Part shown: piece after piece, positions 1-64,000 of the stretch | How positions within the stretch are numbered: the stretch's first letter is position 1 | How the letters are laid out: every line of letters begins with the position of its first letter | Source: an uncultured Bacteroidota bacterium | GTDB taxonomy: Bacteria; Bacteroidota; Bacteroidia; Flavobacteriales; Flavobacteriaceae | Reading direction: 5' to 3' | Assembly: GCA_902597545.1 (NCBI GenBank) | Contig: CACJYD010000005.1 | Span: 5,420-69,419, forward strand | Length of the DNA stretch: 64,000 nucleotides | Notes under the pieces: generated by a model | What the model was told of the DNA's origin: nothing | Database searches by the model: none | The model's input: the letters and a program-made list of their open reading frames with translations, nothing else | Translations under genes and position numbers: made by a program

Positions 1-669
1 ATTAAAATTAATCTTGATAAGAATTACTATTCGAAAATTGACTACATTTTAGAACTTACTAACATCAAAGATTTATGTGGTAGATTCCCTGATCAATTAT
101 CTGGCGGTGAACAACAGCGTGCTTGTATTGCTAGAGCTTTAGTTCGAGAACCAGATTTATTACTATTGGATGAGCCATTTAGCAATTTGGATTCTAATAT
201 CAAATCTACAATACAAGACGAAATTCAGAAAATCATTAAAGAAACTAAAACAACAACTATTTTAGTAACTCATGATATTAAGGATACTTTCAATATTTCA
301 GATAAAATTTTAATATTTAAAGCTGGTATTTTACAGCAATACGACAATCCAGTTAACATGTACTGTAATCCAGTGAATTGTTATTGTGCTAAAATTCTTG
401 GAGATTTAAATCAAATTAGTGTTAATGGTAAAACTTATTTTATCAGACCTGAAAAAATTAGAGTAGCAAAAAAATCTAGCTATTTGGCTGTTGTTCAAAA
501 AACAGTTTTTGTTGGAAAGGAATATAAAATTAGTGCTAAAATTAATGATGAAGTTTGGATATTTTTTAGTGAGGAACCACTACAAATTGATCAAGAAGTC
601 TACTTAGAATTAGATGACAAAGACTTACTTGAGTTTGATTCAACATGCTCAAACTTTTTTACTCATTAA
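1..669 (+). CDS. ABC importer ATP-binding subunit, C-terminal part (5' end lies outside the window)
   Basis: Frame 1 is open from base 1 into the listed ORF. The translation shows the ABC signature LSGGEQQR, Walker B LLLLDEPFSNLD and H-loop VTHD. A beta-rich TOBE-like tail follows, as in FbpC/PotA/CysA-type importer ATPases. Confidence 0.85.
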   Translation: MKINLDKNYYSKIDYILELTNIKDLCGRFPDQLSGGEQQRACIARALVREPDLLLLDEPFSNLDSNIKSTIQDEIQKIIKETKTTTILVTHDIKDTFNISDKILIFKAGILQQYDNPVNMYCNPVNCYCAKILGDLNQISVNGKTYFIRPEKIRVAKKSSYLAVVQKTVFVGKEYKISAKINDEVWIFFSEEPLQIDQEVYLELDDKDLLEFDSTCSNFFTH

Positions 670-734
670 TTGTCTCATTTAATTTAAATTCATTCTAAAC
701 ATATTTCAGTTTAATTTTACTTAAAATTTTAAAA

Positions 735-968
735 ATGATTAAATCAGTTAACAGTTGTTTAAATTGTGAAAACCTTGTTGAATCTTTAAAGTGCGCTAAG
801 CATGATGTTGATGTTGAAATTGATAATGTATGTAATGATCACTCGATAAAAAAGGCTTTTTCAAAATTATCAGATTGTATTAGTTGTTCTAATTATAAAA
901 AAGTATCATGCCCAAATCCTGGTCACTCAGCAGCTGGAATGTTGTGTTTCTCTTGGTCTACTTACTAA
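735..968 (+). CDS. small cysteine-rich protein, unknown function (possible metal-binding)
   Basis: 77-aa ORF with 8 Cys, including two CxxC pairs (CLNC, CISC), and His close to Cys (CAKH, CNDH, CPNPGH). No signal peptide. It fills an otherwise empty intergenic slot. Confidence 0.45.
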   Translation: MIKSVNSCLNCENLVESLKCAKHDVDVEIDNVCNDHSIKKAFSKLSDCISCSNYKKVSCPNPGHSAAGMLCFSWSTY

Positions 969-994
969 TTTTATAATAGGTCGGTAAAAAATCA

Positions 995-1002
995 TATATT
1001 TG
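995..1002 (+). promoter_or_regulatory. candidate Bacteroidota -7 promoter box (TATATTTG) for guaB
   Basis: Exact match to the TAnnTTTG -7 consensus of Bacteroidota primary-sigma promoters, 22 nt upstream of the guaB ATG. No clear -33 TTTG. Confidence 0.35.
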
Positions 1003-1024
1003 TGCGCAATTATTTTTAATTGCA

Positions 1025-2491
1025 ATGGGTAAATCTAAATTTATAGAAACTGGACTAACCTTCGACGATGTTTTACTTGTCCCAGCATATTCTGAGATTC
1101 TCCCATCTGAAGTTAATTTAGCCTCAAAATTCTCAAAAAACTTACCTCTTAAAGTGCCTGTTGTTTCTGCAGCTATGGATACAGTTACAGAAAGCAAAAT
1201 GGCTATTGCTATTGCACAAGAGGGAGGTATTGGTGTTATTCACAAAAATCTAACAATAAAAAAACAGTGTGACAAGGTAAGAAGAGTCAAAAGATCTGAG
1301 TCAGGAATGATTTTAGATCCCGTTACTTTAAGCAAGAAAAGTAAAGTAAAGGATGCACTAAAATCTATGAAGGAGTTTAGTATTGGTGGAATTCCAATTG
1401 TTGATAAATCAAACTCTTTAGTTGGTATTGTTACCAATAGAGATTTAAGATTTGAAAATGATATGAATAAACCAATCGAAGAGGTAATGACATTTAAAAA
1501 TATAATTACTGGAAGTCCTGGAATAACATTGAAGCAAGCTGAAAAAATTCTTCAAAAGAACAAAATCGAAAAACTACCAGTTGTCGATAAGGAAAATAAG
1601 CTTGTTGGTCTTATTACTTTTAGAGATATTCAAAAAATAACCCTTAAGCCATCATCCAATAAAGATGAATTTGGAAGATTAAGAGTTGCAGCTGCAATTG
1701 GAGTTGGTGGAGATAATTTAGAGAGATGTAAAATGCTTTATAAATCTGGTGTAGATGCTGTTGTTATTGATACTGCACATGCTCACACCAAGTCAGTACT
1801 AAAAATAATCAAAGATGTTAAGAAATCTTTTCCTGATCTAGATGTAGTTGCTGGAAATGTAGCTACTGCAGAGGCTGCTAAGTTTTTAGCTAAAGCTGGT
1901 GTTGATGGGGTTAAGGTTGGTATTGGACCAGGATCGATATGTACTACTAGAATTGTTGCAGGTGTCGGATATCCTCAGCTTTCTGCAATTAACAATGTTT
2001 ACAATGCATTAAAAGGATCTGGTATCTCAATTGTTGCCGACGGGGGAGTTAAGCATACAGGTGACATAACAAAAGCTATTGCTGCAGGTGCTGACTGTGT
2101 AATGTTGGGATCAATGTTAGCTGGAACCCTAGAGTCACCAGGTGAGACTATTATATATGAAGGAAGAAAATTTAAAACATACAGAGGAATGGGATCTGTC
2201 GAAGCCATGGAAAAGGGAAGTAAGGAAAGATACTTTCAGTCTAGTATAAAAGATAAAAATAAGCTTGTTCCTGAAGGAATAGTTGGTAGAGTTCCATACA
2301 AAGGGAGCTTAGTGGAAAGCATGTTCCAATTTACAGGTGGCCTAAAATCGGGAATGGGATATTGTGGAGCATCTAATATCAAAGAATTAAAGGAAAAATC
2401 AAATTTTGTTCAGATTACTAGAGCAGGTCTCGATGAAAGTCATCCTCACAACATTACAATCACTAAGGAATCTCCTAATTACACAAGATAG
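1025..2491 (+). CDS. guaB: IMP dehydrogenase
   Basis: 488 aa. N-terminus [11 protein letters not shown], a tandem CBS insert, catalytic loop [11 protein letters not shown], and [18 protein letters not shown]. Confidence 0.97.
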
Positions 2492-2492
2492 T

Positions 2493-3332
2493 TTGCAAAA
2501 ATACATCGTTTTATTACTTTTTATTATTTCATGTAATTATAACATAAAAAATAATGATGGTTATGTTGCTAGATTAGGTGATGACTTTCTTAGTATAGAT
2601 GAAGTTAAAAATCAAATTCCAAATAATTTGACGACTGAGGATTCTTTAAAAATGGCAAATAAGATTATTGAAGAGTGGGCAACCTCTAAATTACTCATTT
2701 TAAATGCTCAAATTAATTTAACTGAGACTGAAAGAATTGAAATAGAAAGTAAATCTGAAAAGTATCGAGAGAATTTAATTATATCGGAATACAAAAATAA
2801 AATATCAAATAATAATCCTGACACATTAATTAGTAAAAACGAGATTGAATTATTTTTCAATGCCAATAATGAAAACTTTAAACTTTATGAGGAGATAATT
2901 AAAGGTAGATACATTAAACTAAATATAAATGCCTTTAATATTGATGAAATTAAACGTAGGTTTAGAAGATATAATGTTTCTGACAAGTACTTTTTTGATT
3001 CTATCTCTATACAACTATTGAATTATTATTTAAATGATTCTACATGGACCAATAAAAAGCTATTTTTTAAGAAAATTCCCTCATTAGAAACAGATGAAAT
3101 TGAAAGAATAAGTAAAAACAATTTATTTTATGTTAAACAGGATTCTTTGGCGCTATATTTGATTAATATAAATAATTATAAAAAGGCCAATGATTATGCT
3201 CCTTTGGATTATATTTACAGTAGAATTAAGGACGTTATTATTAACAAAAAAAGAATTGACTATTTAAATAAAATTGATAAAGAATTAATTGGCGATGCAA
3301 TTATTAATAACCTTTATGAACGTTTTGATTAA
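2493..3332 (+). CDS. lipoprotein of unknown function upstream of the SurA-like PPIase (possible SurA-N-like chaperone)
   Basis: The listed ORF (2406..) overlaps guaB. An in-frame TTG at 2493, 2 nt after the guaB stop, gives the N-terminus M-QKYIVLLLFIISC, which is a signal peptide plus lipobox. The ORF overlaps the next gene by 17 nt. No parvulin motif seen. Confidence 0.6.
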   Translation: MQKYIVLLLFIISCNYNIKNNDGYVARLGDDFLSIDEVKNQIPNNLTTEDSLKMANKIIEEWATSKLLILNAQINLTETERIEIESKSEKYRENLIISEYKNKISNNNPDTLISKNEIELFFNANNENFKLYEEIIKGRYIKLNINAFNIDEIKRRFRRYNVSDKYFFDSISIQLLNYYLNDSTWTNKKLFFKKIPSLETDEIERISKNNLFYVKQDSLALYLININNYKKANDYAPLDYIYSRIKDVIINKKRIDYLNKIDKELIGDAIINNLYERFD

Positions 3333-4695
3333 GAATAAGATTTTTAACTTATTTTTCACCTTCATATTCATTTTTTTACACTTTCAGAATTTTGGTCAAT
3401 CTAATAGAATTAAAATTGATGGAGTTGCCGCTGTGGTAGGAGATTTCATAATACTAGATTCTGACATTGATAAGACTTTAATTGATCTTCAGTCGCAGGG
3501 TGTAAATGTTGGTGATTTTGATAGATGTAGTCTATTGGGCAAACTAATGGAAGATAAGTTGTATGCTCATCATGCTGAGCAAGATAGCTTAGATGTCGAT
3601 AATGAGCAAATTTACAGTTATGTGGATCAGACTATTGATTACTTTGTTAATCAACTAGGCAACATGGAAAAAGTTCTGGAATTCTATAAAAAGAAAGACG
3701 AAGCAACCTTTCGTCAAGAACTTTTTGAAATAAACAGAATAAATCAACTTTCTGAAAGAATGCAAACTTCAATTATTGATGAAATAGAAATTACACCTGA
3801 GGAAGTTAGAGTTTTTTTTCAAAACATCCCGAGGTATGATCTTCCAATTTTTGGTGCTGAACTTGAAATAGCTCAAATAGTTGTAAAACCTCAAGTCAGT
3901 GAAGAAGATGAAAATAAAATAATTCAAAGATTAAAGTCAATAAGAGATGATGTTGTTATAAATGGATCTAGTTTTGCTACAAAAGCTATACTTTATTCTC
4001 AGGATCCTGGTTCAAGATCAACGGGAGGTAAATATACACTTAACCGTAGTAGAAGAAATCAAATGGTCAAGGAATTCGAAGATGTTTGTTACAGATTAAA
4101 GGAAGGTGAGGTGTCAGAGCCTTTTGAAACTGATTTTGGATGGCATATAGTTATGGTTGATAAAGTTAGAGGACAAGAGCTTGATGTTCGTCATATATTG
4201 TTAAAGCCTGAGGTATCAAATAATGCATTATTAGAAGCCAAAAAGAAAATTGATTTAATTCGTAAAAGAATAGTTGATAAGGAATTAACTTTTGAGGAAG
4301 CTGCAAAATCTTTCTCTGATGAAAAAACTACCAAAAATAATGGAGGTGTTTTAATTAATCCTACGACTGGTAATACTAGATTTGAATTAACAAAAATAGA
4401 TCCAGTTCTCTACACTCAAATTCAAAGATTAAACGACAATGAAATATCTGCACCATTGTTAGAACAAGATAATATAGGGAGCAACAGTTACAAAATTATT
4501 AAGGTTACAAACAGATACGATGAACATGTTGCTGATTACTCAAAAGATTTTATTAAAATAAAAGAATTAGCTCTAAAGGAAAAACAATTAAAAACAATTC
4601 AAAACTGGATGAGTGAGAAAATAATTGAAACATATATTTCTGTGAATAAAGATAGTAGAGAATGTAATTTTGCCAATAAATGGTTAAAAAAGTAA
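3316..4695 (+). CDS. SurA-like periplasmic peptidyl-prolyl cis-trans isomerase (parvulin domains)
   Basis: The ATG at 3316 gives signal peptide MNVLIKNKIFNLFFTFIFIFL. Parvulin signatures are SQDPGSRSTGG...FGWHIVMV and a second region FSDEKTTKNNGGVL. Confidence 0.85.
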   Translation: MNVLIKNKIFNLFFTFIFIFLHFQNFGQSNRIKIDGVAAVVGDFIILDSDIDKTLIDLQSQGVNVGDFDRCSLLGKLMEDKLYAHHAEQDSLDVDNEQIYSYVDQTIDYFVNQLGNMEKVLEFYKKKDEATFRQELFEINRINQLSERMQTSIIDEIEITPEEVRVFFQNIPRYDLPIFGAELEIAQIVVKPQVSEEDENKIIQRLKSIRDDVVINGSSFATKAILYSQDPGSRSTGGKYTLNRSRRNQMVKEFEDVCYRLKEGEVSEPFETDFGWHIVMVDKVRGQELDVRHILLKPEVSNNALLEAKKKIDLIRKRIVDKELTFEEAAKSFSDEKTTKNNGGVLINPTTGNTRFELTKIDPVLYTQIQRLNDNEISAPLLEQDNIGSNSYKIIKVTNRYDEHVADYSKDFIKIKELALKEKQLKTIQNWMSEKIIETYISVNKDSRECNFANKWLKK

Positions 4696-7600
4696 TATCC
4701 TTAATAGTTTCAACCCGACTTACCGCAATTTTATTTATAACATTTTCTGCGGCTATGGGAATCGGTACCTTCATTGAAAGTATGCATGGAACAGATGCTG
4801 CCAGAATACTTATTTATAATGCCTTTTGGTTTGAATTGATGATGGTTTTATTTCTTATCAATTTCATATTTAATATCAAAAGATATAATCTTTTATCAAG
4901 ACCTAAACTTGGTATTCTATTAATGCATTTATCATGGATTTTAATAATAATTGGCGCAGGCATCACGAGATATATTGGATATGAAGGAGTTATGCCAATT
5001 AGAGAGGGTAATGTAACAAATGAATATTTGTCTTCTGATACTTATTTAACTGTGTTAATTGATGGAGACATTGATGGAACGCCAAGAAGAAGAAAGCTCG
5101 AAAAAAAATTGTTACTCTCAGAATATACAAACAACAGATTTTTGATTGCTAATGATTTTAATAAACAAAAGTTTGAAATCGAGTATTTAGATTTTAAAGA
5201 AAACGTTGAGCTTTCTGTTGTGGAGAGCGATAATGGGAATAATTTTATAAAGATCGTAGAGGCCTCTAGTGGTGAAAGACACGATCATTACATTGAAGAA
5301 GGACAGGTCACAAATTTACACGGAGTCTTATTTTCCTTTAATAATTATAATGAAGGAGCTATAAACTTTATTAATGTAGATGATGAACTATTCATTCAAA
5401 GTTCGTTTAGAGGAACATATATGAGAATGATTGATCAAAAAAGAGGTGATGTAAAATTAGACCAAATTGAGGAGTTACAACTTAGATCATTGTACGACAT
5501 AGCTGGGTTACAGTTTGTTATTCCAGATGGGGTTGTTAAGGGATCATACCAAATCTTAAAAAGTGAAGAAGAAACAAACGAAAACGCACTAAAAGTTAAA
5601 ATAACCTCAGTTGATGAAAATAATTTTGGTGAATCAAAGGAGATAGAAATATTCGGAGGAAAGGGTATTACAGATAATTTTGAGAGGGTAAGAGTAGCTG
5701 GTCTTGATTTTTCAGTTAAGTATGGGTCACTTGTCTCAAAATTACCTTTTTCTATTCAGTTAAATGATTTTATTGCAGATAAATACCCTGGCACCGAAAA
5801 AAGTTACAGTAGTTTTAAAAGTAAAGTTACAGTAGTTAATGATGATGAAAATTTTGATTATGATATATATATGAATAATATTTTAAACCACAAAGGCTAT
5901 CGTTTTTTTCAAGCTTCATTTGATCCTGATGAATTAGGAACAATACTGTCAGTCAATAAAGATTTTTATGGTACTTTAATTACTTACATTGGCTATATTT
6001 TACTTTACATCGGTTTGTTAGCTACAATGTTCTACGGAAGGACCAGGTTTAAGGATTTAAGTAAAAAATTAAATAATCTAAAGATCAATAGAAACTCAGC
6101 TTCAGTTATTGTTTTCTTATTGTCGCTTTCCTCTTTAAATTCTCAAGATTATGTTCATCAAAATCAGAATTCCTCAACAGATTCTTTAATTGTAAATTAT
6201 GTTGTTGATGTTGAACACTCAAACAAATTTGGCGAATTGGTAATACAGGACTCGGGTGGAAGAATGAAACCAATAAATACATTTTCATCTGAGCTCCTCA
6301 GAAAAGTTAGTAAATCAGACACATATAATGGATTGAATTCTGATCAAGTTTTATTATCAATTTTAAGGAATCCTTTATCATGGTATTCACAACCAATTAT
6401 ATATATCAAAAGAGGTAATGATAGTATAAGAAGTATTCTCGGAATTGATAAAAAACAGAAATATGCTGCTTTTATGGACTTTTTTGATTCAAAAGGTCAG
6501 TATAAAATATCATCATATTTAGATGATGCATATAAATCTTCTCTTCCTAATCAGTTTGAAAAAGATTTTATTGAGTCTGATAGAAAAGTTAACCTATTAT
6601 TTTCAGCTTTAGAGGGAGATATTCTCAGAATTTTTCCAACTCCTAATGACGTTAACAATAAATGGGTTTCATATTCAGAGCTTAAAAATGAAAATTTTGT
6701 TGGTATTGATTCATTGTTTGTAAATAATATTTTCCCACTTTATTTAAAAGAGTTAGATAATGGTATAAGTTCAGGTGACTACAGTACAGCTTCAGGTATT
6801 TTAGAAAGTATCAAAGGCTTTCAGTATAAATATTCAGAAAATATAATGCCAAGTGATGATAAGATCAAGGCTGAGGTTTTGTATAATAAAATAAATGTTT
6901 TCGAAAAGCTTTTTATCTGGTATTTTGCTGTAGGAATGTTGTATTTTCTATTTATCATAATTGATATATTTTCTGGTTTTAACTTTGTTAAAAAATTTAT
7001 GAAATATACCTTACTTCTATTCAAATCATCCATTTTTATTTTGTTTATTATTCATACAATTGGACTTATTGCCAGATGGTTTATTTCAGGTCATGCACCA
7101 TGGGGTGATGCTTATGAATCAATGATCTATGTTGCTTGGGCTACAATGGGTGTTGGGTTATTATTTGCAAGAAAGTCTGATTTAACAGTAGCTTCTACTG
7201 CTTTTGTATCATCAATGATTTTGATGATTGCTCATTGGAATTGGATGGATCCATCTATTGCAAATCTTGTCCCTGTCTTGGATAGTTATTGGCTTATGAT
7301 TCATGTTTCTGTAATTGTTGGTAGTTATGGGCCTTTTGCATTAGGAATGATACTGGGTATTGTTTCATTGATATTGATGATATTTTTAACCAGAAAGAAT
7401 AAGGAAATAATAAAATTAAAATTAAAAGAATTAACAATTATCAATGAATTGTCATTGACAGTTGGTTTAATTATGTTAACTATAGGAAACTTCTTAGGAG
7501 GAATGTGGGCTAATGAAAGTTGGGGAAGATATTGGGGATGGGATCCAAAGGAAACCTGGGCATTAATCAGTATTCTACTATACGCTTTTGTTCTTCACAT

Positions 7601-7832
7601 GAGACTAATTCCAAAATTAAGAGGAAACTGGTTGTTTAATTTAATGTCAATTGTCGCTTTTGCAAGTATTATGATGACTTACTTTGGTGTAAATTTCTAT
7701 CTAGTTGGACTTCACTCTTATGCATCTGGTGATAAAGTAATAACACCAAACTTTGTCTATTGGAGTATTGTAATAGTATTTATATTAGGCACATTATCCA
7801 AATACAAGTACAACAAGCATTTGGTTAAATAA
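4680..7832 (+). CDS. ccsBA: fused cytochrome c biogenesis protein CcsB(ResB)-CcsA(ResC), system II
   Basis: 1050 aa. The N-terminus is a ResB-like membrane domain. The C-terminus has multiple TM helices and the Trp-rich haem-handling motif WGRYWGWDPKETWALI. Confidence 0.9.
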   Translation: MVKKVISLIVSTRLTAILFITFSAAMGIGTFIESMHGTDAARILIYNAFWFELMMVLFLINFIFNIKRYNLLSRPKLGILLMHLSWILIIIGAGITRYIGYEGVMPIREGNVTNEYLSSDTYLTVLIDGDIDGTPRRRKLEKKLLLSEYTNNRFLIANDFNKQKFEIEYLDFKENVELSVVESDNGNNFIKIVEASSGERHDHYIEEGQVTNLHGVLFSFNNYNEGAINFINVDDELFIQSSFRGTYMRMIDQKRGDVKLDQIEELQLRSLYDIAGLQFVIPDGVVKGSYQILKSEEETNENALKVKITSVDENNFGESKEIEIFGGKGITDNFERVRVAGLDFSVKYGSLVSKLPFSIQLNDFIADKYPGTEKSYSSFKSKVTVVNDDENFDYDIYMNNILNHKGYRFFQASFDPDELGTILSVNKDFYGTLITYIGYILLYIGLLATMFYGRTRFKDLSKKLNNLKINRNSASVIVFLLSLSSLNSQDYVHQNQNSSTDSLIVNYVVDVEHSNKFGELVIQDSGGRMKPINTFSSELLRKVSKSDTYNGLNSDQVLLSILRNPLSWYSQPIIYIKRGNDSIRSILGIDKKQKYAAFMDFFDSKGQYKISSYLDDAYKSSLPNQFEKDFIESDRKVNLLFSALEGDILRIFPTPNDVNNKWVSYSELKNENFVGIDSLFVNNIFPLYLKELDNGISSGDYSTASGILESIKGFQYKYSENIMPSDDKIKAEVLYNKINVFEKLFIWYFAVGMLYFLFIIIDIFSGFNFVKKFMKYTLLLFKSSIFILFIIHTIGLIARWFISGHAPWGDAYESMIYVAWATMGVGLLFARKSDLTVASTAFVSSMILMIAHWNWMDPSIANLVPVLDSYWLMIHVSVIVGSYGPFALGMILGIVSLILMIFLTRKNKEIIKLKLKELTIINELSLTVGLIMLTIGNFLGGMWANESWGRYWGWDPKETWALISILLYAFVLHMRLIPKLRGNWLFNLMSIVAFASIMMTYFGVNFYLVGLHSYASGDKVITPNFVYWSIVIVFILGTLSKYKYNKHLVK

Positions 7833-7853
7833 TTGGAATAATTTTTGTTTAGA

Positions 7854-7861
7854 TATATTTG
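7854..7861 (+). promoter_or_regulatory. candidate -7 promoter box (TATATTTG)
   Basis: Exact TAnnTTTG match 13 nt upstream of the ATG at 7875. A TTG lies 18 nt further upstream (7833-7835). This supports the 7875 start rather than 7845. Confidence 0.35.
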
Positions 7862-7874
7862 TTTTGAATTTGTA

Positions 7875-8489
7875 ATGAAAAATTTTTTATTTGTTTTAAT
7901 TATTTTGACCTCATCTCTTTCATTCTCACAGATTGAAAATAGTAATAGGAGAATTGATATAGCTCCTCCCAAAACAAAGACAATCCTTCCAAATGTGACA
8001 TTAGTCAATCCTAATGCATTTACTTTCAAGAAAGAAGAAAAAAAAGATTTACCTAAGGGTATGATGAATCAGAACAACGAATATTTTCTCAACCCAGGGG
8101 ATGTATATGTAAAAAAATTAAATAAAGAAAAAGAAAAGAATCCCAATAACTATACTGGTGATGCTTATCTAGGAGATGTAGCTACTGTCTCTGAAGCCGC
8201 TAATATTGTTTGTAGAGACTTTGAGTACGTTGATGGAGATAGAGTTAGAATTTTAGTTAATGATGAAGTTGTTGTACAGAATTTAACTTTAGACTCAAGT
8301 TTTAGGGGCATAAATTTAAAGTTAGGCGAAGGTTTCAATAAAATTGATTTTATTGCGTTGAATCAGGGAGACTCTGGGCCAAACACTGCCGAACTTAGAA
8401 TATATGATGATAATAAAAAATTGATTTCTTCAAATCAATGGAATCTAGCTACTGGTGCCAAAGCAACGCTTATAATCGTAAAAAAATAA
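7875..8489 (+). CDS. secreted hypothetical protein
   Basis: The internal ATG at 7875 gives a clean signal peptide, MKNFLFVLIILTSSLSFSQ. The C-terminal half is beta-rich. No family recognised. Confidence 0.6.
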   Translation: MKNFLFVLIILTSSLSFSQIENSNRRIDIAPPKTKTILPNVTLVNPNAFTFKKEEKKDLPKGMMNQNNEYFLNPGDVYVKKLNKEKEKNPNNYTGDAYLGDVATVSEAANIVCRDFEYVDGDRVRILVNDEVVVQNLTLDSSFRGINLKLGEGFNKIDFIALNQGDSGPNTAELRIYDDNKKLISSNQWNLATGAKATLIIVKK

Positions 8490-8506
8490 TTTATTTCACC
8501 TAAATT

Positions 8507-9484
8507 TTAAGAGAATTTCTGGAGAATAGCTTGTTGATTTTTTATTGAATCAACAAACTCACTTTTAAGCTTTTCAACCAAATCTTTAACAGGTGGTGAA
8601 TCAGAAATACTAGTAACTCCCTGACCAGCTGACCATATTGTTTTCCAAGCTTTTGCCTCAGCTTCAGCAGCACTGAGTTCTTTTCCAAAATCAATTTTCT
8701 TAGAATTTTTCCACATATCCTCAGTAATACCCATAGCCTCTAAGCTAGGTTTTAGAAAATTAGCATTAACACCCGAGACAGCAGCGGTATAAACTATATC
8801 ATCAGCTTTACTGTTAATAATCATGTCCTTGTAGTCTTCATCTGCAAGACTTTCTTTTGTGTTAATGAATCGTGTACCCATGTATGCAAAATCAGCTCCC
8901 ATTTGCATTGCAGATGCTATATCCTGGCCAGTACTTATACAACCTGAAAGAATTATAGTTTTTTTAAAGAATTTTTTTATTTCAGCAACTAATGACATTG
9001 GATTTATTGTTCCTCCATGTCCACCTGCTCCTGCTGAAACCAAGATTAACCCATCAACACCAGCCTCCGATGCCTTTTCTGCATGTCTTTTCTTAATAAC
9101 ATCATGGTAAACAAGACCACCATATGAGTGAACGGCACCAACAAGTTGTGAGACAGCACCTAGTGATGTAATTACAATTGGTACTTTATGTTTTATACAT
9201 ATTTTTAAATCATCTCTAACTCTTGGATTAGTATTATGTACAATTAGATTCACACCAAACGGTGCAGCCTTTTTCCCGGTTTCTTTTTCAAATTCTGACA
9301 ATTCATCTTTTATTTGAACTACCCATTCCTCAAAACCCTTTGTAGTTCTGTGATTGAGTGCTGGAAAGGTTCCAACTATACCACTTTTACAGCATTCTAT
9401 CACCAATTTTGGACCCGAAACCAAAAATAGAGGAGCTGCTATAACAGGTAATTTTAAATCATCATAAAATTTAGGCTTGCTCAT
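8507..9484 (-). CDS. nitronate monooxygenase / FabK-like FMN oxidoreductase family protein
   Basis: 325 aa, TIM-barrel NMO-like pattern: LKLPVIAAPLFLVSGP, VSAGAGGHGG, GCISTGQDIASAMQMGADFAYMGTRF. Confidence 0.8.
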   Translation of the reverse strand: MSKPKFYDDLKLPVIAAPLFLVSGPKLVIECCKSGIVGTFPALNHRTTKGFEEWVVQIKDELSEFEKETGKKAAPFGVNLIVHNTNPRVRDDLKICIKHKVPIVITSLGAVSQLVGAVHSYGGLVYHDVIKKRHAEKASEAGVDGLILVSAGAGGHGGTINPMSLVAEIKKFFKKTIILSGCISTGQDIASAMQMGADFAYMGTRFINTKESLADEDYKDMIINSKADDIVYTAAVSGVNANFLKPSLEAMGITEDMWKNSKKIDFGKELSAAEAEAKAWKTIWSAGQGVTSISDSPPVKDLVEKLKSEFVDSIKNQQAILQKFS

Positions 9485-9514
9485 ATTACTAATTTATTAA
9501 ATAGTTGAATTGAT

Positions 9515-9961
9515 TTAAGGTTTTAAGATTATTTTTTTTTCATCATTCAAGTCAATCAACTTAGTAAATGCAACAGAAAAATTCTCTATTCCAATGACCA
9601 CTTTATCATTAGAGTAATTAAATTCGGAAATCTTAAATTTTTTGCACTTTAGACCTTTTGAAACATAATAGTCCTGTACAAAGCCGATTCCTAAAACATA
9701 TTCACCTACTTTATAATTTTTGTTTTTAGATTCAAGAACTTCTCCTAATGTTTGAGCTTGGATTAAATCTCCTTCCTCTAATTTATTATTCTTAAAAGCA
9801 TTTAAAATGTTTTTATCTAAAAAAATGAATTTATTTTTTATTAAAAATTCATTAGAATCTAATTGAAGATCAAAATTTTCCTCAAGAAATGACCATAAAT
9901 TTTCATCGAAATAATTATTTGTTTGATAAAGTAGCCGAACAGTTCTATTATTTATTTCCAT
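9515..9961 (-). CDS. stand-alone N-terminal (GroES-like, ADH_N_2-type) domain of a CurA/PTGR1-type NADP-dependent oxidoreductase; Rossmann domain absent
   Basis: 148 aa. FLIKNKFIFLDKNILNAF...GDLIQAQTLGEVLESKNKNYKVGEYVLGIGFVQDYYVS parallels E. coli CurA VLLRTVYLSLDPYMRGRM...GGVMVGGTVSRVVESNHPDYQSGDWVLGYSGWQDYDIS. Only 30 nt separate it from the next gene. Confidence 0.55.
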   Translation of the reverse strand: MEINNRTVRLLYQTNNYFDENLWSFLEENFDLQLDSNEFLIKNKFIFLDKNILNAFKNNKLEEGDLIQAQTLGEVLESKNKNYKVGEYVLGIGFVQDYYVSKGLKCKKFKISEFNYSNDKVVIGIENFSVAFTKLIDLNDEKKIILKP

Positions 9962-10725
9962 TCAGGATTCCTTTTTTCATTAAAGGCTTTAATTCCCTCT
10001 AAAAAATCATCGGAGTCTTTCAATTTTCTTAATTCCATATTAAGTTTTTGAATTTTTTTATCATCAATATATAACTCATCATATATCTTTAAGCCTGATT
10101 TAACAGCATTTGGTGACATACTTATAATTTTATTTAGCCATTCAGATATACTTTCGTCAATATTATTATTTACAATTTTTTGAATCAAATTAAATTTATG
10201 ACAGTATTCTGCATCTAACGTTTTTCCTTTTACACACCAATCCATAACAATTCTTTCAGGCATAACTCTTAAAAGTGAATCCATTACTTGAAATGGAAAT
10301 AAACCTCTTTTAACCTCTGGTAGAGATAATTTTATTTCTTTTTTAGAAATTACATGATTAGCACATGCTACTATTAATACACCACCTGCATAAACATTTC
10401 CCTCTAAAACAACTAATTTCGGTTTATGTAATTTGTTAAAGATATCTGCTAACTGTATCGAGTTTTTAGAATCTTTAAAATCATTCAGGTCTAACCCTGA
10501 ACAAAATGTATCTCCATCAGATCTATATATGACTGCCCTAATGGAATCATTAAAATTGGCATAATCTGTACAAATTGCTAACTCCTCAATCATTTTTGAG
10601 TTTAAAGCATTTTTTTTATTTGCTCGATTTAGAGTTATAGCTAAATGATTATTTTCAATCTCAACAATCAGATGTTCAAAAGAAATTATTTCAAAATTTT
10701 TAATTTTTTTCTTATCAAAAAACAT
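9952..10725 (-). CDS. enoyl-CoA hydratase/isomerase family protein (methylglutaconyl-CoA hydratase-like)
   Basis: 257 aa crotonase-fold pattern: LNRANKKNALN, FCSGLDLN, VYAGGVLIVACANHVI. Sits directly downstream of the carboxyltransferase gene. Confidence 0.85.
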   Translation of the reverse strand: MFFDKKKIKNFEIISFEHLIVEIENNHLAITLNRANKKNALNSKMIEELAICTDYANFNDSIRAVIYRSDGDTFCSGLDLNDFKDSKNSIQLADIFNKLHKPKLVVLEGNVYAGGVLIVACANHVISKKEIKLSLPEVKRGLFPFQVMDSLLRVMPERIVMDWCVKGKTLDAEYCHKFNLIQKIVNNNIDESISEWLNKIISMSPNAVKSGLKIYDELYIDDKKIQKLNMELRKLKDSDDFLEGIKAFNEKRNPEWK

Positions 10726-10727
10726 AA

Positions 10728-12326
10728 TTACATTCTAAATGTTCCATATGATTTAGTCCCTTTAATTTTTTCTTTGTAAATAATTTCCAAACAAACTATT
10801 AAATGGTTTCTAGTTTCTCTTGGATCAATTACTCCATCATCCATAACTTCAGATGTTGTATGCCATATTGAAGCTTTTTGTTCTGCATCAATTATTAATT
10901 TCTTTTTTTCTCTGTTAAGTTGTCGTTTATCAATTTTTTTATTTTGTTTTAAGGCAGAATTTATTTTAACAATCTCCATCACTCCAGCAAGTTGTTCAGC
11001 ACCCATCACACCAGATTTAACATTTGGATAAGCAAATAAAAATCGAGGGTCAAAAGATCTTCCACACATAGCGTAGTTACCTGCTCCAAAAGAATTACCA
11101 ACAAGAAGTGTAATATGAGGGACCTCACTTCCTGCAACAGCATGTATAAGCTGTGCACCGTGATTGATAATACCTCCTTGTTCATGCCTTTTCCCTACCA
11201 TAAAACCAGTTGTATTATGCATAAATAAAATAGGTGTATTACTTTTATTTGCTAATTGAATGAATTGAGTTGCTTTCTTTGCTGATTCACTAAAAATCAC
11301 TCCATTACTCGCAATAATTGCTATTTGATGATCATTAATTTTTGACCATCCACACTTCATAGTAGCTCCATACGTACTTTTGAACTCGATAAACTCAGAA
11401 TTATCGACAAATCGCACAATCAAATCCCTAATATCAAAGGGTGTTTTTAGATTTTCAGGTATAATTCCAAGAATTTCTTCTTTATCAAATTTGGGAGGGT
11501 TCTTATCATTTATTTTATCTATAATCCTATCAGAAACATTAAATTCTACAATGTCTCTTGCAATTTTTATGGCATCATTTTCATTTTCTGCTAAAAAATC
11601 TGAAACTCCCGATAAATTACTATGCATAGTTGCACCTCCAAGTTCTTCATCACTTGAGTCCTCATTGGTTGCCATTTTAACTAGGGGAGGACCAGCCAAA
11701 AATACTTTGGCTTGATCTTTTAACATAATAGTATAATCTGACATTCCAGGAACATAAGCTCCACCTGCAGTTGAGTTTCCAAAAACAATAGAAATATTTA
11801 ATACGCCATGTTTACTTCTTTGGGACATATCTTTAAACACTGAACCATAATTATTAAACACTCTGTCCTGATCCGGAAGATTTGCACCTCCACTTTCAAC
11901 AAGATTTATAGTTGTAAGTTTATTCTCTGTAGCAATCTTACATAATCTAAGATTTTTTAGACTTGTGCCATAATCAACAACACCACCTTTTTTAGTACCG
12001 ATATTTGCATTGATAATGCATAATTTTTTTTTAACTAAACCAATTCCTGCTATTGTAGTACCACCAGGACCAAATCCATTTTCATGTCTGAGACCTGCTA
12101 AAGACATTAATTCTATAAATGGACTATCTTCATCTAGAAGCTTTGTGATCTTGTCTCTGGATAATGACTTTCCACTTTGTTTAGCTTTTTTTAATGCAAA
12201 TTCACTTCCTTGTATCTTGCTAAGCTTTAAATATGAGTTGAGTTCTTTTACAAGTTCAATCATCGCTCTTTTATTTGTCTTAAAAGAGGCACTCTTATTA
12301 TTAATTGAAGATTTAAAAACTTTCAT
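10728..12326 (-). CDS. acyl-CoA carboxylase carboxyltransferase (beta) subunit, methylcrotonyl-CoA carboxylase-like
   Basis: 532 aa. LSRDKITKLLDEDSPFIELMSLAG, GGANLPDQ and NSFGAGNYAMCGR are typical of MCCase/PCCase beta subunits. No biotin-carboxylase alpha subunit is in the window. Confidence 0.88.
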   Translation of the reverse strand: MKVFKSSINNKSASFKTNKRAMIELVKELNSYLKLSKIQGSEFALKKAKQSGKSLSRDKITKLLDEDSPFIELMSLAGLRHENGFGPGGTTIAGIGLVKKKLCIINANIGTKKGGVVDYGTSLKNLRLCKIATENKLTTINLVESGGANLPDQDRVFNNYGSVFKDMSQRSKHGVLNISIVFGNSTAGGAYVPGMSDYTIMLKDQAKVFLAGPPLVKMATNEDSSDEELGGATMHSNLSGVSDFLAENENDAIKIARDIVEFNVSDRIIDKINDKNPPKFDKEEILGIIPENLKTPFDIRDLIVRFVDNSEFIEFKSTYGATMKCGWSKINDHQIAIIASNGVIFSESAKKATQFIQLANKSNTPILFMHNTTGFMVGKRHEQGGIINHGAQLIHAVAGSEVPHITLLVGNSFGAGNYAMCGRSFDPRFLFAYPNVKSGVMGAEQLAGVMEIVKINSALKQNKKIDKRQLNREKKKLIIDAEQKASIWHTTSEVMDDGVIDPRETRNHLIVCLEIIYKEKIKGTKSYGTFRM

Positions 12327-12347
12327 TAATTAAAACCCTTTATAATA

Positions 12348-12379
12348 AAAGAAAGAGCAACTGCTGTTGCTCTTTCTTT
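12348..12379 (-). terminator. rho-independent terminator downstream of the TonB-dependent receptor
   Basis: Perfect 14-bp stem AAAGAAAGAGCAAC/GTTGCTCTTTCTTT with a 4-nt loop. On the minus strand it runs into the T-rich sequence TTTTATTAT. It lies 52 nt after the receptor stop. Confidence 0.7.
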
Positions 12380-12430
12380 AGTTTCTGTCTGTTATTCAAT
12401 TATAAATTGATAACAAATAATCTTAGAGTT

Positions 12431-14923
12431 TTAGAATTGATATTTTAAAGATGCAACAGCAGATGTTCCAATCTCAGGCATACCACTATAAACTCTATAT
12501 TTTTTACCAAGTAGGTTACTTACATTTACTCCAAGTTGAGTTTTCTTACTAAACTTGTATCCAAAATGTGCATCCCATACAGTTCTTTTTGGAACGAATC
12601 CACTATACCATCCTTGATTCGCTGTAAAAGAATTTTGATATCTCATAGATAATCCACCAGAGAAACCTTTAACTGGGTAATAACTCATACCTGCTTTAAC
12701 TCTGTGTTTAGGAGTATTTAGATTGTAAGTAGAACTTCCAGTTTCATCTTCTCCTATATCTTCTTTTTCAAAAAAGTTTTGAGATAACCATGAGTAATTC
12801 GCATAAAATGAAATATTATCAGTTGCTGCGTATTCTGTTGAAACATCTGCACCATAAAATTCTATTTCACCAAAGTTTTTGTACCCAACGTTGATAGGAC
12901 CTCTCATGAATGTTTGATCTGAGTTAACAATTCCTACAGGAGCACCAGTAAGTGCTGTATATCCAGTTGCGAATCCATTACCCATTATTTGTCCTAATAA
13001 TTGAGCAAGTAAACTTCCACCAAGCGATCTCCCAAATGTAAATCCAAGTGCATCAGCAATATCAGTTGCCGCAGAAGCTGGTAATTGAGCAAAAGGACTA
13101 ATTATTTCAAGCGCTGAAAAATTTTCTTTTGTTTGTCTGTAAACATCAACACCAACTTTCCATTTACCTAACTCAGCTTTGTATCCAATCTCGTATGTTG
13201 TTTCAGTTCCAATAGATGCAGTATCAGTCGGTTCGAGATTTGTGTTGTTACCAACAAGATCAACAGGTATAACAAAACTGTTAGCTATAATCGAACTCCA
13301 AACGGTAGGACTTTGCAAAAATGCTGGTACATTAACAAATAGTCCAACCACTGACTGAGATAATGCTGGAATCATTTGTGGAAGCAATCCTAAGTATATA
13401 GAAAATAAATCCATTCCAAGTCCTTGGTACCATACAGGATTTAAAGCTTGAATTTGATCAATTCCTGGAATTGCCCATGTTACATATGGATTGTTAAAAG
13501 TTTGTTGAGTGGCATTACCAGCTATGTGATTAGGTATACCCCAACTAAAACCTAAATGATCAGCAAACATCGTTTGAGCATTACTACTAGTAGTTGCCTG
13601 GCTAGCTGTTAATCTTATTGAGCTAGTTGGACTAGTTTTAAAAATTAAAGAAGCTTTTGGAGCAAAAGCACCTTCGTTGATGTTAGTATACTGATCGTAT
13701 CTACCTCCAAGAATTAAATTAACATTATCAGAGATTGAAGTGTTAGTTTGAAAATAAGCACCATAAACTCTCATCTCAGATCCATCATTTCTACCAAATA
13801 ATCCACCAGCAGTCATTTCTTCCGGTGTTGATGCTTGCGCATTCCAGTTAGTATTAAATGATGAAAGTTTGTGATCTAAACCAAGGCTAACATCTGTATT
13901 TCCAAGGGTTAGGTCATACTGTAATTGAGCTTGACTTTCAGTAATATCATTAGTATTCTTAAATGTATTGTTTTGAGTTGTTCTGTAGTAGTAGCCCTGA
14001 TCTTCAGCCTCAAATGGAGATTCGCTTTGACTGTAGCTATACTGTGCAGTTAAATTACCACTTTTAGCTTTTAGGTTAAAAAAGTGATTTTGGTTGTTTT
14101 CAAAAGCCTCACCATAAAACTCGCTCCATGATAAACCTTCTCTTCCATTGACACCAACTTGAGCAGTTACTTCAACATCTGAGGATGGTCTGAAGTATAG
14201 AGTTGCATCAACATTGTAGCCTGTAGCTTTTTCAAGTAATTGTCCACCAGTTTGCAATGCAGTTGTTTCATCAATTTCATACTCTCCATTTTCACTATAT
14301 CTTGCATTAATTTTATATCCAAATGTACCACTATCATTTGCTGCTGCGTGTCTAACAGAAGCTTGAAAAATATCCCAGTTACCTTTACCAAGCATTGATT
14401 CCTGGTTTGCAAGGCCACCTGATGAAATTTCCATCGATGTTCCTGGATATTTAAAAGGGTCCTTTGACATAAAGTGAACAACACCAGAATTAGTGTAGGC
14501 ACCATATGCGGATGATCCTGTACCGCGAACAACTTCAATTTTTTCAAGATCTAATCCAGAAAGATTGGTATTTGCAGCATCAAATACTTGTAGTCCAATA
14601 GTAGATATTTGTCTACCATCTAGAAGTACAACTGTTGTTGTGTTAAAAACACTTGCACCGTCCCTAAGTGTAATGTTATATCTATTTGCACCTTGTCTGT
14701 CTAATGTAAGCCCAACAACATTGTCAAGTAGCTGAGTAACATTAATAGCTGGTCTATTCTCGATTGTTTTTGCATCAATCACTGTTGTAGATGAAGGAGC
14801 ATCTACAGCTTTTTCAGCTTTTTTTGATGCAGAAAAAACCATTTCTTCTTTTTCCTGAGCATTGACAAATAAAATACCAGAAAGAATAAAAAGAAAGCTT
14901 GATAGATAGAATTTAAGTTTCAT
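12431..14923 (-). CDS. TonB-dependent outer-membrane receptor (not SusC-type)
   Basis: 830 aa. Signal peptide, plug-domain motifs (TVIDAKTIENRPAINVTQLL, IEVVRGTGSSAYG) and a C-terminal beta-barrel ending in ...SLKYQF. No adjacent SusD-like gene. Confidence 0.92.
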   Translation of the reverse strand: MKLKFYLSSFLFILSGILFVNAQEKEEMVFSASKKAEKAVDAPSSTTVIDAKTIENRPAINVTQLLDNVVGLTLDRQGANRYNITLRDGASVFNTTTVVLLDGRQISTIGLQVFDAANTNLSGLDLEKIEVVRGTGSSAYGAYTNSGVVHFMSKDPFKYPGTSMEISSGGLANQESMLGKGNWDIFQASVRHAAANDSGTFGYKINARYSENGEYEIDETTALQTGGQLLEKATGYNVDATLYFRPSSDVEVTAQVGVNGREGLSWSEFYGEAFENNQNHFFNLKAKSGNLTAQYSYSQSESPFEAEDQGYYYRTTQNNTFKNTNDITESQAQLQYDLTLGNTDVSLGLDHKLSSFNTNWNAQASTPEEMTAGGLFGRNDGSEMRVYGAYFQTNTSISDNVNLILGGRYDQYTNINEGAFAPKASLIFKTSPTSSIRLTASQATTSSNAQTMFADHLGFSWGIPNHIAGNATQQTFNNPYVTWAIPGIDQIQALNPVWYQGLGMDLFSIYLGLLPQMIPALSQSVVGLFVNVPAFLQSPTVWSSIIANSFVIPVDLVGNNTNLEPTDTASIGTETTYEIGYKAELGKWKVGVDVYRQTKENFSALEIISPFAQLPASAATDIADALGFTFGRSLGGSLLAQLLGQIMGNGFATGYTALTGAPVGIVNSDQTFMRGPINVGYKNFGEIEFYGADVSTEYAATDNISFYANYSWLSQNFFEKEDIGEDETGSSTYNLNTPKHRVKAGMSYYPVKGFSGGLSMRYQNSFTANQGWYSGFVPKRTVWDAHFGYKFSKKTQLGVNVSNLLGKKYRVYSGMPEIGTSAVASLKYQF

Positions 14924-14988
14924 AATATATAGTTTGTTAATTATTTTCTCGGTTCTAATTTAAGAATATTTTCAATTCTAAACTTATT

Positions 14989-15006
14989 TTGTGCAAATTT
15001 ACACAA
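14989..15006 (-). promoter_or_regulatory. imperfect palindrome TTGTGCAAATTTACACAA containing a -7 box (TAAATTTG on the minus strand) upstream of the TonB-dependent receptor
   Basis: TGTGc-N6-aCACA inverted repeat centred about 74 nt upstream of the receptor ATG. The minus-strand core (14994-15001) matches TAnnTTTG exactly. Confidence 0.4.
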
Positions 15007-15049
15007 TAAATTGGAAATGGTTAATCTGATATGTAGAAGAAACTAAATA

Positions 15050-16723
15050 TTATTCCCAGATAACATCATTTTCTGATTTGTACCAACTGTCATAGCTTTC
15101 AGAAAATCTTTCATCAATTTTAGCTCTCTTTATTTTTAGTGTTGGTGTTGCAAGACCATTATCAGGGAGCCATTCTTCTTTAACTATAACAATTTTTTTG
15201 ATTTTTTTATAACCTTCTAATTTTGAATTAACTTCTGCAAGTAGCTCTGAAAGTTTTTGGCTAATATTTTCTTTGTCATTTTTTGCAATTTCAGTAGGAA
15301 CTGCTAATAAAATAGGTTGATCAAGTCCTAACCCCACAATGCATAACTGCTGAAATTCTGTAACTTTTCCAAAATATGATTCTAATACGCTTGGTTCAAT
15401 ATATTTACCCTTACTAGTTTTGAAAATGTCTTTAACTCTCCCAGTTATGTATAAAAAACCATCATCATCAATATAGCCCATGTCTCCTGTATGTAACCAA
15501 CCGTCAATTAATGTCTGATTCGTCATTTTTTCGTTCTTATAGTAGGAATCAAGTAAAAAAGGACCCGACATACAAACTTCTCCTTCATCAGTAATTTTTA
15601 AATCTACACTTGGGCTACTTTTTTTGCCAACTGACCCAACACCGAGTGGTTGAAAAGGATCTAAATTTGTACAAACGCAGCAATTTTCGGTCATTCCATA
15701 ACCATTAACAATGTATACGCCAATGTTTTTATACCATTCAAGTAATGGCACAGGCATGGCAGCGGCACCAGAGACTATGACTCTAACTTTTGACCAACCC
15801 AAAGCTGCTCTCAATTTTTTCTTAATAATTGAGGAAATTATTGGGATCTTTAAAAGAATATTAAGCTTTTTCTGAGACATCTTTTCTAGTACCTTTTCTT
15901 TAAATTTTGTATAAATCCTAGGAACACCCTGAAAAGTTGTTGGCTGAACTTCTGCCAGATTTTTTCCAAAAGTATCTAGCGATTCAACAAAGTTTATGTT
16001 TCCACCATAACGAAGACATGACCATTCTATACAAATTCTTTCAAAAATATGATTGAGGGGTAGATATGAAATAAACCTGTTATCACCAAACGTACTAACA
16101 CCAAGAGGATTGTAGGCTTCATGAATTTCTTTGGTATTCATCAATGATTCATACTTAATAACAGCACCTTTTGAGTCACCAGTTGTTCCAGATGTAAAAA
16201 TTATTGTCCAAACATCATCTTTTAAAGGATAATAATTCTCAGTTTGGGGTTCAAACTTGTTAATAAAATCATCCCATTGATAACCTTCATTAACCTTTGA
16301 ATTCCCTTCGTAATGGGGAAATGCAATAATTGGAAGGTTTTCAGTATCAATGCCTTTTTTCATTTCATCCCAATTATTCTCCAATTTACCAACAAATAAA
16401 GCCTCAACGTCTCCAAAGTCGATTAGATGCTTCATCTCATTAGATTTTAGAGTTGGAAAAAACGGAACTGAAATAAATCCTGCCATCGTTATTGCAAGGT
16501 CAGCAATTATCCATTCGCTACAATTTTTTGAAACTAATCCTATATGGCTTTTTTCTTTTAGACCTAAGCTCTTTAGTCCAGTTGCTAATTTTCTTGCAGC
16601 TAAACCAGCTTCAGCCCAGGTATATTCTTTCCAATTATCTCCAATAGGTTGTCTTAAGAAAGGTTCGTTTTTTAGCCTAGATTCACATTCATAGAATGGA
16701 AAATCAAAATGTTTGTTAGTCAT
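15050..16723 (-). CDS. long-chain-fatty-acid--CoA ligase (AMP-forming acyl-CoA synthetase)
   Basis: 557 aa. AMP-binding motif IIFTSGTTGDSKGA, plus GYGMTE, WLHTGDMGYIDDDGFLYITGRVKD and TPTLKIKR. Confidence 0.9.
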   Translation of the reverse strand: MTNKHFDFPFYECESRLKNEPFLRQPIGDNWKEYTWAEAGLAARKLATGLKSLGLKEKSHIGLVSKNCSEWIIADLAITMAGFISVPFFPTLKSNEMKHLIDFGDVEALFVGKLENNWDEMKKGIDTENLPIIAFPHYEGNSKVNEGYQWDDFINKFEPQTENYYPLKDDVWTIIFTSGTTGDSKGAVIKYESLMNTKEIHEAYNPLGVSTFGDNRFISYLPLNHIFERICIEWSCLRYGGNINFVESLDTFGKNLAEVQPTTFQGVPRIYTKFKEKVLEKMSQKKLNILLKIPIISSIIKKKLRAALGWSKVRVIVSGAAAMPVPLLEWYKNIGVYIVNGYGMTENCCVCTNLDPFQPLGVGSVGKKSSPSVDLKITDEGEVCMSGPFLLDSYYKNEKMTNQTLIDGWLHTGDMGYIDDDGFLYITGRVKDIFKTSKGKYIEPSVLESYFGKVTEFQQLCIVGLGLDQPILLAVPTEIAKNDKENISQKLSELLAEVNSKLEGYKKIKKIVIVKEEWLPDNGLATPTLKIKRAKIDERFSESYDSWYKSENDVIWE

Positions 16724-16784
16724 GATTACAATTTAAAAAAAATACATTAAATGACTATATTAATATCAAATTAATTGTTTACAA

Positions 16785-17258
16785 ATGGAGAACCAAAAAT
16801 TAAAAACAGAACTTAATAATATTCAAGATTTAAAGAAATATGTTGGAAAAGAAATTGGAATTACTGATTGGTTCCAAATTACTCAAAATGATATTAATTC
16901 GTTTGCAAAATTAACACATGACGAACAATGGATTCATACTGATATTGAAAAATCAAAAAAATATTCACCTTATAAAACAACTGTAGCTCACGGTTTTTTT
17001 ATATTATCATTATCTATAAAATTTATTTATGAAACTTTTAATATTAAAAGTGTAAAAATGGGTGTTAATTACGGATTGGACAGAGTAAGATTTATGAGTC
17101 CAACTTTTTCCGGAGGGTATATTAGAGCATTTATTTCACTTGTTGATGCTGAAATTAATGCTGAGTCTGTTAAGTATAAAATGTCTATTACATTTGAACA
17201 GAAAGGTCAAGAAAAACCTGTTTGTATAGCAGAATTCTTAGCTATGGGATATGAATAA
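16785..17258 (+). CDS. MaoC-like (R)-specific enoyl-CoA hydratase / hot-dog fold dehydratase
   Basis: 157 aa. FAKLTHDEQWIHTDIEKSKKYSPYKTTVAHGF matches the MaoC dehydratase pattern (D-x4-H...AHG). Confidence 0.85.
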   Translation: MENQKLKTELNNIQDLKKYVGKEIGITDWFQITQNDINSFAKLTHDEQWIHTDIEKSKKYSPYKTTVAHGFFILSLSIKFIYETFNIKSVKMGVNYGLDRVRFMSPTFSGGYIRAFISLVDAEINAESVKYKMSITFEQKGQEKPVCIAEFLAMGYE

Positions 17259-17407
17259 TTAAGATATTATAATTTTAATACCAATTTTTTAAAAATATTC
17301 TAACATTTATTTGATGATTTTGATAATATTTTAAAAACATGAACTTCTTAATGATTTGGTAATGTACTTATTTTACAAAAAATTTAAATTTATAAAAAAC
17401 AATAATT

Positions 17408-18172
17408 ATGAAAAGACTTATTTACACCGCAGTTTTATTTTTTTTCACATCAATTTCTTTTAGTCAATATTTTATGATTTACGAATTTGAATCTGAAAAT
17501 CAAGACGATACAATGGGTATGTTCGATTTAATGATGACAGCTACCAAGGAAGTAACTGGTAAGGATTTAAACGTTGTCTCATTTCAAAAAGAACTTTCAA
17601 ACACTCATTTTGTAGTTAGGACTTACTCTAGTTTACAGGAATGGGTTGATGAAGATAATGCTTCTGAAGAGACTGGTGCAAAAATTTTTCAAAAACTTAG
17701 TGGAGTTGAAAATATTCAAGAGAAATTTCTATCGATGCAAAAAGCTACAGATTCAAAAGGAGCTAGGCTATTTGAATTGTTGCCTGAGTATAGTAACATG
17801 GCACCATATATGTCAATGTCAACAGATGAAAAAAAGGAATATAAGTATCGTAGGGTCATACTTTACGATTTAACTGATGCTGGTGAACAAGCATTTTTAG
17901 CTAATCAGAAATTTTGGATTGATGCTGATCAAAAATTAGGAGTTGATTATTTATATGCATTGATGAAGCCTGTATTTGCAACTGATGCTGATTATATGCT
18001 CGTCTTGTTAGACAAATCTAGATTTGACTATCACAAAAACTGGGAAGATAGAATGGAAAAAAGATTTTCGGACAAAGATTTTCAAGAAAATTATGAAAAA
18101 ATTGAGAAGTCTCCAGTAAGTTCTATTGTTGAAGAATGGAATTTAAATTTACTAGAGGAATATATTTATTAA
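17408..18172 (+). CDS. secreted hypothetical protein (first gene of the exported-protein operon)
   Basis: Signal peptide MKRLIYTAVLFFFTSISFSQ. The two halves each begin with a beta-strand-like YxxIYEF / YRRVILYDL segment, which suggests an internal duplication of an alpha+beta domain (by eye). Confidence 0.7.
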   Translation: MKRLIYTAVLFFFTSISFSQYFMIYEFESENQDDTMGMFDLMMTATKEVTGKDLNVVSFQKELSNTHFVVRTYSSLQEWVDEDNASEETGAKIFQKLSGVENIQEKFLSMQKATDSKGARLFELLPEYSNMAPYMSMSTDEKKEYKYRRVILYDLTDAGEQAFLANQKFWIDADQKLGVDYLYALMKPVFATDADYMLVLLDKSRFDYHKNWEDRMEKRFSDKDFQENYEKIEKSPVSSIVEEWNLNLLEEYIY

Positions 18173-18182
18173 TGTGATAATT

Positions 18183-18902
18183 ATGAAAAAAACTTTTATA
18201 CTATTAACCCTTTTAATTTTTAATTCAATTTACAGCCAGACTAAAGTCACAACTGATGAACATTGGTCTGCCTACGCAATAAGTGTACAACCACAAAATG
18301 AAGAAACTGTATTCAATATCATAGATGAGTATTTTTCTGAACATAAGTTGGATGACATTAGAGTAATGCTTTTCTCAATTTTATTTGCAGATCAATCAAT
18401 GGTTGAAGCAACCCATGAAATAGTTTTTGTTGGAAATTCAGATTCCATGAGTAAATTTTATTCTCCAATGAATTTTACAACCGAATGGAATTTATTTTCT
18501 AGTAAAATAAGTAATTTCATAGATAAGACTGTTTGGGCATTAAATGGAAGAGGTCTTGCATCAACAGGACCTGATCCAACTGAGGTTGTATATCCATATG
18601 AACAAATTCTAAATTGGGGACCGGAAAGGGATATTCAAAAATTTAGAAAGGCATGGGTAGAACTCAATAAAAAACACGAAAGAACTGACAGGTCTGCTGT
18701 AATATTTACAATTACTTCATCAGCAGATCATAAATGCGGTGTTGTATTAAGGTATCCATCTTACAAAGCTATGTTGACTTCAAATGCAGAATATGCAAAA
18801 AATAATCCATCATGGCAAAAGGATTGGCAAACATATTTAAAAGAAAATGGTGGTGGACAAATAACTAGAAACTTTTCGAGAATTTTATTAAAAGAATGGT
18901 AA
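18183..18902 (+). CDS. secreted hypothetical protein (second gene of the operon)
   Basis: The ATG at 18183 gives signal peptide MKKTFILLTLLIFNSIYSQ. The listed 18174 start is a GTG 3 codons upstream. Two-part alpha+beta-like layout similar to the upstream gene. Confidence 0.7.
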   Translation: MKKTFILLTLLIFNSIYSQTKVTTDEHWSAYAISVQPQNEETVFNIIDEYFSEHKLDDIRVMLFSILFADQSMVEATHEIVFVGNSDSMSKFYSPMNFTTEWNLFSSKISNFIDKTVWALNGRGLASTGPDPTEVVYPYEQILNWGPERDIQKFRKAWVELNKKHERTDRSAVIFTITSSADHKCGVVLRYPSYKAMLTSNAEYAKNNPSWQKDWQTYLKENGGGQITRNFSRILLKEW

Positions 18903-18919
18903 ACTAAAAATTAAAAATT

Positions 18920-19711
18920 ATGAAAAAAACATTATTACTTTTTTTCCTATTTATCTTGGGATCGTGCTCTTACGAACACCCTGAGTATGAAGCTAATAAA
19001 AAATTAGCTGAAAAATGGGTTGAAACATTTGAAACTCAAAACATGGAGTTATGGGAAGAAGTTGTTTCTGAGGATGTTGTTGATGTTGCCCCGATGTACG
19101 GAATGGGTCAAATCGATTATGCAGCATCAAAGCAAATTGCAGAATTTTATGTTAACAGCTACACTGATGTTAAATTTAACAACCCAGTATGGTTACCTGG
19201 AATCGATACTCTTACAATGAAGCCAGATGGAAGTGTTAGAGCTTACGGAGTATGGACGGGAAAAAGCAAAACGACAGGAAGAACTTTCACCTTACCGTCA
19301 TATCATAATTTCGGATTTAAAGATGGTAAAATTATATCTACTGGAGAGTACTTTGATGCAACAGGTATGGTTAACGCCGTTGGTCCAGCGCAAAGAAATG
19401 TAGTTATTTTCACTGCTAAGGTTGCAAAAAAGAATATTGATAAATTTCAAGAGTTAATGGATTCGAAAGATGGTTTGACAATAACAAGAAATGCTGATGG
19501 ATGTACTCATCTTGAGGCTTTTTATAATGAAGAAAATGAAACATACTTTATTTATGAGTATTGGGATTCATATGAGCAGTATGAAACTTACCTTGACTGG
19601 AGATTCAATATAGAGGAACCTAGTTTTGTAGATAAAGTTATTCCTTTGGTAAAAGGTGGAGAGGCAGGAATGCAAGCTAATTATAACAATAAAAACTATA
19701 ATTTCTATTAA
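18920..19711 (+). CDS. lipoprotein, NTF2/SnoaL-like domain fused to a C-terminal ABM (Dabb) domain
   Basis: Lipobox LGSC. The N-terminal half has SnoaL-like motifs (WVETFETQNMELWEEVVSEDVVDV ... FGFKDGKIISTGEYFD). The C-terminal 100 aa has the ABM pattern (VVIFTAKV...HLEAFYNEENETYFIYEYWDSYEQYETYLDWR). Confidence 0.7.
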   Translation: MKKTLLLFFLFILGSCSYEHPEYEANKKLAEKWVETFETQNMELWEEVVSEDVVDVAPMYGMGQIDYAASKQIAEFYVNSYTDVKFNNPVWLPGIDTLTMKPDGSVRAYGVWTGKSKTTGRTFTLPSYHNFGFKDGKIISTGEYFDATGMVNAVGPAQRNVVIFTAKVAKKNIDKFQELMDSKDGLTITRNADGCTHLEAFYNEENETYFIYEYWDSYEQYETYLDWRFNIEEPSFVDKVIPLVKGGEAGMQANYNNKNYNFY

Positions 19712-19713
19712 TC

Positions 19714-20214
19714 ATGAAAAACTTATACTTAATTATATTAACAGCAGTCTTTTTAAGCTGCGAAACAACCACTGAAGTAAAATATGGAGGAATGTTTACT
19801 GGAGGTCAAAACTCTTATGATCTTCAACAAGGCTCCATTGAGTATGCTTCTATTATTAAAAATGTTGTTCTGGGATATGCAGATGGTAATTTTGAGGAAA
19901 TTATTGAACACTTTTCAGATTCAGTAGTCAGGATTGAACCGGGTAACAGATTTAAAGTTGCCCCTAGCATTGAAAGATGGGAAGGCTTTAGAGAAAATTT
20001 TGACTCAATCAATAGAAATTTAACTTCTGTTATGGCCGTAAAAGTTAATGATGGGATAACTTATGTGGATGCTCTCTTTAGTCAACAAGTGTTTAGAGAT
20101 TCAGAAGTTACTAGATCAAGAAACTTTGAAAGATATTGGATCAATCACGAAACAAATAAAATTGTGAATATTGCATTTGTAAGTGAAGAATATGGAGATG
20201 ATGACGAAGATTAA
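19714..20214 (+). CDS. NTF2/SnoaL-like lipoprotein, paralog 1
   Basis: 166 aa. Lipobox FLSC followed by ETTTEV. Also LGYADGNFEEIIEHFSDSVV and a C-terminal ERYWINHETNKIVNIAF. Acidic tail DDDED. Confidence 0.75.
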   Translation: MKNLYLIILTAVFLSCETTTEVKYGGMFTGGQNSYDLQQGSIEYASIIKNVVLGYADGNFEEIIEHFSDSVVRIEPGNRFKVAPSIERWEGFRENFDSINRNLTSVMAVKVNDGITYVDALFSQQVFRDSEVTRSRNFERYWINHETNKIVNIAFVSEEYGDDDED

Positions 20215-20226
20215 ATTATAAATTAT

Positions 20227-20730
20227 ATGAAAAAATTACTATTATTATTTTTAACTATTTCTTTTATTGGTTGTGAGACTAAAACTATAGAAGTTCCTGT
20301 TAAGGGTGGTGAAATTATGCTTGGCAAAAATAAAGGAAGTAAATTTTACATTGCACCAGACGAAAATGTTGATGTTGTAAAAAAACTCTTAAAATCATGG
20401 AATAATATGGACCCTGAAGGAATGTTTGAAGTTTTAGAGGATACCATCACATGGTGGGTTGCTACTGAAAAAAAACCTATTAAAGCTGATAAAGAATTTA
20501 TTAAAGAATATTTGAAATCTTATGATTCAATAAGCCAGGTTGTTCAGGGTTACATACCTCATCAATGGGAAGGACAACAGCATGTAGTTGTTTCAGTTGC
20601 ATCTAGAGAAAAAAAATATAAAAAAGATGGAACCTTTGAAGATGATAGATTATTTGAAAGGTTTTTTGTAAGAGACGGAAAAATATTTCAAGTACAAGCG
20701 TGGAGTGCAGACTGGTACACAAATGATTAA
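20227..20730 (+). CDS. NTF2/SnoaL-like lipoprotein, paralog 2
   Basis: 167 aa. Lipobox FIGC followed by ETKTIEV. C-terminal ERFFVRDGKIFQVQAW. Confidence 0.75.
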   Translation: MKKLLLLFLTISFIGCETKTIEVPVKGGEIMLGKNKGSKFYIAPDENVDVVKKLLKSWNNMDPEGMFEVLEDTITWWVATEKKPIKADKEFIKEYLKSYDSISQVVQGYIPHQWEGQQHVVVSVASREKKYKKDGTFEDDRLFERFFVRDGKIFQVQAWSADWYTND

Positions 20731-20751
20731 TTAAAATTTAAATTATAAACT

Positions 20752-21258
20752 ATGAAGAAAATTATAATATTAATTGTTTTCACTGCTTTCATGAGTTGTG
20801 AAACAAAAACAGTTGAAGTTGTAAAACCTGCTGGTGAGTGGCTTATGGGAAATTTTGAGGGAGATAAAATGATTCCTGGTCCTGATGAAGATGCTCAAGT
20901 TGCTATGGATGTGATTATGGGCTATGCTAATAAGGACTTTGAATTAATGATGGAGAGATCTGCAGATACAGTTATGTTTTTTCCTGAAAAGGGTGGAGAG
21001 CTTGTTCAGCTTGTAAAACCATTTGATGATTTTGTAGAATCTTTGCAAGAACCTTATGATTCTATTGTAAGAACTCCGTATAATGTTTATCCTTTACGAC
21101 CAGAAAGTTCTGATAATTTTACGATTGTAACTGTGCCTTTCACGGAAGTTAGATATGCCAAAGATGGCTCAGTTGAGAAGGAAAGAATTATAGAAAGATT
21201 TTGGGTTGTTGATGGTAAGGTAGTAAGAGTCAACAAATGGGCCGCTGAATTAAATTAA
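20752..21258 (+). CDS. NTF2/SnoaL-like lipoprotein, paralog 3
   Basis: 168 aa. Lipobox FMSC followed by ETKTVEV. Also MGYANKDFELMMERSADTVMFF and ERFWVVDGKVVRVNKW. Confidence 0.78.
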   Translation: MKKIIILIVFTAFMSCETKTVEVVKPAGEWLMGNFEGDKMIPGPDEDAQVAMDVIMGYANKDFELMMERSADTVMFFPEKGGELVQLVKPFDDFVESLQEPYDSIVRTPYNVYPLRPESSDNFTIVTVPFTEVRYAKDGSVEKERIIERFWVVDGKVVRVNKWAAELN

Positions 21259-21274
21259 ATTTAAACTATAGACT

Positions 21275-21775
21275 ATGAAAAAAATACTATTATTTATTAC
21301 TTTTTTAGCTTTAATAAGCTGTGAAACAAAAACTGTAGAAGTGGAAAAGTCAGCGGGTATGACGTACTATGGTGCAAACGAGGGTAAAAAATTTCAGTTT
21401 GGTTCAGATGAAATTGCTCAATTGGCAGTAGATGCTATTTTAGCTTATGCAGATGGTAATTTTGATTTTATGAATGAGATTTCTGCAGATACCGTTATGT
21501 TTTTTGAACCCTCAATGGGTAAACCAATAGCAGTAGTTAATCCTGCTAATGAATTCTTAACTCAAATTCAGTCGCCTTATGATTCAATTACAAGGTATAT
21601 ATTCAATGCTATTCCTTTGAAGAGAGAGGGTGATAATTATGAAACCGTAACTGTTTCCTTCAGAGAAAATAGATACAAAGATGGTGAAGTTGAAAAACTA
21701 AGAGTAGTTGATAAAATATGGTTCAGAGATGGTAAGTTTTTTAGAGTTAATCAATGGAATGGAATTATTGATTAA
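21275..21775 (+). CDS. NTF2/SnoaL-like lipoprotein, paralog 4
   Basis: 166 aa. Lipobox LISC followed by ETKTVEV. Also LAYADGNFDFMNEISADTVMFF and DKIWFRDGKFFRVNQW. Roughly 40% identical to paralog 3 by eye. Confidence 0.78.
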   Translation: MKKILLFITFLALISCETKTVEVEKSAGMTYYGANEGKKFQFGSDEIAQLAVDAILAYADGNFDFMNEISADTVMFFEPSMGKPIAVVNPANEFLTQIQSPYDSITRYIFNAIPLKREGDNYETVTVSFRENRYKDGEVEKLRVVDKIWFRDGKFFRVNQWNGIID

Positions 21776-21795
21776 ATTTGAAAAAATTTACAACT

Positions 21796-22326
21796 ATGAA
21801 AAAAATATTTATAATTACATTTTTAACAATTTTCACATTTGCATGTGAATCACCTGCTCCTGCTGAAAAGGAAGCTGAGAGAGCCCCTGGATTTTTAAGA
21901 ACACCTGATGGAGATGTCGCTGCCGATGATGCCAATCCTGAAAATCTAGATTTGTGGGATAAATATATTGAAGCTCACAACAATAGAGATCTTGATGCAA
22001 TTGCGTCTATGAACATTGACTCAACTCAGCAAATGGGAAGTTTTAAAATTATTGGCCCTGACGGATCTTTAATTGAAGGAACTGATACTCATATTGAATT
22101 TCTAAAAGGTTGGTTCGAAGCTGAAAATCCTACTTGGAATACATTTTTCTCGTACACAATGAAGGTTGAAAATCAGCCTGGAGAATGGGTTATTTCAGGC
22201 GCTCAAGTAAAAAAGACTGTCGATGGAGAAGAAGTCACATCATATGATGTTATCGATGCTTATATTGAAGAAGGAAAGATAGGTGCTTTTTGGGTATACA
22301 CTAGAGCTGAAGGTTCACAAGAATAA
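21796..22326 (+). CDS. NTF2/SnoaL-like lipoprotein, divergent paralog 5
   Basis: The ATG at 21796 (the listed TTG start at 21778 is also possible) gives MKKIFIITFLTIFTFAC. Also YIEAHNNRDLDAIASM and a C-terminal DAYIEEGKIGAFWVY. Confidence 0.72.
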   Translation: MKKIFIITFLTIFTFACESPAPAEKEAERAPGFLRTPDGDVAADDANPENLDLWDKYIEAHNNRDLDAIASMNIDSTQQMGSFKIIGPDGSLIEGTDTHIEFLKGWFEAENPTWNTFFSYTMKVENQPGEWVISGAQVKKTVDGEEVTSYDVIDAYIEEGKIGAFWVYTRAEGSQE

Positions 22327-22346
22327 TTATAATTCTAAATCATTTA

Positions 22347-22376
22347 AAGGGAGTTGTTTTAACTCCCTTTTTTTTT
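22347..22376 (+). terminator. rho-independent terminator closing the eight-gene operon
   Basis: GGGAGTT (22349-22355), loop GTTTT, AACTCCC (22361-22367), followed by a run of nine T. Confidence 0.85.
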
Positions 22377-22389
22377 GTAATTTTTTAAA

Positions 22390-22530
22390 ATGAATAGAAA
22401 AAGTACAATTGATGAATTTTTAGATTATATAGAAAATCGTATTGAAAAGGGAGACTATAAAAATTCTGTTCATAAAATAACTTTTATGACCACAGTTCAT
22501 GTAATCAAAAAAATTTTAGGAGAAAAATAA
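22390..22530 (+). CDS. possible 46-codon small ORF immediately upstream of the GH3 gene
   Basis: ATG at 22390 and TAA at 22528-22530, 3 nt before the GH3 ATG. It is below the ORF-track length cut-off. The translation is MNRKSTIDEFLDYIENRIEKGDYKNSVHKITFMTTVHVIKKILGEK, which looks helical. No family recognised. Confidence 0.25.
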   Translation: MNRKSTIDEFLDYIENRIEKGDYKNSVHKITFMTTVHVIKKILGEK

Positions 22531-22533
22531 ATT

Positions 22534-24843
22534 ATGAAAAAAATTATTTTATTAATTATTGTATTAACTCTAGGTTCATGCAACAAGAATGAAGTAAAGT
22601 ATGTAAACAAAGAATATTCAATTGAAGTTAGACTAGATGATTTAATGTCAAGAATGACTCTTGAGGAAAAAGTTGCTCAAATGACACAATTTGTGGGGTT
22701 AAATTACATCACTGATGCGGACAGAAACATGACCGCAGAAGAAATTTTAAATAGCGACAGTAGAGCATCATATAGAGGATTATTAAAAAAGGATATTGCT
22801 CAAATGGTTGCAGATGGTAAAATAGGTTCATTTTTACATGTTTTAACAATGAGGGAAGCTAACAGACTTCAAGAATTAGCTCAAAAATCCAGACTAAAAA
22901 TACCTCTATTAATAGGCATTGATGCAATACATGGAAATGGAATGGTAGCAGGAACAACAGTCTATCCCTCACCAATATCATTGGCATCTACATTTAATGA
23001 AAATATTGTTTTTAAAATTGGTCAAGAAACTGCAAAAGAAGTTAGAGCACATGGATCTCATTGGGCATTTACACCTAATGTTGATGTATTAAGAGATCCA
23101 AGATGGGGTAGAGTTGGTGAAACGTTTGGTGAAGATCCTTATCTAGTTGGAAATTTTGGTGTTCAAATGATAAAAGGTTTACAATCAGACGACTTTAGTG
23201 GTTTTGATAATGTAATAGCATGTGCTAAACATTTTGTAGCTGGTTCTGAACCAGTCAATGGATTAAATGTATCCCCAATGGATATTTCTGAAAGGTCACT
23301 CAGAGAAATTTATTTAAAGCCTTTTAAAAGAGCTGTTGATGCTGGTGTCTATTCCGTTATGGCTGCTCATAATGAAATAAATGGAATTCCAGCTCATATG
23401 CATAAAGTGCTCCTCACAGATGTTATGAGAAATGAATTTGACTTTGAAGGGTTTTATGTTAGTGATTGGCTTGACATAAACCGAATAAATGTCCTACATA
23501 AAATTGCCAAGGATTTTAAGGAAGCAATTTATTATGCAGTTGACGCAGGAATGGATATGAATATGCATGGTCCAAACTTTTTAGAAAATGTTATTGAACT
23601 AGTTGAGGATGGAAAACTTGACATTAAAAGAATTGATGAATCTGCAAGAAAAATTTTATATGCTAAATTTAAATTAGGTCTTTTTGAGAATCCATTTGTT
23701 AGTCCTGATGACCTAGATGAAAACGTCTTCACTGAAGAACACAAAAGTACTGCTCTTGATGCCGCAAGAAAGTCTATAGTGTTATTAAAAAATGATGGAA
23801 TTCTCCCATTGAGTAAAAAAAGAGGAAAAAAAATATTGGTTACGGGTCCAAACTCTAATAATCACTCAGTTTTAGGTGATTGGGTTTTTGCTCAACCTGA
23901 GGATAATGTAATAACCATTTATGAGGGAATTAAAAAACTTGGGGATTCAAAAGGTTACCAGATTGATTTTCATGATTCGAATAGTGATATTAGATCTATT
24001 TCACAAAGTGATATAATTAAAACTGTAAACAAGGCTAAGAATTATGATCAAATCATTGTAGTAGTTGGAGATAACTCACAAAGAATATTAAAATCAAAAA
24101 GAACTGCAGGTGAAAATATGGGCAGAGCAAATCTAAATTTGGCAGGAAAGCAACTCGAGTTGGTACAAAGATTAAAGAAAATCAATAAAAATGTAATCGT
24201 GATATATGTAAATGGTAAACCAATCGCAGAGCCTTGGATTGACAATAATATTAGTGGCGTAATTGAGTCATGGGAATTAGGTAGTATGGCTGGACAGGCA
24301 GTAGCAGAAGTTGTTTTTGGTGATGTTAATCCTGGGGGTAAACTTCCTTTAACATTTCCAAGGAGTGTTGGTCAGTTACAAATGATATATAACCATAAAC
24401 CTTCTCAATATTTTCATAAATACGCTTTTGAAAAAGTAACACCTTTGTATCCTTTTGGTCATGGGCTGAGTTATTCAAAATTTAATTATTCAAATTTTGA
24501 GCTATCAAAAGATGATAATGAGGATTTGATTAACTTAAGTGTAGAAATTAAAAATGATAGTAATATTGCAGGTGATGAAGTAGTTCAACTTTACTTTAAT
24601 GATAGTTTTAGTTCAGTTACCAGACCTGTAAAAGAATTAGTTTCATATGAAAGAGTTTTCATAGAACCAGGTGAAACGAAGACTGTCAAATTAAAGGTTC
24701 CTATTGAAAATTTAGCATTTTATGATATTAACATGGTTTATTGTGTTGAAGAAGGAGAATTTGAATTTATGGTTGGTGGTTCTTCAGATTCAAAATTTCA
24801 TTTAAAAAAGTCAATTAAAATCGAAAATAGGTATGAATTTTAA
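22534..24843 (+). CDS. glycoside hydrolase family 3 lipoprotein (BglX-like beta-glucosidase / exo-glycosidase)
   Basis: 769 aa. Lipobox LGSC. GH3 motifs are GIDAIHGN, KHFVAGSEP and nucleophile region GFYVSDWLD. A C-terminal Fn3-like domain carries VVQLYFND. Confidence 0.9.
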   Translation: MKKIILLIIVLTLGSCNKNEVKYVNKEYSIEVRLDDLMSRMTLEEKVAQMTQFVGLNYITDADRNMTAEEILNSDSRASYRGLLKKDIAQMVADGKIGSFLHVLTMREANRLQELAQKSRLKIPLLIGIDAIHGNGMVAGTTVYPSPISLASTFNENIVFKIGQETAKEVRAHGSHWAFTPNVDVLRDPRWGRVGETFGEDPYLVGNFGVQMIKGLQSDDFSGFDNVIACAKHFVAGSEPVNGLNVSPMDISERSLREIYLKPFKRAVDAGVYSVMAAHNEINGIPAHMHKVLLTDVMRNEFDFEGFYVSDWLDINRINVLHKIAKDFKEAIYYAVDAGMDMNMHGPNFLENVIELVEDGKLDIKRIDESARKILYAKFKLGLFENPFVSPDDLDENVFTEEHKSTALDAARKSIVLLKNDGILPLSKKRGKKILVTGPNSNNHSVLGDWVFAQPEDNVITIYEGIKKLGDSKGYQIDFHDSNSDIRSISQSDIIKTVNKAKNYDQIIVVVGDNSQRILKSKRTAGENMGRANLNLAGKQLELVQRLKKINKNVIVIYVNGKPIAEPWIDNNISGVIESWELGSMAGQAVAEVVFGDVNPGGKLPLTFPRSVGQLQMIYNHKPSQYFHKYAFEKVTPLYPFGHGLSYSKFNYSNFELSKDDNEDLINLSVEIKNDSNIAGDEVVQLYFNDSFSSVTRPVKELVSYERVFIEPGETKTVKLKVPIENLAFYDINMVYCVEEGEFEFMVGGSSDSKFHLKKSIKIENRYEF

Positions 24844-25918
24844 ATTATATATAATCATCTTTTCAGTTTTTATCTCTTGTAATAACATTACAAATAATGA
24901 GGTAAATCCAAAAGTTATTGCCTACTACACTGGTAATGGAGAAACTATAAATGAATTTGATTTGATTGGTGTGGATCAAATTATATATAGTTTTTTACAT
25001 CTTAAAGGAAATGAATTAGCTATTGATAATGCAGCTGATAGTATTAGTTTGTTAGGTATTGTTGATCAGAAAAAAAAGTATCCAAACCTGAAAGTCTTGG
25101 TTTCACTTGGTGGATGGGGTGGATGTAAGACCTGTTCGGATGTATTTAATACTAAGGAAGGAAGAATTGATTTTGCAAAGTCTACTGCTAAAATAATTGA
25201 AGAATATAATGCAGATGGAATTGATTTAGATTGGGAATATCCTGCAATTCCAGGACCTCCAGGTCATGCTTTTAGAGATGAGGATAGAGATAATTTCACT
25301 GATTTAATTAAGCTACTTAGAGAATATATGAAACCAGATGACATTCTTAGCTTTGCTGCAGGTGGATTTAAAAGTTTTATTGATAAATCAGTCGACTGGG
25401 ATCAAGTTACACCACTTATTGATAATGTTAATCTTATGACTTATGATTTAATAGGTGGTTATTCAAAAGTAACTGGACATCATACTTCGCTTTACTCTAC
25501 CGAAAACCAAGAAAGATCAGGTGATTATGCTATACAATATTTAAAATCTAAAGGAGTTCCAGCAAACAAAATTGTACTAGGTGCAGCATTTTATGGAAGA
25601 ATTTATAAAGATGTTGCTAATGTTAATAATGGATTGTATCAAGCAGCAAATTTTAAAGGAGGAGTAAATCAAAATAACTTCAATGAAGTGACAAAAGATT
25701 TTGAGTTTTTTTGGGATGAAACTGCAAAAGCTCCATATGCATACGACAAAGAAAATCGGCTTTTCCTTACGTATGACAATCAAAAATCTATCGAACTAAA
25801 ATCAAAATATGTTAAAGACAACAATCTGCATGGAATAATGTTTTGGCAATTAATGAATGATAAAAAGAAAGATGGTTTGTTGAAGACTATGGTTGATGAA
25901 ATAAAGGCAATTCAATAG
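24833..25918 (+). CDS. glycoside hydrolase family 18 lipoprotein (chitinase / endo-beta-N-acetylglucosaminidase-like)
   Basis: 361 aa. Lipobox FISC. Intact GH18 catalytic motif DGIDLDWEYP, plus MTYDL and MFWQL. Overlaps the GH3 gene by 11 nt. Confidence 0.88.
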   Translation: MNFKLYIIIFSVFISCNNITNNEVNPKVIAYYTGNGETINEFDLIGVDQIIYSFLHLKGNELAIDNAADSISLLGIVDQKKKYPNLKVLVSLGGWGGCKTCSDVFNTKEGRIDFAKSTAKIIEEYNADGIDLDWEYPAIPGPPGHAFRDEDRDNFTDLIKLLREYMKPDDILSFAAGGFKSFIDKSVDWDQVTPLIDNVNLMTYDLIGGYSKVTGHHTSLYSTENQERSGDYAIQYLKSKGVPANKIVLGAAFYGRIYKDVANVNNGLYQAANFKGGVNQNNFNEVTKDFEFFWDETAKAPYAYDKENRLFLTYDNQKSIELKSKYVKDNNLHGIMFWQLMNDKKKDGLLKTMVDEIKAIQ

Positions 25919-25978
25919 TTTTTCTCTTTTAAAATAACTGAAAATCAGCAATTTAAAAAAAAATTGTAAATTAACTAA

Positions 25979-26332
25979 GTGAGAAAGTTTACATTAATTT
26001 TTATTTTAATCCTCTTTTCATGTAGCAAAAACTCAGATGAAGTTACTTCTCCAGAATTACCAGATCCATACGTTCCTGTCAAGTTTGCTTCTTTTCAATA
26101 CTCAATGGGTGGTGTTTATGGTGGGTTAGTTAGATATACTCATAAAGATTATAGTTCTGGAAGTCATAATTACTGTACTTGCTCAGCTTGTAACAACTCA
26201 TTCAACACTGTTGATGAATTATACTATAACAAAAATAATGGAACCGTTAAGTTTAAAAATAATACAGACAGTGTGTATACTTACAGAAAGTTTGATTCAT
26301 CATGGACTTGTAGAAGATATGAAGAAATTTAA
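25979..26332 (+). CDS. small lipoprotein, unknown function
   Basis: GTG start. MRKFTLIFILILFSC lipobox. 117 aa with 4 additional Cys. Confidence 0.55.
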   Translation: MRKFTLIFILILFSCSKNSDEVTSPELPDPYVPVKFASFQYSMGGVYGGLVRYTHKDYSSGSHNYCTCSACNNSFNTVDELYYNKNNGTVKFKNNTDSVYTYRKFDSSWTCRRYEEI

Positions 26333-27471
26333 ATTTCTTTCTTCCAAAAGGCAATTCCACCAGCTTGTTTACCAACTTTAACTGAACTAACCAGCTCATA
26401 AGAATCAAGATCGATGACATCAACAATACCTGGTTCTCCTCCAATTCCTTCAACAGATATAAATGCATATTTGCTGTCAGATGAAATTGCAATACCGTGA
26501 GAAACACTTGTTGTATTCTTTATTATTGCTAACTCTTCTTTATTTTCAAGGTTCCAAATAGCAGTTTTACCTTCACTTTTTATAGTTCCAATCAGTAATT
26601 TTCCATTTGGCGTTATTTCTAAATTATAAGGACCTTTACCAGTTTTAAATCGATCAGAAACCTCCCATTTATCTAAATTAACTTCTATAACCTCATCAGA
26701 CCCATTGCCAGCTACATATGCAATGTTTTCCTGAGGGTGGGGGATGACCCATGTTGGTTTAACCATTGAATGTTTCATACCATCCATGGTATTCATCATG
26801 TTTTCTTTTTTATCATTAGACATCATTTTACCTTTCATATTATCATGATTCATCATTTTTCCATCCATCTTTTTATCATTCATCATCTTCTTTTCTAAAT
26901 TCAAAACCCTACTCACTTTAAGATCAAGTGCATCAATTTCAAAAAGTTCACCTGACATCATTGCAACAGAATATTGGAATAATCCATCAGGTGATAATCT
27001 TGAACCATGAGGCATCGAGCCAGTAGTAATCTTAGTTATCTCAGTCATTGTTTCTGGATCAACTACAGAAACATTTGATGGTTTCATACTTCCATGTAAA
27101 TTAAAATTCACACAATATAAAAATCCCGTAATGTTTGAAATTTCCATTGAAGCAGGAAATAATCCTAATGTAGTTCTTGCTACTGCTTGGTTAGTTTCAG
27201 TTGAGTATTTAACCAAAGTTCCAAATGGATTTCCATGAGCTAGTGATATATACCAAAAATCTCCGCTAGGATCAACTGTAATTCCGTGAGGGCCTTCAAT
27301 TTCAGCAAACATAAACCCTACATCAATTCTCTCTGCTTCAACTGCTTCTTTTCCATCAAATTTTATGAGGGAAACTGTATCTTCAGATTCAGAGGCAACA
27401 TAAGCATAATAATTCTGACCAATTGTGAAAAATGGAATTAATAATATCGATAATAATAACTTTTTAGACAT
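26329..27471 (-). CDS. exported YVTN / cytochrome-d1-like beta-propeller protein with a methionine-rich insert
   Basis: Signal peptide MSKKLLLSILLIPFFTIGQ. Repeated blade motifs GPHGITVDPSGDFWY, MPHGSRLSPDGLFQY, GPYNLEITPNGKLL and VSHGIAISSDSKYAF. Residues 193-236 hold 13 Met. Confidence 0.8.
   Translation of the reverse strand: MSKKLLLSILLIPFFTIGQNYYAYVASESEDTVSLIKFDGKEAVEAERIDVGFMFAEIEGPHGITVDPSGDFWYISLAHGNPFGTLVKYSTETNQAVARTTLGLFPASMEISNITGFLYCVNFNLHGSMKPSNVSVVDPETMTEITKITTGSMPHGSRLSPDGLFQYSVAMMSGELFEIDALDLKVSRVLNLEKKMMNDKKMDGKMMNHDNMKGKMMSNDKKENMMNTMDGMKHSMVKPTWVIPHPQENIAYVAGNGSDEVIEVNLDKWEVSDRFKTGKGPYNLEITPNGKLLIGTIKSEGKTAIWNLENKEELAIIKNTTSVSHGIAISSDSKYAFISVEGIGGEPGIVDVIDLDSYELVSSVKVGKQAGGIAFWKKEI
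26794..26895 (-). repeat. imperfect ~30-nt (10-codon) tandem repeats encoding the Met-rich insert
   Basis: Plus-strand units start with CATCAT at 26794, 26821, 26851 and 26881. Units 26821-26850 and 26851-26880 match at 23 of 30 positions. They encode KMMNHDNMKG / KMMSNDKKEN-type decapeptides. Confidence 0.7.
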
Positions 27472-27473
27472 AA

Positions 27474-29552
27474 CTATTCAATTGGTGGACTAGCTAATAT
27501 TTGAAAGAAATCTAGTAGATCTTCAGCACCTAATGCTTCTTTCAAAGTCTGATCACTTGCAAACTGATTTGTATTTGAATTATCCTTTTTCTTATCTAAT
27601 AACTTTAAAGCACCAATGCCAGTATAAAAGTCAGAATAAAAGATATTTCCTTTATAGTATTGAGCACCCCAGAGCATCGTCGAATTAGGAACATATCCAT
27701 CAGGATGTCCTGTCCCATATTTAGCTATTTCTCTCCCTTGTTTATATAAATCACCCATTAGTTCTCCACTAATATCAACAACCCTCACTCCAGCTGTGTA
27801 CATACCAATGTAAAGTACATCATCCTCAACCCAATAATTGTGGGATCCATGACCAGGGACTTCATATCTTGCTACTTCAACTGGGTTTTTTAAATCTGTG
27901 AAGTCAATAAAGTGTAAATAACCTGCAGTCTCATTGAAGGTGTTCCCATCAACACCCTCAGGAAATATTTCATCTCCCATTATGACATAAAATTTTCCAG
28001 TCGATTTACTTTTAAAAGGAAAAGCGGCATGGTTTCCACCTGAATCATATCTGTAGTTTCCAATTTCTACTGGATTAGAAGGAGATCCCCCTGCAATACC
28101 ATTTCCAACATCAACTAAATAAACACCTTGTTTCCAGTTTGAGGAATATGCTATTCCATCTTCAATCCAAACATCATGTATGGCAGAACCTGGTTCATCA
28201 ACTTCAAAAAATCCAACTTCTTTTGGGTTTTTTGGATCTTCAATATTAATTACGTAGTATTTGGCTGGGTTCGCAAATGCGTTTAATGCATATACATGAT
28301 TTTCATATATAAAAATATTGTGAACACCACCAGTTAAATTTGTTGTATACTCAGAAATAATTTCAGCATTTGATGGATCAGTAACGTCAATCAGTATAAT
28401 TCCATTTTTCCTTTTTGAAGATGCCTCTCTTGAAATAACACATAATTTCCCATCTTTTGAAACTTTCACATCATTAACAATTCTAGCATCTACTTGAATA
28501 CTATCAATTTTTTTGATATCTGTTGGATCGGTTACATCCCAAAAATATGCAGTGCCATCAGATCCCCATGTTCCAGAGACACCATAATCTTTTCCATCTG
28601 CGCCCTCAAAAAACCAAGCGTCTGAGGTTCTTCTATCAAATACTTCCCCCAAACCGAGTTTAACTATTTCTTTTTGAATATCTCTGTCAACTGCTTTAAC
28701 TTGAATAGATGAGTTGGTATTACCGAATGATGCATTGATTACATATTCACCAGCTATATCAGCAACAAATTTACCCTTTTCTGAAATAAGTCCTGAAGCA
28801 GTTGTACTTTTATTAGTGGAAACTCCAGAAAAAGAAAATTTTGGTTCTATTCCACTCAATACATTCCCTTTTTTATCTTTAAGTTGTGCTGAAAGATTAA
28901 TGACATCCCCAGTTTTAATTACACCTTTAGAGTCAGAACTCAGATCAATTGATACAACTGGGTTATTAAAAACATTAATTTTTTTGGATACACTTTGTCC
29001 ATCAAAAGATGCACTTATTACAGAACTACCTTTTTTGATTGCCTTTAAGTTACCCAAATCATCAACTTTAATTATTGCCGGATCAGATGACTCATATTTA
29101 AAATTTAAATCAGATTTTTCTTTACCGTCAGCATATTTTGCAACCGAATTAACTTCAGCAAAATTACCTACATAAAGCTCACCATTTACATTAAAGTCTA
29201 TACTTGAAGCTTTAGGAAATTTAACTCCAACCAAAAATGTTTGACTCAATCTTTTACCACCTTCCATGCCAACACAAACTGCAACAATTTCAAATATACC
29301 TGGCTCACTTGCAACGAAAAGTCCAGTTGGATCTATTGCTGCACCTACATTGAAAGCTCCATCTTTTTGATAATAAATCAGTCGTTCACAAGTGGTTTTA
29401 TTCCCGTCTAAATCAGAAATATAAGATTCAGCTTGAAAAGTATCCCCAATATTTAATATTAAACCATCTAAATTGGATTCTATACTAAGATTTTGAGAGT
29501 GATTTAGTTGTAAGCTAAAAATAGCTATAATAATAAGTATCAATTTTTTCAT
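27474..29552 (-). CDS. secreted Big_2 (Ig-like) + LVIVD-repeat beta-propeller protein, paralog A
   Basis: 692 aa with a signal peptide. N-terminal Ig-like modules (IKTGDVINLSAQLKDKKGN...). The C-terminus has LVIVD-type pentads: IILIDVTDP, YYVINIEDP, VYLVDVGNG, LHFIDFTDL and VRVVDISGE. Confidence 0.82.
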   Translation of the reverse strand: MKKLILIIIAIFSLQLNHSQNLSIESNLDGLILNIGDTFQAESYISDLDGNKTTCERLIYYQKDGAFNVGAAIDPTGLFVASEPGIFEIVAVCVGMEGGKRLSQTFLVGVKFPKASSIDFNVNGELYVGNFAEVNSVAKYADGKEKSDLNFKYESSDPAIIKVDDLGNLKAIKKGSSVISASFDGQSVSKKINVFNNPVVSIDLSSDSKGVIKTGDVINLSAQLKDKKGNVLSGIEPKFSFSGVSTNKSTTASGLISEKGKFVADIAGEYVINASFGNTNSSIQVKAVDRDIQKEIVKLGLGEVFDRRTSDAWFFEGADGKDYGVSGTWGSDGTAYFWDVTDPTDIKKIDSIQVDARIVNDVKVSKDGKLCVISREASSKRKNGIILIDVTDPSNAEIISEYTTNLTGGVHNIFIYENHVYALNAFANPAKYYVINIEDPKNPKEVGFFEVDEPGSAIHDVWIEDGIAYSSNWKQGVYLVDVGNGIAGGSPSNPVEIGNYRYDSGGNHAAFPFKSKSTGKFYVIMGDEIFPEGVDGNTFNETAGYLHFIDFTDLKNPVEVARYEVPGHGSHNYWVEDDVLYIGMYTAGVRVVDISGELMGDLYKQGREIAKYGTGHPDGYVPNSTMLWGAQYYKGNIFYSDFYTGIGALKLLDKKKDNSNTNQFASDQTLKEALGAEDLLDFFQILASPPIE

Positions 29553-29576
29553 TTTTTTAAGTTTTAGTAATTAATA

Positions 29577-31619
29577 TTAATCAACATATTGATTTGTCAT
29601 AGAGTTATTTGGCTTTAAGTCAGAAACTTTAGCAACACCAATCCCTGTATTAAAATCAGAGTAAAATACATGACCTTTGTAAAGTTGAGCACCCCAAACC
29701 ATTGTATCATTAGGGATATATCCATCCGATGTTCCAGTTAAAATATAACCAATTTCTCTTCCTTGCTTGTAAAGATCGCCAAGTAAATCGCCGCTAATGT
29801 CAACAATTCTTACACCACCAGTATACATGCCGACATAAAGTATATCGTTATCTATCCAATAATTATGAGATCCATGTCCAGGAAGCTCATATCGGGCTAT
29901 TTCAATTGGATTTTTTAGATCAGAAAAGTCAACAAAATGTAAAAATCCAGCAGTTTCATTTGTGCCATTTGGATTTACACCATTAGGAAATATTTCATCA
30001 CCCATTACGGCATAGAATTTTCCTGTTGATTTACTTTTAAATGGAAAGGTTGCGTGATTTGCCCCACTGTCATAAGTGTAGTTTCCGAACGCTACAGGAT
30101 TTTCTGGTGTTCCTCCTGCTATTCCATTTCCCACATCAACAAGATAAACTCCATCTCTCCAGTTAGAAGAGTATGCTATTCCATCCTCAACCCAGACATC
30201 GTGTATTGATTGACCTTCTTTTCCTATTTCAAACATACCGACCTCATATGGATTAGCTGGATCCTCTATGTTGAGAATATAATATTTTTGACCAGCACTA
30301 AGTGCATAAACATGTTTTTCGTCAATAAATAAATTATGAACACCACCGGTCAAATTCTTTGTGTATTCTTTAATAATTTTAACGTCATAAGGATTTGTTA
30401 CATCTATTATTATAATTCCATTTTTTCTGTTTGAAGCTCCCTCTCTACTAATAATAGCAATTTTTCCATTTGGGGATACTTTAACATCATTCACTGTTCT
30501 TGCATCAACTTGAACGCTATCAATTTTTTTAATATCAGACGGATTTGTAACATCCCAAAAGTATGCAGTACCATCCGCACCCCATGTTCCAGTTACAGCA
30601 TAATCTCTTTTATCAACACCTTCAAAAACCCAGAAGTCAGATGTATGTTTGTCGTTAACCGATCCTGCACCTATTTTTTTTACTTCTCTTTGAACTTTCC
30701 TTTGGAAGACATTAACAACTTTTGATTTTGATGCATTTCCAAATGATGCGGTTAAAATATATTTTCCAGGAACATCTCCAACAAATCTACCATCTTGAAG
30801 AATTAATCCAGATGCTGTATTACTTTTATCAAAAGATTTTCCTGTAAATGAAAATTTAATGTTTACATCATTGACTAGGTTTCCTCTCTTATCAAATGCA
30901 TCAGCTTTTAAGTTTATAACATCACCAGTTCTAATTTTTTCTGGTTTTTCTGCAATACTCAAATCAATATTATTAACATTATTCTTTTTTATATTGATAG
31001 TTTTTGAAGATTTCACACCATCAAAAACCACATTAATTGTAGCAGATCCAGATTTTACAGCTAATACGTTGTTTGAATCATCAATTTCTAATTTATCATT
31101 GGATGATGAAATTGAAAATTCTAGGTTAGAAAAATATCTTTCAGCATTATCAGATTTCCAATAATCAATATCTCTAACAACATCCATTTGGTCAGTGATT
31201 TTATATGAGAGTGGTATATAATTATCAGTGTAAATTGTTTCATTTCCTGTCAATATTTCAATGCTTTTAACTTTAGGATAATTTATTGTGACATTAAAAG
31301 TTCTTCGAATACTTTTTCCACTTCCATAGCAAATTGCAACAACCTCATGATATCCTGGCTCAACGGCTTTAATTGTTCCTTTGGCTCTGTTAAACTCCAT
31401 AACCTTTCCAGTCATGCTAAATGCACCTTTTTTATAGTAATATATAACCCTTTCACAATCAAATTTATTTCCTTGATTATCAACTGAATATGTCGTTGGT
31501 TTGTAAGTTTGTCCTATATCTAATCTTAATTCATCTAAATCAGATATTACACTTTTTTCCTGTGCAACCATTGTTACTGATAGCAAGCAGAAAATCGGTA
31601 TCAAAAATCTTTTTTTCAT
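29577..31619 (-). CDS. secreted Big_2 (Ig-like) + LVIVD-repeat beta-propeller protein, paralog B
   Basis: 680 aa with a signal peptide and the same architecture as paralog A. The C-terminal ~390 aa are roughly two-thirds identical to paralog A by eye (for example GTAYFWDVT.P.DIKKIDS.QVDAR.VNDVKVS). Confidence 0.82.
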   Translation of the reverse strand: MKKRFLIPIFCLLSVTMVAQEKSVISDLDELRLDIGQTYKPTTYSVDNQGNKFDCERVIYYYKKGAFSMTGKVMEFNRAKGTIKAVEPGYHEVVAICYGSGKSIRRTFNVTINYPKVKSIEILTGNETIYTDNYIPLSYKITDQMDVVRDIDYWKSDNAERYFSNLEFSISSSNDKLEIDDSNNVLAVKSGSATINVVFDGVKSSKTINIKKNNVNNIDLSIAEKPEKIRTGDVINLKADAFDKRGNLVNDVNIKFSFTGKSFDKSNTASGLILQDGRFVGDVPGKYILTASFGNASKSKVVNVFQRKVQREVKKIGAGSVNDKHTSDFWVFEGVDKRDYAVTGTWGADGTAYFWDVTNPSDIKKIDSVQVDARTVNDVKVSPNGKIAIISREGASNRKNGIIIIDVTNPYDVKIIKEYTKNLTGGVHNLFIDEKHVYALSAGQKYYILNIEDPANPYEVGMFEIGKEGQSIHDVWVEDGIAYSSNWRDGVYLVDVGNGIAGGTPENPVAFGNYTYDSGANHATFPFKSKSTGKFYAVMGDEIFPNGVNPNGTNETAGFLHFVDFSDLKNPIEIARYELPGHGSHNYWIDNDILYVGMYTGGVRIVDISGDLLGDLYKQGREIGYILTGTSDGYIPNDTMVWGAQLYKGHVFYSDFNTGIGVAKVSDLKPNNSMTNQYVD

Positions 31620-31651
31620 AAATAAATAATTAATCTATTAATATAATTAAT

Positions 31652-31687
31652 AAAAAAAAGGGAATCAAGTTTGACTCCCTTTTTTTT
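31652..31687 (-). terminator. hairpin flanked by A8/T8 tracts (bidirectional in form) just 3' of tRNA-Arg
   Basis: GGGAATCAA-gt-TTGACTCCC at 31660-31679 has 9 bp with one mismatch. Eight A precede it and eight T follow it, so either strand reads as hairpin plus U-tract. Confidence 0.7.
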
Positions 31688-31688
31688 G

Positions 31689-31762
31689 TGACCTCGGCAG
31701 GATTCAAACCTACAACCTTCTGAGCCGTAATCAGATGCACTATTCAGTTATGCTACGAGGCC
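31689..31762 (-). tRNA. tRNA-Arg (anticodon ACG)
   Basis: The reverse complement folds by hand into a cloverleaf. Acceptor stem is GGCCTCG/CGAGGTC, D-stem GCAT/GTGC, and anticodon stem TCTGA/TCAGA. The anticodon loop is TTACGGC, the variable loop is 5 nt, and the T-stem is GTAGG/CCTGC. 74 nt, CCA not encoded. Confidence 0.88.
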
Positions 31763-31853
31763 TTTAAATTTTAACACACAATGCAAATTTTAGAGTTGTT
31801 TATTACGAATTTATTACATTTATATTAATCAAAAAATTATTTTATTCTAACCT

Positions 31854-32600
31854 ATGACCAAAGCAACTAATACTAAAAATCCAAAAACTATTAATATTAA
31901 AAATAATCTGAAATATTTTTTCCAAAGCTTTGTTATAATTTTAAGTGTTTTTATTTCATTTTATATTGAAGATGTTAGAAAAGGTAATGAAAATATAATA
32001 ACAAAAAATGATCTCGTTAGCGATTTAATTATCAGTCTTGATGATGATTTAGTTCAAATTGAAGAATTATTAAAAATTCTTCAAAATTCTGAAAAAAACA
32101 TTCAAGAAATATTAAGTGATATTGATAATAATCATAAATCTCTTTCAGACATTGATGCAATTAAGACTATACTAGACATTGAGGTTGGTTTTTCATTTTT
32201 CCCCAAAGATGGCATATTTGAACAATTAATATCGACAGGTACATTCGAATTAATTAAAAATAATGAGTTAAAAAGGTTGTTACTGCAAATGTTTAATCAT
32301 CAAAAAGATAGAAATTACGCTACATCCCAAGAAATTGATAATTGGAATATAATTACTAGAGGTGAAATTTTAAAAAAGTTTAGAATTAGATTCAGTTATA
32401 ATTCATTTGATGGTGAATTTTATGGCTCAAGATCTGTAAATACATTTTATTTCAATACTAATTATTACCAGTCAAATGATTTTTACGGTTTATTATCTCA
32501 AGCTCAAAATTATTCAAATATGTACATGCGCTTATTGAATGATATTAAAAAATCATATGAAACAGCTAAATCATTATCTATTGAGGAGTTAAAAAAGTAA
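31854..32600 (+). CDS. membrane-anchored hypothetical protein (single N-terminal TM helix)
   Basis: 248 aa. A basic N-terminus is followed by FFQSFVIILSVFISFYI, then a helical Asp/Leu-rich region. It resembles the N-anchored uncharacterised proteins common in Flavobacteriia, but this is not verified. Confidence 0.6.
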   Translation: MTKATNTKNPKTINIKNNLKYFFQSFVIILSVFISFYIEDVRKGNENIITKNDLVSDLIISLDDDLVQIEELLKILQNSEKNIQEILSDIDNNHKSLSDIDAIKTILDIEVGFSFFPKDGIFEQLISTGTFELIKNNELKRLLLQMFNHQKDRNYATSQEIDNWNIITRGEILKKFRIRFSYNSFDGEFYGSRSVNTFYFNTNYYQSNDFYGLLSQAQNYSNMYMRLLNDIKKSYETAKSLSIEELKK

Positions 32601-32675
32601 TAATTAAATGAAAAAATTATTTATCGATAACAATTATCTTCTAGTTTTTAACATTATCTAAGACAAAATAAAATT

Positions 32676-33833
32676 TTGAAGTTGGATAAAAAGTATGATA
32701 TAATTTTTTGTGGAGGAGGTCTTTCAGCTTTAATCACACTTGATAAGATTATTTCAGATAATTTTTTTAATAATAAATCAATTCTTGTAATCGAAAAGAA
32801 TCTTGATATTATTCCAAATAAAACATGGAGTTTCTGGGAGCCAGTTAATTCAAAATGGAATGATTTTGTGACTAAATCTTGGGATAAAATACTTTTCAAA
32901 AGTTCAGATATTGAACTTGAAAAAAAATTAAAAGACTTTAATTATAAAATGATTAAAAGTGAATCATTTTATAGGCATGTAATGGCTAAATTAAAATCCT
33001 TTTCTAACATAGAGTTTATTAATGAAAATGTGACTGAAGTTAATGATTTAGTTGATCATGTGATAGTAAAAACTGATTCTGGTGAATTTTATGGAAAAAA
33101 AGTTTTTAACAGTGTCCCAAATGAATCTTACAAATCAAACCAAAAATTTCCAGTTCTATTGCAACACTTTGAAGGTTGGACAATTAAAACAGAAAAATCA
33201 GTATTTAATTCCCAAACAGCAACGTTAATGGATTTTTCGATAGATCAAAAAAATGAAACAAGATTCTGTTATGTTTTACCAACTAATAATAATGAAGCTT
33301 TAATTGAATTCACATTATTTTCAAAAGACTTGTTAAAAGATTCTGAATATGAAATTGAAATAAATAAATATATCGTGAATTTAGGTATTGGAAATTTTCA
33401 AATTATATCGAAAGAAAAAGGTATTATTCCTATGACCTGTTTCCCGTTTGAAAAAGAAAATACAAATAACATTGTTAATATTGGAACAGCAGGCGGATGG
33501 ACAAAACCATCGACTGGCTATACTTTTAGATTTATCGATAAGTTTTCAGATAGGACTATAGAATTTCTAAAATTAGATAAGAGTTTTAAAAAATTCAAAA
33601 TCAAAAATAGATTTTGGTTTTATGATTTGATTTTTATTGATGTGTTATATTATAATAATTCTCTAGGATCAAATATTTTTCAAAGAATGTTTGAAAAAAA
33701 TAAATTTAAATCAATTTTCAAATTTTTGGATAATGAAAGTAGATTAAATCAGGAATTAAAAATTATAATTTCAATGCCAAATAAATTGGCTTTTATTAAA
33801 TCTTTTTTTAGAAATATTTCAAAAATAATTTAA
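32676..33833 (+). CDS. crtY: lycopene cyclase family protein (CrtY-type)
   Basis: TTG start. FAD-binding N-terminus YDIIFCGGGLSALI. Conserved lycopene-cyclase motifs FCYVLP and GTAGGWTKPSTGYTF. Confidence 0.8.
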   Translation: MKLDKKYDIIFCGGGLSALITLDKIISDNFFNNKSILVIEKNLDIIPNKTWSFWEPVNSKWNDFVTKSWDKILFKSSDIELEKKLKDFNYKMIKSESFYRHVMAKLKSFSNIEFINENVTEVNDLVDHVIVKTDSGEFYGKKVFNSVPNESYKSNQKFPVLLQHFEGWTIKTEKSVFNSQTATLMDFSIDQKNETRFCYVLPTNNNEALIEFTLFSKDLLKDSEYEIEINKYIVNLGIGNFQIISKEKGIIPMTCFPFEKENTNNIVNIGTAGGWTKPSTGYTFRFIDKFSDRTIEFLKLDKSFKKFKIKNRFWFYDLIFIDVLYYNNSLGSNIFQRMFEKNKFKSIFKFLDNESRLNQELKIIISMPNKLAFIKSFFRNISKII

Positions 33834-33835
33834 GC

Positions 33836-34804
33836 CTATTTATAAATTTTAATTTCGGATTCTCCATTAGATTTCATATATCCTCTGTACATCCCCTCAG
33901 TATTAAAATCCATTATAATATTTCCATTCTTATCAATACCAATTACACCACCACTGCCACCTAAATCTTTCACTTTTTTCAAAGTATTTCGTGCCGCTAA
34001 ATTTATTGAAATATTTTTGTACTCAATTTGTGAGGATATATCATAAGCAACTACATTTCTAATAAAATATTCTCCCCATCCTGTAGATGAAATACCACAG
34101 GTGTTATTGTTAGCGTAAGTCCCTGCACCAATTATTGGAACATCACCAATTCTATTCCATTTTTTATTGGTCATTCCCCCTGTTGATGTACCTGATGTTA
34201 TATTCCCAAGTTTGTCTAATGCAACACAGCCAACAGTGCCAAATTTATTTTCCTTTAACGAATCTCTCTTTTTTGCATTTAGTAATGAATTCAATCTTCT
34301 TTGAGTTATAAAATATTCATTATCGACAATTTCTAAACCTTGACTTTTTGCAAATAATTCTGCTCCGCTTCCAGAAAGGAATACATGCTCAGATTTTTCC
34401 ATAACAGATCTTGCAGCTGATATAGGATTTTTTATGGTTTTAACACCTGCAATTGCACCTGCATTTAAATTTCCTCCAAACATTATAGATGCATCCATTT
34501 CAACAATCTCATCATTTGATAAGACAGAGCCTTTACCCGCATTAAATAATTCTGAGTTTTCAAGTACTTTAATTGTTGATTCAACAGCATCAACACTTGA
34601 ACCTCCATCTTCAAGTATTTTGTATCCAATGTTTAAGGCCTCTTTCAATTTTTGATCATAGGCTGATTCCATTTTTTCACTCATATTCTTTTTTAGAATA
34701 GTTCCAGCCCCACCATGAATGACAATTGCAAAATCAATTTCTCTATTATTTTCACAGCTAAAGAAGATTGAAATAAGAAAAACTATAAAAGTACGTCTAA
34801 ACAT
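33836..34804 (-). CDS. isoaspartyl peptidase / L-asparaginase (Ntn-hydrolase, asparaginase 2 family), lipoprotein
   Basis: Lipobox FFSC. Also IHGGAG, autoprocessing site GTVGCVALD and GGVIGID. Confidence 0.88.
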   Translation of the reverse strand: MFRRTFIVFLISIFFSCENNREIDFAIVIHGGAGTILKKNMSEKMESAYDQKLKEALNIGYKILEDGGSSVDAVESTIKVLENSELFNAGKGSVLSNDEIVEMDASIMFGGNLNAGAIAGVKTIKNPISAARSVMEKSEHVFLSGSGAELFAKSQGLEIVDNEYFITQRRLNSLLNAKKRDSLKENKFGTVGCVALDKLGNITSGTSTGGMTNKKWNRIGDVPIIGAGTYANNNTCGISSTGWGEYFIRNVVAYDISSQIEYKNISINLAARNTLKKVKDLGGSGGVIGIDKNGNIIMDFNTEGMYRGYMKSNGESEIKIYK

Positions 34805-34998
34805 TATAGTGCATTTTTTGTTATGTAGTATCTGTATGCTATTATAAGCATTTGTATTTTATTAACTTTTTTAAGATCTACTCCTTTTTTTGCAAAACTG
34901 GGTAAAATCAACTTGTTAATTTTAGCTAGAAATTGAAAAATAACTTTAGTTTTCATTTAATGCAATATACAATACATGTATTATCTTAGCAAAATATA

Positions 34999-35931
34999 AT
35001 GACAACTCAAATTCTATTACTAATCTCTGGATTGATTTTGCTAATTGGTGGAAGTAATTATCTTTTAAAATCAGCAGTTGAACTTTCAGTTAAATTAAAA
35101 TTATCAAAAGTTGTTATTGGCTTAACAGTTGTTTCTTTTGCTACATCAGCACCAGAGTTATTGATAAGTATTAGTTCTGCCCTCAAAGGCTCAGCTGATA
35201 TTGCAATCTCAAATGTAATAGGATCAAATATTGCAAATATAGGTTTGGTCCTAGGCTCAGCTTTGTTTTTTACAAGCATTAAAATTCCTAAATCTAATAT
35301 GGTCTATGATTGGACATTTTTGATGATTATTAGTTTTGTTTTTTATTTTTTTCTGGAAGATTATACTGTAAACAGGGTAGAGGGAATAATTTTATTTACT
35401 GGATTAATTCTTTTTCTTTTTTTGATAGTAAAAATTAGAAAAGATGATAGTAATGAGGATATATCGGATGAAGTTACTTTATCAAACCTAAATATTTTAG
35501 TTTATATTATCGTGTCCAGTTTTGTGCTTTATGTTGGTTCTGAACTTTTTGTAAATAGTTCGATATATTTTGCAAAGTATTTTGGTGTATCAGAAAGAGT
35601 TATTGGATTAACTTTGGTTGCAATTGGAACTAGCTTGCCAGAACTTGTAACAACTCTTGTTGCTATTTATAAATCAGAATTAGACATTTCAATTGGTAAC
35701 ATAATTGGATCTAATATTTTTAATATTCTTGCAGTGATAGGCATTACTTCAATAATAACTGATTTAAATATTTTAAGTGATGGAATTTTGGAGTTTGATA
35801 TCTATGTAATGATACTATTTAGTTTTGTTTTATTACTCTTTTACCTTTCAACAAAAAAGAGATTACTAAATACATATCATGGTCTAATCTATTTTATATG
35901 CTTTATAGCATATTATATTTATATAATATAA
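34999..35931 (+). CDS. calcium/sodium:cation antiporter (CaCA / YrbG family)
   Basis: 310 aa, about 10 TM helices. Two alpha-repeats: GSNIANIGLVLG and GSNIFNILAVIG. Confidence 0.88.
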   Translation: MTTQILLLISGLILLIGGSNYLLKSAVELSVKLKLSKVVIGLTVVSFATSAPELLISISSALKGSADIAISNVIGSNIANIGLVLGSALFFTSIKIPKSNMVYDWTFLMIISFVFYFFLEDYTVNRVEGIILFTGLILFLFLIVKIRKDDSNEDISDEVTLSNLNILVYIIVSSFVLYVGSELFVNSSIYFAKYFGVSERVIGLTLVAIGTSLPELVTTLVAIYKSELDISIGNIIGSNIFNILAVIGITSIITDLNILSDGILEFDIYVMILFSFVLLLFYLSTKKRLLNTYHGLIYFICFIAYYIYII

Positions 35932-35959
35932 AAAAACACCCCTAAAAGAGGTGTTTTTT
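35931..35959. terminator. bidirectional terminator between the convergent antiporter and glutamine synthetase genes
   Basis: AAAAAACACC-cctaaaaga-GGTGTTTTTT. The stem is extended by A/T pairs, so a U-tract follows on both strands. Confidence 0.7.
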
Positions 35960-35981
35960 GAATTAAAATTTAACTTAATAA

Positions 35982-36989
35982 TTAAACTTTTGCAGACTTA
36001 ACTGTCTTAATAATTCTAGCTGCAATTTTATATGGATCACCATTAGATGCTGGTCTTCTATCTTCTAGCCAGCCTTTATAACCTTTTTCAACTGTTATAA
36101 TTGGAATTCTAATAGAAGCTCCTCTATCTGAAACACCATAACTAAACTCTGTTATTGATTGTGTTTCGTGATCACCAGTAAGTCTTTGATCGTTGTAAGC
36201 TCCATAGACAGCAATATGTTCATTTACAACGGGTCTGAAAGCTTCACAAATAGCTTCATATGTTTCTTTAGATCCACATGTTCTTAGTGTTGTGTTAGAG
36301 AAATTTGCATGCATTCCTGATCCATTCCAGTCTGTAGCTCCAAGTGGTTTTGGATGATACTCAATAGCTAAACCATATTCTTCAGCTAATCTTTCTAAGA
36401 AGTATCTAGCAACCCAAATTTCGTCACCAGCTTTAGCAGCGCCTTTAGCAAAAATTTGGAACTCCCATTGTCCTGCAGCAACCTCAGCATTAGTACCTTC
36501 TATATTTATTCCAGCATCAATGCATATGTCTAAGTGTCTATCCATTATTTCTCTTCCAAATGCATTTTTACCACCAACTGAACAATAAAATTGACCTTGT
36601 GGCGTCTGGTCTTTTGGAAAGCCTAATGGGAGGTTTGTTTCTGGATCCCACAAGAAATACTCTTGTTCAAATCCAAACCAGAAATCATCATCATCATCAT
36701 CGATAGTAGCTCTACCATTTGATTCGTGAGGTGATCCGTCTGAATTCAATACTTCATTCATAACAATCCATCCATCCTTTCTAACTGGATCTGGATAAAT
36801 AGCAACAGGTTTTAGCAAACAGTCAGATGAGCCGCCTGGTGCCTGTTGGGTAGAACTTCCATCAAAAGCCCAAATAGGACAATCTTCGAGTTTACCACTA
36901 AAATCTGATACAACCTTTGTTTTTCCGCGTAAGCTTTGGGTTGGTTTGTATCCATCCAACCATAAATATTCTAGTTTTGATTTGCCCAT
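35982..36989 (-). CDS. glnII: glutamine synthetase type II
   Basis: 335 aa. Eukaryote-like GSII motifs are FGFEQEYFL, GTNAEVAAGQWEFQI, NGSGMHANFS, RLTGDHETQSI and EDRRPASNGDPY. Confidence 0.93.
   Translation of the reverse strand: MGKSKLEYLWLDGYKPTQSLRGKTKVVSDFSGKLEDCPIWAFDGSSTQQAPGGSSDCLLKPVAIYPDPVRKDGWIVMNEVLNSDGSPHESNGRATIDDDDDDFWFGFEQEYFLWDPETNLPLGFPKDQTPQGQFYCSVGGKNAFGREIMDRHLDICIDAGINIEGTNAEVAAGQWEFQIFAKGAAKAGDEIWVARYFLERLAEEYGLAIEYHPKPLGATDWNGSGMHANFSNTTLRTCGSKETYEAICEAFRPVVNEHIAVYGAYNDQRLTGDHETQSITEFSYGVSDRGASIRIPIITVEKGYKGWLEDRRPASNGDPYKIAARIIKTVKSAKV
36684..36701 (-). repeat. perfect (GAT)6 trinucleotide repeat encoding a hexa-Asp run inside glnII
   Basis: The plus strand reads ATC x6 at 36684-36701. 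The protein reads ...ATIDDDDDDFWFGFEQEY. Confidence 0.9.
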
Positions 36990-37205
36990 AACAATTTATG
37001 TTTACGTGTTTATAGGGAATTAAAAGTATAATTAATTTGGGAAATATAATTACTAGAAAAATCAATTTTATTTCTTTTTATTAACATCACATTTTTTAGT
37101 TATTTTTTTTTAGTTTTTAATAATTTTCAGGCTTTAAAATTCAATATTATTTAAAAAAATATTTTATTTATAATTCTATATTTTTTTCTAATCTTTTTTA
37201 AGCCG

Positions 37206-37213
37206 TATCTTTG
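37206..37213 (+). promoter_or_regulatory. candidate -7 promoter box (TATCTTTG) for purM
   Basis: Exact TAnnTTTG match 20 nt upstream of the TTG start at 37234. Confidence 0.35.
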
Positions 37214-37233
37214 GATAAATATTAAAAAATTAG

Positions 37234-38406
37234 TTGGATAATTTATCAAAATATGACAGCAGAGGAGTTTCATTTGATAAGAAAGAGGTTCATGAAGCAA
37301 TCAAAAATGTTGATAAAGGTCTTTTCCCAAAAGCTTTCTGTAAAATCATTCCTGATTTAATATCTGGTAATGATGATTATTGTATTGTAATGCACGCTGA
37401 TGGAGCAGGTACAAAGTCATCTTTGGCTTATGCCTATTGGAAAGAGACAGGAGACATTAGTGTTTGGAAAGGTATTGCTCAAGACTCATTGATTATGAAT
37501 ATTGATGATTTAATCTGCGTTGGTGCTGTTGACAATATAATTGTTTCTTCAACTATTGGTAGAAATAAAAAGCTAATAACTGGCGATGTATTAAAAGCAA
37601 TTATTGAAGGTAATGAATTAGTTATTTCAAAATTAAATTCCTTTGGAATTAATATAAAATCCTCAGGAGGTGAAACAGCTGATGTTGGGGATTTGGTAAA
37701 AACAATTATTGTTGATTCAACAGTTGTATCACGACTTAAAAAAAGTGATGTAATTGACAACTCTAAAATTAGATCTGGAAATGTAATTGTTGGATTAGCA
37801 TCATTTGGTAAAACAAACTATGAAAAGGAATATAATAGTGGAATTGGAAGTAATGGATTGACTTCAGCTAGGCATGATGTATTTCAAAAGTATTTAAAAG
37901 AAAAGTATCCAGAAACTTATGACAATTCACTGGATGATAGTCTTGTTTATACTGGTTCAAAAAAGCTCACTGATAAAATTGATGGATATGATCATGATAT
38001 TGGTAAGTTAGTTTTATCTCCAACGAGAACCTATGCTCCAGTAGTAAAAGAAATCATTTCTAAAGTTGGTGTGTCTAATATTGATGGAATGATTCATTGT
38101 AGTGGTGGAGCACAAACTAAGGTTCTGCATTTTGTTGAAAATAAACACATTATTAAAGATAACTTGTTCAATACACCAATTATTTTTGATTTAATCCAAG
38201 ATGAATCTAAAACATCCTGGAAAGAAATGTACCAGGTTTTTAACATGGGGCACAGACTTGAAATTTATACAGATAAACTTTCTGCTCAGAAAATAATTGA
38301 TATAAGTGCTTCATTCAATTTAGAAGCTAGAATAATTGGAAGGGTAGAAAATTCTATTTCTAATAAGCTTTCGATTTCTGGTGATAAAGGAAACTTTGAG
38401 TATTAA
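37234..38406 (+). CDS. purM: phosphoribosylformylglycinamidine cyclo-ligase (AIR synthase)
   Basis: 390 aa, TTG start. PurM-family motifs are [13 protein letters not shown] and [10 protein letters not shown]. Confidence 0.82.
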
Positions 38407-38407
38407 A

Positions 38408-39478
38408 ATGTTAGAAAAGTTAAAAATACTAGAGGAAAGATTTAATGAATTATCTAAAATGCTGATTCAACCTGATATTATTTCAGACCAATCTAAATAT
38501 ATTAAGATATCAAAGGAATACAAAGATTTAAAAACAGTAGTTGATAAGAAAAATGAATATGAAAATGTATTAGCAAATATTGAAGAAGCAAAAGATATTA
38601 TTAAAAATGAGAATGATAAAGAAATGATTGATTTAGCCAGTCAAGAACTTAATGATGCAAAAAATAAAATTTCAATAATTGAGGAAGATTTAAGGAAGAT
38701 GTTAATTCCAAAAGATCCTGATGACCCAAAGAACATAGTAATGGAATTAAGAGCAGGAACTGGAGGAGATGAGGCTAGTATATTTGCTGGTGATTTGTTT
38801 AGAATGTATACTAAGTATGCTGAAAAAAAGGGATGGAATGTTAACCTTGTTGATTTTAATGAAGGTACGGCAGGGGGTTATAAAGAAATTATTTTTGAAA
38901 TTAATGGGGAGGACGTTTATGGCACCATGAAGTTTGAATCTGGAGTTCATAGAGTTCAACGTGTTCCTCAAACCGAAACTCAAGGAAGGGTACATACTTC
39001 TGCTGCCACAGTTATCGTTTTACCAGAAGCAGAAGAATTTGATGTTGATTTAAATATGCAAGATGTTAGGATTGAAAGAACAACCTCTACTGGACCTGGC
39101 GGTCAATCCGTTAATACTACCTATTCAGCTATTAAACTTCACCACGAACCAACAGGTATTATTGTTAGCTGTCAAGATCAAAAATCACAGCACAAGAATT
39201 TAGATAAAGCTTTGAAGGTTCTCAGATCAAGACTTTATGAGCTCGAAATGAAAAAAAGAGAAGAAGCAGATTCGGCAAAAAGAAATTCCATGGTTTCATC
39301 CGGAGATCGATCTGCAAAAATTAGGACATATAATTATCCACAGGGACGTGTCACCGATCATAGAATTAATTTAACTTTATACGATTTGCAAAATATTGTT
39401 AATGGTGATATCGATAAATTAGTAGAAGAACTCAAAATAGTTCAAGATTCTGAGTTGATTAAAAATGAAGAAATATAA
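38408..39478 (+). CDS. prfA: peptide chain release factor 1
   Basis: The ATG at 38408 is 2 nt after the purM stop and gives [12 protein letters not shown]. Tripeptide region [14 protein letters not shown] and GGQ motif [12 protein letters not shown]. No internal frameshift site. Confidence 0.93.
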
Positions 39479-40268
39479 AATGAATTTCATTCAATTAGAG
39501 CAAAATATAATTTCAAAAAAGACTTTTTTATGTTTAGGATTAGATACTGATATAGATAAAATCCCTAACCACTTATTAAATTCACAGGATCCTGTTTTTG
39601 ATTTTAATAAATCATTAGTTGATCGACTATCATCAAAAATAGTTGCTGTAAAAATTAATACAGCTTTTTATGAGTCTAGAGGAAAAGATGGATGGTCATC
39701 ACTTGAAAAATCTATTGATTACATTAAATCAAATCATCCAGATTTATTTACAATTGCAGATGCAAAACGAGCTGATATAGGAAATACATCTGAAATGTAT
39801 GCAAAAGCTTTTTTTGAAAAAATGAATTTTGATTCAATAACTCTATCACCATACATGGGTGAAGATTCAGTAAAAGAGTTTTTGAAATATGATGATAAAT
39901 ACGCAATACTACTTGCACTTACCTCAAATCATGGGGCAAATGATTTTCAACTACCTAATGATTTATTTTTAGATGTTATATCTAAATCTCAGAAATGGAA
40001 TAATTCTCAAAAATTAATGTATGTCGTTGGAGCTACAAAATCTGACTATCTAGAGAAAATTCGGGATATAACAAAAGATAATTTTTTACTTATTCCAGGA
40101 ATTGGAACACAGGGTGGTAATCTTCAACAAACAATCGCAAATTCAACTAAGCTTAACAAAAGAATATTGATTAATATGTCTCGGTCAATTATTTACGCCA
40201 GCAACGGAGTCAATTATCTTGATTCTGCAGAGAAGGTTGTTGATGATTTTAATTTAAAATCTTTTTAA
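39465..40268 (+). CDS. pyrF: orotidine 5'-phosphate decarboxylase (type 2)
   Basis: Motifs [20 protein letters not shown] and PGIGTQGG. The start may instead be the ATG at 39480, 2 nt after the prfA stop. Confidence 0.88.
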
Positions 40269-40301
40269 AAAAAGAAAGGTTGCCCCATGCGACAACCTTT
40301 C
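40267..40301 (-). terminator. rho-independent terminator for the porin-amt operon (minus strand)
   Basis: 9-bp stem GAAAGGTTG/CAACCTTTC (40274-40282 / 40293-40301) with a 10-nt loop. The A7 run at 40267-40273 gives a U-tract on the minus strand. Confidence 0.65.
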
Positions 40302-40377
40302 AAAGAATTAGACAATAATTTTAAACAACTAACAAACTATTATGGATATTATTATCTAATAAAATTTGTAAAATATA

Positions 40378-41610
40378 TTACTTGTGATATTTTTTACTTG
40401 TGATTTGGAATTGAGCATAAGCTAAACTACCATCATGTTCAGAAATATCTAATCCAACCTCCTCAGCATCCTCAGAAACCCTTAAGCCTTTAACAGCTTT
40501 AACAAGTTGAACAATAATAGTTCCTGCAACAATGCAGAATACTCCAGTTATTCCAACACATGCAAGTTGAATCATAAATTGATCAAAACTAGCCATGCTT
40601 CCAAAAATACCTACTGCTAATGTTCCCCAAATACCGCAGAAAAGGTGAACTGGAATTGCTCCTACTGGATCATCAAGTTCTGCATTTTCAAGAAGGCTAG
40701 AACTTAGAAATACAATAGGACCTGAAATAATTCCTATAGCAATTGAGCTTCCTGGTAGCATTAAGTCAGCACCAGCAGTAATTCCTACTAAGCCACCAAG
40801 TACACCATTCATAAACATCATGATATCAGCCTTTCCATAAAATAATTTGTAAAAACCTGCACAAGATAATCCACCTGCAGCAGCAGCTAGACAAGTATTT
40901 ACTAAAGTAACCGATGTTAAAGAAGGATCTGCTGAAAGAACTGAGCCACCATTAAATCCAAACCAGCCTAACCATAGTATTACAACTCCTGCAGCTGATA
41001 ACGGTATGTTTGACCCAGGAATTACAGCTCCATCTTTTCCGAATCTTCCTTTTCTAGCTCCAAGGAAATAAATTACAACTAGAGCACCCCATCCTCCAAC
41101 AGCATGCACTAAAGTAGAACCTGCAAAATCATAAAAACCAGCAGCATCCATGAAGCCACCTCCCCATTTCCAAGCACCTACAATAGGATAAACGATTGCG
41201 ACATATAAACTCGCTATTAACATAAAAGAACTAATTTTAATTCTTTCAGCAACCGCACCAGAAATAATTGTTGCAGCAGTTGCAGCGAACATACCTTGGA
41301 ACAGAAAATCAGTCCAGTAAGTGTAACCTTCATTGTATGAAAGATCTGCAGCAGTTTCGGCATCCAGCCCAAAGACAGGGGATCCCAAATAACCTTCAAT
41401 TAGCCAATCACTAGGGTACATTAGATTAAATCCAATAGCACAGTAAATAACTAGACCCGCTGTGATTACAAAGAAGTTTTTAAATAAAATGTTAATTGAA
41501 TTCTTTTGTCTTGTTGCACCAACTTCTAAAAAAGTAAAGCCTAAGTGCATAAAGAAAACTAGAAAAGTACAGACCATCATCCATACATTGTTTGTTGTTA
41601 ATAATTCCAT
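40378..41610 (-). CDS. amt: ammonium transporter
   Basis: 410 aa, 11-12 TM helices. Amt/MEP motifs are FAGSTLVHAVGGWGAL, GWFGFNGGS and AIPVHLFCGIWGTL. Confidence 0.93.
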   Translation of the reverse strand: MELLTTNNVWMMVCTFLVFFMHLGFTFLEVGATRQKNSINILFKNFFVITAGLVIYCAIGFNLMYPSDWLIEGYLGSPVFGLDAETAADLSYNEGYTYWTDFLFQGMFAATAATIISGAVAERIKISSFMLIASLYVAIVYPIVGAWKWGGGFMDAAGFYDFAGSTLVHAVGGWGALVVIYFLGARKGRFGKDGAVIPGSNIPLSAAGVVILWLGWFGFNGGSVLSADPSLTSVTLVNTCLAAAAGGLSCAGFYKLFYGKADIMMFMNGVLGGLVGITAGADLMLPGSSIAIGIISGPIVFLSSSLLENAELDDPVGAIPVHLFCGIWGTLAVGIFGSMASFDQFMIQLACVGITGVFCIVAGTIIVQLVKAVKGLRVSEDAEEVGLDISEHDGSLAYAQFQITSKKYHK

Positions 41611-41630
41611 AATTCTAAATATTAATTAAG

Positions 41631-42281
41631 TTAAAAACTAGCTCCAATCACAATAAATGCACCTTCAGACTTTGGATTCAGAATGAAAGATGAAAATAAT
41701 GGTAATGAATAGTCATCAGTTATTTTTATTTCCTTACTGTAGCTGAATGATACATTACAAATAGCACTTTCACCTGCACCAACATAGAAAGCGTCAGCAC
41801 TATCACTTCCAAAACCGATAGCAAAATCAACAGCACCTAAGCCAAATCCTGCTTCAATGTAAAGTGTTTCAAGATCAGGAAAATAACCACCCATTAGTGA
41901 TAAACCACCTATTTCTGTCGATGCAGAAATTTCAAGGTCTCCTTCAAAAAAACCTCCAGTACTGTAAGTGCCATCTCCGTCAGGAAATGTATAGTTAGTT
42001 ACAGTTAAAGCTAGCGGGCCAAAATCATAAGATACATATGCATCTAATTCATTTCCACCTCCACCGGCAGTAGTAGGGAAACTTCCCCATAAACCTATTT
42101 CAAATCCACCTGAACCAGTAGAAATGTATGGTTGAATATGTGGACCTTCGCCAAATTGGGTACCTCTCCAAACGTATGAGCTAACCACATCAGCACCAAA
42201 ATCCTGAGACTGCACATTTTGATTTGTAAAAAAGAAAAATGCAGAACTCATTAATAATATTAATGTTTTAAATTTTTTCAT
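41631..42281 (-). CDS. small outer-membrane beta-barrel (porin-like) protein upstream of amt
   Basis: 216 aa with a signal peptide. Gly/aromatic-rich alternating strands and a C-terminal ...IGASF. 20 nt upstream of amt. Confidence 0.65.
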   Translation of the reverse strand: MKKFKTLILLMSSAFFFFTNQNVQSQDFGADVVSSYVWRGTQFGEGPHIQPYISTGSGGFEIGLWGSFPTTAGGGGNELDAYVSYDFGPLALTVTNYTFPDGDGTYSTGGFFEGDLEISASTEIGGLSLMGGYFPDLETLYIEAGFGLGAVDFAIGFGSDSADAFYVGAGESAICNVSFSYSKEIKITDDYSLPLFSSFILNPKSEGAFIVIGASF

Positions 42282-42477
42282 GTTTATTGAAATTTATAGT
42301 TATTAGTTGGTCTTAAATTTATGTAATATTAAATCTGGTTATCAACTAATTAAAATGGAAATACGACATTTTTAAGGATAATAAAATATCACATAACTAA
42401 AATTTAGAATATGATAAAAAATGGTATCATATTTTTGGAAATATTAAATTCAATTATTGTAAATAATTGGTAATCAA

Positions 42478-42852
42478 TTATTTAGATAGTACAGCGCCAA
42501 GATAGACAGCCATTACACCCAGGATAACACTAACTAAAGTATAAATTAAAAATGTTGAATAGTTACCATTATTTATTAAAGTTAATCCTTCACTAGAAAA
42601 GGTTGAGAATGTTGTAAAACCTCCACAAATGCCTATAGTTAAAAATGTAAATATTAAAGAATTTTGATTATTACTTTTCAAAAAATATCCAAGTGTCAAA
42701 CCAAGAATAAAACAACCAATAATATTTGTAATGAAAGTTGAGTAGGGAAAACTAGCGCTAGTAATAAAACTGAACTTACTAATTAAGTATCTTAGTGAGC
42801 TTCCTATTCCACCACCAATAAAAACTGCTATAATTTCTTTAAGCATTAACAA
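42478..42852 (-). CDS. crcB: fluoride ion channel CrcB/FluC
   Basis: 124 aa, 4 TM helices. Motifs GGGIGSSLRY and ICGGFTTFSTFS. Confidence 0.92.
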   Translation of the reverse strand: MLMLKEIIAVFIGGGIGSSLRYLISKFSFITSASFPYSTFITNIIGCFILGLTLGYFLKSNNQNSLIFTFLTIGICGGFTTFSTFSSEGLTLINNGNYSTFLIYTLVSVILGVMAVYLGAVLSK

Positions 42853-43027
42853 GTTTTTTTAACAATACAAGAATCAAAAAAAATACAATGAATCCAATTA
42901 AAACCCATTTAACTCCTTTATATGTATTTTTTAAGAAAATTAAATCTTTCTTATAACTAATCGTAATAATAATAGTGAAAGCAATTACAAAAAAAATCGC
43001 GAAAATTAGCTGTCCTTGTGTAAACAT
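42839..43027 (-). CDS. small two-TM membrane protein translationally coupled to crcB
   Basis: 62 aa with two hydrophobic helices. Its stop overlaps the crcB start region by 14 nt. Confidence 0.5.
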   Translation of the reverse strand: MFTQGQLIFAIFFVIAFTIIITISYKKDLIFLKNTYKGVKWVLIGFIVFFLILVLLKKLVNA

Positions 43028-43064
43028 ATTTATTTTTATAAATATAATTCAAATTAAATTTCTC

Positions 43065-43448
43065 ATGAAAAAACAATTAGATTCAGTAAAACATTTTCAC
43101 GAAACTTATAAGCTATCATATAATATTAATCCTGTTGCAAACCTTGGCTCTAATAAAAATAAATTAAGATTTGATTTAATGGCTGAAGAAAATAATGAAT
43201 ACATCAATGCAGCAAATAATAACGATATTGTTGAGGTTGCAGATGCTTTAGGTGATATGCTATATATTTTGTGCGGTACTATAATTGAACATGGAATGCA
43301 GGATATAATTGAACCAATCTTTGATGAAATACAAAAAAGTAATATGAGCAAATTAGGTTTAGATGGAAATCCGATATACAGAGACGATGGAAAAGTTTTA
43401 AAAGGTCCAAATTATGTTAAACCAAACTTTGATAAATTTTTTAAGTAA
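43065..43448 (+). CDS. MazG-like / PRA-PH-type nucleoside triphosphate pyrophosphohydrolase family protein
   Basis: The internal ATG at 43065 gives MKKQLDSVKHFHETY. Also RFDLMAEENNEY...EVADALGDMLYILCG, which is the EExxE...D metal-binding helix pattern. Confidence 0.7.
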   Translation: MKKQLDSVKHFHETYKLSYNINPVANLGSNKNKLRFDLMAEENNEYINAANNNDIVEVADALGDMLYILCGTIIEHGMQDIIEPIFDEIQKSNMSKLGLDGNPIYRDDGKVLKGPNYVKPNFDKFFK

Positions 43449-44490
43449 TTTTTAATTTCCAATCTTCAAAATCCAAAGATCTGTCATATTGTATGTCATT
43501 AAGTTTCTTTTTCAATTTGCTTGAGAATGAATTTTGAATGTCAGGAATGGTATAATCTTTATTTTGATATCCAAAGGATTCGATAGGTAAAACAACAACG
43601 GCAGTACCTGTTCCAAATATTTCTTTTAGATCACCTTTTTCAAAAGAGCTCAAAAGCTCATCAACTGTAATTGGTCTCTCTTCAACATCAATATTAAAAC
43701 TTTGAGCTAGCTCAATAATACTTTTTCGTGTAATACCGTCCAAGATACTATCACTGGTAGGAGATGTTATTAGCTTATCCTTAATTCTAAAAAATAAATT
43801 CATAGTGCCAGCTTCCTCGATTGATTTATGGTTATTAGAATCTGTCCATATTATTTGTTGATATCCTTCATTTTTTGCAAGTAAAGTCGGGTAAAATTGT
43901 GCTGCATAATTGCCTGCAGCCTTAGCGTAACCAACACCACCTTTAGCTGCACGGCTATACTTTTCTTCAATTTTAACTTTTATTTTTTGATCACCATAGT
44001 AAGATTTTGATGCACAACATATAATCATAAAAATATATTCATTTGCTTCGCTTGCATTAATAGAGGGTTCGGATGCAAAAACAAATGGGCGTATATACAA
44101 AGCATTTCCATCACCTTTTTTTACCCATTCACTATCTAATTTTAATAAATGAGTTAGTCCATTAAAAAAAATTTCTTTATCAATTTCAGGTATAGCCATT
44201 CTAGCGGATGATTTATTAAATCTTTTGAAATTTTCATCTGGTCTAAATAGGATCAAGGAATTATTTTCACTTTTGTAACATTTCATTCCTTCAAAGATTG
44301 CTTGACCATAATGAAATACTCTAGCCGAAGGACTAATTAGGAAATCACCATAAGGCATTATTTCACCTTCGCTCCATTGTCCATTTGAATATTTACTGAC
44401 GAAAATATGATCAGTAAATACTTTTCCAAATTCAAGATTTTCAAAATCAACGTTTCCGATTTTAGATTTTGTGGATAATGTGATTTTCAC
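43441..44490 (-). CDS. ilvE: branched-chain amino acid aminotransferase
   Basis: 349 aa, GTG start. Class IV aminotransferase pattern: YGQAIFEGMKCY, GVGYAKAAGNYA, GTMNLFF and GITRKS. Confidence 0.9.
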   Translation of the reverse strand: MKITLSTKSKIGNVDFENLEFGKVFTDHIFVSKYSNGQWSEGEIMPYGDFLISPSARVFHYGQAIFEGMKCYKSENNSLILFRPDENFKRFNKSSARMAIPEIDKEIFFNGLTHLLKLDSEWVKKGDGNALYIRPFVFASEPSINASEANEYIFMIICCASKSYYGDQKIKVKIEEKYSRAAKGGVGYAKAAGNYAAQFYPTLLAKNEGYQQIIWTDSNNHKSIEEAGTMNLFFRIKDKLITSPTSDSILDGITRKSIIELAQSFNIDVEERPITVDELLSSFEKGDLKEIFGTGTAVVVLPIESFGYQNKDYTIPDIQNSFSSKLKKKLNDIQYDRSLDFEDWKLKIT

Positions 44491-44521
44491 AACTAAATTT
44501 TAATAATGTAAAATTACAAAT

Positions 44522-44529
44522 TAACTTTG
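44522..44529 (+). promoter_or_regulatory. candidate -7 promoter box (TAACTTTG)
   Basis: Exact TAnnTTTG match 25 nt upstream of the ATG at 44555. Confidence 0.35.
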
Positions 44530-44554
44530 ATGATGTTAGTAATAAATTATAAAA

Positions 44555-45463
44555 ATGAAGTTCTTGATAAGTGGGGGTACAGGCTTAATTGGTTCTAAGT
44601 TAACATCTCATTTAATTGATAATGGTCACTCAGTTAATATTTTGTCTCGAAAATACCGAAAATCAAATAATTCTAGAATTGAATATTTTATTTGGAAGCC
44701 ATCTGAAAGAGTGATAGATAAATCCTCAATCAAAGGAGTTGATGTAGTTATCAATTTAGCTGGCTCTAGTGTTTTTTCTCTGTGGACAAAGAGAAACAAA
44801 AAAAAGATTCTTAATTCTAGGATAGATTCATTGTCAACTTTGTACCAGATAATCAAAAGAGAAAAAAACCATAATGTGTCTCAAGTAATATCTGCCTCTG
44901 CTATTGGTATTTATCCAAATAGTAAAACCCTAAAGTACGATGAATCATTCCAATCTAAAGAGGGTTTGTTTTTAACTCATGTTGTTAGAGAATGGGAGAA
45001 AAAAGTTAAAGAATTCAATAAACTTAATATTAGTGTTACCACATTGAGAATAGGTCTTGTCTTGTCTAAAGATGGTGGAATTCTAAAAAAACTAATTCAA
45101 ATTAATAAATTAAGAATTTCGAACGTAATTGACGGGGGAAAGCAGTGCCAGTCATGGATTCATATTGACGATTTAGTAAATATTTTTTATCATGCTGTTG
45201 AAAATAAATTAGAAGGTATTTATAATGCTGTATCACCAAATCCATCAACTTTTTTAAAATTACAAGAACTTACATCTAAATTAAGTCACAAATCATTATT
45301 AAATTTTAATATCCCAAAAAGTTTAGTTATAATTCCATTTAAACTAATTGGTATTTTAGATTTTTACTACGATGTAATTGCTTCTGATAAAAACGTATCC
45401 GCTAATAAAATAGTTAAAAGTGGATATCATTTTAATTATCCATCCCTGGAAAAAATAAAATAA
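44555..45463 (+). CDS. TIGR01777/YfcH-type NAD-dependent epimerase family protein
   Basis: 302 aa. Rossmann N-terminus LISGGTGLIGSKL. The C-terminal part is like the DUF1731 extension. Confidence 0.8.
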   Translation: MKFLISGGTGLIGSKLTSHLIDNGHSVNILSRKYRKSNNSRIEYFIWKPSERVIDKSSIKGVDVVINLAGSSVFSLWTKRNKKKILNSRIDSLSTLYQIIKREKNHNVSQVISASAIGIYPNSKTLKYDESFQSKEGLFLTHVVREWEKKVKEFNKLNISVTTLRIGLVLSKDGGILKKLIQINKLRISNVIDGGKQCQSWIHIDDLVNIFYHAVENKLEGIYNAVSPNPSTFLKLQELTSKLSHKSLLNFNIPKSLVIIPFKLIGILDFYYDVIASDKNVSANKIVKSGYHFNYPSLEKIK

Positions 45464-45474
45464 TTCTCTGACAT

Positions 45475-45506
45475 TTTGTCAAAATTAAAATGTTGGCAGT
45501 AAATTT
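45475..45506 (+). promoter_or_regulatory. candidate Bacteroidota promoter for grpE-dnaJ: TTTG-N20-TAAATTTG
   Basis: TTTG at 45475-45478 and TAAATTTG at 45499-45506, with 20-nt spacing. The -7 box ends 12 nt before the ATG. The -33 element lies inside the palindrome TGACAtttTGTCA (45469-45481). Confidence 0.5.
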
Positions 45507-45518
45507 GTTTTTTATTTA

Positions 45519-46025
45519 ATGGATATGGCAAATAGTAAAAAAAAATCAACAAAACCTAAGTCTCCAACACTTAAGAATCAAATCAAATCATTGAATGACG
45601 AATTAAAGGATGAAAAAGATAAATTTTTAAGACTTTTTGCAGAGTTTGAAAACTTTAGAAAAAGAACAGCTAAAGAAAGACTTGATCTATTTAAATCAGC
45701 ATCCAGCGAACTAATGACTGCGTTAATCCCCGTTGCTGATGATATGGATAGAGCTTTTAATGAATTCAAAAAGTCAGAAAATGAAAATTTAATAAAGGGA
45801 TTTGAGCTGATTTATAATAAGTTGAATGATACACTAAAGGCAAATGGATTAACTGTGATTATTGTAAATAAGGGAGATGTTTTCGATTCTGAAAAACATG
45901 AAGCAATCACGCAAATTAAAGCAACTGATAAAAAAATGGTCGGAAAAGTTGTAGATGTTATTGAGACTGGTTATAGTTTAGGTGAAAAAATTTTAAGATA
46001 TCCAAAAGTTGTAGTAGCTAACTAA
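45519..46025 (+). CDS. grpE: nucleotide exchange factor GrpE
   Basis: 168 aa. [18 protein letters not shown] and a C-terminal beta domain [16 protein letters not shown]. Confidence 0.93.
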
Positions 46026-46030
46026 TATTA

Positions 46031-47137
46031 ATGAAAGAGGATTATTATAAAATTTTAGGAGTTGAAAAAAATGCTTCTGAATCAGAGATTAAGAAAGCTT
46101 ACAGAAAATCTGCCATAAAATATCACCCCGATAAAAATCCTGGAGATAAAGAAGCTGAAACTAAGTTTAAACAAGCAGCTGAAGCTTATGAAGTTTTAGG
46201 AAATTCAGAAAAAAGAGCTAAATATGATCAATTTGGTCATGCTGCCTTTGATGGATCTGGTGGATTTGGTGCCGGAGGAATGAATATGGATGACATATTT
46301 AGTCAGTTTGGTGATATATTCGGAGGTGCATTTGGAGGTTTTGGAGGTTTTGGAGGATCTTCTCAAAGAAGATCAAAAGGAACAAATCTTAGAATAAAAG
46401 TTTCTTTAACTATCAATGAAATTGCAAATGGTGTTAACAAAAAAATTAAAGTCAAAAGAAAAGTTCAAGCACCTGGCACTGAATTTTCTACTTGCCCTCA
46501 ATGTGGAGGATCTGGACAAGTAACACAAATAACAAATACAATTTTAGGACGAATGCAGTCTACAACTACATGTAATGCATGTTCTGGAACTGGTAAAATT
46601 GTTACTAAAAAGGCTCCAGGTTCAGATGTAAATGGTCAAATTTTAACGGAGGAAACAGTCGAAGTTAAAATACCAGCTGGTGTTGAGGATGGCATGCAAC
46701 TTAGAGTTAGTGGAAAAGGAAATGATGCAATATCAGATGGTATTTCTGGTGATTTACTAGTTTTAATTAGTGAATTAGATGATGAAAATTTCAAAAGAGA
46801 GGGTAATAATTTACATTTTGATTTATACGTTAGTATTTCAGAAGCTGTTTTGGGTGTATCCAAAGAAATAGATACTGTTAACGGAAAAGTTAGAATTAAA
46901 TTGGATCCAGGCATACAATCAGGAAAAATTTTAAGGCTCAGAGGCAAAGGTTTAAAATCTGTAAATGGTTATGGAACAGGTGATTTATTAGTTCACGTAA
47001 ATGTTTGGACACCTAAGACTGTCAATAAAGATCAAAGACGGTTTTTTGAAGAAATGAAGGATAGCGATCATTTTAAACCTAACCCTGATAAGAATGACAA
47101 ATCTTTCTTTGAAAAGGTAAAAGATATGTTTTCTTAA
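46031..47137 (+). CDS. dnaJ: molecular chaperone DnaJ
   Basis: J-domain YHPDKNPGD, a G/F linker, and zinc-finger repeats CPQCGGSG / CNACSGTG. Confidence 0.96.
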
Positions 47138-47158
47138 CTTTACAATTCAATAAAATAT

Positions 47159-48322
47159 ATGTCAAAAATTTTAATAGTTGAGGATGAAGATGCAATAAGA
47201 AGGGTCTTAAAAAAAGTTCTCTTAGAGGAAAATTCTAAATTCATTATTGATGAAGCAATAGATGGTGTTGATGCCGAAAAAAAAATTAAGTCAAGTAATT
47301 ATGATTTAGTTATCTGTGATATCAAGATGCCCAAAAAAGATGGAATTGATGTACTCAATTTTACAAAAAAATATAATGAAGAAACTAATGTAATAATGAT
47401 TTCTGGTCACGGTGACCTAAAAACTGCAGTCAAGGCGATGAGAATTGGCGCATTTGATTACATAGAGAAACCACCAGACCTAAACAACTTGTTAAATTCT
47501 GTAAGAGGAGCATTAAAATCAAAATCTGCTAGTGGTAAAAAAGTTAAAAAAACTATAAAGACTGGTAAGTTTGAAATTGTCGGAGAGTCTAAAAAAATTG
47601 TAGAATTAAAAGATCTAATCGTAAAAATATCACCAACAAATGCTAAAGTACTTATTCTTGGTCCAAATGGAGCAGGTAAAGAATTAGTTGCTCGTCAAAT
47701 TCATTTGAATAGTTTAAGAAATGATGGGCCTTTTGTTGAAGTAAATTGTGCTGCAATACCATCAGAGCTAATTGAAAGTGAGCTTTTTGGACACCTTAAA
47801 GGTTCTTTTACATCTGCTCACAAAGATAGAACAGGAAAGTTCGAAGCAGCAAATAACGGCACTTTATTCCTTGATGAAATTGGAGACATGAGTTTATCTG
47901 CTCAATCAAAAGTTTTAAGAGCTATTCAAGAAAATAAGATTCAAAAAGTTGGAAGTGAAAAAGATATTTTTGTAGATACAAGAGTAATAGCTGCTACCAA
48001 TAAAAATGTAAAGGATTTAATTTCATCTAATAAGTTTAGGGAAGATTTATACCATAGAATTTCAGTTATTGAACTTAATGTCCCAAAACTTGATGATAGA
48101 AAAGATGACATTCCTGAACTTGTTAGTTTCTTTCTAGACCAAATCTCCGTTCAATATGACAAGAATTTAATTACAATTGATAATAAAGCATTGAAAAAGC
48201 TTGCCAGCTACAGTTGGCCAGGTAATGTTCGTGAATTAAGAAATGTTGTTGAGAGACTTATTATTTTAGTTGAATCTGATAATATAACTGAAAAAGACGT
48301 TATTAAATTCTCAGGCAAATAA
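47159..48322 (+). CDS. sigma-54-dependent response regulator (receiver + AAA+), no C-terminal HTH domain
   Basis: Receiver ILIVEDEDAI...DLVICDIKMP. Walker A GPNGAGKE. GAFTGA-equivalent loop GSFTSA. Walker B LFLDEIGDM. The protein ends about 30 aa after WPGNVRELRNVVERL. Confidence 0.85.
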   Translation: MSKILIVEDEDAIRRVLKKVLLEENSKFIIDEAIDGVDAEKKIKSSNYDLVICDIKMPKKDGIDVLNFTKKYNEETNVIMISGHGDLKTAVKAMRIGAFDYIEKPPDLNNLLNSVRGALKSKSASGKKVKKTIKTGKFEIVGESKKIVELKDLIVKISPTNAKVLILGPNGAGKELVARQIHLNSLRNDGPFVEVNCAAIPSELIESELFGHLKGSFTSAHKDRTGKFEAANNGTLFLDEIGDMSLSAQSKVLRAIQENKIQKVGSEKDIFVDTRVIAATNKNVKDLISSNKFREDLYHRISVIELNVPKLDDRKDDIPELVSFFLDQISVQYDKNLITIDNKALKKLASYSWPGNVRELRNVVERLIILVESDNITEKDVIKFSGK

Positions 48323-48326
48323 GTTT

Positions 48327-49700
48327 ATGAAAAAAATATTTATCATTCTATTTTTCTTTATTTCTCTTAATAATTTTGGGCAAGACGAAAAAGTAATCAA
48401 AGATATATTCGAGGCTGGCTTTACAGAAAGTAAAGCTTATTCATGGTTAGATTACCTATCAAATGAAATTGGAGGTAGGCTTTCTGGATCATATGAGGCA
48501 CAATTAGCAGTTGAATGGTCAAAAAAGGAATTAGATAAGTTAAATTTTGATAAAGTATGGTTGCAACCTGTTATGGTTCCAAGGTGGGTTAGGGGACCTA
48601 AAGAGTTTGCTTTAATCGAAACCGAACCAGGCATTACTTTTAATGTCCCAGTAGCTGCCTTGGGTGGTTCTGTTGCAACACCCTCTGTTGGAATCAAATC
48701 AAATGTAATTGAAGTTAAGTCAATTGATGAACTAAAATTGTTAGGTAAAGAAAAAATTGATGGTAAAATAGTTTTCTTTAATCGCCCTATGGATCCAAAG
48801 TTTATTACAACCTTTACAGCTTATGGTACCGCTGTTGATCAACGAGCGCTTGGTGCGCTAGAGGCTTCAAAATATGGTGCTATTGGAGTTATCGTTAGAT
48901 CAATGACATTAAGAAATGATGATTTTCCTCACACTGGAGGTTTAACATACGGTGCTCTTGCAATTAGCAAAAGAATTCCTGCAGCAGCAATAAGTACAAA
49001 TGGTGCTGATAAATTAAGTAGTTTATTAAAAATCAAACCTGACCTAAAATTCCTACTGAGACAACAATGCAAACAACTCCCTGATGCTCAATCATATAAT
49101 GTAATTGCTGAAAAAAAAGGAACAATGTATCCTGATGAAGTTATTTTAGTTGGAGGACATTTAGATTCGTGGGATATTGGTGATGGAAGTCATGATGATG
49201 GAGCAGGTGTAGTACATTCAATGGATCTAATTAATTTATTTAGTAAAATAAATTATAAACCTAAAAGAACAATAAGAGTTGTTTTGTTTATGAATGAAGA
49301 AAACGGATTAAGAGGATCACTTAAGTATAAAGAAATTGCTGATAAAGAAGGTGTGAATCATATTTTTGCAATTGAGTCTGATGCTGGGGGATTTAGACCT
49401 TTAGGTTTTTCTTTTACATGTAATGATTCAAATTTTTTAAGAATCTTAGAATGGAAAAAATTGTTTGCCCCATATTTTATTAACGTATTCATCAAAGGTG
49501 GTAGTGGAGCAGATATTTCTAATTTAAGAACTGATTATAACGTTTTGTCAGGCTTAAGACCTAACTCACAAAGATATTTTGACTACCATCATACTGAAAT
49601 TGATACATTCGACGCCATTAACAAAAGAGAATTAGAAATGGGTTCATCAGCAGTTGCATCCTTGGTTTATCTTTTTGATAAATATGGCTTAAATGATTGA
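48327..49700 (+). CDS. M28 family metallopeptidase (aminopeptidase), secreted
   Basis: Signal peptide, a PA-like insert, and zinc ligand motifs GGHLDSWDIGDGSHDDGAG and NEENGL. Confidence 0.85.
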   Translation: MKKIFIILFFFISLNNFGQDEKVIKDIFEAGFTESKAYSWLDYLSNEIGGRLSGSYEAQLAVEWSKKELDKLNFDKVWLQPVMVPRWVRGPKEFALIETEPGITFNVPVAALGGSVATPSVGIKSNVIEVKSIDELKLLGKEKIDGKIVFFNRPMDPKFITTFTAYGTAVDQRALGALEASKYGAIGVIVRSMTLRNDDFPHTGGLTYGALAISKRIPAAAISTNGADKLSSLLKIKPDLKFLLRQQCKQLPDAQSYNVIAEKKGTMYPDEVILVGGHLDSWDIGDGSHDDGAGVVHSMDLINLFSKINYKPKRTIRVVLFMNEENGLRGSLKYKEIADKEGVNHIFAIESDAGGFRPLGFSFTCNDSNFLRILEWKKLFAPYFINVFIKGGSGADISNLRTDYNVLSGLRPNSQRYFDYHHTEIDTFDAINKRELEMGSSAVASLVYLFDKYGLND

Positions 49701-49703
49701 TTA

Positions 49704-50318
49704 ATGGACTTCATTCTAGATTTAGACAACTCTCTATTTATTTTTTTAAATTCATTAGGTTCCGATAATTTTGATAAAATTTGGCTCACTATATCTAACA
49801 AGGAAACATGGTATATTTTATATCTGATCATAATATTATTTTACTTACCGGGAAAAGTAAATAATTCTTTACTTGGATTTTTATCTTTTTATCAGTTTAA
49901 ACCTAAAAATAGAAATCGAATTTTTTTTATATTAATTGCAACTATTCTAATAATATTTACAGATCAGTCAAGTAATTTTTTTAAAGATTATTTTGAAAGA
50001 TTAAGACCCTGTCATAATCCTGATATATCATCTTTGATAAGAATTGTCAAGGAGGGATGTGGTGGTCTTTACGGTTTTTTTTCAGCTCATTCTGCTAACA
50101 CATTTGCATTTGCAATGTTTATTTATCTAAATACAAAAAAGAATTATAGATCATATATGTCTTTTTTATTTATTTGGGCAACCATCATTTCATACAGCAG
50201 AATTTACTTAGGTGTCCATTTTCCCACTGATATCATTTTTGGAGCTGTATACGGACTATTGTCGGGTTATTTATTTTACAAATTATATTTTTTTGGATTG
50301 GCGAAGCTTGAAGGTTAA
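49704..50318 (+). CDS. PAP2-family phosphatase (undecaprenyl-diphosphatase-like)
   Basis: Acid-phosphatase motifs KDYFERLRP, SAHS and SRIYLGVHFPTD. Multiple TM helices. Confidence 0.85.
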   Translation: MDFILDLDNSLFIFLNSLGSDNFDKIWLTISNKETWYILYLIIILFYLPGKVNNSLLGFLSFYQFKPKNRNRIFFILIATILIIFTDQSSNFFKDYFERLRPCHNPDISSLIRIVKEGCGGLYGFFSAHSANTFAFAMFIYLNTKKNYRSYMSFLFIWATIISYSRIYLGVHFPTDIIFGAVYGLLSGYLFYKLYFFGLAKLEG

Positions 50319-50320
50319 AT

Positions 50321-50905
50321 TTATTTTAACAATTCAGAAAACTTTGATTTAAACTTATTAATTCTTGGAACAGAAACATTCCATATATAAGCATTGTTAG
50401 GGTTTTTTTCTTTATAGTCTTGATGATAATCTTCAGCTATATAAAACACATCAAACTTTTTAACTTCTGTAACAATTTTTGGGTAAATTTTATTTTTTAG
50501 TAAACGCTTAATTTCTTCATCAATAATCTTTTTTTCATTTTCATTGCTATAAAATGCAATGGATCTGTAGTGTGTTCCTCTATCTGGTCCTTGCCTGTTT
50601 AGAGTAGTTGGGTCATGTGATCCAAAAAAAACTTTCACTAATTCATCAAAACTAATTTTCTCTGAATCATAATAAACCTTTATGGCTTCAGCATGTCCTG
50701 TTTTCCCTGTTAAAACTGTATAATAAGTAGGATTTTTAGTATAACCACCAGAATAGCCTGATTCGACTTTATCTACACCAACTAAACTTTCATAAATAGA
50801 TTCAACACACCAAAAACAACCAGATGCAAAATATGCTTCTTTCATGTCTTGAGCATTTGACTGAATAAAAAATATCATTAATATAACACTAAGAGCTTTT
50901 TTCAT
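50321..50905 (-). CDS. msrA: peptide-methionine (S)-S-oxide reductase MsrA with N-terminal signal peptide
   Basis: MKKALSVILMIFFIQSNAQ is followed by the catalytic GCFWCVE motif. Also GHAEAIKV. Confidence 0.9.
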   Translation of the reverse strand: MKKALSVILMIFFIQSNAQDMKEAYFASGCFWCVESIYESLVGVDKVESGYSGGYTKNPTYYTVLTGKTGHAEAIKVYYDSEKISFDELVKVFFGSHDPTTLNRQGPDRGTHYRSIAFYSNENEKKIIDEEIKRLLKNKIYPKIVTEVKKFDVFYIAEDYHQDYKEKNPNNAYIWNVSVPRINKFKSKFSELLK

Positions 50906-52637
50906 TTTTATTTTTTAAAATTAATAACCTAAAGTCTATCGATTTGTTTCCTTTTAATGTTGTTGTTTTGAGTTTCAGTCTACTTATTCCTTTTTTAAAA
51001 CTTAGTTCTCCAATATTTATTTTTTTAAAATCCTTGGTGTAGGATTCTATTCTTTTTATCTTATCCTTGTCAAATCCCTCAAGGCTTGGATCATGAAAAT
51101 CATCAATAGTTTTCTTAATTATTTGATCTTCAAATTCTAGTGCAATTTCAGTGCCAACACTTTCTTTAGGTAATGTATAATATAATTCAACAGATTTAGT
51201 TTCATTTTCTAATACATCAACATCCCAATAAATGTAATCATCAGAACTTTTCCAATTTTCTATAAATGAACAATTAGCATGAATTGAGGATCTTTGTAAT
51301 TCACCTGTTATCTCAGCATCTCTGGCAGGTAGGTGAGTATAATTAGAATTCTTGTAATTTATAGTGAATGGCCTTCTTTTATTTTTTTTAATTATTTTAT
51401 TGATTGATTCTCTCCAAATTCTTTTAGCTTCTTTTAATTTCTCATATTCATTTATTTTTTTTTCGTTAATAGCATAATATTGGCTATGATCATTGTTCAG
51501 GTCATACAAATTATCGTTATAGTCTAAGATATATTCATTATTTCTCACACTCAATCTATTATTCCAGAATGAAAATACTTTTCTTTGATTATCTAATAAA
51601 TCAGGATTTTCAATATACTTTTTGAAACTTTTTCCATCAAAACTTATCCCTGTTGGACTTTCAATAAGATCTGTTAGTGTTGGAAACACATCCAATGCAC
51701 TTGTTACTTGTTTAATTTTTATGCCTGGTTTAATTTTATTTGGCCATTGAATAAAAAATGGTACTCTTACACCACCTTCATTAGTACTACCTTTTCTTTC
51801 TTTCAGCTCATTATTCCATCTATTTCCATTTGGTCCATTATCACTCAAAAAAATAATGATAGTGTCTTCATATTTATCAATTTCCTTAAGAGTTTTAATA
51901 ATTTTTCCAACATTTTCATCAATATTTTCAATCATTCCTAATGCTGCCTTTGTTTTTTCTACATTTTCTCTCTCTGAATATCTGCCTTTAAGAATAATTT
52001 TTTTTTCCTTTGAATACTTATCCGGCACTTGCATAGGCGAATGGGGTGTGTTATAGGAAATGAAAGTAAAGAAGGGTTTAGATAAATTTTTTATATACGA
52101 AATAGCATTATTTGTAATATCATCATTTATATAACCCTTTCCTCTAACTAATTCACCATTTCTCTCCAAAATAGGATCAAAATAATTACCCCAGTGACCC
52201 GAGGTAAAACCATAAAACTCGTCAAATCCCCTTGAATTTGGATGATACGGAGGTTGAGATCCATTATGCCATTTTCCAAATAGCCCAGTAGAATAACTTT
52301 TCTCTTTAAAATAATTGGAAATAATTTTTTCGTTAGTATTCATTCTTTCATATCCTCTTGTAACTCCGTTAACACCTGTCCTAACAAAATATTTTCCTGT
52401 TAGTAGTTCCGCTCTTGTCGGAGCACAAACTGGACTAACATAAAATCTTGAAAAGGATGCTCCATTTTTAGCGAAACTATCAATATTTGGTGTTTTTAAA
52501 TTTGTATTTCCATGAATACTTAAATCTCCCCAACCTTGGTCATCTGTCATGAATATTAAAACATTAGGATTTAAATTCTTTTCACATGAAAAAAACAAAA
52601 AAGAAAAAAATATTATGTAAAAAATTCTTCTTATCAT
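50889..52637 (-). CDS. arylsulfatase-family lipoprotein with a C-terminal beta-sandwich extension
   Basis: Lipobox FFSC. Also MTDDQGWGD, formylglycine motif CAPTRAELLTG and GKWH. About 150 extra C-terminal residues. Confidence 0.88.
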   Translation of the reverse strand: MIRRIFYIIFFSFLFFSCEKNLNPNVLIFMTDDQGWGDLSIHGNTNLKTPNIDSFAKNGASFSRFYVSPVCAPTRAELLTGKYFVRTGVNGVTRGYERMNTNEKIISNYFKEKSYSTGLFGKWHNGSQPPYHPNSRGFDEFYGFTSGHWGNYFDPILERNGELVRGKGYINDDITNNAISYIKNLSKPFFTFISYNTPHSPMQVPDKYSKEKKIILKGRYSERENVEKTKAALGMIENIDENVGKIIKTLKEIDKYEDTIIIFLSDNGPNGNRWNNELKERKGSTNEGGVRVPFFIQWPNKIKPGIKIKQVTSALDVFPTLTDLIESPTGISFDGKSFKKYIENPDLLDNQRKVFSFWNNRLSVRNNEYILDYNDNLYDLNNDHSQYYAINEKKINEYEKLKEAKRIWRESINKIIKKNKRRPFTINYKNSNYTHLPARDAEITGELQRSSIHANCSFIENWKSSDDYIYWDVDVLENETKSVELYYTLPKESVGTEIALEFEDQIIKKTIDDFHDPSLEGFDKDKIKRIESYTKDFKKINIGELSFKKGISRLKLKTTTLKGNKSIDFRLLILKNKNEKSS

Positions 52638-53725
52638 TTTATAAAGTCTAAAAGTTGCTTAGAAAAACTATCCCAATTTAATTTTTTCTTTAAAATTTTT
52701 AGTTGTTTAGTTTTTTCTTTCAAATCTGAATCAATTGCATCTAAAATATTATCACTTATTGATTTTGAGTTTTTCTCACATATAAATGAATTGCCATCAT
52801 TAAGTATTTCTTTAATTCCACCTTGTGCAGTAGTAATAATAATTTTTTCAAAATATATTGCAATGGATATTATTCCACTTTGAGTAGCATTAAGGTTTGT
52901 TTGAATTACAAAATCTGCAATTGAAAACCATTTTTTAATTTCAGATTCAGCAACAAATTTATTGTGTATTGTTACATGTTCTTCTAAATCTAATTTTTCA
53001 AGTAATTCCTGATAATTTCTTAAGTTATCATAAAACTCACCAACAATAACTAAATGAATATTATTATCTTTTTCAAATGCTAACTTAAAAGATTTAATTA
53101 GTAATTCTAATCCCTTGTATTTTCTTACTATTCCGAAGTGTAAAAAGATTTTTTTACTTGATTTTATGTTTAAATCTTTAATAATTTCATTTTTATTAAT
53201 TAGTTTCTGTTTCAAATTAGGAATTGGATGGAATAAAGAAATTCCATTTTTGTTGGAAATCTGATCTAATGTATGTTTTGATAGGGTCACAAATTTATTC
53301 AGGCTATTTAAATAAATATTGGTAAAAAACCTATCTAATATTCTGTTTTCATGACTGTTAATATTATGTAATAAACCAATTTTTAAAATTCGTTTAGGTA
53401 CAATTTTGTTTATTATTGAATATGATATAGAAAAAAAAGGATTCCAATGAGTTGATAATATTACATCTGGATTTACATGTTTTAAGTATTTATTAATAAG
53501 CAGATAGGAAAATGGATTATAAGGATTTATCGTTTTTATTTTTTTGAAATTAGCTGATTTGTTGTGAAACTGATTTTTTCCAGGAAAAAAAAATCTTGGG
53601 TAAAGGATTGAAAATGATAAAATAGAAATATTATGTTTTTTATTTATAGTAGAAATTAATTCATTATTGAAGTCTGAAATACCTCCTCTGAGTGGTGGAA
53701 CAGGACCTACAAGTAAGATATTCAT
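52634..53725 (-). CDS. glycosyltransferase family 1 (GT4-like)
   Basis: 363 aa with GT-B layout. The C-terminal half has the EX7E-like region (...QTNLNATQSGIISIAIYFEKIIITTAQGGIKEIL). 4-nt overlap with the sulfatase gene. Confidence 0.75.
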   Translation of the reverse strand: MNILLVGPVPPLRGGISDFNNELISTINKKHNISILSFSILYPRFFFPGKNQFHNKSANFKKIKTINPYNPFSYLLINKYLKHVNPDVILSTHWNPFFSISYSIINKIVPKRILKIGLLHNINSHENRILDRFFTNIYLNSLNKFVTLSKHTLDQISNKNGISLFHPIPNLKQKLINKNEIIKDLNIKSSKKIFLHFGIVRKYKGLELLIKSFKLAFEKDNNIHLVIVGEFYDNLRNYQELLEKLDLEEHVTIHNKFVAESEIKKWFSIADFVIQTNLNATQSGIISIAIYFEKIIITTAQGGIKEILNDGNSFICEKNSKSISDNILDAIDSDLKEKTKQLKILKKKLNWDSFSKQLLDFIK

Positions 53726-53730
53726 TAATT

Positions 53731-56700
53731 TTAATTTTCAATTATACTCCAATTTCCGGATCGTAAAAGAGGTTCAGCTTGTTTATATTTTAATTCTTTG
53801 ATTTCACCCGATTGAGAGTTTTTAATTTTTATTCTCTCATTTCTTCCAATTTTACGTTTTTCGCGAACAATAGTTTCAACTACATTTTGATTGTTCGAAA
53901 CACTTGATCCTACTTGACGATTCCTATTTGCGAGCTCATCACTGTTAAGAACCTCTTCTTTTGAGGTGTTATATTTTTCTCTTCTTCTAGTTTGTCTATC
54001 TTCTTTGATTTCATTTGGATTACTTGTAGGTAAAGTTCCTTTAAATAAAAATGATAAGATATCAGTGTTCAATTGTAATATCATTGATTCAAATAAATTA
54101 TAAGCTTCATTTTTGTAAATAACTAATGGATCCTTTTGTTCATGTACTGCAAGTTGTACAGCTTGTTTTAGTTCATCCATTTTTCTTAAATGAGTTTTCC
54201 ATGTATCATCAATTATGGCTAGTGATATATTTTTTTCAAAATCATTTATTAATTCCTGACCATTAGATTCGTACGCATCTTTAAGATTAGTTACAATATT
54301 CATGGTTTTTTTACCATCAGAGAAGGGGACAACAATTCTTTCAAATTTATTTTGAGGATTTTCATAAACATTTTTTACAATTGGAAATACTTTGACAGAA
54401 TTCTCTTTGTTTTTTTCTTTGTAAAAATTCAATACAATTTCATAAGTTTTATTAATTACTTTGGCATCATTTTCATTTTCAAATTCAGTTTTAGTAACAG
54501 GTGAAGTTGTAGAAAAACACTTAATAATTTCGAATTCGAAGGCTTTAAAATCGTTATCAAGTTTAGCATTATCATAAATTTTTGCTATCGTGTCATAAAT
54601 CATATCAGCAACATCAATCTTTAATTTATTTACATCTAGTGCATTTTTTCTCCTTTCGTATATAGCTTCACGTTGGACATTCATGACATCATCATATTCA
54701 AGAAGTCTTTTTCTTATACCAAAATTATTTTCTTCTACTTTCTTTTGAGCTCTCTCAATAGTTTTTGTCATCATCGAGTGTTGTATGACCTCACCCTCTT
54801 TGTGACCCATTCTATCCATTAATTTTGAAACTCTTTCAGATCCAAAAAGTCTCATTAGGTTGTCCTCAAGTGAAACATAGAACTGTGAACTTCCTGGGTC
54901 ACCTTGTCTTCCGGACCTTCCCCTTAATTGTCTATCAACTCTTCTTGAATCATGCCTTTCAGTTCCAATTATTGCGAGACCCCCTTTATTTTTAATTTCT
55001 TCATTTATTTTTATGTCAGTACCCCTACCAGCCATGTTTGTAGCAATAGTAACAACTCCAGCTTTCCCAGCCTCTGCAACAACATCAGCTTCTCTTTTAT
55101 GAAGTTTAGCGTTAAGAACATTATGTTTTATATTTTGTCTGTCCAACATTCTTGAAAGTAGCTCTGATATTTCTACTGATGTTGTTCCTATTAATACTGG
55201 TCGTCCTTGTTCAGTTAATTCTATAACATTGTTTATGACAGCATTATACTTTTCTCTTTTTGTTTTATATATTAAATCATTTCTGTCATCTCTAGCAATA
55301 GGCTTATTAGTTGGAATAACCATAACATCTAGCTTGTAAATATTTAAAAATTCACCAGCTTCAGTTACTGCTGTACCTGTCATTCCTGAAAGCTTTCTAT
55401 ATTTTCTAAAATAATTTTGAAGCGTTATGGTAGCAAAAGTTTGTGTTGCATCTTCAATTTTTACATTTTCTTTAGCCTCTATTGCTTGATGAAGACCGTC
55501 AGAGTATCGTCTTCCATCCATAATTCTTCCGGTTTGTTCATCGACAATCTTGACCTTGTTATCCATTACAACATATTCAATATCTTTTTCAAATAGTGTA
55601 TATGCTTTTAATAATTGGTTTAAAGTATGTATCCTTTCACTTTTCTCACTAAAATCAGAATATAATTTTTCTTTTTCCTCAGCTTCTTTTTCAATTTCTA
55701 ATTCTTTTGATTCAATATTTGCTATTTCAATTGAAATATCAGGTAAAACAAAGAAACCTGGATCATTAATATCTTTTGACAATTGTTCTACTCCTTTATC
55801 TGTTAATTCAATTTGATTATTTTTTTCATCAATTGTAAAGTATAAATCAGCATCAACTTTAGGCATTTCTCTATTATTGTCCTGCATGTAAAAATTTTCA
55901 GTTTTTAATAAAGATTGTTTTATACCTTCCTCACTTAAAAATTTTATAAGAGCCTTATTTTTAGGTAATCCTCTAAATGCTTGTAATAATTTGAAGCTTC
56001 CATTTTCGATATTTCCATCACTATATAATTTTTTAGATTCTGATAAGATCTTTGTTACGAGTTGTTTTTGAATTTGTACAAGAGATGAAATTTTTGATTT
56101 TAATTCATTAAACTCATGATTTCCACCTTGAGGAATTGGGCCAGAAATTATTAATGGAGTTCTAGCATCATCTATAAGTACAGAATCTACCTCATCAACA
56201 ATTGCGTATGAATGTTCTCTTTGAACTCTATCTTCATTTTTATGAGCCATGTTATCTCGAAGATAATCGAATCCAAATTCATTATTTGTTCCGTATGTGA
56301 TGTCACACAGATAGGCTTTCTTTCTTTCCTCCGAGTGAGGCTTATAATTATCAATACAATCTACACTTAAACCATGAAACTCAAATATTGGAGCCATCCA
56401 TGCACAATCTCTTTTTGCCAAATAATCATTTACGGTAATTAAATGAACACCATTTCCTGAAAGAGCATTTAAATAGACAGGTAGTGTAGCAACAAGTGTT
56501 TTTCCCTCACCAGTTTGCATTTCTGCTATTTTTCCTTGGTGTAAGGCAATACCACCAATTAATTGAACATCGTAGTGAATCATATCCCACGTAATACTTT
56601 TTCCAGCAGCATCCCATGAGTTTGACCAAATAGCACTACTTCCATTTAATTTTACATATGATTTAATTGATGACAAATTTTCATCAAATGGTGTTGCTTT

Positions 56701-57093
56701 TACACTAATTTCTTTATTGTTCTTAAATCTTTTAGTTGTTTCCTTTACAACAGCAAAAGCCTTTGGTAAAATTGAATTTAAGTAATCATCTAGTTTATCT
56801 AAATATTGGTCTTGAATTTTTTTGATTTGTTTGTAACTAGCATTATTCTCATCAATATTTTCAGATTTCTCAATAATTTTGTTGATATCTTCAATTTCTC
56901 TTGTGAATGGATCTTTTAGTTGTTTAATTTCATCTTTGAATTCTTGAGTAATCGACCTTAGCTGATCATTACTAATTTTAGAGAGTTCTTCTTCAAACTT
57001 AATAACTGAATTAACCATTGGAGTTACCTCTTTGACATCCTTTTTTCCTTTGTCACCAAGAAAAATATTTAATATTGAATCAATTATACTCAT
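53731..57093 (-). CDS. secA: preprotein translocase ATPase SecA
   Basis: 1120 aa. Motifs MQTGEGKT, DEVDSVLIDDARTPLIISG, TNMAGRGTDI and RGRSGRQGDPG. Confidence 0.97.
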   Translation of the reverse strand: MSIIDSILNIFLGDKGKKDVKEVTPMVNSVIKFEEELSKISNDQLRSITQEFKDEIKQLKDPFTREIEDINKIIEKSENIDENNASYKQIKKIQDQYLDKLDDYLNSILPKAFAVVKETTKRFKNNKEISVKATPFDENLSSIKSYVKLNGSSAIWSNSWDAAGKSITWDMIHYDVQLIGGIALHQGKIAEMQTGEGKTLVATLPVYLNALSGNGVHLITVNDYLAKRDCAWMAPIFEFHGLSVDCIDNYKPHSEERKKAYLCDITYGTNNEFGFDYLRDNMAHKNEDRVQREHSYAIVDEVDSVLIDDARTPLIISGPIPQGGNHEFNELKSKISSLVQIQKQLVTKILSESKKLYSDGNIENGSFKLLQAFRGLPKNKALIKFLSEEGIKQSLLKTENFYMQDNNREMPKVDADLYFTIDEKNNQIELTDKGVEQLSKDINDPGFFVLPDISIEIANIESKELEIEKEAEEKEKLYSDFSEKSERIHTLNQLLKAYTLFEKDIEYVVMDNKVKIVDEQTGRIMDGRRYSDGLHQAIEAKENVKIEDATQTFATITLQNYFRKYRKLSGMTGTAVTEAGEFLNIYKLDVMVIPTNKPIARDDRNDLIYKTKREKYNAVINNVIELTEQGRPVLIGTTSVEISELLSRMLDRQNIKHNVLNAKLHKREADVVAEAGKAGVVTIATNMAGRGTDIKINEEIKNKGGLAIIGTERHDSRRVDRQLRGRSGRQGDPGSSQFYVSLEDNLMRLFGSERVSKLMDRMGHKEGEVIQHSMMTKTIERAQKKVEENNFGIRKRLLEYDDVMNVQREAIYERRKNALDVNKLKIDVADMIYDTIAKIYDNAKLDNDFKAFEFEIIKCFSTTSPVTKTEFENENDAKVINKTYEIVLNFYKEKNKENSVKVFPIVKNVYENPQNKFERIVVPFSDGKKTMNIVTNLKDAYESNGQELINDFEKNISLAIIDDTWKTHLRKMDELKQAVQLAVHEQKDPLVIYKNEAYNLFESMILQLNTDILSFLFKGTLPTSNPNEIKEDRQTRRREKYNTSKEEVLNSDELANRNRQVGSSVSNNQNVVETIVREKRKIGRNERIKIKNSQSGEIKELKYKQAEPLLRSGNWSIIEN

Positions 57094-57103
57094 ATATATA
57101 TCT

Positions 57104-57111
57104 CAAATTTA
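57104..57111 (-). promoter_or_regulatory. candidate -7 promoter box (TAAATTTG on the minus strand) for secA
   Basis: Plus-strand CAAATTTA, 10 nt upstream of the secA ATG. This would give a very short leader. Confidence 0.3.
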
Positions 57112-57169
57112 AGCAAAAAAAAAGCCTCAATAGAGACTTGTAAGGGTTTTTGTTGCATTAATAAAAAAG

Positions 57170-57394
57170 TTAATACTCCTCTTCATTCCACAGATAATCC
57201 TCTTCTGTTGGAAAATCAGGCCAAATTTCTTGAATTGAGTCGTAGATTTCACCATCCTCATCCTCAATTGCTTGCAAATTTTCAACAACTTCAAGAGGGG
57301 CACCTGTTCTTATTGAATAATCAATTAATTCATCTTTATTCGCAGGCCATGGCGCATCGCTTAAATAAGAGGCTAGTTCTAGAGTCCAATACAT
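57170..57394 (-). CDS. DUF2795-like small acidic protein
   Basis: 74 aa. YLSDAPWPANKDELIDYSIRTGAPLEVVENLQ fits the DUF2795 pattern. The equal-length antisense ORF (57208-57432) has no recognisable features. Confidence 0.7.
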   Translation of the reverse strand: MYWTLELASYLSDAPWPANKDELIDYSIRTGAPLEVVENLQAIEDEDGEIYDSIQEIWPDFPTEEDYLWNEEEY

Positions 57395-57415
57395 ATTTTA
57401 CTGTCTTTTTTTTTG

Positions 57416-57423
57416 CAAAAATA
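57416..57423 (-). promoter_or_regulatory. candidate -7 promoter box (TATTTTTG on the minus strand)
   Basis: Plus-strand CAAAAATA, 21 nt upstream of the ATG at 57394. Confidence 0.3.
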
Positions 57424-57478
57424 AATGAATAATTGACTTAGGCAAGTTTTTAAAAAAAAAATAATAAACAATTATTAA

Positions 57479-59038
57479 TTATTTGATTTTAACGATGGTA
57501 GCAAGAAAATGTAAACCAATGATAATGAAAAAAAATAATGATATTCTAAAAATGTAATCACCATAATTTACATAAAAAGTTTTTTCTTCAATCAAACCAA
57601 CATTTGTATTTATAAATCCTTCTTCGCCGTATTCAATTGAATCTTCAATTTCACCTCTATAATTTATAATTGCTGACACACCTGTATTTGCTGATCTGAC
57701 AATGTTCCTCCTGTTTTCAATAGCTCTTAATTTTGCATATGATAAGTGTTGTTTATGTCCCTCACTAACATCCCACCACCCATCATTTGTTATAATTGCA
57801 AATAATTTCGAACCAGATCTTGTGTATTCAGTTACATATTCGCCATAAACAGATTCATAACATATTATAGGAGATAAATAAAAATTATTAAAAGATTTAA
57901 AGTTTTTTCTTTCATCATCATAACCTCTAGAATATGTCAATCCACCAAAATCCATTAAAAGGTTTCCTAGGATAGGTTCAATTAACTTTTTATAAGGCAT
58001 TTTTTCGATACCAACAACAAGTTTTGATTTATTGTAAAATTGATTTTCGTCTGATATAAAAACAGAACTATTATATAAGTTTAGCCATCTTCCATCATTT
58101 AAATTATTTGAATAATTTTTTATTTTAATTGAATCCTTAACAATTTCAAAAAGCTCAATTCCAGTCAAAATTTCAGAATTAAATTTATTTTTTAAAAACT
58201 CGAGTTGTTTAATAAATTCATTTCCACTATATCCGTTAATTTGTGTTCCATCAGAAAAAAATGTTTCGGGAAGAATAATGGTTGAGTTTTTAATTGAATT
58301 TTCTTCTAATAAATCATGTACATAATGATAATTATCTTTATCAGTTCTGGTATATTTTTCAGAGTAAGGGTCAATGTTAGGTTGAATTATAAAAACATCA
58401 ATCGGTTCCTCCTCTAAATCCAGATTATATAGTATGATTTTTGAAATAGTAATTGGTACAATTATCATTAATATTACTGATACAATTAATAATCTAGGTT
58501 TTTCATTATATATTGTAGATAAAAAAACTTTATAAATTAAAATATTAGTTAGCAGGACCCATAATGTCCCACCGAATGACCCTGTATACTCATACCATTG
58601 AATCCATTCAGTTTTCTCAGAAAAAACATTTCCAATATTGAGCCACGGCCATGAAAAATCCCACATTAAATGAAATTTTTCAAAACATAACCAAAAACTA
58701 ACTAAAAATATCAAACTGAGTTTTGAGTTAATTTTTTTTGAAACAATAAAAAATAGGCTAAATACTATTGTCATTAATAATGAGTTTACTAAAACAGCAA
58801 ATAATACACCACCTAAAGATGCATAGTATAACCAACTTGTTGCGATTATATTCCATATTAAAAATGTTAAGTAAAAACATAAAAATATTTTAATTGAAAA
58901 TTTGTTATTGTATTTAGCTACATGTAACAGAGGAATGAATGCTATAAAAATAAAAGCAGTTATTCCATATGTTGGCCATGCTAATCCTAACAATAATCCT
59001 GAAATAATACTTAAAAGAATAGATTTTAAAAAATTCAA
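57479..59038 (-). CDS. lnt: apolipoprotein N-acyltransferase
   Basis: 519 aa, TTG start. An N-terminal polytopic membrane domain, then a CN-hydrolase domain with IICYESVYGE. Confidence 0.9.
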   Translation of the reverse strand: MNFLKSILLSIISGLLLGLAWPTYGITAFIFIAFIPLLHVAKYNNKFSIKIFLCFYLTFLIWNIIATSWLYYASLGGVLFAVLVNSLLMTIVFSLFFIVSKKINSKLSLIFLVSFWLCFEKFHLMWDFSWPWLNIGNVFSEKTEWIQWYEYTGSFGGTLWVLLTNILIYKVFLSTIYNEKPRLLIVSVILMIIVPITISKIILYNLDLEEEPIDVFIIQPNIDPYSEKYTRTDKDNYHYVHDLLEENSIKNSTIILPETFFSDGTQINGYSGNEFIKQLEFLKNKFNSEILTGIELFEIVKDSIKIKNYSNNLNDGRWLNLYNSSVFISDENQFYNKSKLVVGIEKMPYKKLIEPILGNLLMDFGGLTYSRGYDDERKNFKSFNNFYLSPIICYESVYGEYVTEYTRSGSKLFAIITNDGWWDVSEGHKQHLSYAKLRAIENRRNIVRSANTGVSAIINYRGEIEDSIEYGEEGFINTNVGLIEEKTFYVNYGDYIFRISLFFFIIIGLHFLATIVKIK

Positions 59039-59050
59039 ATTATTAATAAT

Positions 59051-59058
59051 TAACTTTG
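59051..59058 (+). promoter_or_regulatory. candidate -7 promoter box (TAACTTTG) for pssA
   Basis: Exact TAnnTTTG match 25 nt upstream of the TTG start at 59084. Confidence 0.35.
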
Positions 59059-59083
59059 TAAAAGTATAAACTTAATCTATCAA

Positions 59084-59788
59084 TTGAAACTAATCAAAAT
59101 ACTTCCAAATTTACTAACAATTCTTAACGGATTGTGTGGTTGTCTTGCTATTGTTTTTATTTTCATGGATGTTGATTTTTTAAATCTCAATGGCTATGAA
59201 TTAGCCTTGATTTTAGTTTTGTTAGGCTCCCTTTTTGATTTTTTTGATGGGTATTTAGCAAAAATATTAGATGCAAAAACAAAAATTGGTGTTCAATTAG
59301 ATTCTTTTTCAGATCTTATAACATTTTCAGTAACACCCTCATTGCTTTTATTCCATTTTTTTCAATCTCAGTCTGAGGAAATTGAATTTTTTGCATTAAT
59401 CTCTTTTTTAATTGTTCCATTTTCAATGATTAGATTAGCTAGGTTTAATACTTTGCCGTCTAAGACATATTTTCTAGGTTTGCCTTCACCTGCTAATGGA
59501 ATTTTCTTTATGGGAATTCCCTTTTTAACATTTGAAGTCCCTATTTACTTGTTTAGTATCATCATTTTTTTGTCATGTATTTTGCTAATCTCTAACATAA
59601 AATTTGAGTCTTTTAAATCCATTGAAACAAATATTAAGAAAGTTTTTTTCTTGTTTTTCGTTTTAATAATGGTAGGTGTTATTACTTTTATATATGTTAA
59701 CAACTACAGTTATTTAAATTTAGTGAGTGTCTCAGTCGTAGTTTATGTTATTTCTTCTCTAGCTTTTAATCTTTACAAAGCGTTCTAG
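59084..59788 (+). CDS. pssA: CDP-diacylglycerol--serine O-phosphatidyltransferase
   Basis: 234 aa, TTG start. CDP-alcohol phosphatidyltransferase motif DFFDGYLAKILD...GVQLDSFSDLI. Confidence 0.88.
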   Translation: MKLIKILPNLLTILNGLCGCLAIVFIFMDVDFLNLNGYELALILVLLGSLFDFFDGYLAKILDAKTKIGVQLDSFSDLITFSVTPSLLLFHFFQSQSEEIEFFALISFLIVPFSMIRLARFNTLPSKTYFLGLPSPANGIFFMGIPFLTFEVPIYLFSIIIFLSCILLISNIKFESFKSIETNIKKVFFLFFVLIMVGVITFIYVNNYSYLNLVSVSVVVYVISSLAFNLYKAF

Positions 59789-59978
59789 CTTTTTCATAAT
59801 CGATTGACTTAACAAAAACTTCACATGAAAATAAATAATTAGGTATTCCAAATCCAGCAAGATTTGCTGAATTTTGTTGATCCTTTATTATAAACTGTAT
59901 CCCTAATTTTGAAAGTTCGTGTGTAAGAGCATTTGATTCAACAAATGAACCAGAGAAGAGATGAACGTAATTACTCAT
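59766..59978 (-). CDS. DUF2007-like small protein (putative signal-transducing fold)
   Basis: 70 aa. Its start overlaps the lptB stop by 4 nt (ATGA). Its 3' end overlaps convergent pssA by 23 nt. Confidence 0.6.
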   Translation of the reverse strand: MSNYVHLFSGSFVESNALTHELSKLGIQFIIKDQQNSANLAGFGIPNYLFSCEVFVKSIDYEKARTLCKD

Positions 59979-60709
59979 ATGTTCTTTTTTCTGAAAACAA
60001 AGTTTTTTCCCAAATATAGCTTTCTAACTATTTCATCTTTAGCCAATAACTCAGGCTTTCCACTTTTTAATATTTTCCCTTCAAACATTAAATACGTTCT
60101 ATCAGTAATTGCTAGAGTTTCTTGAACATTATGATCTGTTATTAGAACACCAATGTTTTTAGTTTTAAGATGAGCGATTATTTTCTGAATTTCTTCAACT
60201 GCTATTGGATCAACACCAGCAAAAGGCTCATCAAGTAATAAAAACTTAGGATCGGTAGCTAATGCTCTTGCAATTTCAGTCCTTCTTCTTTCACCACCAG
60301 AAAGTAAATCGCCTCTGTTCTTTCTGACCTTATTCAAGCTAAATTCTTCAATAAGACTTTCTAGTTTTGATTTTTGTTCTTTTTCACTTAAATCTCCAAG
60401 CTCTAAAACTGCCTTTATATTATCTTCAACGCTAAGTTTCCTGAAAACCGAAGCTTCCTGTGCTAAATATCCAATTCCGTTAATAGCTCTTTTATACATT
60501 GGTTCTTTTGAAACTTCAATTTTATCAATCATTATTTTTCCTGAATCAGACTTTATTAGACCGACAATCATGTAAAAACATGTTGTTTTTCCTGCTCCAT
60601 TAGGTCCCAATAAACCTACAATCTCACCCTGACTTAATTCAAGATCAACACCATCAACAACTTTTCTTGATTGGTATGATTTTTCTATTTTGATTGCTTG
60701 AAGTTTCAT
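59975..60709 (-). CDS. lptB: LPS export ABC transporter ATP-binding protein LptB
   Basis: Walker A GPNGAGKTT, signature LSGGERRRTEIARAL, Walker B LLLDEPFAGVD, and a C-terminal VRKLYLGKNF. Confidence 0.93.
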   Translation of the reverse strand: MKLQAIKIEKSYQSRKVVDGVDLELSQGEIVGLLGPNGAGKTTCFYMIVGLIKSDSGKIMIDKIEVSKEPMYKRAINGIGYLAQEASVFRKLSVEDNIKAVLELGDLSEKEQKSKLESLIEEFSLNKVRKNRGDLLSGGERRRTEIARALATDPKFLLLDEPFAGVDPIAVEEIQKIIAHLKTKNIGVLITDHNVQETLAITDRTYLMFEGKILKSGKPELLAKDEIVRKLYLGKNFVFRKKNI

Positions 60710-61515
60710 TTATTATTCTTTGTTACGATTCTGGATATATATATACTTATTTGGTATAAAATAACAATTGGTATAGCAACAATTATTTGACTAGCTACAT
60801 CAGGAGGAGTTATAACTGCTGCTAAAATCAAGACACCAACTAAAGCAAATTTTCTATACTTAATTAAAATTTCTGGATTAACCAATCCAACTTTCGTAAG
60901 AAAATAAATAATTATTGGCAGTTCAAAAATTAATCCTGAAGCCAATACTGAAGCACGAACTAATCCAATATAACTATTCAAATCAAAATCATTAAAAACT
61001 TCATTGCTAACAGAATAATTTCCCAAAAAATTTATCGATAGTGGACAGACTACGTAATATCCAAAAACAACCCCAATAAAAAATAAAAGACTAGAAACAA
61101 AAATAAATCCTCGAGCATATTTTTTTTCATTTTGATATAGTCCAGGGCTTATGAAACTCCAAAACTGATATAAGACGTAAGGAAAAGCAATTACGAATCC
61201 AGCAGCTATTGAGGTCCATATATGCGCTGAAAATTGACCTGAGACAGTTCTGCTTTGAACACGAAAAGGTAATTCAGTTATGCAAAAACTATCATCGAGA
61301 CCAATGAAATTGGATATTGTACATAAGATCTTATAGGTTGGAAAATTAATATCCTTTGGACCAAAAATTATTTTATCAAAAATGAAGTCCTTAAATATGA
61401 ATGCTCCAATTCCTACTATAAAAATTGCAATAAAAGACCTTAATATATGCCATCTAAGATCCTCAAGATGATCCAAAAATGACATTTCATTTGGGTCTAA
61501 TCTCATTTTACTCAT
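60706..61515 (-). CDS. tatC: twin-arginine translocase subunit TatC
   Basis: 269 aa, 6 TM helices. N-terminal MSFLDHLEDLRWHILRS. Confidence 0.92.
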   Translation of the reverse strand: MSKMRLDPNEMSFLDHLEDLRWHILRSFIAIFIVGIGAFIFKDFIFDKIIFGPKDINFPTYKILCTISNFIGLDDSFCITELPFRVQSRTVSGQFSAHIWTSIAAGFVIAFPYVLYQFWSFISPGLYQNEKKYARGFIFVSSLLFFIGVVFGYYVVCPLSINFLGNYSVSNEVFNDFDLNSYIGLVRASVLASGLIFELPIIIYFLTKVGLVNPEILIKYRKFALVGVLILAAVITPPDVASQIIVAIPIVILYQISIYISRIVTKNNK

Positions 61516-62471
61516 AACCCTGCATTTATTAAATCATGTATATGTAACATCCCAATGTAAATGTTGTCCTTAGTCACAATTAAATTTGTAATCTTATTCT
61601 TATTCATTATTTGTAAAGCATCAATAGCCAAAAGTGAATGCTTAACAGTTTTTGGATTTCTAGAAATTATATTTGAAACAGTTATATTTAGTGGGTCAGT
61701 ATTTTTTTCTAATATCCTTCTCACATCACCATCTGTAATTATTCCAACAACTTTATTGTTTTCAAGCACGGCAGTTGCACCCAGCATTTTATTTGAAATT
61801 TCATTGATTGCATCACTGAATTTAGATTGTAAATCAATAAATGGTGCATGTTGAGTATCTATTAGGTCTTCAACAGTAGTTGTTAATTTTTTTCCTAATG
61901 AACCAGATGGGTGAAGTTTGGCAAATGATATTTTATCAAAGTTTTTTAAACTCATAAGGCAAATTGCAATAATATCACCTACTAATAACTGAATCCCTGT
62001 ACTAGTGGTTGGCGCCAAATTATTTGGACAAGCTTCAACATGTATAGGTGTATGGATGATATGCCTTGAATTTTTTGCTAGATATGAATCTTTATTAGCG
62101 GTGATGCTAACAATGTCGACACCATTCTTCTTAAGGCTGTTAACTAGATCTACAGTATCAGAATTGCTTCCGCTTTTAGAAATATAAATCAATACATCAT
62201 CTTTGGTGATAGCTCCTAAATCTCCGTGTAAAGCATCGGAACCATGCATAAAAATTGATGGAGTTCCAGTTGAATTTAAAGTAGAGGATATTTTCATCCC
62301 AATTATTGCACTTTTTCCAATTCCAGAAACTACTATTCTTCCATTAATTTTTGATAAAAATTTAATAATCTCATCAAAATTGTTATCGAAAGTCTCTTTT
62401 AGTTTTTCAATTGCATCTAGCTGAATATCAACCACTTGATTAACAATTTGATTTATATTTTTATTGTTCAA
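61512..62471 (-). CDS. kdsD: KpsF/GutQ-family arabinose-5-phosphate isomerase (SIS + tandem CBS)
   Basis: 319 aa, TTG start. SIS motif VVSGIGKSAIIGMKISSTLNSTGTPS, followed by two CBS modules. Confidence 0.9.
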   Translation of the reverse strand: MNNKNINQIVNQVVDIQLDAIEKLKETFDNNFDEIIKFLSKINGRIVVSGIGKSAIIGMKISSTLNSTGTPSIFMHGSDALHGDLGAITKDDVLIYISKSGSNSDTVDLVNSLKKNGVDIVSITANKDSYLAKNSRHIIHTPIHVEACPNNLAPTTSTGIQLLVGDIIAICLMSLKNFDKISFAKLHPSGSLGKKLTTTVEDLIDTQHAPFIDLQSKFSDAINEISNKMLGATAVLENNKVVGIITDGDVRRILEKNTDPLNITVSNIISRNPKTVKHSLLAIDALQIMNKNKITNLIVTKDNIYIGMLHIHDLINAGL

Positions 62472-62556
62472 AACTTATTTAGTTTAATTAAGAATGGATT
62501 TAAAATTAAGTTATATTTAATAATAACAACAAATATACCTTAATTCCTTTTAAGGA

Positions 62557-64000
62557 ATGAATTTAAAAAATAATCTATTATCGCTTCTTAATAAACATTT
62601 TGGTTACTCAGAATTTCGTGAGAATCAATTTGACATTATAAACTCAATTGTAGATAAAAAAAATACATTAGTTATAATGCCAACTGGTGGTGGTAAATCC
62701 TTATGTTATCAATTATCAGCTATTGCTTCACAAGGAACCGCAATCATCATTTCACCACTAATTGCTTTAATGAAAAATCAGGTTGATGTTTTGAGAGGTC
62801 TCTTTGAGGAAGACGGTGTTGCTAATGTGCTAAATTCAACACTTAACAACTCTGAAATTAATTTAGTAAAAGAACAAATAGAAAAAGGTATAACTAAGCT
62901 TCTTTACATGGCTCCTGAGTCTTTAACTAAGCAAAAGAATATCGATTTTTTAAAAAAGCAAAATATATCGTTTGTTGCCGTTGACGAAGCGCATTGCATA
63001 TCCGAGTGGGGGCATGATTTTAGACCAGATTACAGAAAAATAAATGAATCTATCAAACAAATAGATTCAAATTTAAAGATGATAGCATTAACGGCAACTG
63101 CTACGCCGAAAGTGCAAGATGACATTATTAAAAATCTTTCAATGTCAAATGCTAGTGTATTCAAGTCATCATTTAATAGGCCTAATCTTTTTTATGAGGT
63201 CAAAAATAAAACAGATAAAATTGAAAGAGATATTGTTTCTTTTATTAAAAAAAATGCCGGTAAATCAGGAATTATTTATTGTTTGTCAAGAAAAAAGGTT
63301 GATGAATTTGCTCATCTTTTACAAATTAATGATATCAAAGCATTGCCTTATCATGCAGGCCTTGAACCAAAAATAAGATCAACTAATCAGGAACATTTCC
63401 TAATGCAAAGGTGTGATGTTATTGTAGCAACAATTGCATTTGGAATGGGTATTGACAAGCCAGATATTAGATATGTAATACATCACGATATTCCTAAGTC
63501 ACTAGAATCTTATTACCAAGAGACTGGAAGGGCTGGTCGTGATGGTGGTGAAGGTCATTGTTTAGCTTTTTATTCTTATGATGATATTGAAAAGTTAGAG
63601 AAGTTTCTTTCATCAAAACCTGTTGCAGAAAAGGAAAAGGGTTTAGCTTTATTAGAGGACGTTGCATCTTATGCTGAAACATCCTCGAATAGGAGAAAGA
63701 TTTTACTTAATTATTTCGGAGAATCGTTTGACGAATTAAATGGTGAAGGATGTAAAATGGATGATAATTCTGTTAATCCAAAAGAAAAAATTGAGGTTAA
63801 AGACCAAGCTATAATAATATTAAACGAAATATTAAATAATAAAGAATCAAAAAAAATAAAGGAACTGACAAAGGTTATTTCTAATATTGGCTATAAATTT
63901 CCATTAATTGACGACAAGGAGAAAAATGAAAATAATAATCGATATGAATTGATTTTTTGGAAATCTTTAATTAGAAATTTAATGGTTAATGGTTTTTTAT
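62557..64000 (+). CDS. recQ: ATP-dependent DNA helicase RecQ, N-terminal ~481 codons (3' end outside the window)
   Basis: It is absent from the ORF track because no stop occurs before the window end. The ATG at 62557 gives MNLKNNLLSLLNKHFGYSEFRENQ. Also MPTGGGKSLCYQL, DEAHCISEWGHDFRPDY and YYQETGRAGRDG. Confidence 0.93.
   Translation, partial: MNLKNNLLSLLNKHFGYSEFRENQFDIINSIVDKKNTLVIMPTGGGKSLCYQLSAIASQGTAIIISPLIALMKNQVDVLRGLFEEDGVANVLNSTLNNSEINLVKEQIEKGITKLLYMAPESLTKQKNIDFLKKQNISFVAVDEAHCISEWGHDFRPDYRKINESIKQIDSNLKMIALTATATPKVQDDIIKNLSMSNASVFKSSFNRPNLFYEVKNKTDKIERDIVSFIKKNAGKSGIIYCLSRKKVDEFAHLLQINDIKALPYHAGLEPKIRSTNQEHFLMQRCDVIVATIAFGMGIDKPDIRYVIHHDIPKSLESYYQETGRAGRDGGEGHCLAFYSYDDIEKLEKFLSSKPVAEKEKGLALLEDVASYAETSSNRRKILLNYFGESFDELNGEGCKMDDNSVNPKEKIEVKDQAIIILNEILNNKESKKIKELTKVISNIGYKFPLIDDKEKNENNNRYELIFWKSLIRNLMVNGFL

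Follow-up and report, generated by a model that had tools for sequence, protein, structure and literature searches.

A recombining array of exported small-barrel proteins in uncultured marine Flavobacteriales, possibly acting on small hydrophobic molecules in the cell envelope

The window analyzed in this study is a 64,000-nucleotide stretch of DNA from an uncultured member of the Flavobacteriaceae; the host DNA has a GC content of 30%, and two related contigs measure 1.48–1.51 Mb. Eight open reading frames, p1 to p8, were confirmed on the + strand between positions 17408 and 22326, where the initial annotation had placed them. They are tightly spaced as described, at 2–21 nt (from p1 to p8, the gaps are 10, 17, 2, 12, 21, 16 and 20 nt), with no other gene interleaved. 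The starts taken for p2 and p8 are the ATG codons at 18183 and 21796, which yield proper signal peptides, and not the GTG (18174) and TTG (21778) slightly upstream in the mechanical ORF list. Apart from an AT-rich spacer of 149 nt between the MaoC gene and p1 (17259–17407, + strand), the region upstream of the array has no sizeable non-coding gap. This spacer is the presumed promoter region, and the exact Bacteroidetes -7 motif TAnnTTTG is absent from it. The array is closed by a strong intrinsic terminator (22346–22379, + strand) consisting of an 11-bp stem (22346–22370) with a 3-nt loop followed by U9. With a folding energy of -13.2 kcal/mol (z = -3.9), it is the only terminator-like site between positions 16 and 24 kb of the window. 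This hairpin and its U-tract had been recognized earlier, but they are not the strongest in the window as claimed, since a hairpin at approximately 40274–40301 (- strand) reaches -17 kcal/mol. The close spacing and the single terminator indicate that p1–p8 are probably co-transcribed.

Signal peptides and lipoboxes were assigned by rule, and the expectation that all eight products are exported held, with two signal-peptidase-I sites and six lipoboxes. The signals of p1 and p2 end in SFSQ/Y and IYSQ/T, respectively (the slash marks the cleavage site), and thus expose Gln; a 'Q-rule' has been reported as a Bacteroidetes pattern at signal peptidase I sites (PMC5837995). The lipoboxes are LGSC (p3), FLSC (p4), FIGC (p5), FMSC (p6), LISC (p7) and TFAC (p8). 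In the structural models of p1 and p6, a low-confidence N-terminal helix is followed by the folded domain, which fits with predicted cleaved or tethered signals. No Pfam match to a T9SS C-terminal domain or any other additional domain was found in the array products, and we infer that these products are located in the envelope. The mature lipoprotein N-terminus, C-E-T-K-T-[VI]-E-V, is kept as a peptide and not as codons, which suggests that it is a sorting signal. Such a signal would favour the reading that the products are surface-exposed structural or adhesive lipoproteins in which phage or grazer pressure drives receptor or decoy diversification, the fold being incidental. However, the canonical surface-export signals K-(D/E)2, SDDDD and SDDFE (PMC5080379) are missing from the lipoprotein N-termini, and p1 and p2 are soluble and not anchored.

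The usual head gene of the array is p1 (17408–18172, + strand), which encodes a secreted protein of 254 aa with no match in Pfam or NCBIfam. The AlphaFold2 model of p1 (pLDDT 84, pTM 0.78) contains the beta-alpha-beta-beta-alpha-beta unit twice, as a fused double ferredoxin-like protein, and together with Foldseek it bears out the proposed alpha+beta-barrel fold as one of the dimeric-ferredoxin type. The best Foldseek matches were 2pgc, a marine metagenome protein (E 6e-10, TM 0.55/0.65), 3mcs and 3f44, which are 'putative monooxygenases', and chlorite dismutase/HemQ; the same fused arrangement is found in DyP. The TM scores to this class are only 0.45–0.65 with identities of 8–13% and no sequence-level relation, and the structures closest to p1 have no assigned function. 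Some chlorite dismutase (Cld) and DyP/EfeB proteins are also periplasmic. Heme chemistry of the Cld/HemQ type was considered for p1 and is unlikely because the candidate proximal histidine, His209, is not kept in remote members of the family. The p1 family comprises 32 clusters among 1.84 billion representatives, and its remote relatives were found as solitary genes.

The second secreted protein, p2 (18183–18902, + strand; 239 aa), belongs to a family with no Pfam match above noise and no PDB match, and no profile connects it with p1 or with ABM. Its sole relative by profile comparison is L001_g2 of a related array (hhalign 99.4%), and near-identical copies of p2 occur on many ocean metagenome contigs. 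At least six secreted families of approximately 250 aa in the arrays lack a Pfam match.

In the lipoprotein p3 (18920–19711, + strand), both domains proposed earlier passed the Pfam cut-offs: an N-terminal NTF2-like SnoaL_2 domain (aa 31–139; 28.9 bits, cut-off 27) and a C-terminal ABM domain (aa 161–225; 24.2 bits, cut-off 23.1). One source names a member of the p3 cluster 'quinol monooxygenase YgiN/ketosteroid isomerase-like protein'. The C-terminal domain resembles the ABM/dimeric alpha+beta barrels of ActVA-Orf6, YgiN, IsdG and the L-rhamnose mutarotase RhaM, which perform cofactor-free chemistry on small molecules; unlike these proteins, p3 is a lipoprotein and is fused to SnoaL_2. It is the cassette most widely common to different neighbourhoods.

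The next four genes, all on the + strand, encode paralogous lipoproteins that we refer to as family B: p4 (19714–20214, 166 aa), p5 (20227–20730, 167 aa), p6 (20752–21258, 168 aa) and p7 (21275–21775, 166 aa). The p6 and p7 proteins are 51% identical (E 5e-54), while identity to this pair is 34% for p5 (E 1e-29) and 30–31% for p4 (E 1e-16). Sequence profiles alone do not reveal their fold, with only sub-threshold SnoaL_2 matches for p5 (E 0.0034) and p7 (E 0.013). The NTF2-like fold suggested for this family was corroborated at the level of prediction by an AlphaFold2 model of p6, taken to stand for p4–p7 (pLDDT 88.8), which has an NTF2-like cone on a tether of approximately 25 residues. Foldseek matched this model, at target TM scores of 0.72–0.76, to limonene-1,2-epoxide hydrolase (LEH, 5aii), a ketosteroid isomerase (KSI)-like protein (3d9r), SnoaL2/AclR and the LEH-like protein 2bng of M. 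tuberculosis. The p4 protein was included in alignment A2, which was the alignment modelled as NTF2-like. The last gene, p8 (21796–22326, + strand; 176 aa), always occupies the last position at this chromosomal site. A weak case can be made that p8 is NTF2-like as well, from a SnoaL_3 match (E 0.048), a match to the C-terminal, SnoaL-like part of TIGR02960 (E 4.9e-4), an hhalign probability of 83% to family B, and a p8-like paralog in a related array (L005) that scores 23.5 bits with SnoaL_2 and 21.1 bits with SnoaL_3. The array lipoproteins of approximately 165 aa in relatives all match SnoaL-type models.

Among the family B paralogs, which are only 28–50% identical, D72, D103, S104, R145 and K156 are invariant, and Y102, E132 and R134 are nearly so. 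In the beta5-beta6 hairpin, one face is invariant across the paralogs, while the other consists of paralog-specific residues. Registering the family to LEH by hand, via (D/E)-G-K-(I/V) and the glycine turn, suggests that the variable face lines the pocket; the LEH sequence used in the register was verified, and hhalign gave no usable alignment between family B and LEH. If the register were shifted by one residue, the conserved E132-R145 pair would lie in the pocket and resemble the Asp-Arg-Asp of LEH; an enzyme whose chemistry is common to the paralogs would then be indicated.

The array could be read as a set of periplasmic enzymes that need no cofactor and have one catalytic core in common, the NTF2 type acting as epoxide hydrolase, isomerase or dehydrohalogenase and the ferredoxin-like type as oxygenase, isomerase or mutarotase, in the detoxification or pre-processing of reactive metabolites derived from phytoplankton. 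The best structural matches of p6 are indeed enzymes (LEH, KSI, SnoaL2/AclR and NsrQ), the ABM domain and the YgiN/KSI-like name of p3 point the same way, as do the many invariant polar residues of family B, and chemistry that needs no cofactor would be well suited to a compartment that lacks ATP and NAD(P)H. On the other hand, the equivalents of LEH Tyr53 and Asn55 are hydrophobic in p6 in the hand register, no tool alignment confirms a catalytic match, and p1 does not keep His209 across its family. D72 and P-Y-D-S of family B may correspond to structural motifs common in SnoaL-type proteins. A review of exported NTF2 domains noted that NTF2 domains with enzymatic activity are mostly intracellular, and it favoured non-catalytic ligand binding for the exported ones (PMC3924330). 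The function initially put forward, that of the classical cofactor-independent cyclases and oxygenases, is not supported, and we consider the enzyme reading rather unlikely. It overlaps with the binding reading preferred below, and the sole difference is that it requires catalysis.

Approximately 30 related loci were found, all in uncultured marine Flavobacteriales. The arrangement is far from chance because p4–p7 are true paralogs and the array recurs in these independent loci. Gene number per array varies between 3 and at least 11. A single chromosomal site alone shows at least nine architectures, and at least five neighbourhoods host arrays; the secreted cassettes of approximately 250 aa number 0 to 6 per array. 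A phage, defence or integron signature was not found.

An accessory role to the neighbouring catabolic genes was weighed on both sides of the array, either in hydrophobic acid uptake and breakdown with the left-flank genes (TonB receptor, acyl-CoA ligase, MaoC, carboxyltransferase and enoyl-CoA hydratase) or in the service of the downstream GH3 and GH18 genes. The array directly adjoins these genes in the window and in syntenic relatives (left flank in L001, L007, L011, L031 and L039; GH3/GH18 in L008 and L036). The TonB receptor is embedded within the acyl-CoA operon, which implies the import of a bulky carboxylic acid, and arrays located elsewhere repeatedly have a sulfatase or GH18-like gene only a few kb away. 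However, the same cassette families occur in at least four other neighbourhoods without any of the flanking genes (L002/L014, L009/L010/L019, L012 and L016–L018/L021), the acyl-CoA genes are encoded on the other strand, GH3 is absent in L035 and L037, and L037 and L033 carry an additional gene of 602 aa between MaoC and p1. The array content also changes beside flanks that stay 86–96% identical. An accessory role is therefore highly improbable, and the functional connection with the TonB receptor, acyl-CoA ligase and MaoC genes that the initial annotation implied is only synteny among close relatives, as the arrays sit in at least five unrelated neighbourhoods.

Every cassette has a dN/dS of 0.04–0.28, and this purifying selection indicates functional genes. 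The synonymous divergence of the cassettes is decoupled from that of the flanks, which indicates cassette exchange: relative to L011, dS is 1.0–2.5 in the array and 0.13–0.74 in the flanks, while p5 is 95% identical to its L001 counterpart with a dS of 0.26 against flank values of 1.0–2.0. The cassettes are independent modules, independent of the neighbouring genes. For the surface lipoproteins considered above, it is favourable that the planktonic lineage is abundant and that the array behaves in it like a flexible genomic island, but selection is plainly purifying and not diversifying, and the array has no PHROGs or viral-contig link, which leaves this explanation with little probability.

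Conserved flanks, variable content and cross-lineage exchange are shared with marine flexible genomic islands and with Bacteroidales orphan-immunity (acquired interbacterial defence) arrays. By this likeness, the products could be a collection of immunity or inhibitor proteins that protect from the envelope-acting toxins or lytic enzymes of competitors. Many unrelated small exported families lie adjacent to one another, the convex face of family B, which is invariant, could serve to bind proteins, and non-catalytic NTF2-like domains are known to serve as immunity proteins of polymorphic toxin systems (PMC3924330). In contrast to the known islands and immunity arrays, the loci hold no glycosyltransferase or O-antigen content, and in none of the approximately 30 loci is the array next to a toxin, Rhs, T6SS or recombinase gene. 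Bounding or other mobile-element repeats were likewise absent. There is no Pfam match to Imm-NTF2 or another immunity model, and only two fold classes, both small barrels, were seen, whereas an immunity bank would be expected to be heterogeneous. In addition, the 30% GC content and the contigs of 1.48–1.51 Mb suggest planktonic hosts with small genomes, in which contact-dependent antagonism would not be expected. A role in immunity is improbable on these grounds. The hypervariable-island pattern is, however, as compatible with protein-protein roles as with the reading preferred below.

The explanation that we prefer, tentatively and with a probability of about 0.45, is that the cassettes are independent envelope modules that bind small hydrophobic molecules or convert them without cofactors. 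Each gene of the cassette array would encode a stand-alone, exported, cofactor-free pocket protein of one of two kinds. The first would be soluble periplasmic proteins of approximately 250 aa, with p1 as a fused double ferredoxin-like alpha+beta barrel, and the second lipoproteins of approximately 165–260 aa, in which an NTF2-like cone is held on a tether of about 25 residues from the lipidated Cys, with p3 combining a cone and ABM. Each cassette would handle a different small, mostly hydrophobic molecule, for scavenging or neutralisation in the envelope, and the carried set would be reshuffled by homologous recombination with other lineages, which would make it a variable toolkit and not a fixed pathway or complex. 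The folds of p6 (NTF2-like), p3 (SnoaL_2 and ABM) and p1 (double ferredoxin-like barrel) are known for small-molecule pockets and support this reading, from which we infer small-molecule ligands and a separate specificity for each cassette. The paralog-specific residues on the hairpin face that may line the family B pocket also favour it, as does the ligand-binding hypothesis published for exported NTF2 domains (PMC3924330). Transporter and regulator genes do not accompany the array, which leaves no obvious path by which scavenged molecules would enter the cell.

In terms of known systems, SnoaL, LEH and KSI share the NTF2-like fold of p6 and p3, but identity is 10–19%, the known enzymes are cytoplasmic whereas the array proteins are exported lipoproteins, and no conserved biosynthetic or catabolic partner genes are present at the array. 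A published account of such an array was not found in the literature, in agreement with the initial remark that no described system with this architecture was known, and a variable, recombining array of exported small-barrel proteins in abundant uncultured ocean flavobacteria appears to be new. A further likeness is to the exported or lipid-anchored NTF2-like domains of Pfam DUF3828, DUF3887 and DUF4878, whose function is unassigned (Eberhardt et al. 2013, PMC3924330). These are also small cones that follow signal peptides or lipoboxes, are common in Bacteroidetes, and have been proposed to bind ligands. Unlike them, the array families fall on the SnoaL_2/SnoaL_3 side of the clan and form recombining arrays of several paralogs alongside ferredoxin-like barrel proteins, which that analysis does not describe. 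The only match to the three models was a DUF4878 trace (E 0.03) on one of the secreted proteins of approximately 250 aa.

The eight genes of the array (p1 to p8) are located on the + strand at 17408-18172, 18183-18902, 18920-19711, 19714-20214, 20227-20730, 20752-21258, 21275-21775 and 21796-22326, as the initial annotation had placed them, and successive ORFs are separated by 10, 17, 2, 12, 21, 16 and 20 nt. The array is closed by a terminator-like hairpin with an 11-bp stem (22346-22370) followed by U9 (-13.2 kcal/mol, z = -3.9), which is the sole terminator-like site between 16 and 24 kb of the window. Because of the short spacing and the one terminator, we infer that p1-p8 are co-transcribed. 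The claim that this hairpin is the strongest with a T-tract in the window did not hold, as it is outdone by a - strand terminator at about 40274-40301 (-17 kcal/mol). The latter, the strongest terminator-like hairpin in the window, has an 11-bp GC-rich stem and lies 3′ of an ammonium transporter gene (40378-41610). No promoter was identified in the 149-nt spacer 5′ of p1. An exact Bacteroidetes -7 motif (TAAATTTG) is present at 21773-21780, 16 nt before the start codon of p8, and p8 might have a promoter of its own besides; the hint is a weak one because the motif occurs seven times in 5.7 kb compared to a chance expectation of about 4-5. The G+C content of the window is 30.4%.

Export signals were assigned to p1-p8 by sequence rules and pattern. 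The predicted signal-peptidase-I sites of p1 (…SFSQ↓Y) and p2 (…IYSQ↓T) expose Gln, the pattern known in Bacteroidetes as the Q-rule (PMC5837995), and the lipoboxes with an invariant Cys that had been noted for p3-p8 (LGSC, FLSC, FIGC, FMSC, LISC and TFAC) were recovered by pattern. The N-terminal helices have low confidence in both structure models (p1 and p6), which is consistent with these rule-based signals. The mature N-termini of the array lipoproteins read C-E-T-K-T-[VI]-E-V, C-E-T-T-T-E-V, C-S-Y-E-H-P-E and C-E-S-P-A-P-A-E. The published surface export signals that follow Cys+1 in Bacteroidetes lipoproteins (C-X-K-(D/E)2, SDDDD and SDDFE; PMC5080379) are absent from these N-termini, none of which has an adjacent acidic pair at +3 to +5, and the array lipoproteins may carry a clade-specific variant of the surface-export signal. 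The C-E-T-K-T-[VI]-E-V N-terminus is the best-conserved stretch in the p5-p7 family, and because its codons differ synonymously, selection acts on the peptide, probably as a sorting or tether signal. The same codon differences rule out gene conversion as the source of the conserved lipoprotein 5′ ends. In a distant p6-like subgroup from other genomes (loci L016-L018, L021 and L022), a second Cys is located 6-7 residues past the lipidated Cys (C-A-N-Q-N-Q-E-C-E-T...), as though an extra short segment had been put before the usual C-E-T start.

The initial annotation had read an NTF2/SnoaL-like fold in the array proteins and an ABM domain at the end of p3. With membership defined by the curated Pfam gathering cut-offs, p3 is a SnoaL_2 protein (PF12680; 28.9 bits against a cut-off of 27, aa 31-139) with a C-terminal ABM domain (PF03992; 24.2 bits against 23.1, aa 161-225) that passes by a small margin. 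In the SnoaL_2 profile search over p1-p8, only p3 was recovered; p5, p7 and p8 were sub-threshold, and p4 and p6 gave no match. The SnoaL_2 scores of array lipoproteins in relatives ranged from 23.5 to 29.9 bits. In family B, which comprises the lipoprotein paralogs p4-p7 (identities of 51% for p6/p7, 34% for p5/p6 and 31% for p4/p6), sub-threshold SnoaL_2 matches were obtained for just 6 of 30 members, the family HMM had no match in the PDB, and profile searches of the PDB and Pfam returned no significant match. These searches were uninformative, and structure prediction was therefore needed for the fold. The AlphaFold2 model of p6, based on a 30-sequence alignment (pLDDT 88.8), matched limonene-epoxide hydrolases (LEH), ketosteroid isomerases (KSI) and SnoaL2/AclR with target TM values of 0.72-0.76. 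The model and its structural matches uphold the NTF2-like call for p6, and paralogy extends it to the rest of the four: p6 is predicted to be an alpha+beta cone with three helices on a curved six-stranded sheet, and p4, p5 and p7 would share this form. For p8 the call stood weakly (SnoaL_3, E 0.048; TIGR02960 SnoaL-like C-terminal region, E 5e-4); a p8-like paralog in a relative reached 23.5 bits with SnoaL_2. Among the lipoprotein families, hhalign linked family B to p8 (83% probability) and g4, an extra cassette of the related locus L001, to the N-terminal domain of p3 (94%). PDB sequence searches gave nothing meaningful for p3 and p8, and among the homolog names the only informative one was that of a p3 relative labelled “YgiN/ketosteroid isomerase-like”. 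Within the NTF2 clan, sequence comparison places all the array lipoproteins on the SnoaL side. At L001, a 309-aa secreted protein with faint SnoaL_2 and DUF4440 matches (527-1456) lies between an orf214 homolog and an NMO gene; it is an exported NTF2-like gene outside the array with no counterpart at that place in the window.

One face of the beta5-beta6 hairpin of family B is invariant (V126, V128, F130, E132 and R145), and the opposite face consists of orthogroup-specific positions (125, 127, 129, 144 and 150). The register of this hairpin to LEH (verified 1nww sequence) was anchored by hand on the shared (D/E)-G-K-(I/V) turn together with the glycine turn before it. The LEH family is marked by a catalytic Asp-Arg-Asp triad and by Tyr53/Asn55, a pair that positions water. 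The hand register places hydrophobic residues at LEH Tyr53/Asn55 and P129/T131 at Arg99/Asp101; under it, the pocket would be lined by the variable face, with the invariant face turned to the convex side. The convex face is the usual NTF2 dimer interface. This hand-made placement would mean that family B has a common scaffold and interface with diversified pockets. A one-residue shift of the register aligns E132 with Asp101; the conserved Glu-Arg pair would then be in the pocket, and a shared catalytic mechanism would be favored. When LEH was compared with the family B profile by hhalign, only the N-terminal helices were aligned (0.9% probability).

The first gene, p1, encodes a secreted protein that has no match in Pfam or NCBIfam and no similarity to the Cld/HemQ/DyP family at the sequence level. 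Its AlphaFold2 model (pLDDT 84, pTM 0.78) is a single chain of two beta-alpha-beta-beta-alpha-beta halves, and the best structural match was 2pgc, a protein from a marine metagenome with no assigned function (E 6e-10, TM 0.55/0.65), with further matches to 3mcs and 3f44 (tandem “putative monooxygenases”) and to chlorite dismutase (Cld)/HemQ. The p1 model has the two-domain ferredoxin-like fold, in keeping with the proposed alpha+beta-barrel type, and matches Cld and HemQ structures at E 2e-7 to 2e-5, but with TM values of just 0.41-0.48. A Cld/HemQ-like heme protein was considered and rejected, because in remote members the candidate ligand H209, the sole invariant His in close p1 homologs, is replaced by Y, M, F or I, which argues against heme ligation of this type. 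An exhaustive HMMER search among 1.84 billion representatives found only 32 clusters of the p1 family. PDB sequence searches with the p1 and p2 family profiles gave nothing meaningful; a match between residues 37-115 of the p1 profile (A1) and a “Major Capsid Protein” (PDB 30ys/30yt, residues 112-189; E 1.7e-4, 24.5 bits) was treated as probably a chance likeness between helical segments over 79 residues. Profile comparisons of p2 with p1 and with ABM gave no link. Across the loci, the secreted proteins of about 230-262 aa form at least six families (p1, p2 with g2, g3, g5, L002_g1 and L012_3725) with no Pfam match and no detectable mutual relation. Comparison by hhalign, with deeper alignments and half-domains, related only p2 to L001_g2, and “class A”, as we call the secreted proteins of about 250 aa, is thus a size and signal class with no demonstrated superfamily.

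Outside ocean metagenomes and the single-cell genomes and MAGs of uncultured Flavobacteriales, no homologs of the array were found; the sources include GORG “AG-” SAGs, MED-G14/G65 and Ca. Eutrophosalina marina. Single variants of a cassette, as we call each array gene, occur on hundreds of metagenome contigs; two related contigs measure 1.48-1.51 Mb, and the host lineages appear to have small genomes. About 30 loci were mapped by a genome scan with the family-B N-terminal pattern, which biases the retrieval, and an independent p1-family probe gave the same picture. Remote relatives of p1 (31-33% identity) are solitary genes. The size of the mapped arrays ranges from 3 genes to at least 11, and at least nine architectures occur at the window's own site, between MaoC and GH3/GH18. 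The order is p1 p2 p3 p4 p5 p6 p7 p8 in the window, p1 g2 g3 g4 g5 p5 p4 p2 p3 p6 p8 in L001, p1 p4 p7′ p5 p7 p6′ p8 in L011, p3 p6′ p5 p6 p7 p8 in L007 and p1 p5 p6 p8′ p8′′ in L037. The last gene at this site is always p8-type, and the first is usually p1. In two loci (L037 1519-3327 and L033 756-2564), an extra gene for a 602-aa cytoplasmic protein separates MaoC from p1, which makes the left boundary another place where gene content changes. The number of class A cassettes in an array varies between 0 and 6 without regard to the lipoproteins, and a fixed complex or linear pathway of the array products is therefore unlikely.

Next to the array, an operon-like run on the - strand (9952-16723) contains genes for an AMP-dependent acyl-CoA ligase, a TonB receptor, a carboxyltransferase and an enoyl-CoA hydratase; an NMO-family gene follows further on (8507-9484), and MaoC is divergent. 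The TonB-dependent receptor (12431-14923, - strand) lies inside the acyl-CoA operon and lacks a SusD partner, so that the neighbouring genes do not include the SusC/SusD pair of a polysaccharide utilisation locus. The gene content suggests that a bulky carboxylic acid is imported with TonB power and feeds a Liu/Atu-like pathway, and the run is conserved in L001, L007, L011, L031 and L039. An accessory role of the array for these catabolic genes was nevertheless the least probable of the readings considered, as the comparative evidence counts against it: the same cassette families recur in at least four more neighbourhoods (L002/L014; L009/L010/L019; L012; and L016-L018/L021), which have none of the window's flanking genes. 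Functional coupling of the array to the TonB receptor and acyl-CoA genes was rejected for this reason, and the link to the TonB receptor, acyl-CoA ligase, MaoC, carboxyltransferase and enoyl-CoA hydratase genes is best read from gene order as synteny of close relatives with no conserved functional link.

Nucleotide comparisons showed that divergence in the array does not follow that of the flanks. Between the window and L011, DNA identity is 86-96% in the flanks and 67-77% in the array, where p2 and p3 are missing from L011 and p6 and p7 are swapped; between the window and L001, which is more distant, identity is 74-79% in the flanks but reaches 91% for p5 and 84% for p2-p3. Every cassette is under purifying selection, with dN/dS values (Nei-Gojobori) of 0.04-0.28 compared to 0.04-0.23 for the flanks. 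The dS values were 1.0-2.5 for the array and 0.13-0.74 for the flanks against L011, and 0.26 for p5 and 1.0-2.0 for the flanks against L001. Given the low dN/dS together with dS decoupled from the flanks, the cassettes are functional genes that are replaced and exchanged between lineages, and not fast-evolving ones. Surface variation under phage pressure is very improbable, being contradicted by the purifying selection and by the absent canonical export signal.

Integron-like sites bounding the cassettes were not found, the only repeats being paralog similarity at the gene 5′ ends, and no recombinase or integrase adjoins the array. A defence, phage or mobile-element origin was set aside given the lack of bounding repeats, of matches to PADLOC anti-phage models, of PHROGs matches other than two at noise level, and of relatives on viral contigs. 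A bank of immunity or inhibitor proteins would fit the island-like behaviour of the array, and NTF2 immunity proteins do exist (PMC3924330); this reading is nonetheless improbable, given the absence of immunity models, toxins and mobile machinery. None of the array proteins matched the Pfam immunity models (Imm-NTF2 and others), toxin-like neighbour genes were found in none of the loci examined, and the sole toxin-family entry was a match to Tox-REase-5 in a secreted protein of a relative, which at E 0.046 and 14.7 bits stays below the cut-off of 25. Split or truncated cassettes were seen in L020 (9205-10861), L006 (798-1118) and L009 (9670-9990), comprising a p3 broken in two, a p6-like fragment of 111 aa and p5 fragments of 106 aa; they represent either decay or assembly errors, and L020 is a polished long-read MAG.

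The reading that we prefer, with a probability of roughly 0.45, is that the array is a set of independent envelope modules carried as a recombining toolkit, in which each module would bind, or convert without cofactors, a different small hydrophobic molecule. A closely related version, in which the modules would act only as enzymes, is rather unlikely. More doubtful still is a broader proposal of an envelope “chemical repertoire”, a recombining bank of cofactor-free pocket proteins that would capture or neutralise changing phytoplankton-derived small molecules. The bank would comprise at least seven protein families without a database model and would serve small-genome ocean flavobacteria; swapping between lineages would tune cell specificity, as transporter and glycan islands do for nutrients and phages.

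No published account of an array like this was found in the literature searches. The exported NTF2-like DUFs of Eberhardt et al. 2013 resemble the array proteins in fold, export signals and unknown function, but they belong to other families and form no arrays. With the SnoaL, LEH and KSI enzymes, the array proteins have nothing but the fold in common. The same is true of p1, which lacks the conserved heme ligand, and the single-chain double-ferredoxin barrels (2pgc, 3mcs, Cld and HemQ). Flexible genomic islands and orphan-immunity arrays have only behaviour in common with the array. Neither the folds nor the idea that exported barrels bind ligands is new; the recombining array of two fold classes and most of its families are, including an exported single-chain double-ferredoxin barrel. 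The array occupies about 5 kb within the apparently small genomes of abundant uncultured surface-ocean Flavobacteriales, with all of its genes annotated as hypothetical, and it offers a clean case of cassette exchange without mobile-element machinery. If its products are ligand-binding or cofactor-free modules, they would give planktonic Bacteroidota a route to small organic molecules outside the polysaccharide (SusC/D) route, and would serve as small, soluble and easily expressed proteins with which to fish out such molecules. So far undescribed, the array is abundant in the ocean and lends itself to experiments.

L012 has a lone g3-family secreted paralog (40% identity) on the opposite strand, and a KatG-like catalase-peroxidase, as judged by its N-terminus, about 4 kb from its 10-gene array (14305-16449 and 16549-17307 were noted at this locus). 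In the window, two adjacent genes on the - strand (27474-29552 and 29577-31619) encode large secreted proteins of 692 and 680 aa with no Pfam match; they are mutual paralogs with DNA cross-matches of about 70-73%, and they are 93-98% identical at the amino acid level in relatives.

Follow-up and report, generated by a model that had tools for sequence, protein, structure and literature searches.

An operon on the minus strand of the window, the whole 64,000-nucleotide stretch of DNA analyzed here, probably encodes proteins that work outside the cytoplasm. The locus may specify a metalloprotein module of two components in the periplasm, built around a translationally coupled gene pair, A→C, in which A is catalytic and C is its dedicated partner, a reading to which we assign a probability of about one half. 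It draws on the recurrence of the pair across several phyla, the homology of A to the metal-dependent hydrolase Sb-PTE and the composition of C.

Organization of the locus and export of its products

The locus and its upstream context comprise the following features, with positions numbered from the start of the window.

29577..31619, minus strand: gene A, 680 aa; open reading frame; predicted signal peptide followed by three Ig-like (Big_2-type) domains and by a 7-bladed LVIVD/Sb-PTE-type propeller
30705..31559, minus strand: Ig-like part of gene A, residues 21-305; three Ig-like beta-sandwich domains, from AF2 strands
29625..30683, minus strand: propeller of gene A, residues 313-665; 7 blades, from AF2 and alignment to Sb-PTE
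27474..29552, minus strand: gene B, 692 aa; open reading frame; shares the architecture of A and is apparently its lineage-specific paralog
26329..27471, minus strand: gene C, 380 aa; open reading frame; 7-bladed YVTN/YncE-type propeller, predicted to be exported
26764..26895, minus strand: Met-rich insert of gene C, residues 193-236, between blades; disordered at 197-231 with pLDDT ~30 (AF2)
31652..31687, minus strand: terminator-like element (A8-hairpin-T8) between tRNA-Arg and gene A
31688..31762, minus strand: tRNA-Arg(ACG), upstream of gene A on the same strand; context, outside the module

Gaps of 24 nt (A/B) and 2 nt (B/C) separate the three genes, and the open reading frames agree exactly with the lengths and spacing given in an earlier reading of this DNA that used no database searches (the sequence-only reading). 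Its assignment of signal peptides to all three products also holds. Each N-terminus has a Lys-rich stretch followed by a hydrophobic stretch, which is helical in the AF2 models of A (residues 2-16) and C (residues 2-10), and the segment runs up to a Gln, which is invariant in 60 homologs of A/B (Q20) and at least 90% conserved in C orthologs (Q19). Because the Lys-rich, hydrophobic N-termini end at a conserved Gln, the products are predicted to be exported via signal peptidase I, and the N-termini fit such export in Bacteroidota. Neither a conserved lipobox Cys nor a T9SS C-terminal domain was found in the three products. The operon had been described as starting next to the terminator of tRNA-Arg with no promoter box in between; the terminator-like element does lie 32 nt from the ATG of gene A, and these 32 nt lack a Bacteroidetes-type TAnnTTTG box. 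Only loci of the window's own lineage (L001-L003, L005-L008 and L068) have the tRNA gene in front of the module, however, and this neighbor reflects the local synteny of one lineage rather than a feature of the module.

Architecture of A and its paralog B

The AF2 model of A (pLDDT 86.8) bears out the architecture proposed earlier for A and B, three Ig-like modules followed by a propeller. The beta-sandwich modules occupy residues 23-113, 117-211 and 217-305, and the propeller at residues 313-665 has 28 strands that make up seven blades. The family profile of A matches solved Big_2 structures (LigA/LigB and a teneurin-like protein) with E values of 1e-20 to 1e-9. HMM searches, which had been suggested as a check on the family assignments, support them for 64 distant relatives of A, with LVIVD matched in 61 and Big_2 in 32, but not for A and B themselves, which score under the Pfam cutoffs for LVIVD (17.9 versus 20.2 bits) and Big_2. 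Among NCBIfam models, A and B match TIGR04312 (choice-of-anchor B) best, at 56-65 bits against a cutoff of 100. A and B share seven hydrophobic-pentad-Asp strands with proteins of the LVIVD (PF08309) and TIGR04312 families, from which they differ in falling below both curated cutoffs and in lacking a C-terminal sorting signal; neither family carries a functional annotation.

The recurring pentad-Asp motifs quoted in the sequence-only reading are all present in B, which has seven such strands if FWDVTDP and IFYSDF are counted. Sequence identity between A and B is 56% over the full length, dropping to 43% in the Ig part and rising to 71% in the propeller, and B has an additional conserved C-terminal tail (...LLDFFQILASPPIE). 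B-type genes are restricted to close relatives (L001-L005, L007, L008 and L068), with one found alone in L147, and orthologs of B are about 60% identical where those of A are 83-92% identical. Judged by these comparisons, B appears to be a recent, lineage-specific duplicate of A.

Invariant residues of A lie at the starts of the innermost strands of the blades, namely T326/S327/D328, N377/D378, H428/N429, H473/D474, H522 (with E542), H585/N586 and W642/Q645. In A and B, conservation centers on the start of the inner strand in every blade, whereas the Ig domains diverge; this is the pattern of an active site and argues against a non-catalytic role.

Homology of A and B to Sb-PTE

Sb-PTE, a haloalkylphosphorus hydrolase of Sphingobium sp. 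TCM1 (PDB 5HRM and 5IOJ), catalyzes the initial step of TCEP degradation (PMC5460133), and the title of the paper by Mabanglo et al. 2016 (cited in PMC11656708) places a binuclear metal center within its seven-bladed propeller. The A/B family profile matches the Sb-PTE structures with a HMMER E value of 6.7e-14, and Sb-PTE is the sole significant propeller match to the family among PDB sequences. Comparison of the two families with hhalign gives a best local alignment at a probability of 97.2% (E=4.5e-11, identity ~20%) and an end-to-end alignment of 325 columns at 96.3%. To judge from these profile comparisons, the A/B family is demonstrably homologous to Sb-PTE. Both have seven blades with LVIVD-like pentad-Asp strands, and the sole Pfam match of Sb-PTE is a sub-threshold match to LVIVD, as is the case for B692. 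The earlier statement that LVIVD proteins have no established function overlooked Sb-PTE, and A and B would not form a function-less family. They are instead assigned in part, through this homology, to a characterized enzyme family, an outcome which the sequence-only reading had set against its own interpretation.

An Sb-PTE-like sequence from a Sphingobium plasmid contains E201, H258, H317, H389, E407 and H475, which we take to be the six ligands of the binuclear metal center of Sb-PTE, and a Novosphingobium homolog that is ~40% identical to this sequence keeps all six. The ligand identities reportedly originate from Mabanglo et al. 2016, and they agree with the residue types at those numbers and with the conservation in the homolog. 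MAFFT and the end-to-end hhalign alignment place H258, H317, H389, E407 and H475 of Sb-PTE at H428, H473, H522, E542 and H585 of A680, an alignment that HMMER supports on the N-terminal half, whereas the highest-scoring hhalign local alignment is off by one blade (score 87 versus 76 for end-to-end) and just two His ligands coincide in it. In the end-to-end alignment the His and Glu ligands fall at the innermost-strand starts of consecutive blades, and at five of the six positions A and B have the same residue as Sb-PTE. These five residues are invariant in 71 A/B sequences (the equivalents in B are H411, H459, H508, E528 and H571), and the positions are 83-92% conserved in relatives as distant as 26% identity; they are predicted to be the ligands of a binuclear metal center in A. 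The bridging Glu201 of Sb-PTE is replaced by T375 in A, which is no carboxylate, and D378 or D474 is a candidate stand-in. Since A is homologous to Sb-PTE and matches five of its six presumed ligand positions, it would be a two-metal hydrolase.

The two proteins also differ in several respects. Identity between Sb-PTE and A is just ~20%, and Sb-PTE lacks both the Ig-like domains and a C-type neighbor. Its propeller loops are larger (463 residues versus 353 for A), it has disulfides, and it is plasmid-borne in soil sphingomonads, where it acts on man-made triesters.

Gene C encodes a YVTN-type propeller with a Met-rich insert

C exceeds the Pfam YNCE cutoff (31.5 versus 27.1 bits), in accord with its earlier assignment to the YVTN-type propellers, and its AF2 model (pLDDT 81.9) is seven-bladed; structure prediction, proposed previously as a check on blade count, gives seven blades each for A680 and C380. 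In fold and repeat type C resembles YVTN/YncE-type propellers such as 1L0Q, E. coli YncE, quinohemoprotein amine dehydrogenase beta and hydrazine synthase beta (Foldseek E 5e-17 to 1e-12, TM 0.56-0.71; profile E 1e-23 to 9e-12), and its best Foldseek match is 1l0q, an archaeal S-layer YVTN domain (E 5e-17, TM 0.71). The fold matches of C are generic YVTN propellers, and no known metal site is present among them. Seven His residues of C (H62, H79, H126, H155, H234, H245 and H325) are 92-100% conserved in 64 orthologs, six Met residues outside the insert are also conserved in this set (M109, M129, M142, M153, M171 and M172), and H62, H155 and H325 belong to three P/S-His-Gly motifs. C differs from YVTN/YncE-type propellers in having His at the P-x-G position of three blades, four more conserved His and a Met/His-rich insert. 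Neither the extra His nor the insert is visible in the YVTN-type proteins of the alignments shown, and we know of neither in those propellers. The partner of C is an LVIVD propeller instead of a cytochrome or quinoprotein.

The Met-rich insert described earlier is present: 13 of its 44 residues are Met, compared with 8 of the remaining 336 residues of C (binomial p=2e-11), and in Bacteroidota Met and His make up 32% of the insert versus 4.2% of the remaining protein. Among orthologs its length ranges from 3 to 52 aa, and other Bacteroidota have repeats of the MDHSKM, MDHQGM or MKSMDG type (MDHSKM five times in L013, MKSMDG four times in L005). The insert appears to be a hypervariable, fast-evolving loop rather than a constant of the family. 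The metal or redox role which the sequence-only reading derived from it is plausible as far as metal is concerned, but the Met/His-rich insert is confined to Bacteroidota and Rhodothermales orthologs and is absent in four non-Bacteroidota orthologs of C (Planctomycetota, Gemmatimonadales and Acidobacteria).

Conservation of the A→C pair

Recurrence was assessed in 68 loci from genomes and 80 from metagenomes, 77 of the latter being informative. An A-type gene is followed immediately by C in 63 of the 68 genome loci and in 74 of the 77 informative metagenome loci. Genome loci with the pair span Flavobacteriales, Cytophagales, Saprospiraceae, Planctomycetota, Gemmatimonadales and Acidobacteria, which represent four or more phyla, and the gap between A and C has a median of 2 nt, with overlap in 16 of 63 pairs. 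The arrangement of the genes is beyond chance, since it recurs in the 68 genome and 80 metagenome loci. Of the three-gene module proposed earlier, A and C are co-conserved but B is limited to close relatives; what is conserved as a unit is the pair of A and C. No transporter, cytochrome, regulator or any other gene is co-conserved beside the pair in the window or the 68 related loci, as the idea of a self-contained extracytoplasmic module had it. Relatives that have the full ligand set but no C partner exist (P0388 and P0405), so this type of enzyme does not need C in general. Overall, the observations of the sequence-only reading are confirmed and its interpretation is partly supported.

Proposed function and alternative explanations

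In the proposed module, A and its recent duplicate B would form the catalytic part, an LVIVD-type seven-bladed propeller on three Ig-like domains. The four His and one Glu (H428, H473, H522, E542 and H585) would ring the mouth of the central tunnel, and we infer that A most likely binds two divalent metal ions there and hydrolyzes an ester-type substrate via metal-activated water, with a phosphoester as the leading guess, purely by analogy. Several YVTN/YncE-type propellers are non-catalytic partner subunits of periplasmic enzymes, which is the role proposed for C. As the dedicated partner, C most likely binds metal ions as well. Its residues H62, H155 and H325 probably face the propeller axis, and in Bacteroidota the Met/His-rich loop would emerge on the same face. 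C may capture metal and deliver it to A or buffer metal for A; alternatively, it may form a complex with A. Met-rich loops point to Cu(I), and a hydrolytic center of four His and a carboxylate is expected to hold another metal. The link from the loop of C to the site of A is weak for this reason.

It is unlikely that the pair serves copper homeostasis instead of hydrolysis, with C as a periplasmic Cu(I)/Cu(II) binder (sponge, chaperone or cuprous-oxidase-like) acting through its Met/His-rich loop and His-lined face and A as a copper-dependent or copper-protected partner. Met/His octapeptide repeats are known in CopA/PcoA/CopB and Mets motifs in CusF and Ctr1, and the strongly Met/His-enriched loop with its repeats resembles both. 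Like the Met/His segments of CopA/PcoA, CopB, CueO and CusF, it consists of low-complexity, fast-evolving M/H/D/S/K/G repeats in an exported protein. The seven His and six Met conserved outside the loop would also suit copper, and KatG or an AhpC/TSA-type redoxin adjoins the pair in some lineages. Those copper proteins are cupredoxin or OB folds, however, whereas C is a propeller in which a Pfam search found no cupredoxin domain. Copper-resistance genes are absent nearby, with no CopA/CusABC/CueR-type gene, multicopper oxidase or HMA-domain protein near the pair in annotated lineages, and the pair is conserved in the Planctomycetota, Gemmatimonadales and Acidobacteria that lack the loop. The conserved site of A fits a hydrolytic binuclear center and no known copper site. 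Non-catalytic envelope proteins (adhesin-, S-layer- or scaffold-like, with the propellers as binding platforms) are a quite unlikely explanation. The first descriptions of LVIVD and YVTN repeats came from cell-surface proteins of archaea and bacteria (PMC2447325), such repeats are usually annotated in this way, S-layer proteins are the best Foldseek matches of the Ig part of A as well as of C, and the names of these proteins in databases are just 'hypothetical' or 'Ig-like domain-containing'. Yet the products have no anchor, be it a lipobox, a T9SS C-terminal domain or a choice-of-anchor-type sorting signal (TIGR04312 is below cutoff), and the active-site pattern of conservation in A and B coincides with the metal ligands of an enzyme, Sb-PTE.

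A redox pair is very unlikely; C would then be the catalytic propeller with a copper or tetrapyrrole cofactor, as in lactonase-type NosZ, thiocyanate dehydrogenase or cytochrome d1, or A would be an H2O2-producing oxidase. The CuZ site of NosZ has seven His ligands, the number of conserved His in C, and a KatG gene lies upstream of the pair in 7 loci, while in a Planctomycetota locus a TPR+AhpC/TSA protein is fused to the end of the operon. C has weak NCBIfam matches to L-NosZ (45 bits, where the cutoff is 700) and hydrazine synthase beta (43 bits), and a weak match to Pfam Cytochrom_D1 (29 bits) that spans just 79 of 368 profile positions. At only 380 aa C lacks a cupredoxin/CuA domain, and its surroundings contain neither a nos accessory gene nor a cytochrome. 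NosZ is neither among the PDB sequence matches of C, where thiocyanate dehydrogenase reaches merely E 0.1-0.3, nor among the 50 best Foldseek matches listed. It is similarly improbable that A and B are propeller-type lyases, hydrolases or esterases that act on decorated marine polysaccharides alongside neighboring glycoside hydrolases. Secreted glycan-active enzymes often carry Big_2 domains, several Marinoscillum-type loci have a GH3 gene directly 3' of C on the same strand at 31-42 nt, and GH3 and GH18 genes adjoin the module in the window's lineage. GH3 is nearby in just 14 of the 68 loci, however, and in the window both genes lie on the other strand and converge on the module. No SusC/SusD pair was found beside the module in the window or annotated neighbors, and Pfam and NCBIfam searches matched no CAZy-type family.

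The reading of the locus as a periplasmic metalloprotein module concerns a previously unstudied gene pair, A→C, that is tightly coupled, predicted to be exported and carried by abundant marine Bacteroidota.

Organization of the locus

The module consists of three minus-strand genes. Genes A and B encode paralogous proteins (A680 and B692) with a signal peptide, three Ig-like domains and an LVIVD-type propeller, and gene C encodes a YVTN-type propeller (C380) with a Met-rich insert. The sequence-only reading had placed these three open reading frames (ORFs) at exactly the coordinates that were recovered here.

26329-27471, minus strand: gene C, 380 aa
27474-29552, minus strand: gene B, 692 aa, separated from C by 2 nt
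29577-31619, minus strand: gene A, 680 aa, separated from B by 24 nt
31652-31687: terminator-like element (A8-hairpin-T8), after tRNA-Arg and before A
31688-31762, minus strand: tRNA-Arg(ACG), upstream of A on the same strand

The same reading had reported no recognisable promoter box ahead of the module, and this was borne out, as the 32 nt between the terminator-like element and the ATG of A lack a Bacteroidetes-type TAnnTTTG. A scan for sigma-70-type promoters returned 30 sites versus 32 expected from shuffled sequence, which is no excess. The single TAnnTTTG match within approximately 380 nt upstream of A (TAGGTTTG, 31705-31712, minus strand) falls in the T-arm of tRNA-Arg, about 90 nt before the ATG, and is probably coincidental. 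Read-through from tRNA-Arg was rejected as a feature of the module because an upstream tRNA is confined to the lineage of the window. The window has a G+C content of 30% and is almost identical to single-cell genomes of uncultured marine Bacteroidetes (loci L001-L003), with 89-99% protein identity.

Several other features of the window adjoin the module or lie close to it. An ORF of 117 aa (25979-26332, plus strand), which begins like a lipoprotein (MRKFTLIFILILFSC) and gives no Pfam hit, is convergent with gene C and shares 4 nt with the 3' end of that gene. Genes for a GH3 protein (22534-24843) and a GH18 protein (24833-25918), which overlap each other by 11 nt, adjoin the module on the opposite strand. 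Five successive plus-strand ORFs of 166-182 aa (19714-20214, 20227-20730, 20752-21258, 21275-21775 and 21778-22326) are preceded by a gene for a SnoaL_2+ABM protein (18920-19711). The first and last of the five have no Pfam hit, and similar-sized ORFs in related loci cluster with ORFs of the window. The run looks like a tandem paralog array.

Export, fold and family membership

The N-termini of A, B and C are Lys-rich and continue into a hydrophobic stretch that ends at a conserved Gln, which is invariant in 60 A/B homologs (Q20) and at least 90% conserved in C (Q19). A conserved Gln following such an N-terminus is the pattern of signal peptidase I substrates in Bacteroidota. None of the three proteins has a conserved lipobox Cys or a T9SS C-terminal domain, which argues for the periplasm as their most likely location.

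The AlphaFold2 model of A680, built from a 60-sequence alignment (pLDDT 86.8), has beta-sandwich modules at residues 23-113, 117-211 and 217-305. Residues 313-665 form seven four-stranded groups (28 strands), mostly with pLDDT above 85, and so make up the seven-bladed beta-propeller expected of hydrolases resembling Sb-PTE, the haloalkylphosphorus hydrolase (phosphotriesterase) of Sphingobium sp. TCM1. A and B are 56% identical overall, and the propeller (71%) is better conserved between them than the Ig part (43%). C380 is likewise modelled as a seven-bladed propeller (pLDDT 81.9), with a disordered insert at residues 197-231.

Databases name these proteins hypothetical or Ig-like. Direct scans with Pfam LVIVD (PF08309) gave 17.9 bits for B692 (E=0.0019), below the gathering cutoff of 20.2, and no match for A680 at E up to 0.1. 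For Pfam Big_2 (PF02368, cutoff 22.8 bits), B692 scored 14.0, and A680 matched only Big_1, also below cutoff (17.5 bits). Counted as clusters at 50% identity, the relatives recovered in an exhaustive search with the A propeller number 7,016 representatives at E<1e-3, of which 1,620 also reach E<1e-10. Among the 64 representatives used for a family profile, which are 26-54% identical to the A propeller, 61 match Pfam LVIVD (best E 1e-24) and 32 match Big_2, and the profile matches solved Big_2 domains with E values of 1e-20 to 1e-9. The assignment of A and B to the LVIVD/Big_2 family, as judged from these profile comparisons, can be considered sound despite the sub-cutoff direct scans. The best NCBIfam match of both proteins is choice-of-anchor B (TIGR04312), with 56.1 bits for A and 64.7 bits for B against a cutoff of 100, and the sorting signal of that family is absent, as the C-termini of A proteins are short and unconserved and B carries another conserved tail. 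Methanethiol oxidase was rejected as an identity for B692, since its MtoX score (13.6 bits; cutoff 650) was treated as noise.

C380 is a member of the Pfam YNCE-like beta-propeller family (PF21783; 31.5 bits, cutoff 27.1) and falls slightly under the cutoff of the repeat model TIGR02276 (26.9 versus 27.85 bits). Foldseek ranks 1L0Q, a YVTN domain of an archaeal S-layer protein, first (E 4.6e-17), and further fold matches include the beta subunit of quinohemoprotein amine dehydrogenase, YncE, lactonases, hydrazine synthase beta, BtuG and cytochrome cd1. A search of PDB sequences with a profile of C orthologs agrees with this picture.

Relationship of A and B to Sb-PTE

Across 71 A/B-type sequences, the conserved residues lie mainly in the propeller, where they occupy the start of the presumed innermost strand of each blade. 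This strand was assigned from the repeat pattern and the AlphaFold2 strand order. The conserved inner-strand positions in A are T326/S327/D328, N377/D378, H428/N429, H473/D474, H522, H585/N586 and W642/Q645, to which E542 is added. A Foldseek search of the PDB with full-length A was uninformative because Ig domains and generic WD40 propellers dominate the list, and a search of PDB sequences with the single A sequence gave no match to Sb-PTE (PDB 5HRM/5IOJ). With a narrow A profile, Sb-PTE was the sole propeller match among PDB sequences (E=0.005), and with the profile built from the 64 representatives 5hrm was matched at E=6.7e-14, the link being significant only with this latter profile. Family-versus-family comparison with hhalign gave a probability of 97.2% (E=4.5e-11), and homology of the A family to Sb-PTE is significant. 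These family-versus-family runs supersede a narrow hhalign comparison of the A alignment with one sequence, which gave 48% probability and a shifted register.

Sb-PTE has a binuclear metal centre in a seven-bladed propeller, according to the title of Mabanglo et al. 2016 (via PMC11656708), and catalyses the initial reaction in the breakdown of TCEP (PMC5460133). A plasmid of Sphingobium xenophagum encodes a full-length sequence (L155:1135-2886) that is 98.9% identical to Sb-PTE and has E, H, H, H, E and H at positions 201, 258, 317, 389, 407 and 475. We take the metal ligands of Sb-PTE to be these same residues, E201, H258, H317, H389, E407 and H475, and a Novosphingobium homolog (about 40% identical) keeps all six but not the nearby H204. 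In the end-to-end alignments, five of the six presumed ligands (H258, H317, H389, E407 and H475) fall on the invariant H428, H473, H522, E542 and H585 of A680. B retains all five equivalents (H411, H459, H508, E528 and H571), and the five positions are 83-92% conserved in relatives down to 26% identity. For the sixth, E201, the aligned residue is T375, three residues before the invariant D378.

This register is supported by MAFFT, by end-to-end hhalign (325 columns, probability 96.3%) and by HMMER or hhalign on the N-terminal half, and local motifs agree ('VMGDE' with 'VGAAE', and 'GSH' with 'GSH'). A rival local hhalign alignment that is shifted by one blade scores higher (87 versus 76), and only two His residues coincide in it. 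A and Sb-PTE each form a closed ring of seven blades, in which the inner strands of consecutive blades begin with His, so under either register a ring of His residues with a carboxylate would be expected at the tunnel mouth.

Genes nearly identical to that of Sb-PTE (96-99%) occur on conjugative or mobilizable plasmids, namely that of L155 and four other sphingomonad plasmids, where they are labelled only 'hypothetical protein'. The L155 copy lies on plasmid p3 of S. xenophagum (18111-19862) and adjoins IS6100. A 46%-identical copy on a Novosphingobium replicon is wholly unannotated.

Conservation of the A-C pair and its neighbourhood

A genome scan with C, using one genome per GTDB species, yielded 68 loci from Flavobacteriaceae, Cryomorphaceae, Marinoscillum and other Cytophagales, Saprospiraceae, Rhodothermales, Planctomycetota, Gemmatimonadales and Acidobacteria. 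An A-type gene lies directly upstream of C in 63 of the 68; most of the others are truncated by a contig end, and one Rhodothermales locus (L058) has C without A. In a scan of metagenome contigs with the A propeller, C was directly downstream in 74 of the 77 informative loci among the matches listed. Two of the three exceptions have B between A and C, and the third (L147) has a B-type gene alone, with neither A nor C adjoining. The median distance from A to C is 2 nt and the genes overlap in 16 of 63 pairs, which fits translational coupling. The three-gene operon proposed in the sequence-only reading is therefore not a conserved trio; the part that holds is the A-C pair, as B is restricted to near relatives of the window among the genome loci. 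B also evolves faster, with about 60% identity between the same genomes versus 83-92% for A. B-type paralogs carry a conserved C-terminal tail (...LKEALGAEDLLDFFQILASPPIE; ...LLELFEILASPPIE) that A-type proteins lack, and which is found in the window (27474-27590, minus strand), in L147:4146-6236, and in L004 and L007.

Among Bacteroidota of the surface ocean, the pair is very common. Individual clusters at 90% identity contain hundreds of metagenome sequences, and the metagenome scan comprised at least 481 confirmed stretches. More remote Big_2+LVIVD relatives at 32-40% identity have no C-type neighbour, and two homologs (P0388 and P0405) have the presumed ligands intact and lack C. Since ligand-intact homologs exist without it, C is an accessory of one clade rather than a general requirement.

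Clustering of the ORFs within 10 kb of the pair revealed no further gene common across lineages. Twenty annotated neighbours from distant lineages (among them M1 peptidase, MFS transporters, Mg-chelatase-like ATPase, thiolase, DnaE, PadR and MarR) have unrelated functions, and neighbours were dropped as a clue to function because none recurs across lineages. A cysteine-desulfurase-like gene (TIGR01976, 369 bits, above cutoff) is next after C in 14 loci from three lineages, usually at 12-70 nt, and a gene for the catalase-peroxidase KatG is directly upstream of the pair in 7 loci. GH3 follows C by 31-42 nt on the same strand in the Marinoscillum-type loci L009, L010, L011, L027, L038, L039 and L044. 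These associations are partial and were not taken as evidence of function. The order KatG-A-C-cysteine-desulfurase-like forms a same-strand run in L033, L035, L040, L042, L043, L045 and L047 (about 5650-12750). In a Planctomycetota metagenome-assembled genome (L061:11020-13485), a gene for an 821-aa TPR and AhpC/TSA (redoxin) protein begins 4 nt before the stop of C and lengthens the operon.

Conserved residues of C

Seven His residues are 92-100% conserved in 64 orthologs of C (H62, H79, H126, H155, H234, H245 and H325). Conservation in the same set extends to the Met residues M109, M129, M142, M153, M171 and M172. In three blades the inner strand begins with a P/S-x-G motif whose x is H62, H155 or H325, a position with no fixed residue in ordinary YVTN repeats. 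Given the topology of a propeller, these three His would be expected to point towards the axis, on the side where the B-C loops with H79 and H126 lie. The insert between blades ranges from 3 to 52 residues and consists of 32% Met plus His, versus 4.2% in the remainder of the protein. Its repeats differ by lineage (five copies of MDHSKM, MDHQGM, or four of MKSMDG, and a K/N/M-rich stretch in the window), and it is similar to the Met/His repeats found in copper proteins of the periplasm. Orthologs from Planctomycetota, Gemmatimonadales and Acidobacteria have a short, Met-poor insert, so the insert is an elaboration rather than the core of C function.

Possible functions of the A-C pair

The best-supported interpretation is that A and its duplicate B would be periplasmic binuclear metallohydrolases of the Sb-PTE type, borne on three Ig-like domains, and that C is probably a dedicated, co-translated partner which itself binds metal. 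By analogy with Sb-PTE, the leading guess for the substrate of A and B would be a phosphoester. Organophosphate esters are consumed in phosphorus-limited seawater, in experiments in which Flavobacteria raised their activity and for which no enzymes other than those of Sphingobium were known (PMC6338803); the link to the substrate of A and B is circumstantial. In the fuller proposal, to which we assign a probability of roughly 0.15, A-C would be an unrecognised periplasmic hydrolase system for phosphodiesters, phosphotriesters or both, in which A and B are catalytic and C is a dedicated propeller of a new type, a metallochaperone or metal buffer that loads or protects the metal site in metal-poor seawater.

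Four rival explanations were weighed, and particular evidence speaks against each of them. A role in copper homeostasis centred on C is an equally tentative explanation. Identification of C as a CopA/PcoA-type copper-resistance protein was rejected, as Met/His composition is all that the two have in common and C has no cupredoxin domain hit; the lack of that domain counts against the wider copper role as well, as does the shortness and Met-poverty of the insert outside Bacteroidota, in the three groups of orthologs described for C. Next in order of likelihood, and doubtful, is that the products are non-catalytic envelope proteins. That the genes specify a redox enzyme pair is improbable. The idea that C is an N2O reductase came from an NCBIfam match to L-NosZ (lactonase-type, clade III; NF052460) together with the seven conserved His, but it was rejected, as that match scores 45.4 against a cutoff of 700 bits and covers only model positions 55-254 of 480. 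All 380 aa of C are propeller, leaving no cupredoxin CuA domain for such a Cu-S enzyme, and NosZ was absent from the PDB sequence matches of the C profile and from the best 50 Foldseek matches. C does exceed the cutoff for the cytochrome d1 haem domain (PF02239; 29.2 versus 25.5 bits), but only over residues 296-374, corresponding to profile positions 10-83 of 368, and no cytochrome or nir genes are nearby. Glycan-linked esterases, for which the GH3 gene directly downstream of C in several Marinoscillum-type loci would speak, are no more probable than the redox pair.

Significance

The definition of the LVIVD repeat dates from 2004, annotation still treats it as a surface repeat with no assigned function, and only 'surface repeat' or 'attachment' readings were found in the literature on it. 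No published study of the A-C pair was found in the literature on LVIVD, Met-rich propellers, MDHS motifs or Sb-PTE ligands. To our knowledge, no catalytic propeller has been described whose obligate partner is another propeller, lined with His and bearing a Met/His-rich loop. The domains are of known kinds; what is new is the near-obligate coupling of A and C, a partner propeller that is lined with His and has a Met/His-rich loop, and the apparent link of a large LVIVD subfamily (1,620 clusters) to the ligand set of a solved metalloenzyme. Because this subfamily appears to keep the Sb-PTE ligand constellation, a 'hypothetical Ig-like protein' becomes a metalloenzyme hypothesis that can be tested at five named residues.

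Carriers of the A-C pair are abundant, mostly uncultured marine Bacteroidota, although culturable ones exist in Roseivirga, Catalinimonas and Fulvivirgaceae, and the hypothesis is directly testable. Since the pair is very common in the surface ocean, any activity would matter for marine nutrient or metal cycling. If A and B do hydrolyse organophosphate esters, this would be the first general biochemical role for the LVIVD family and would provide candidate enzymes for a process that lacks an explanation, the consumption of these compounds in phosphorus-limited seawater.
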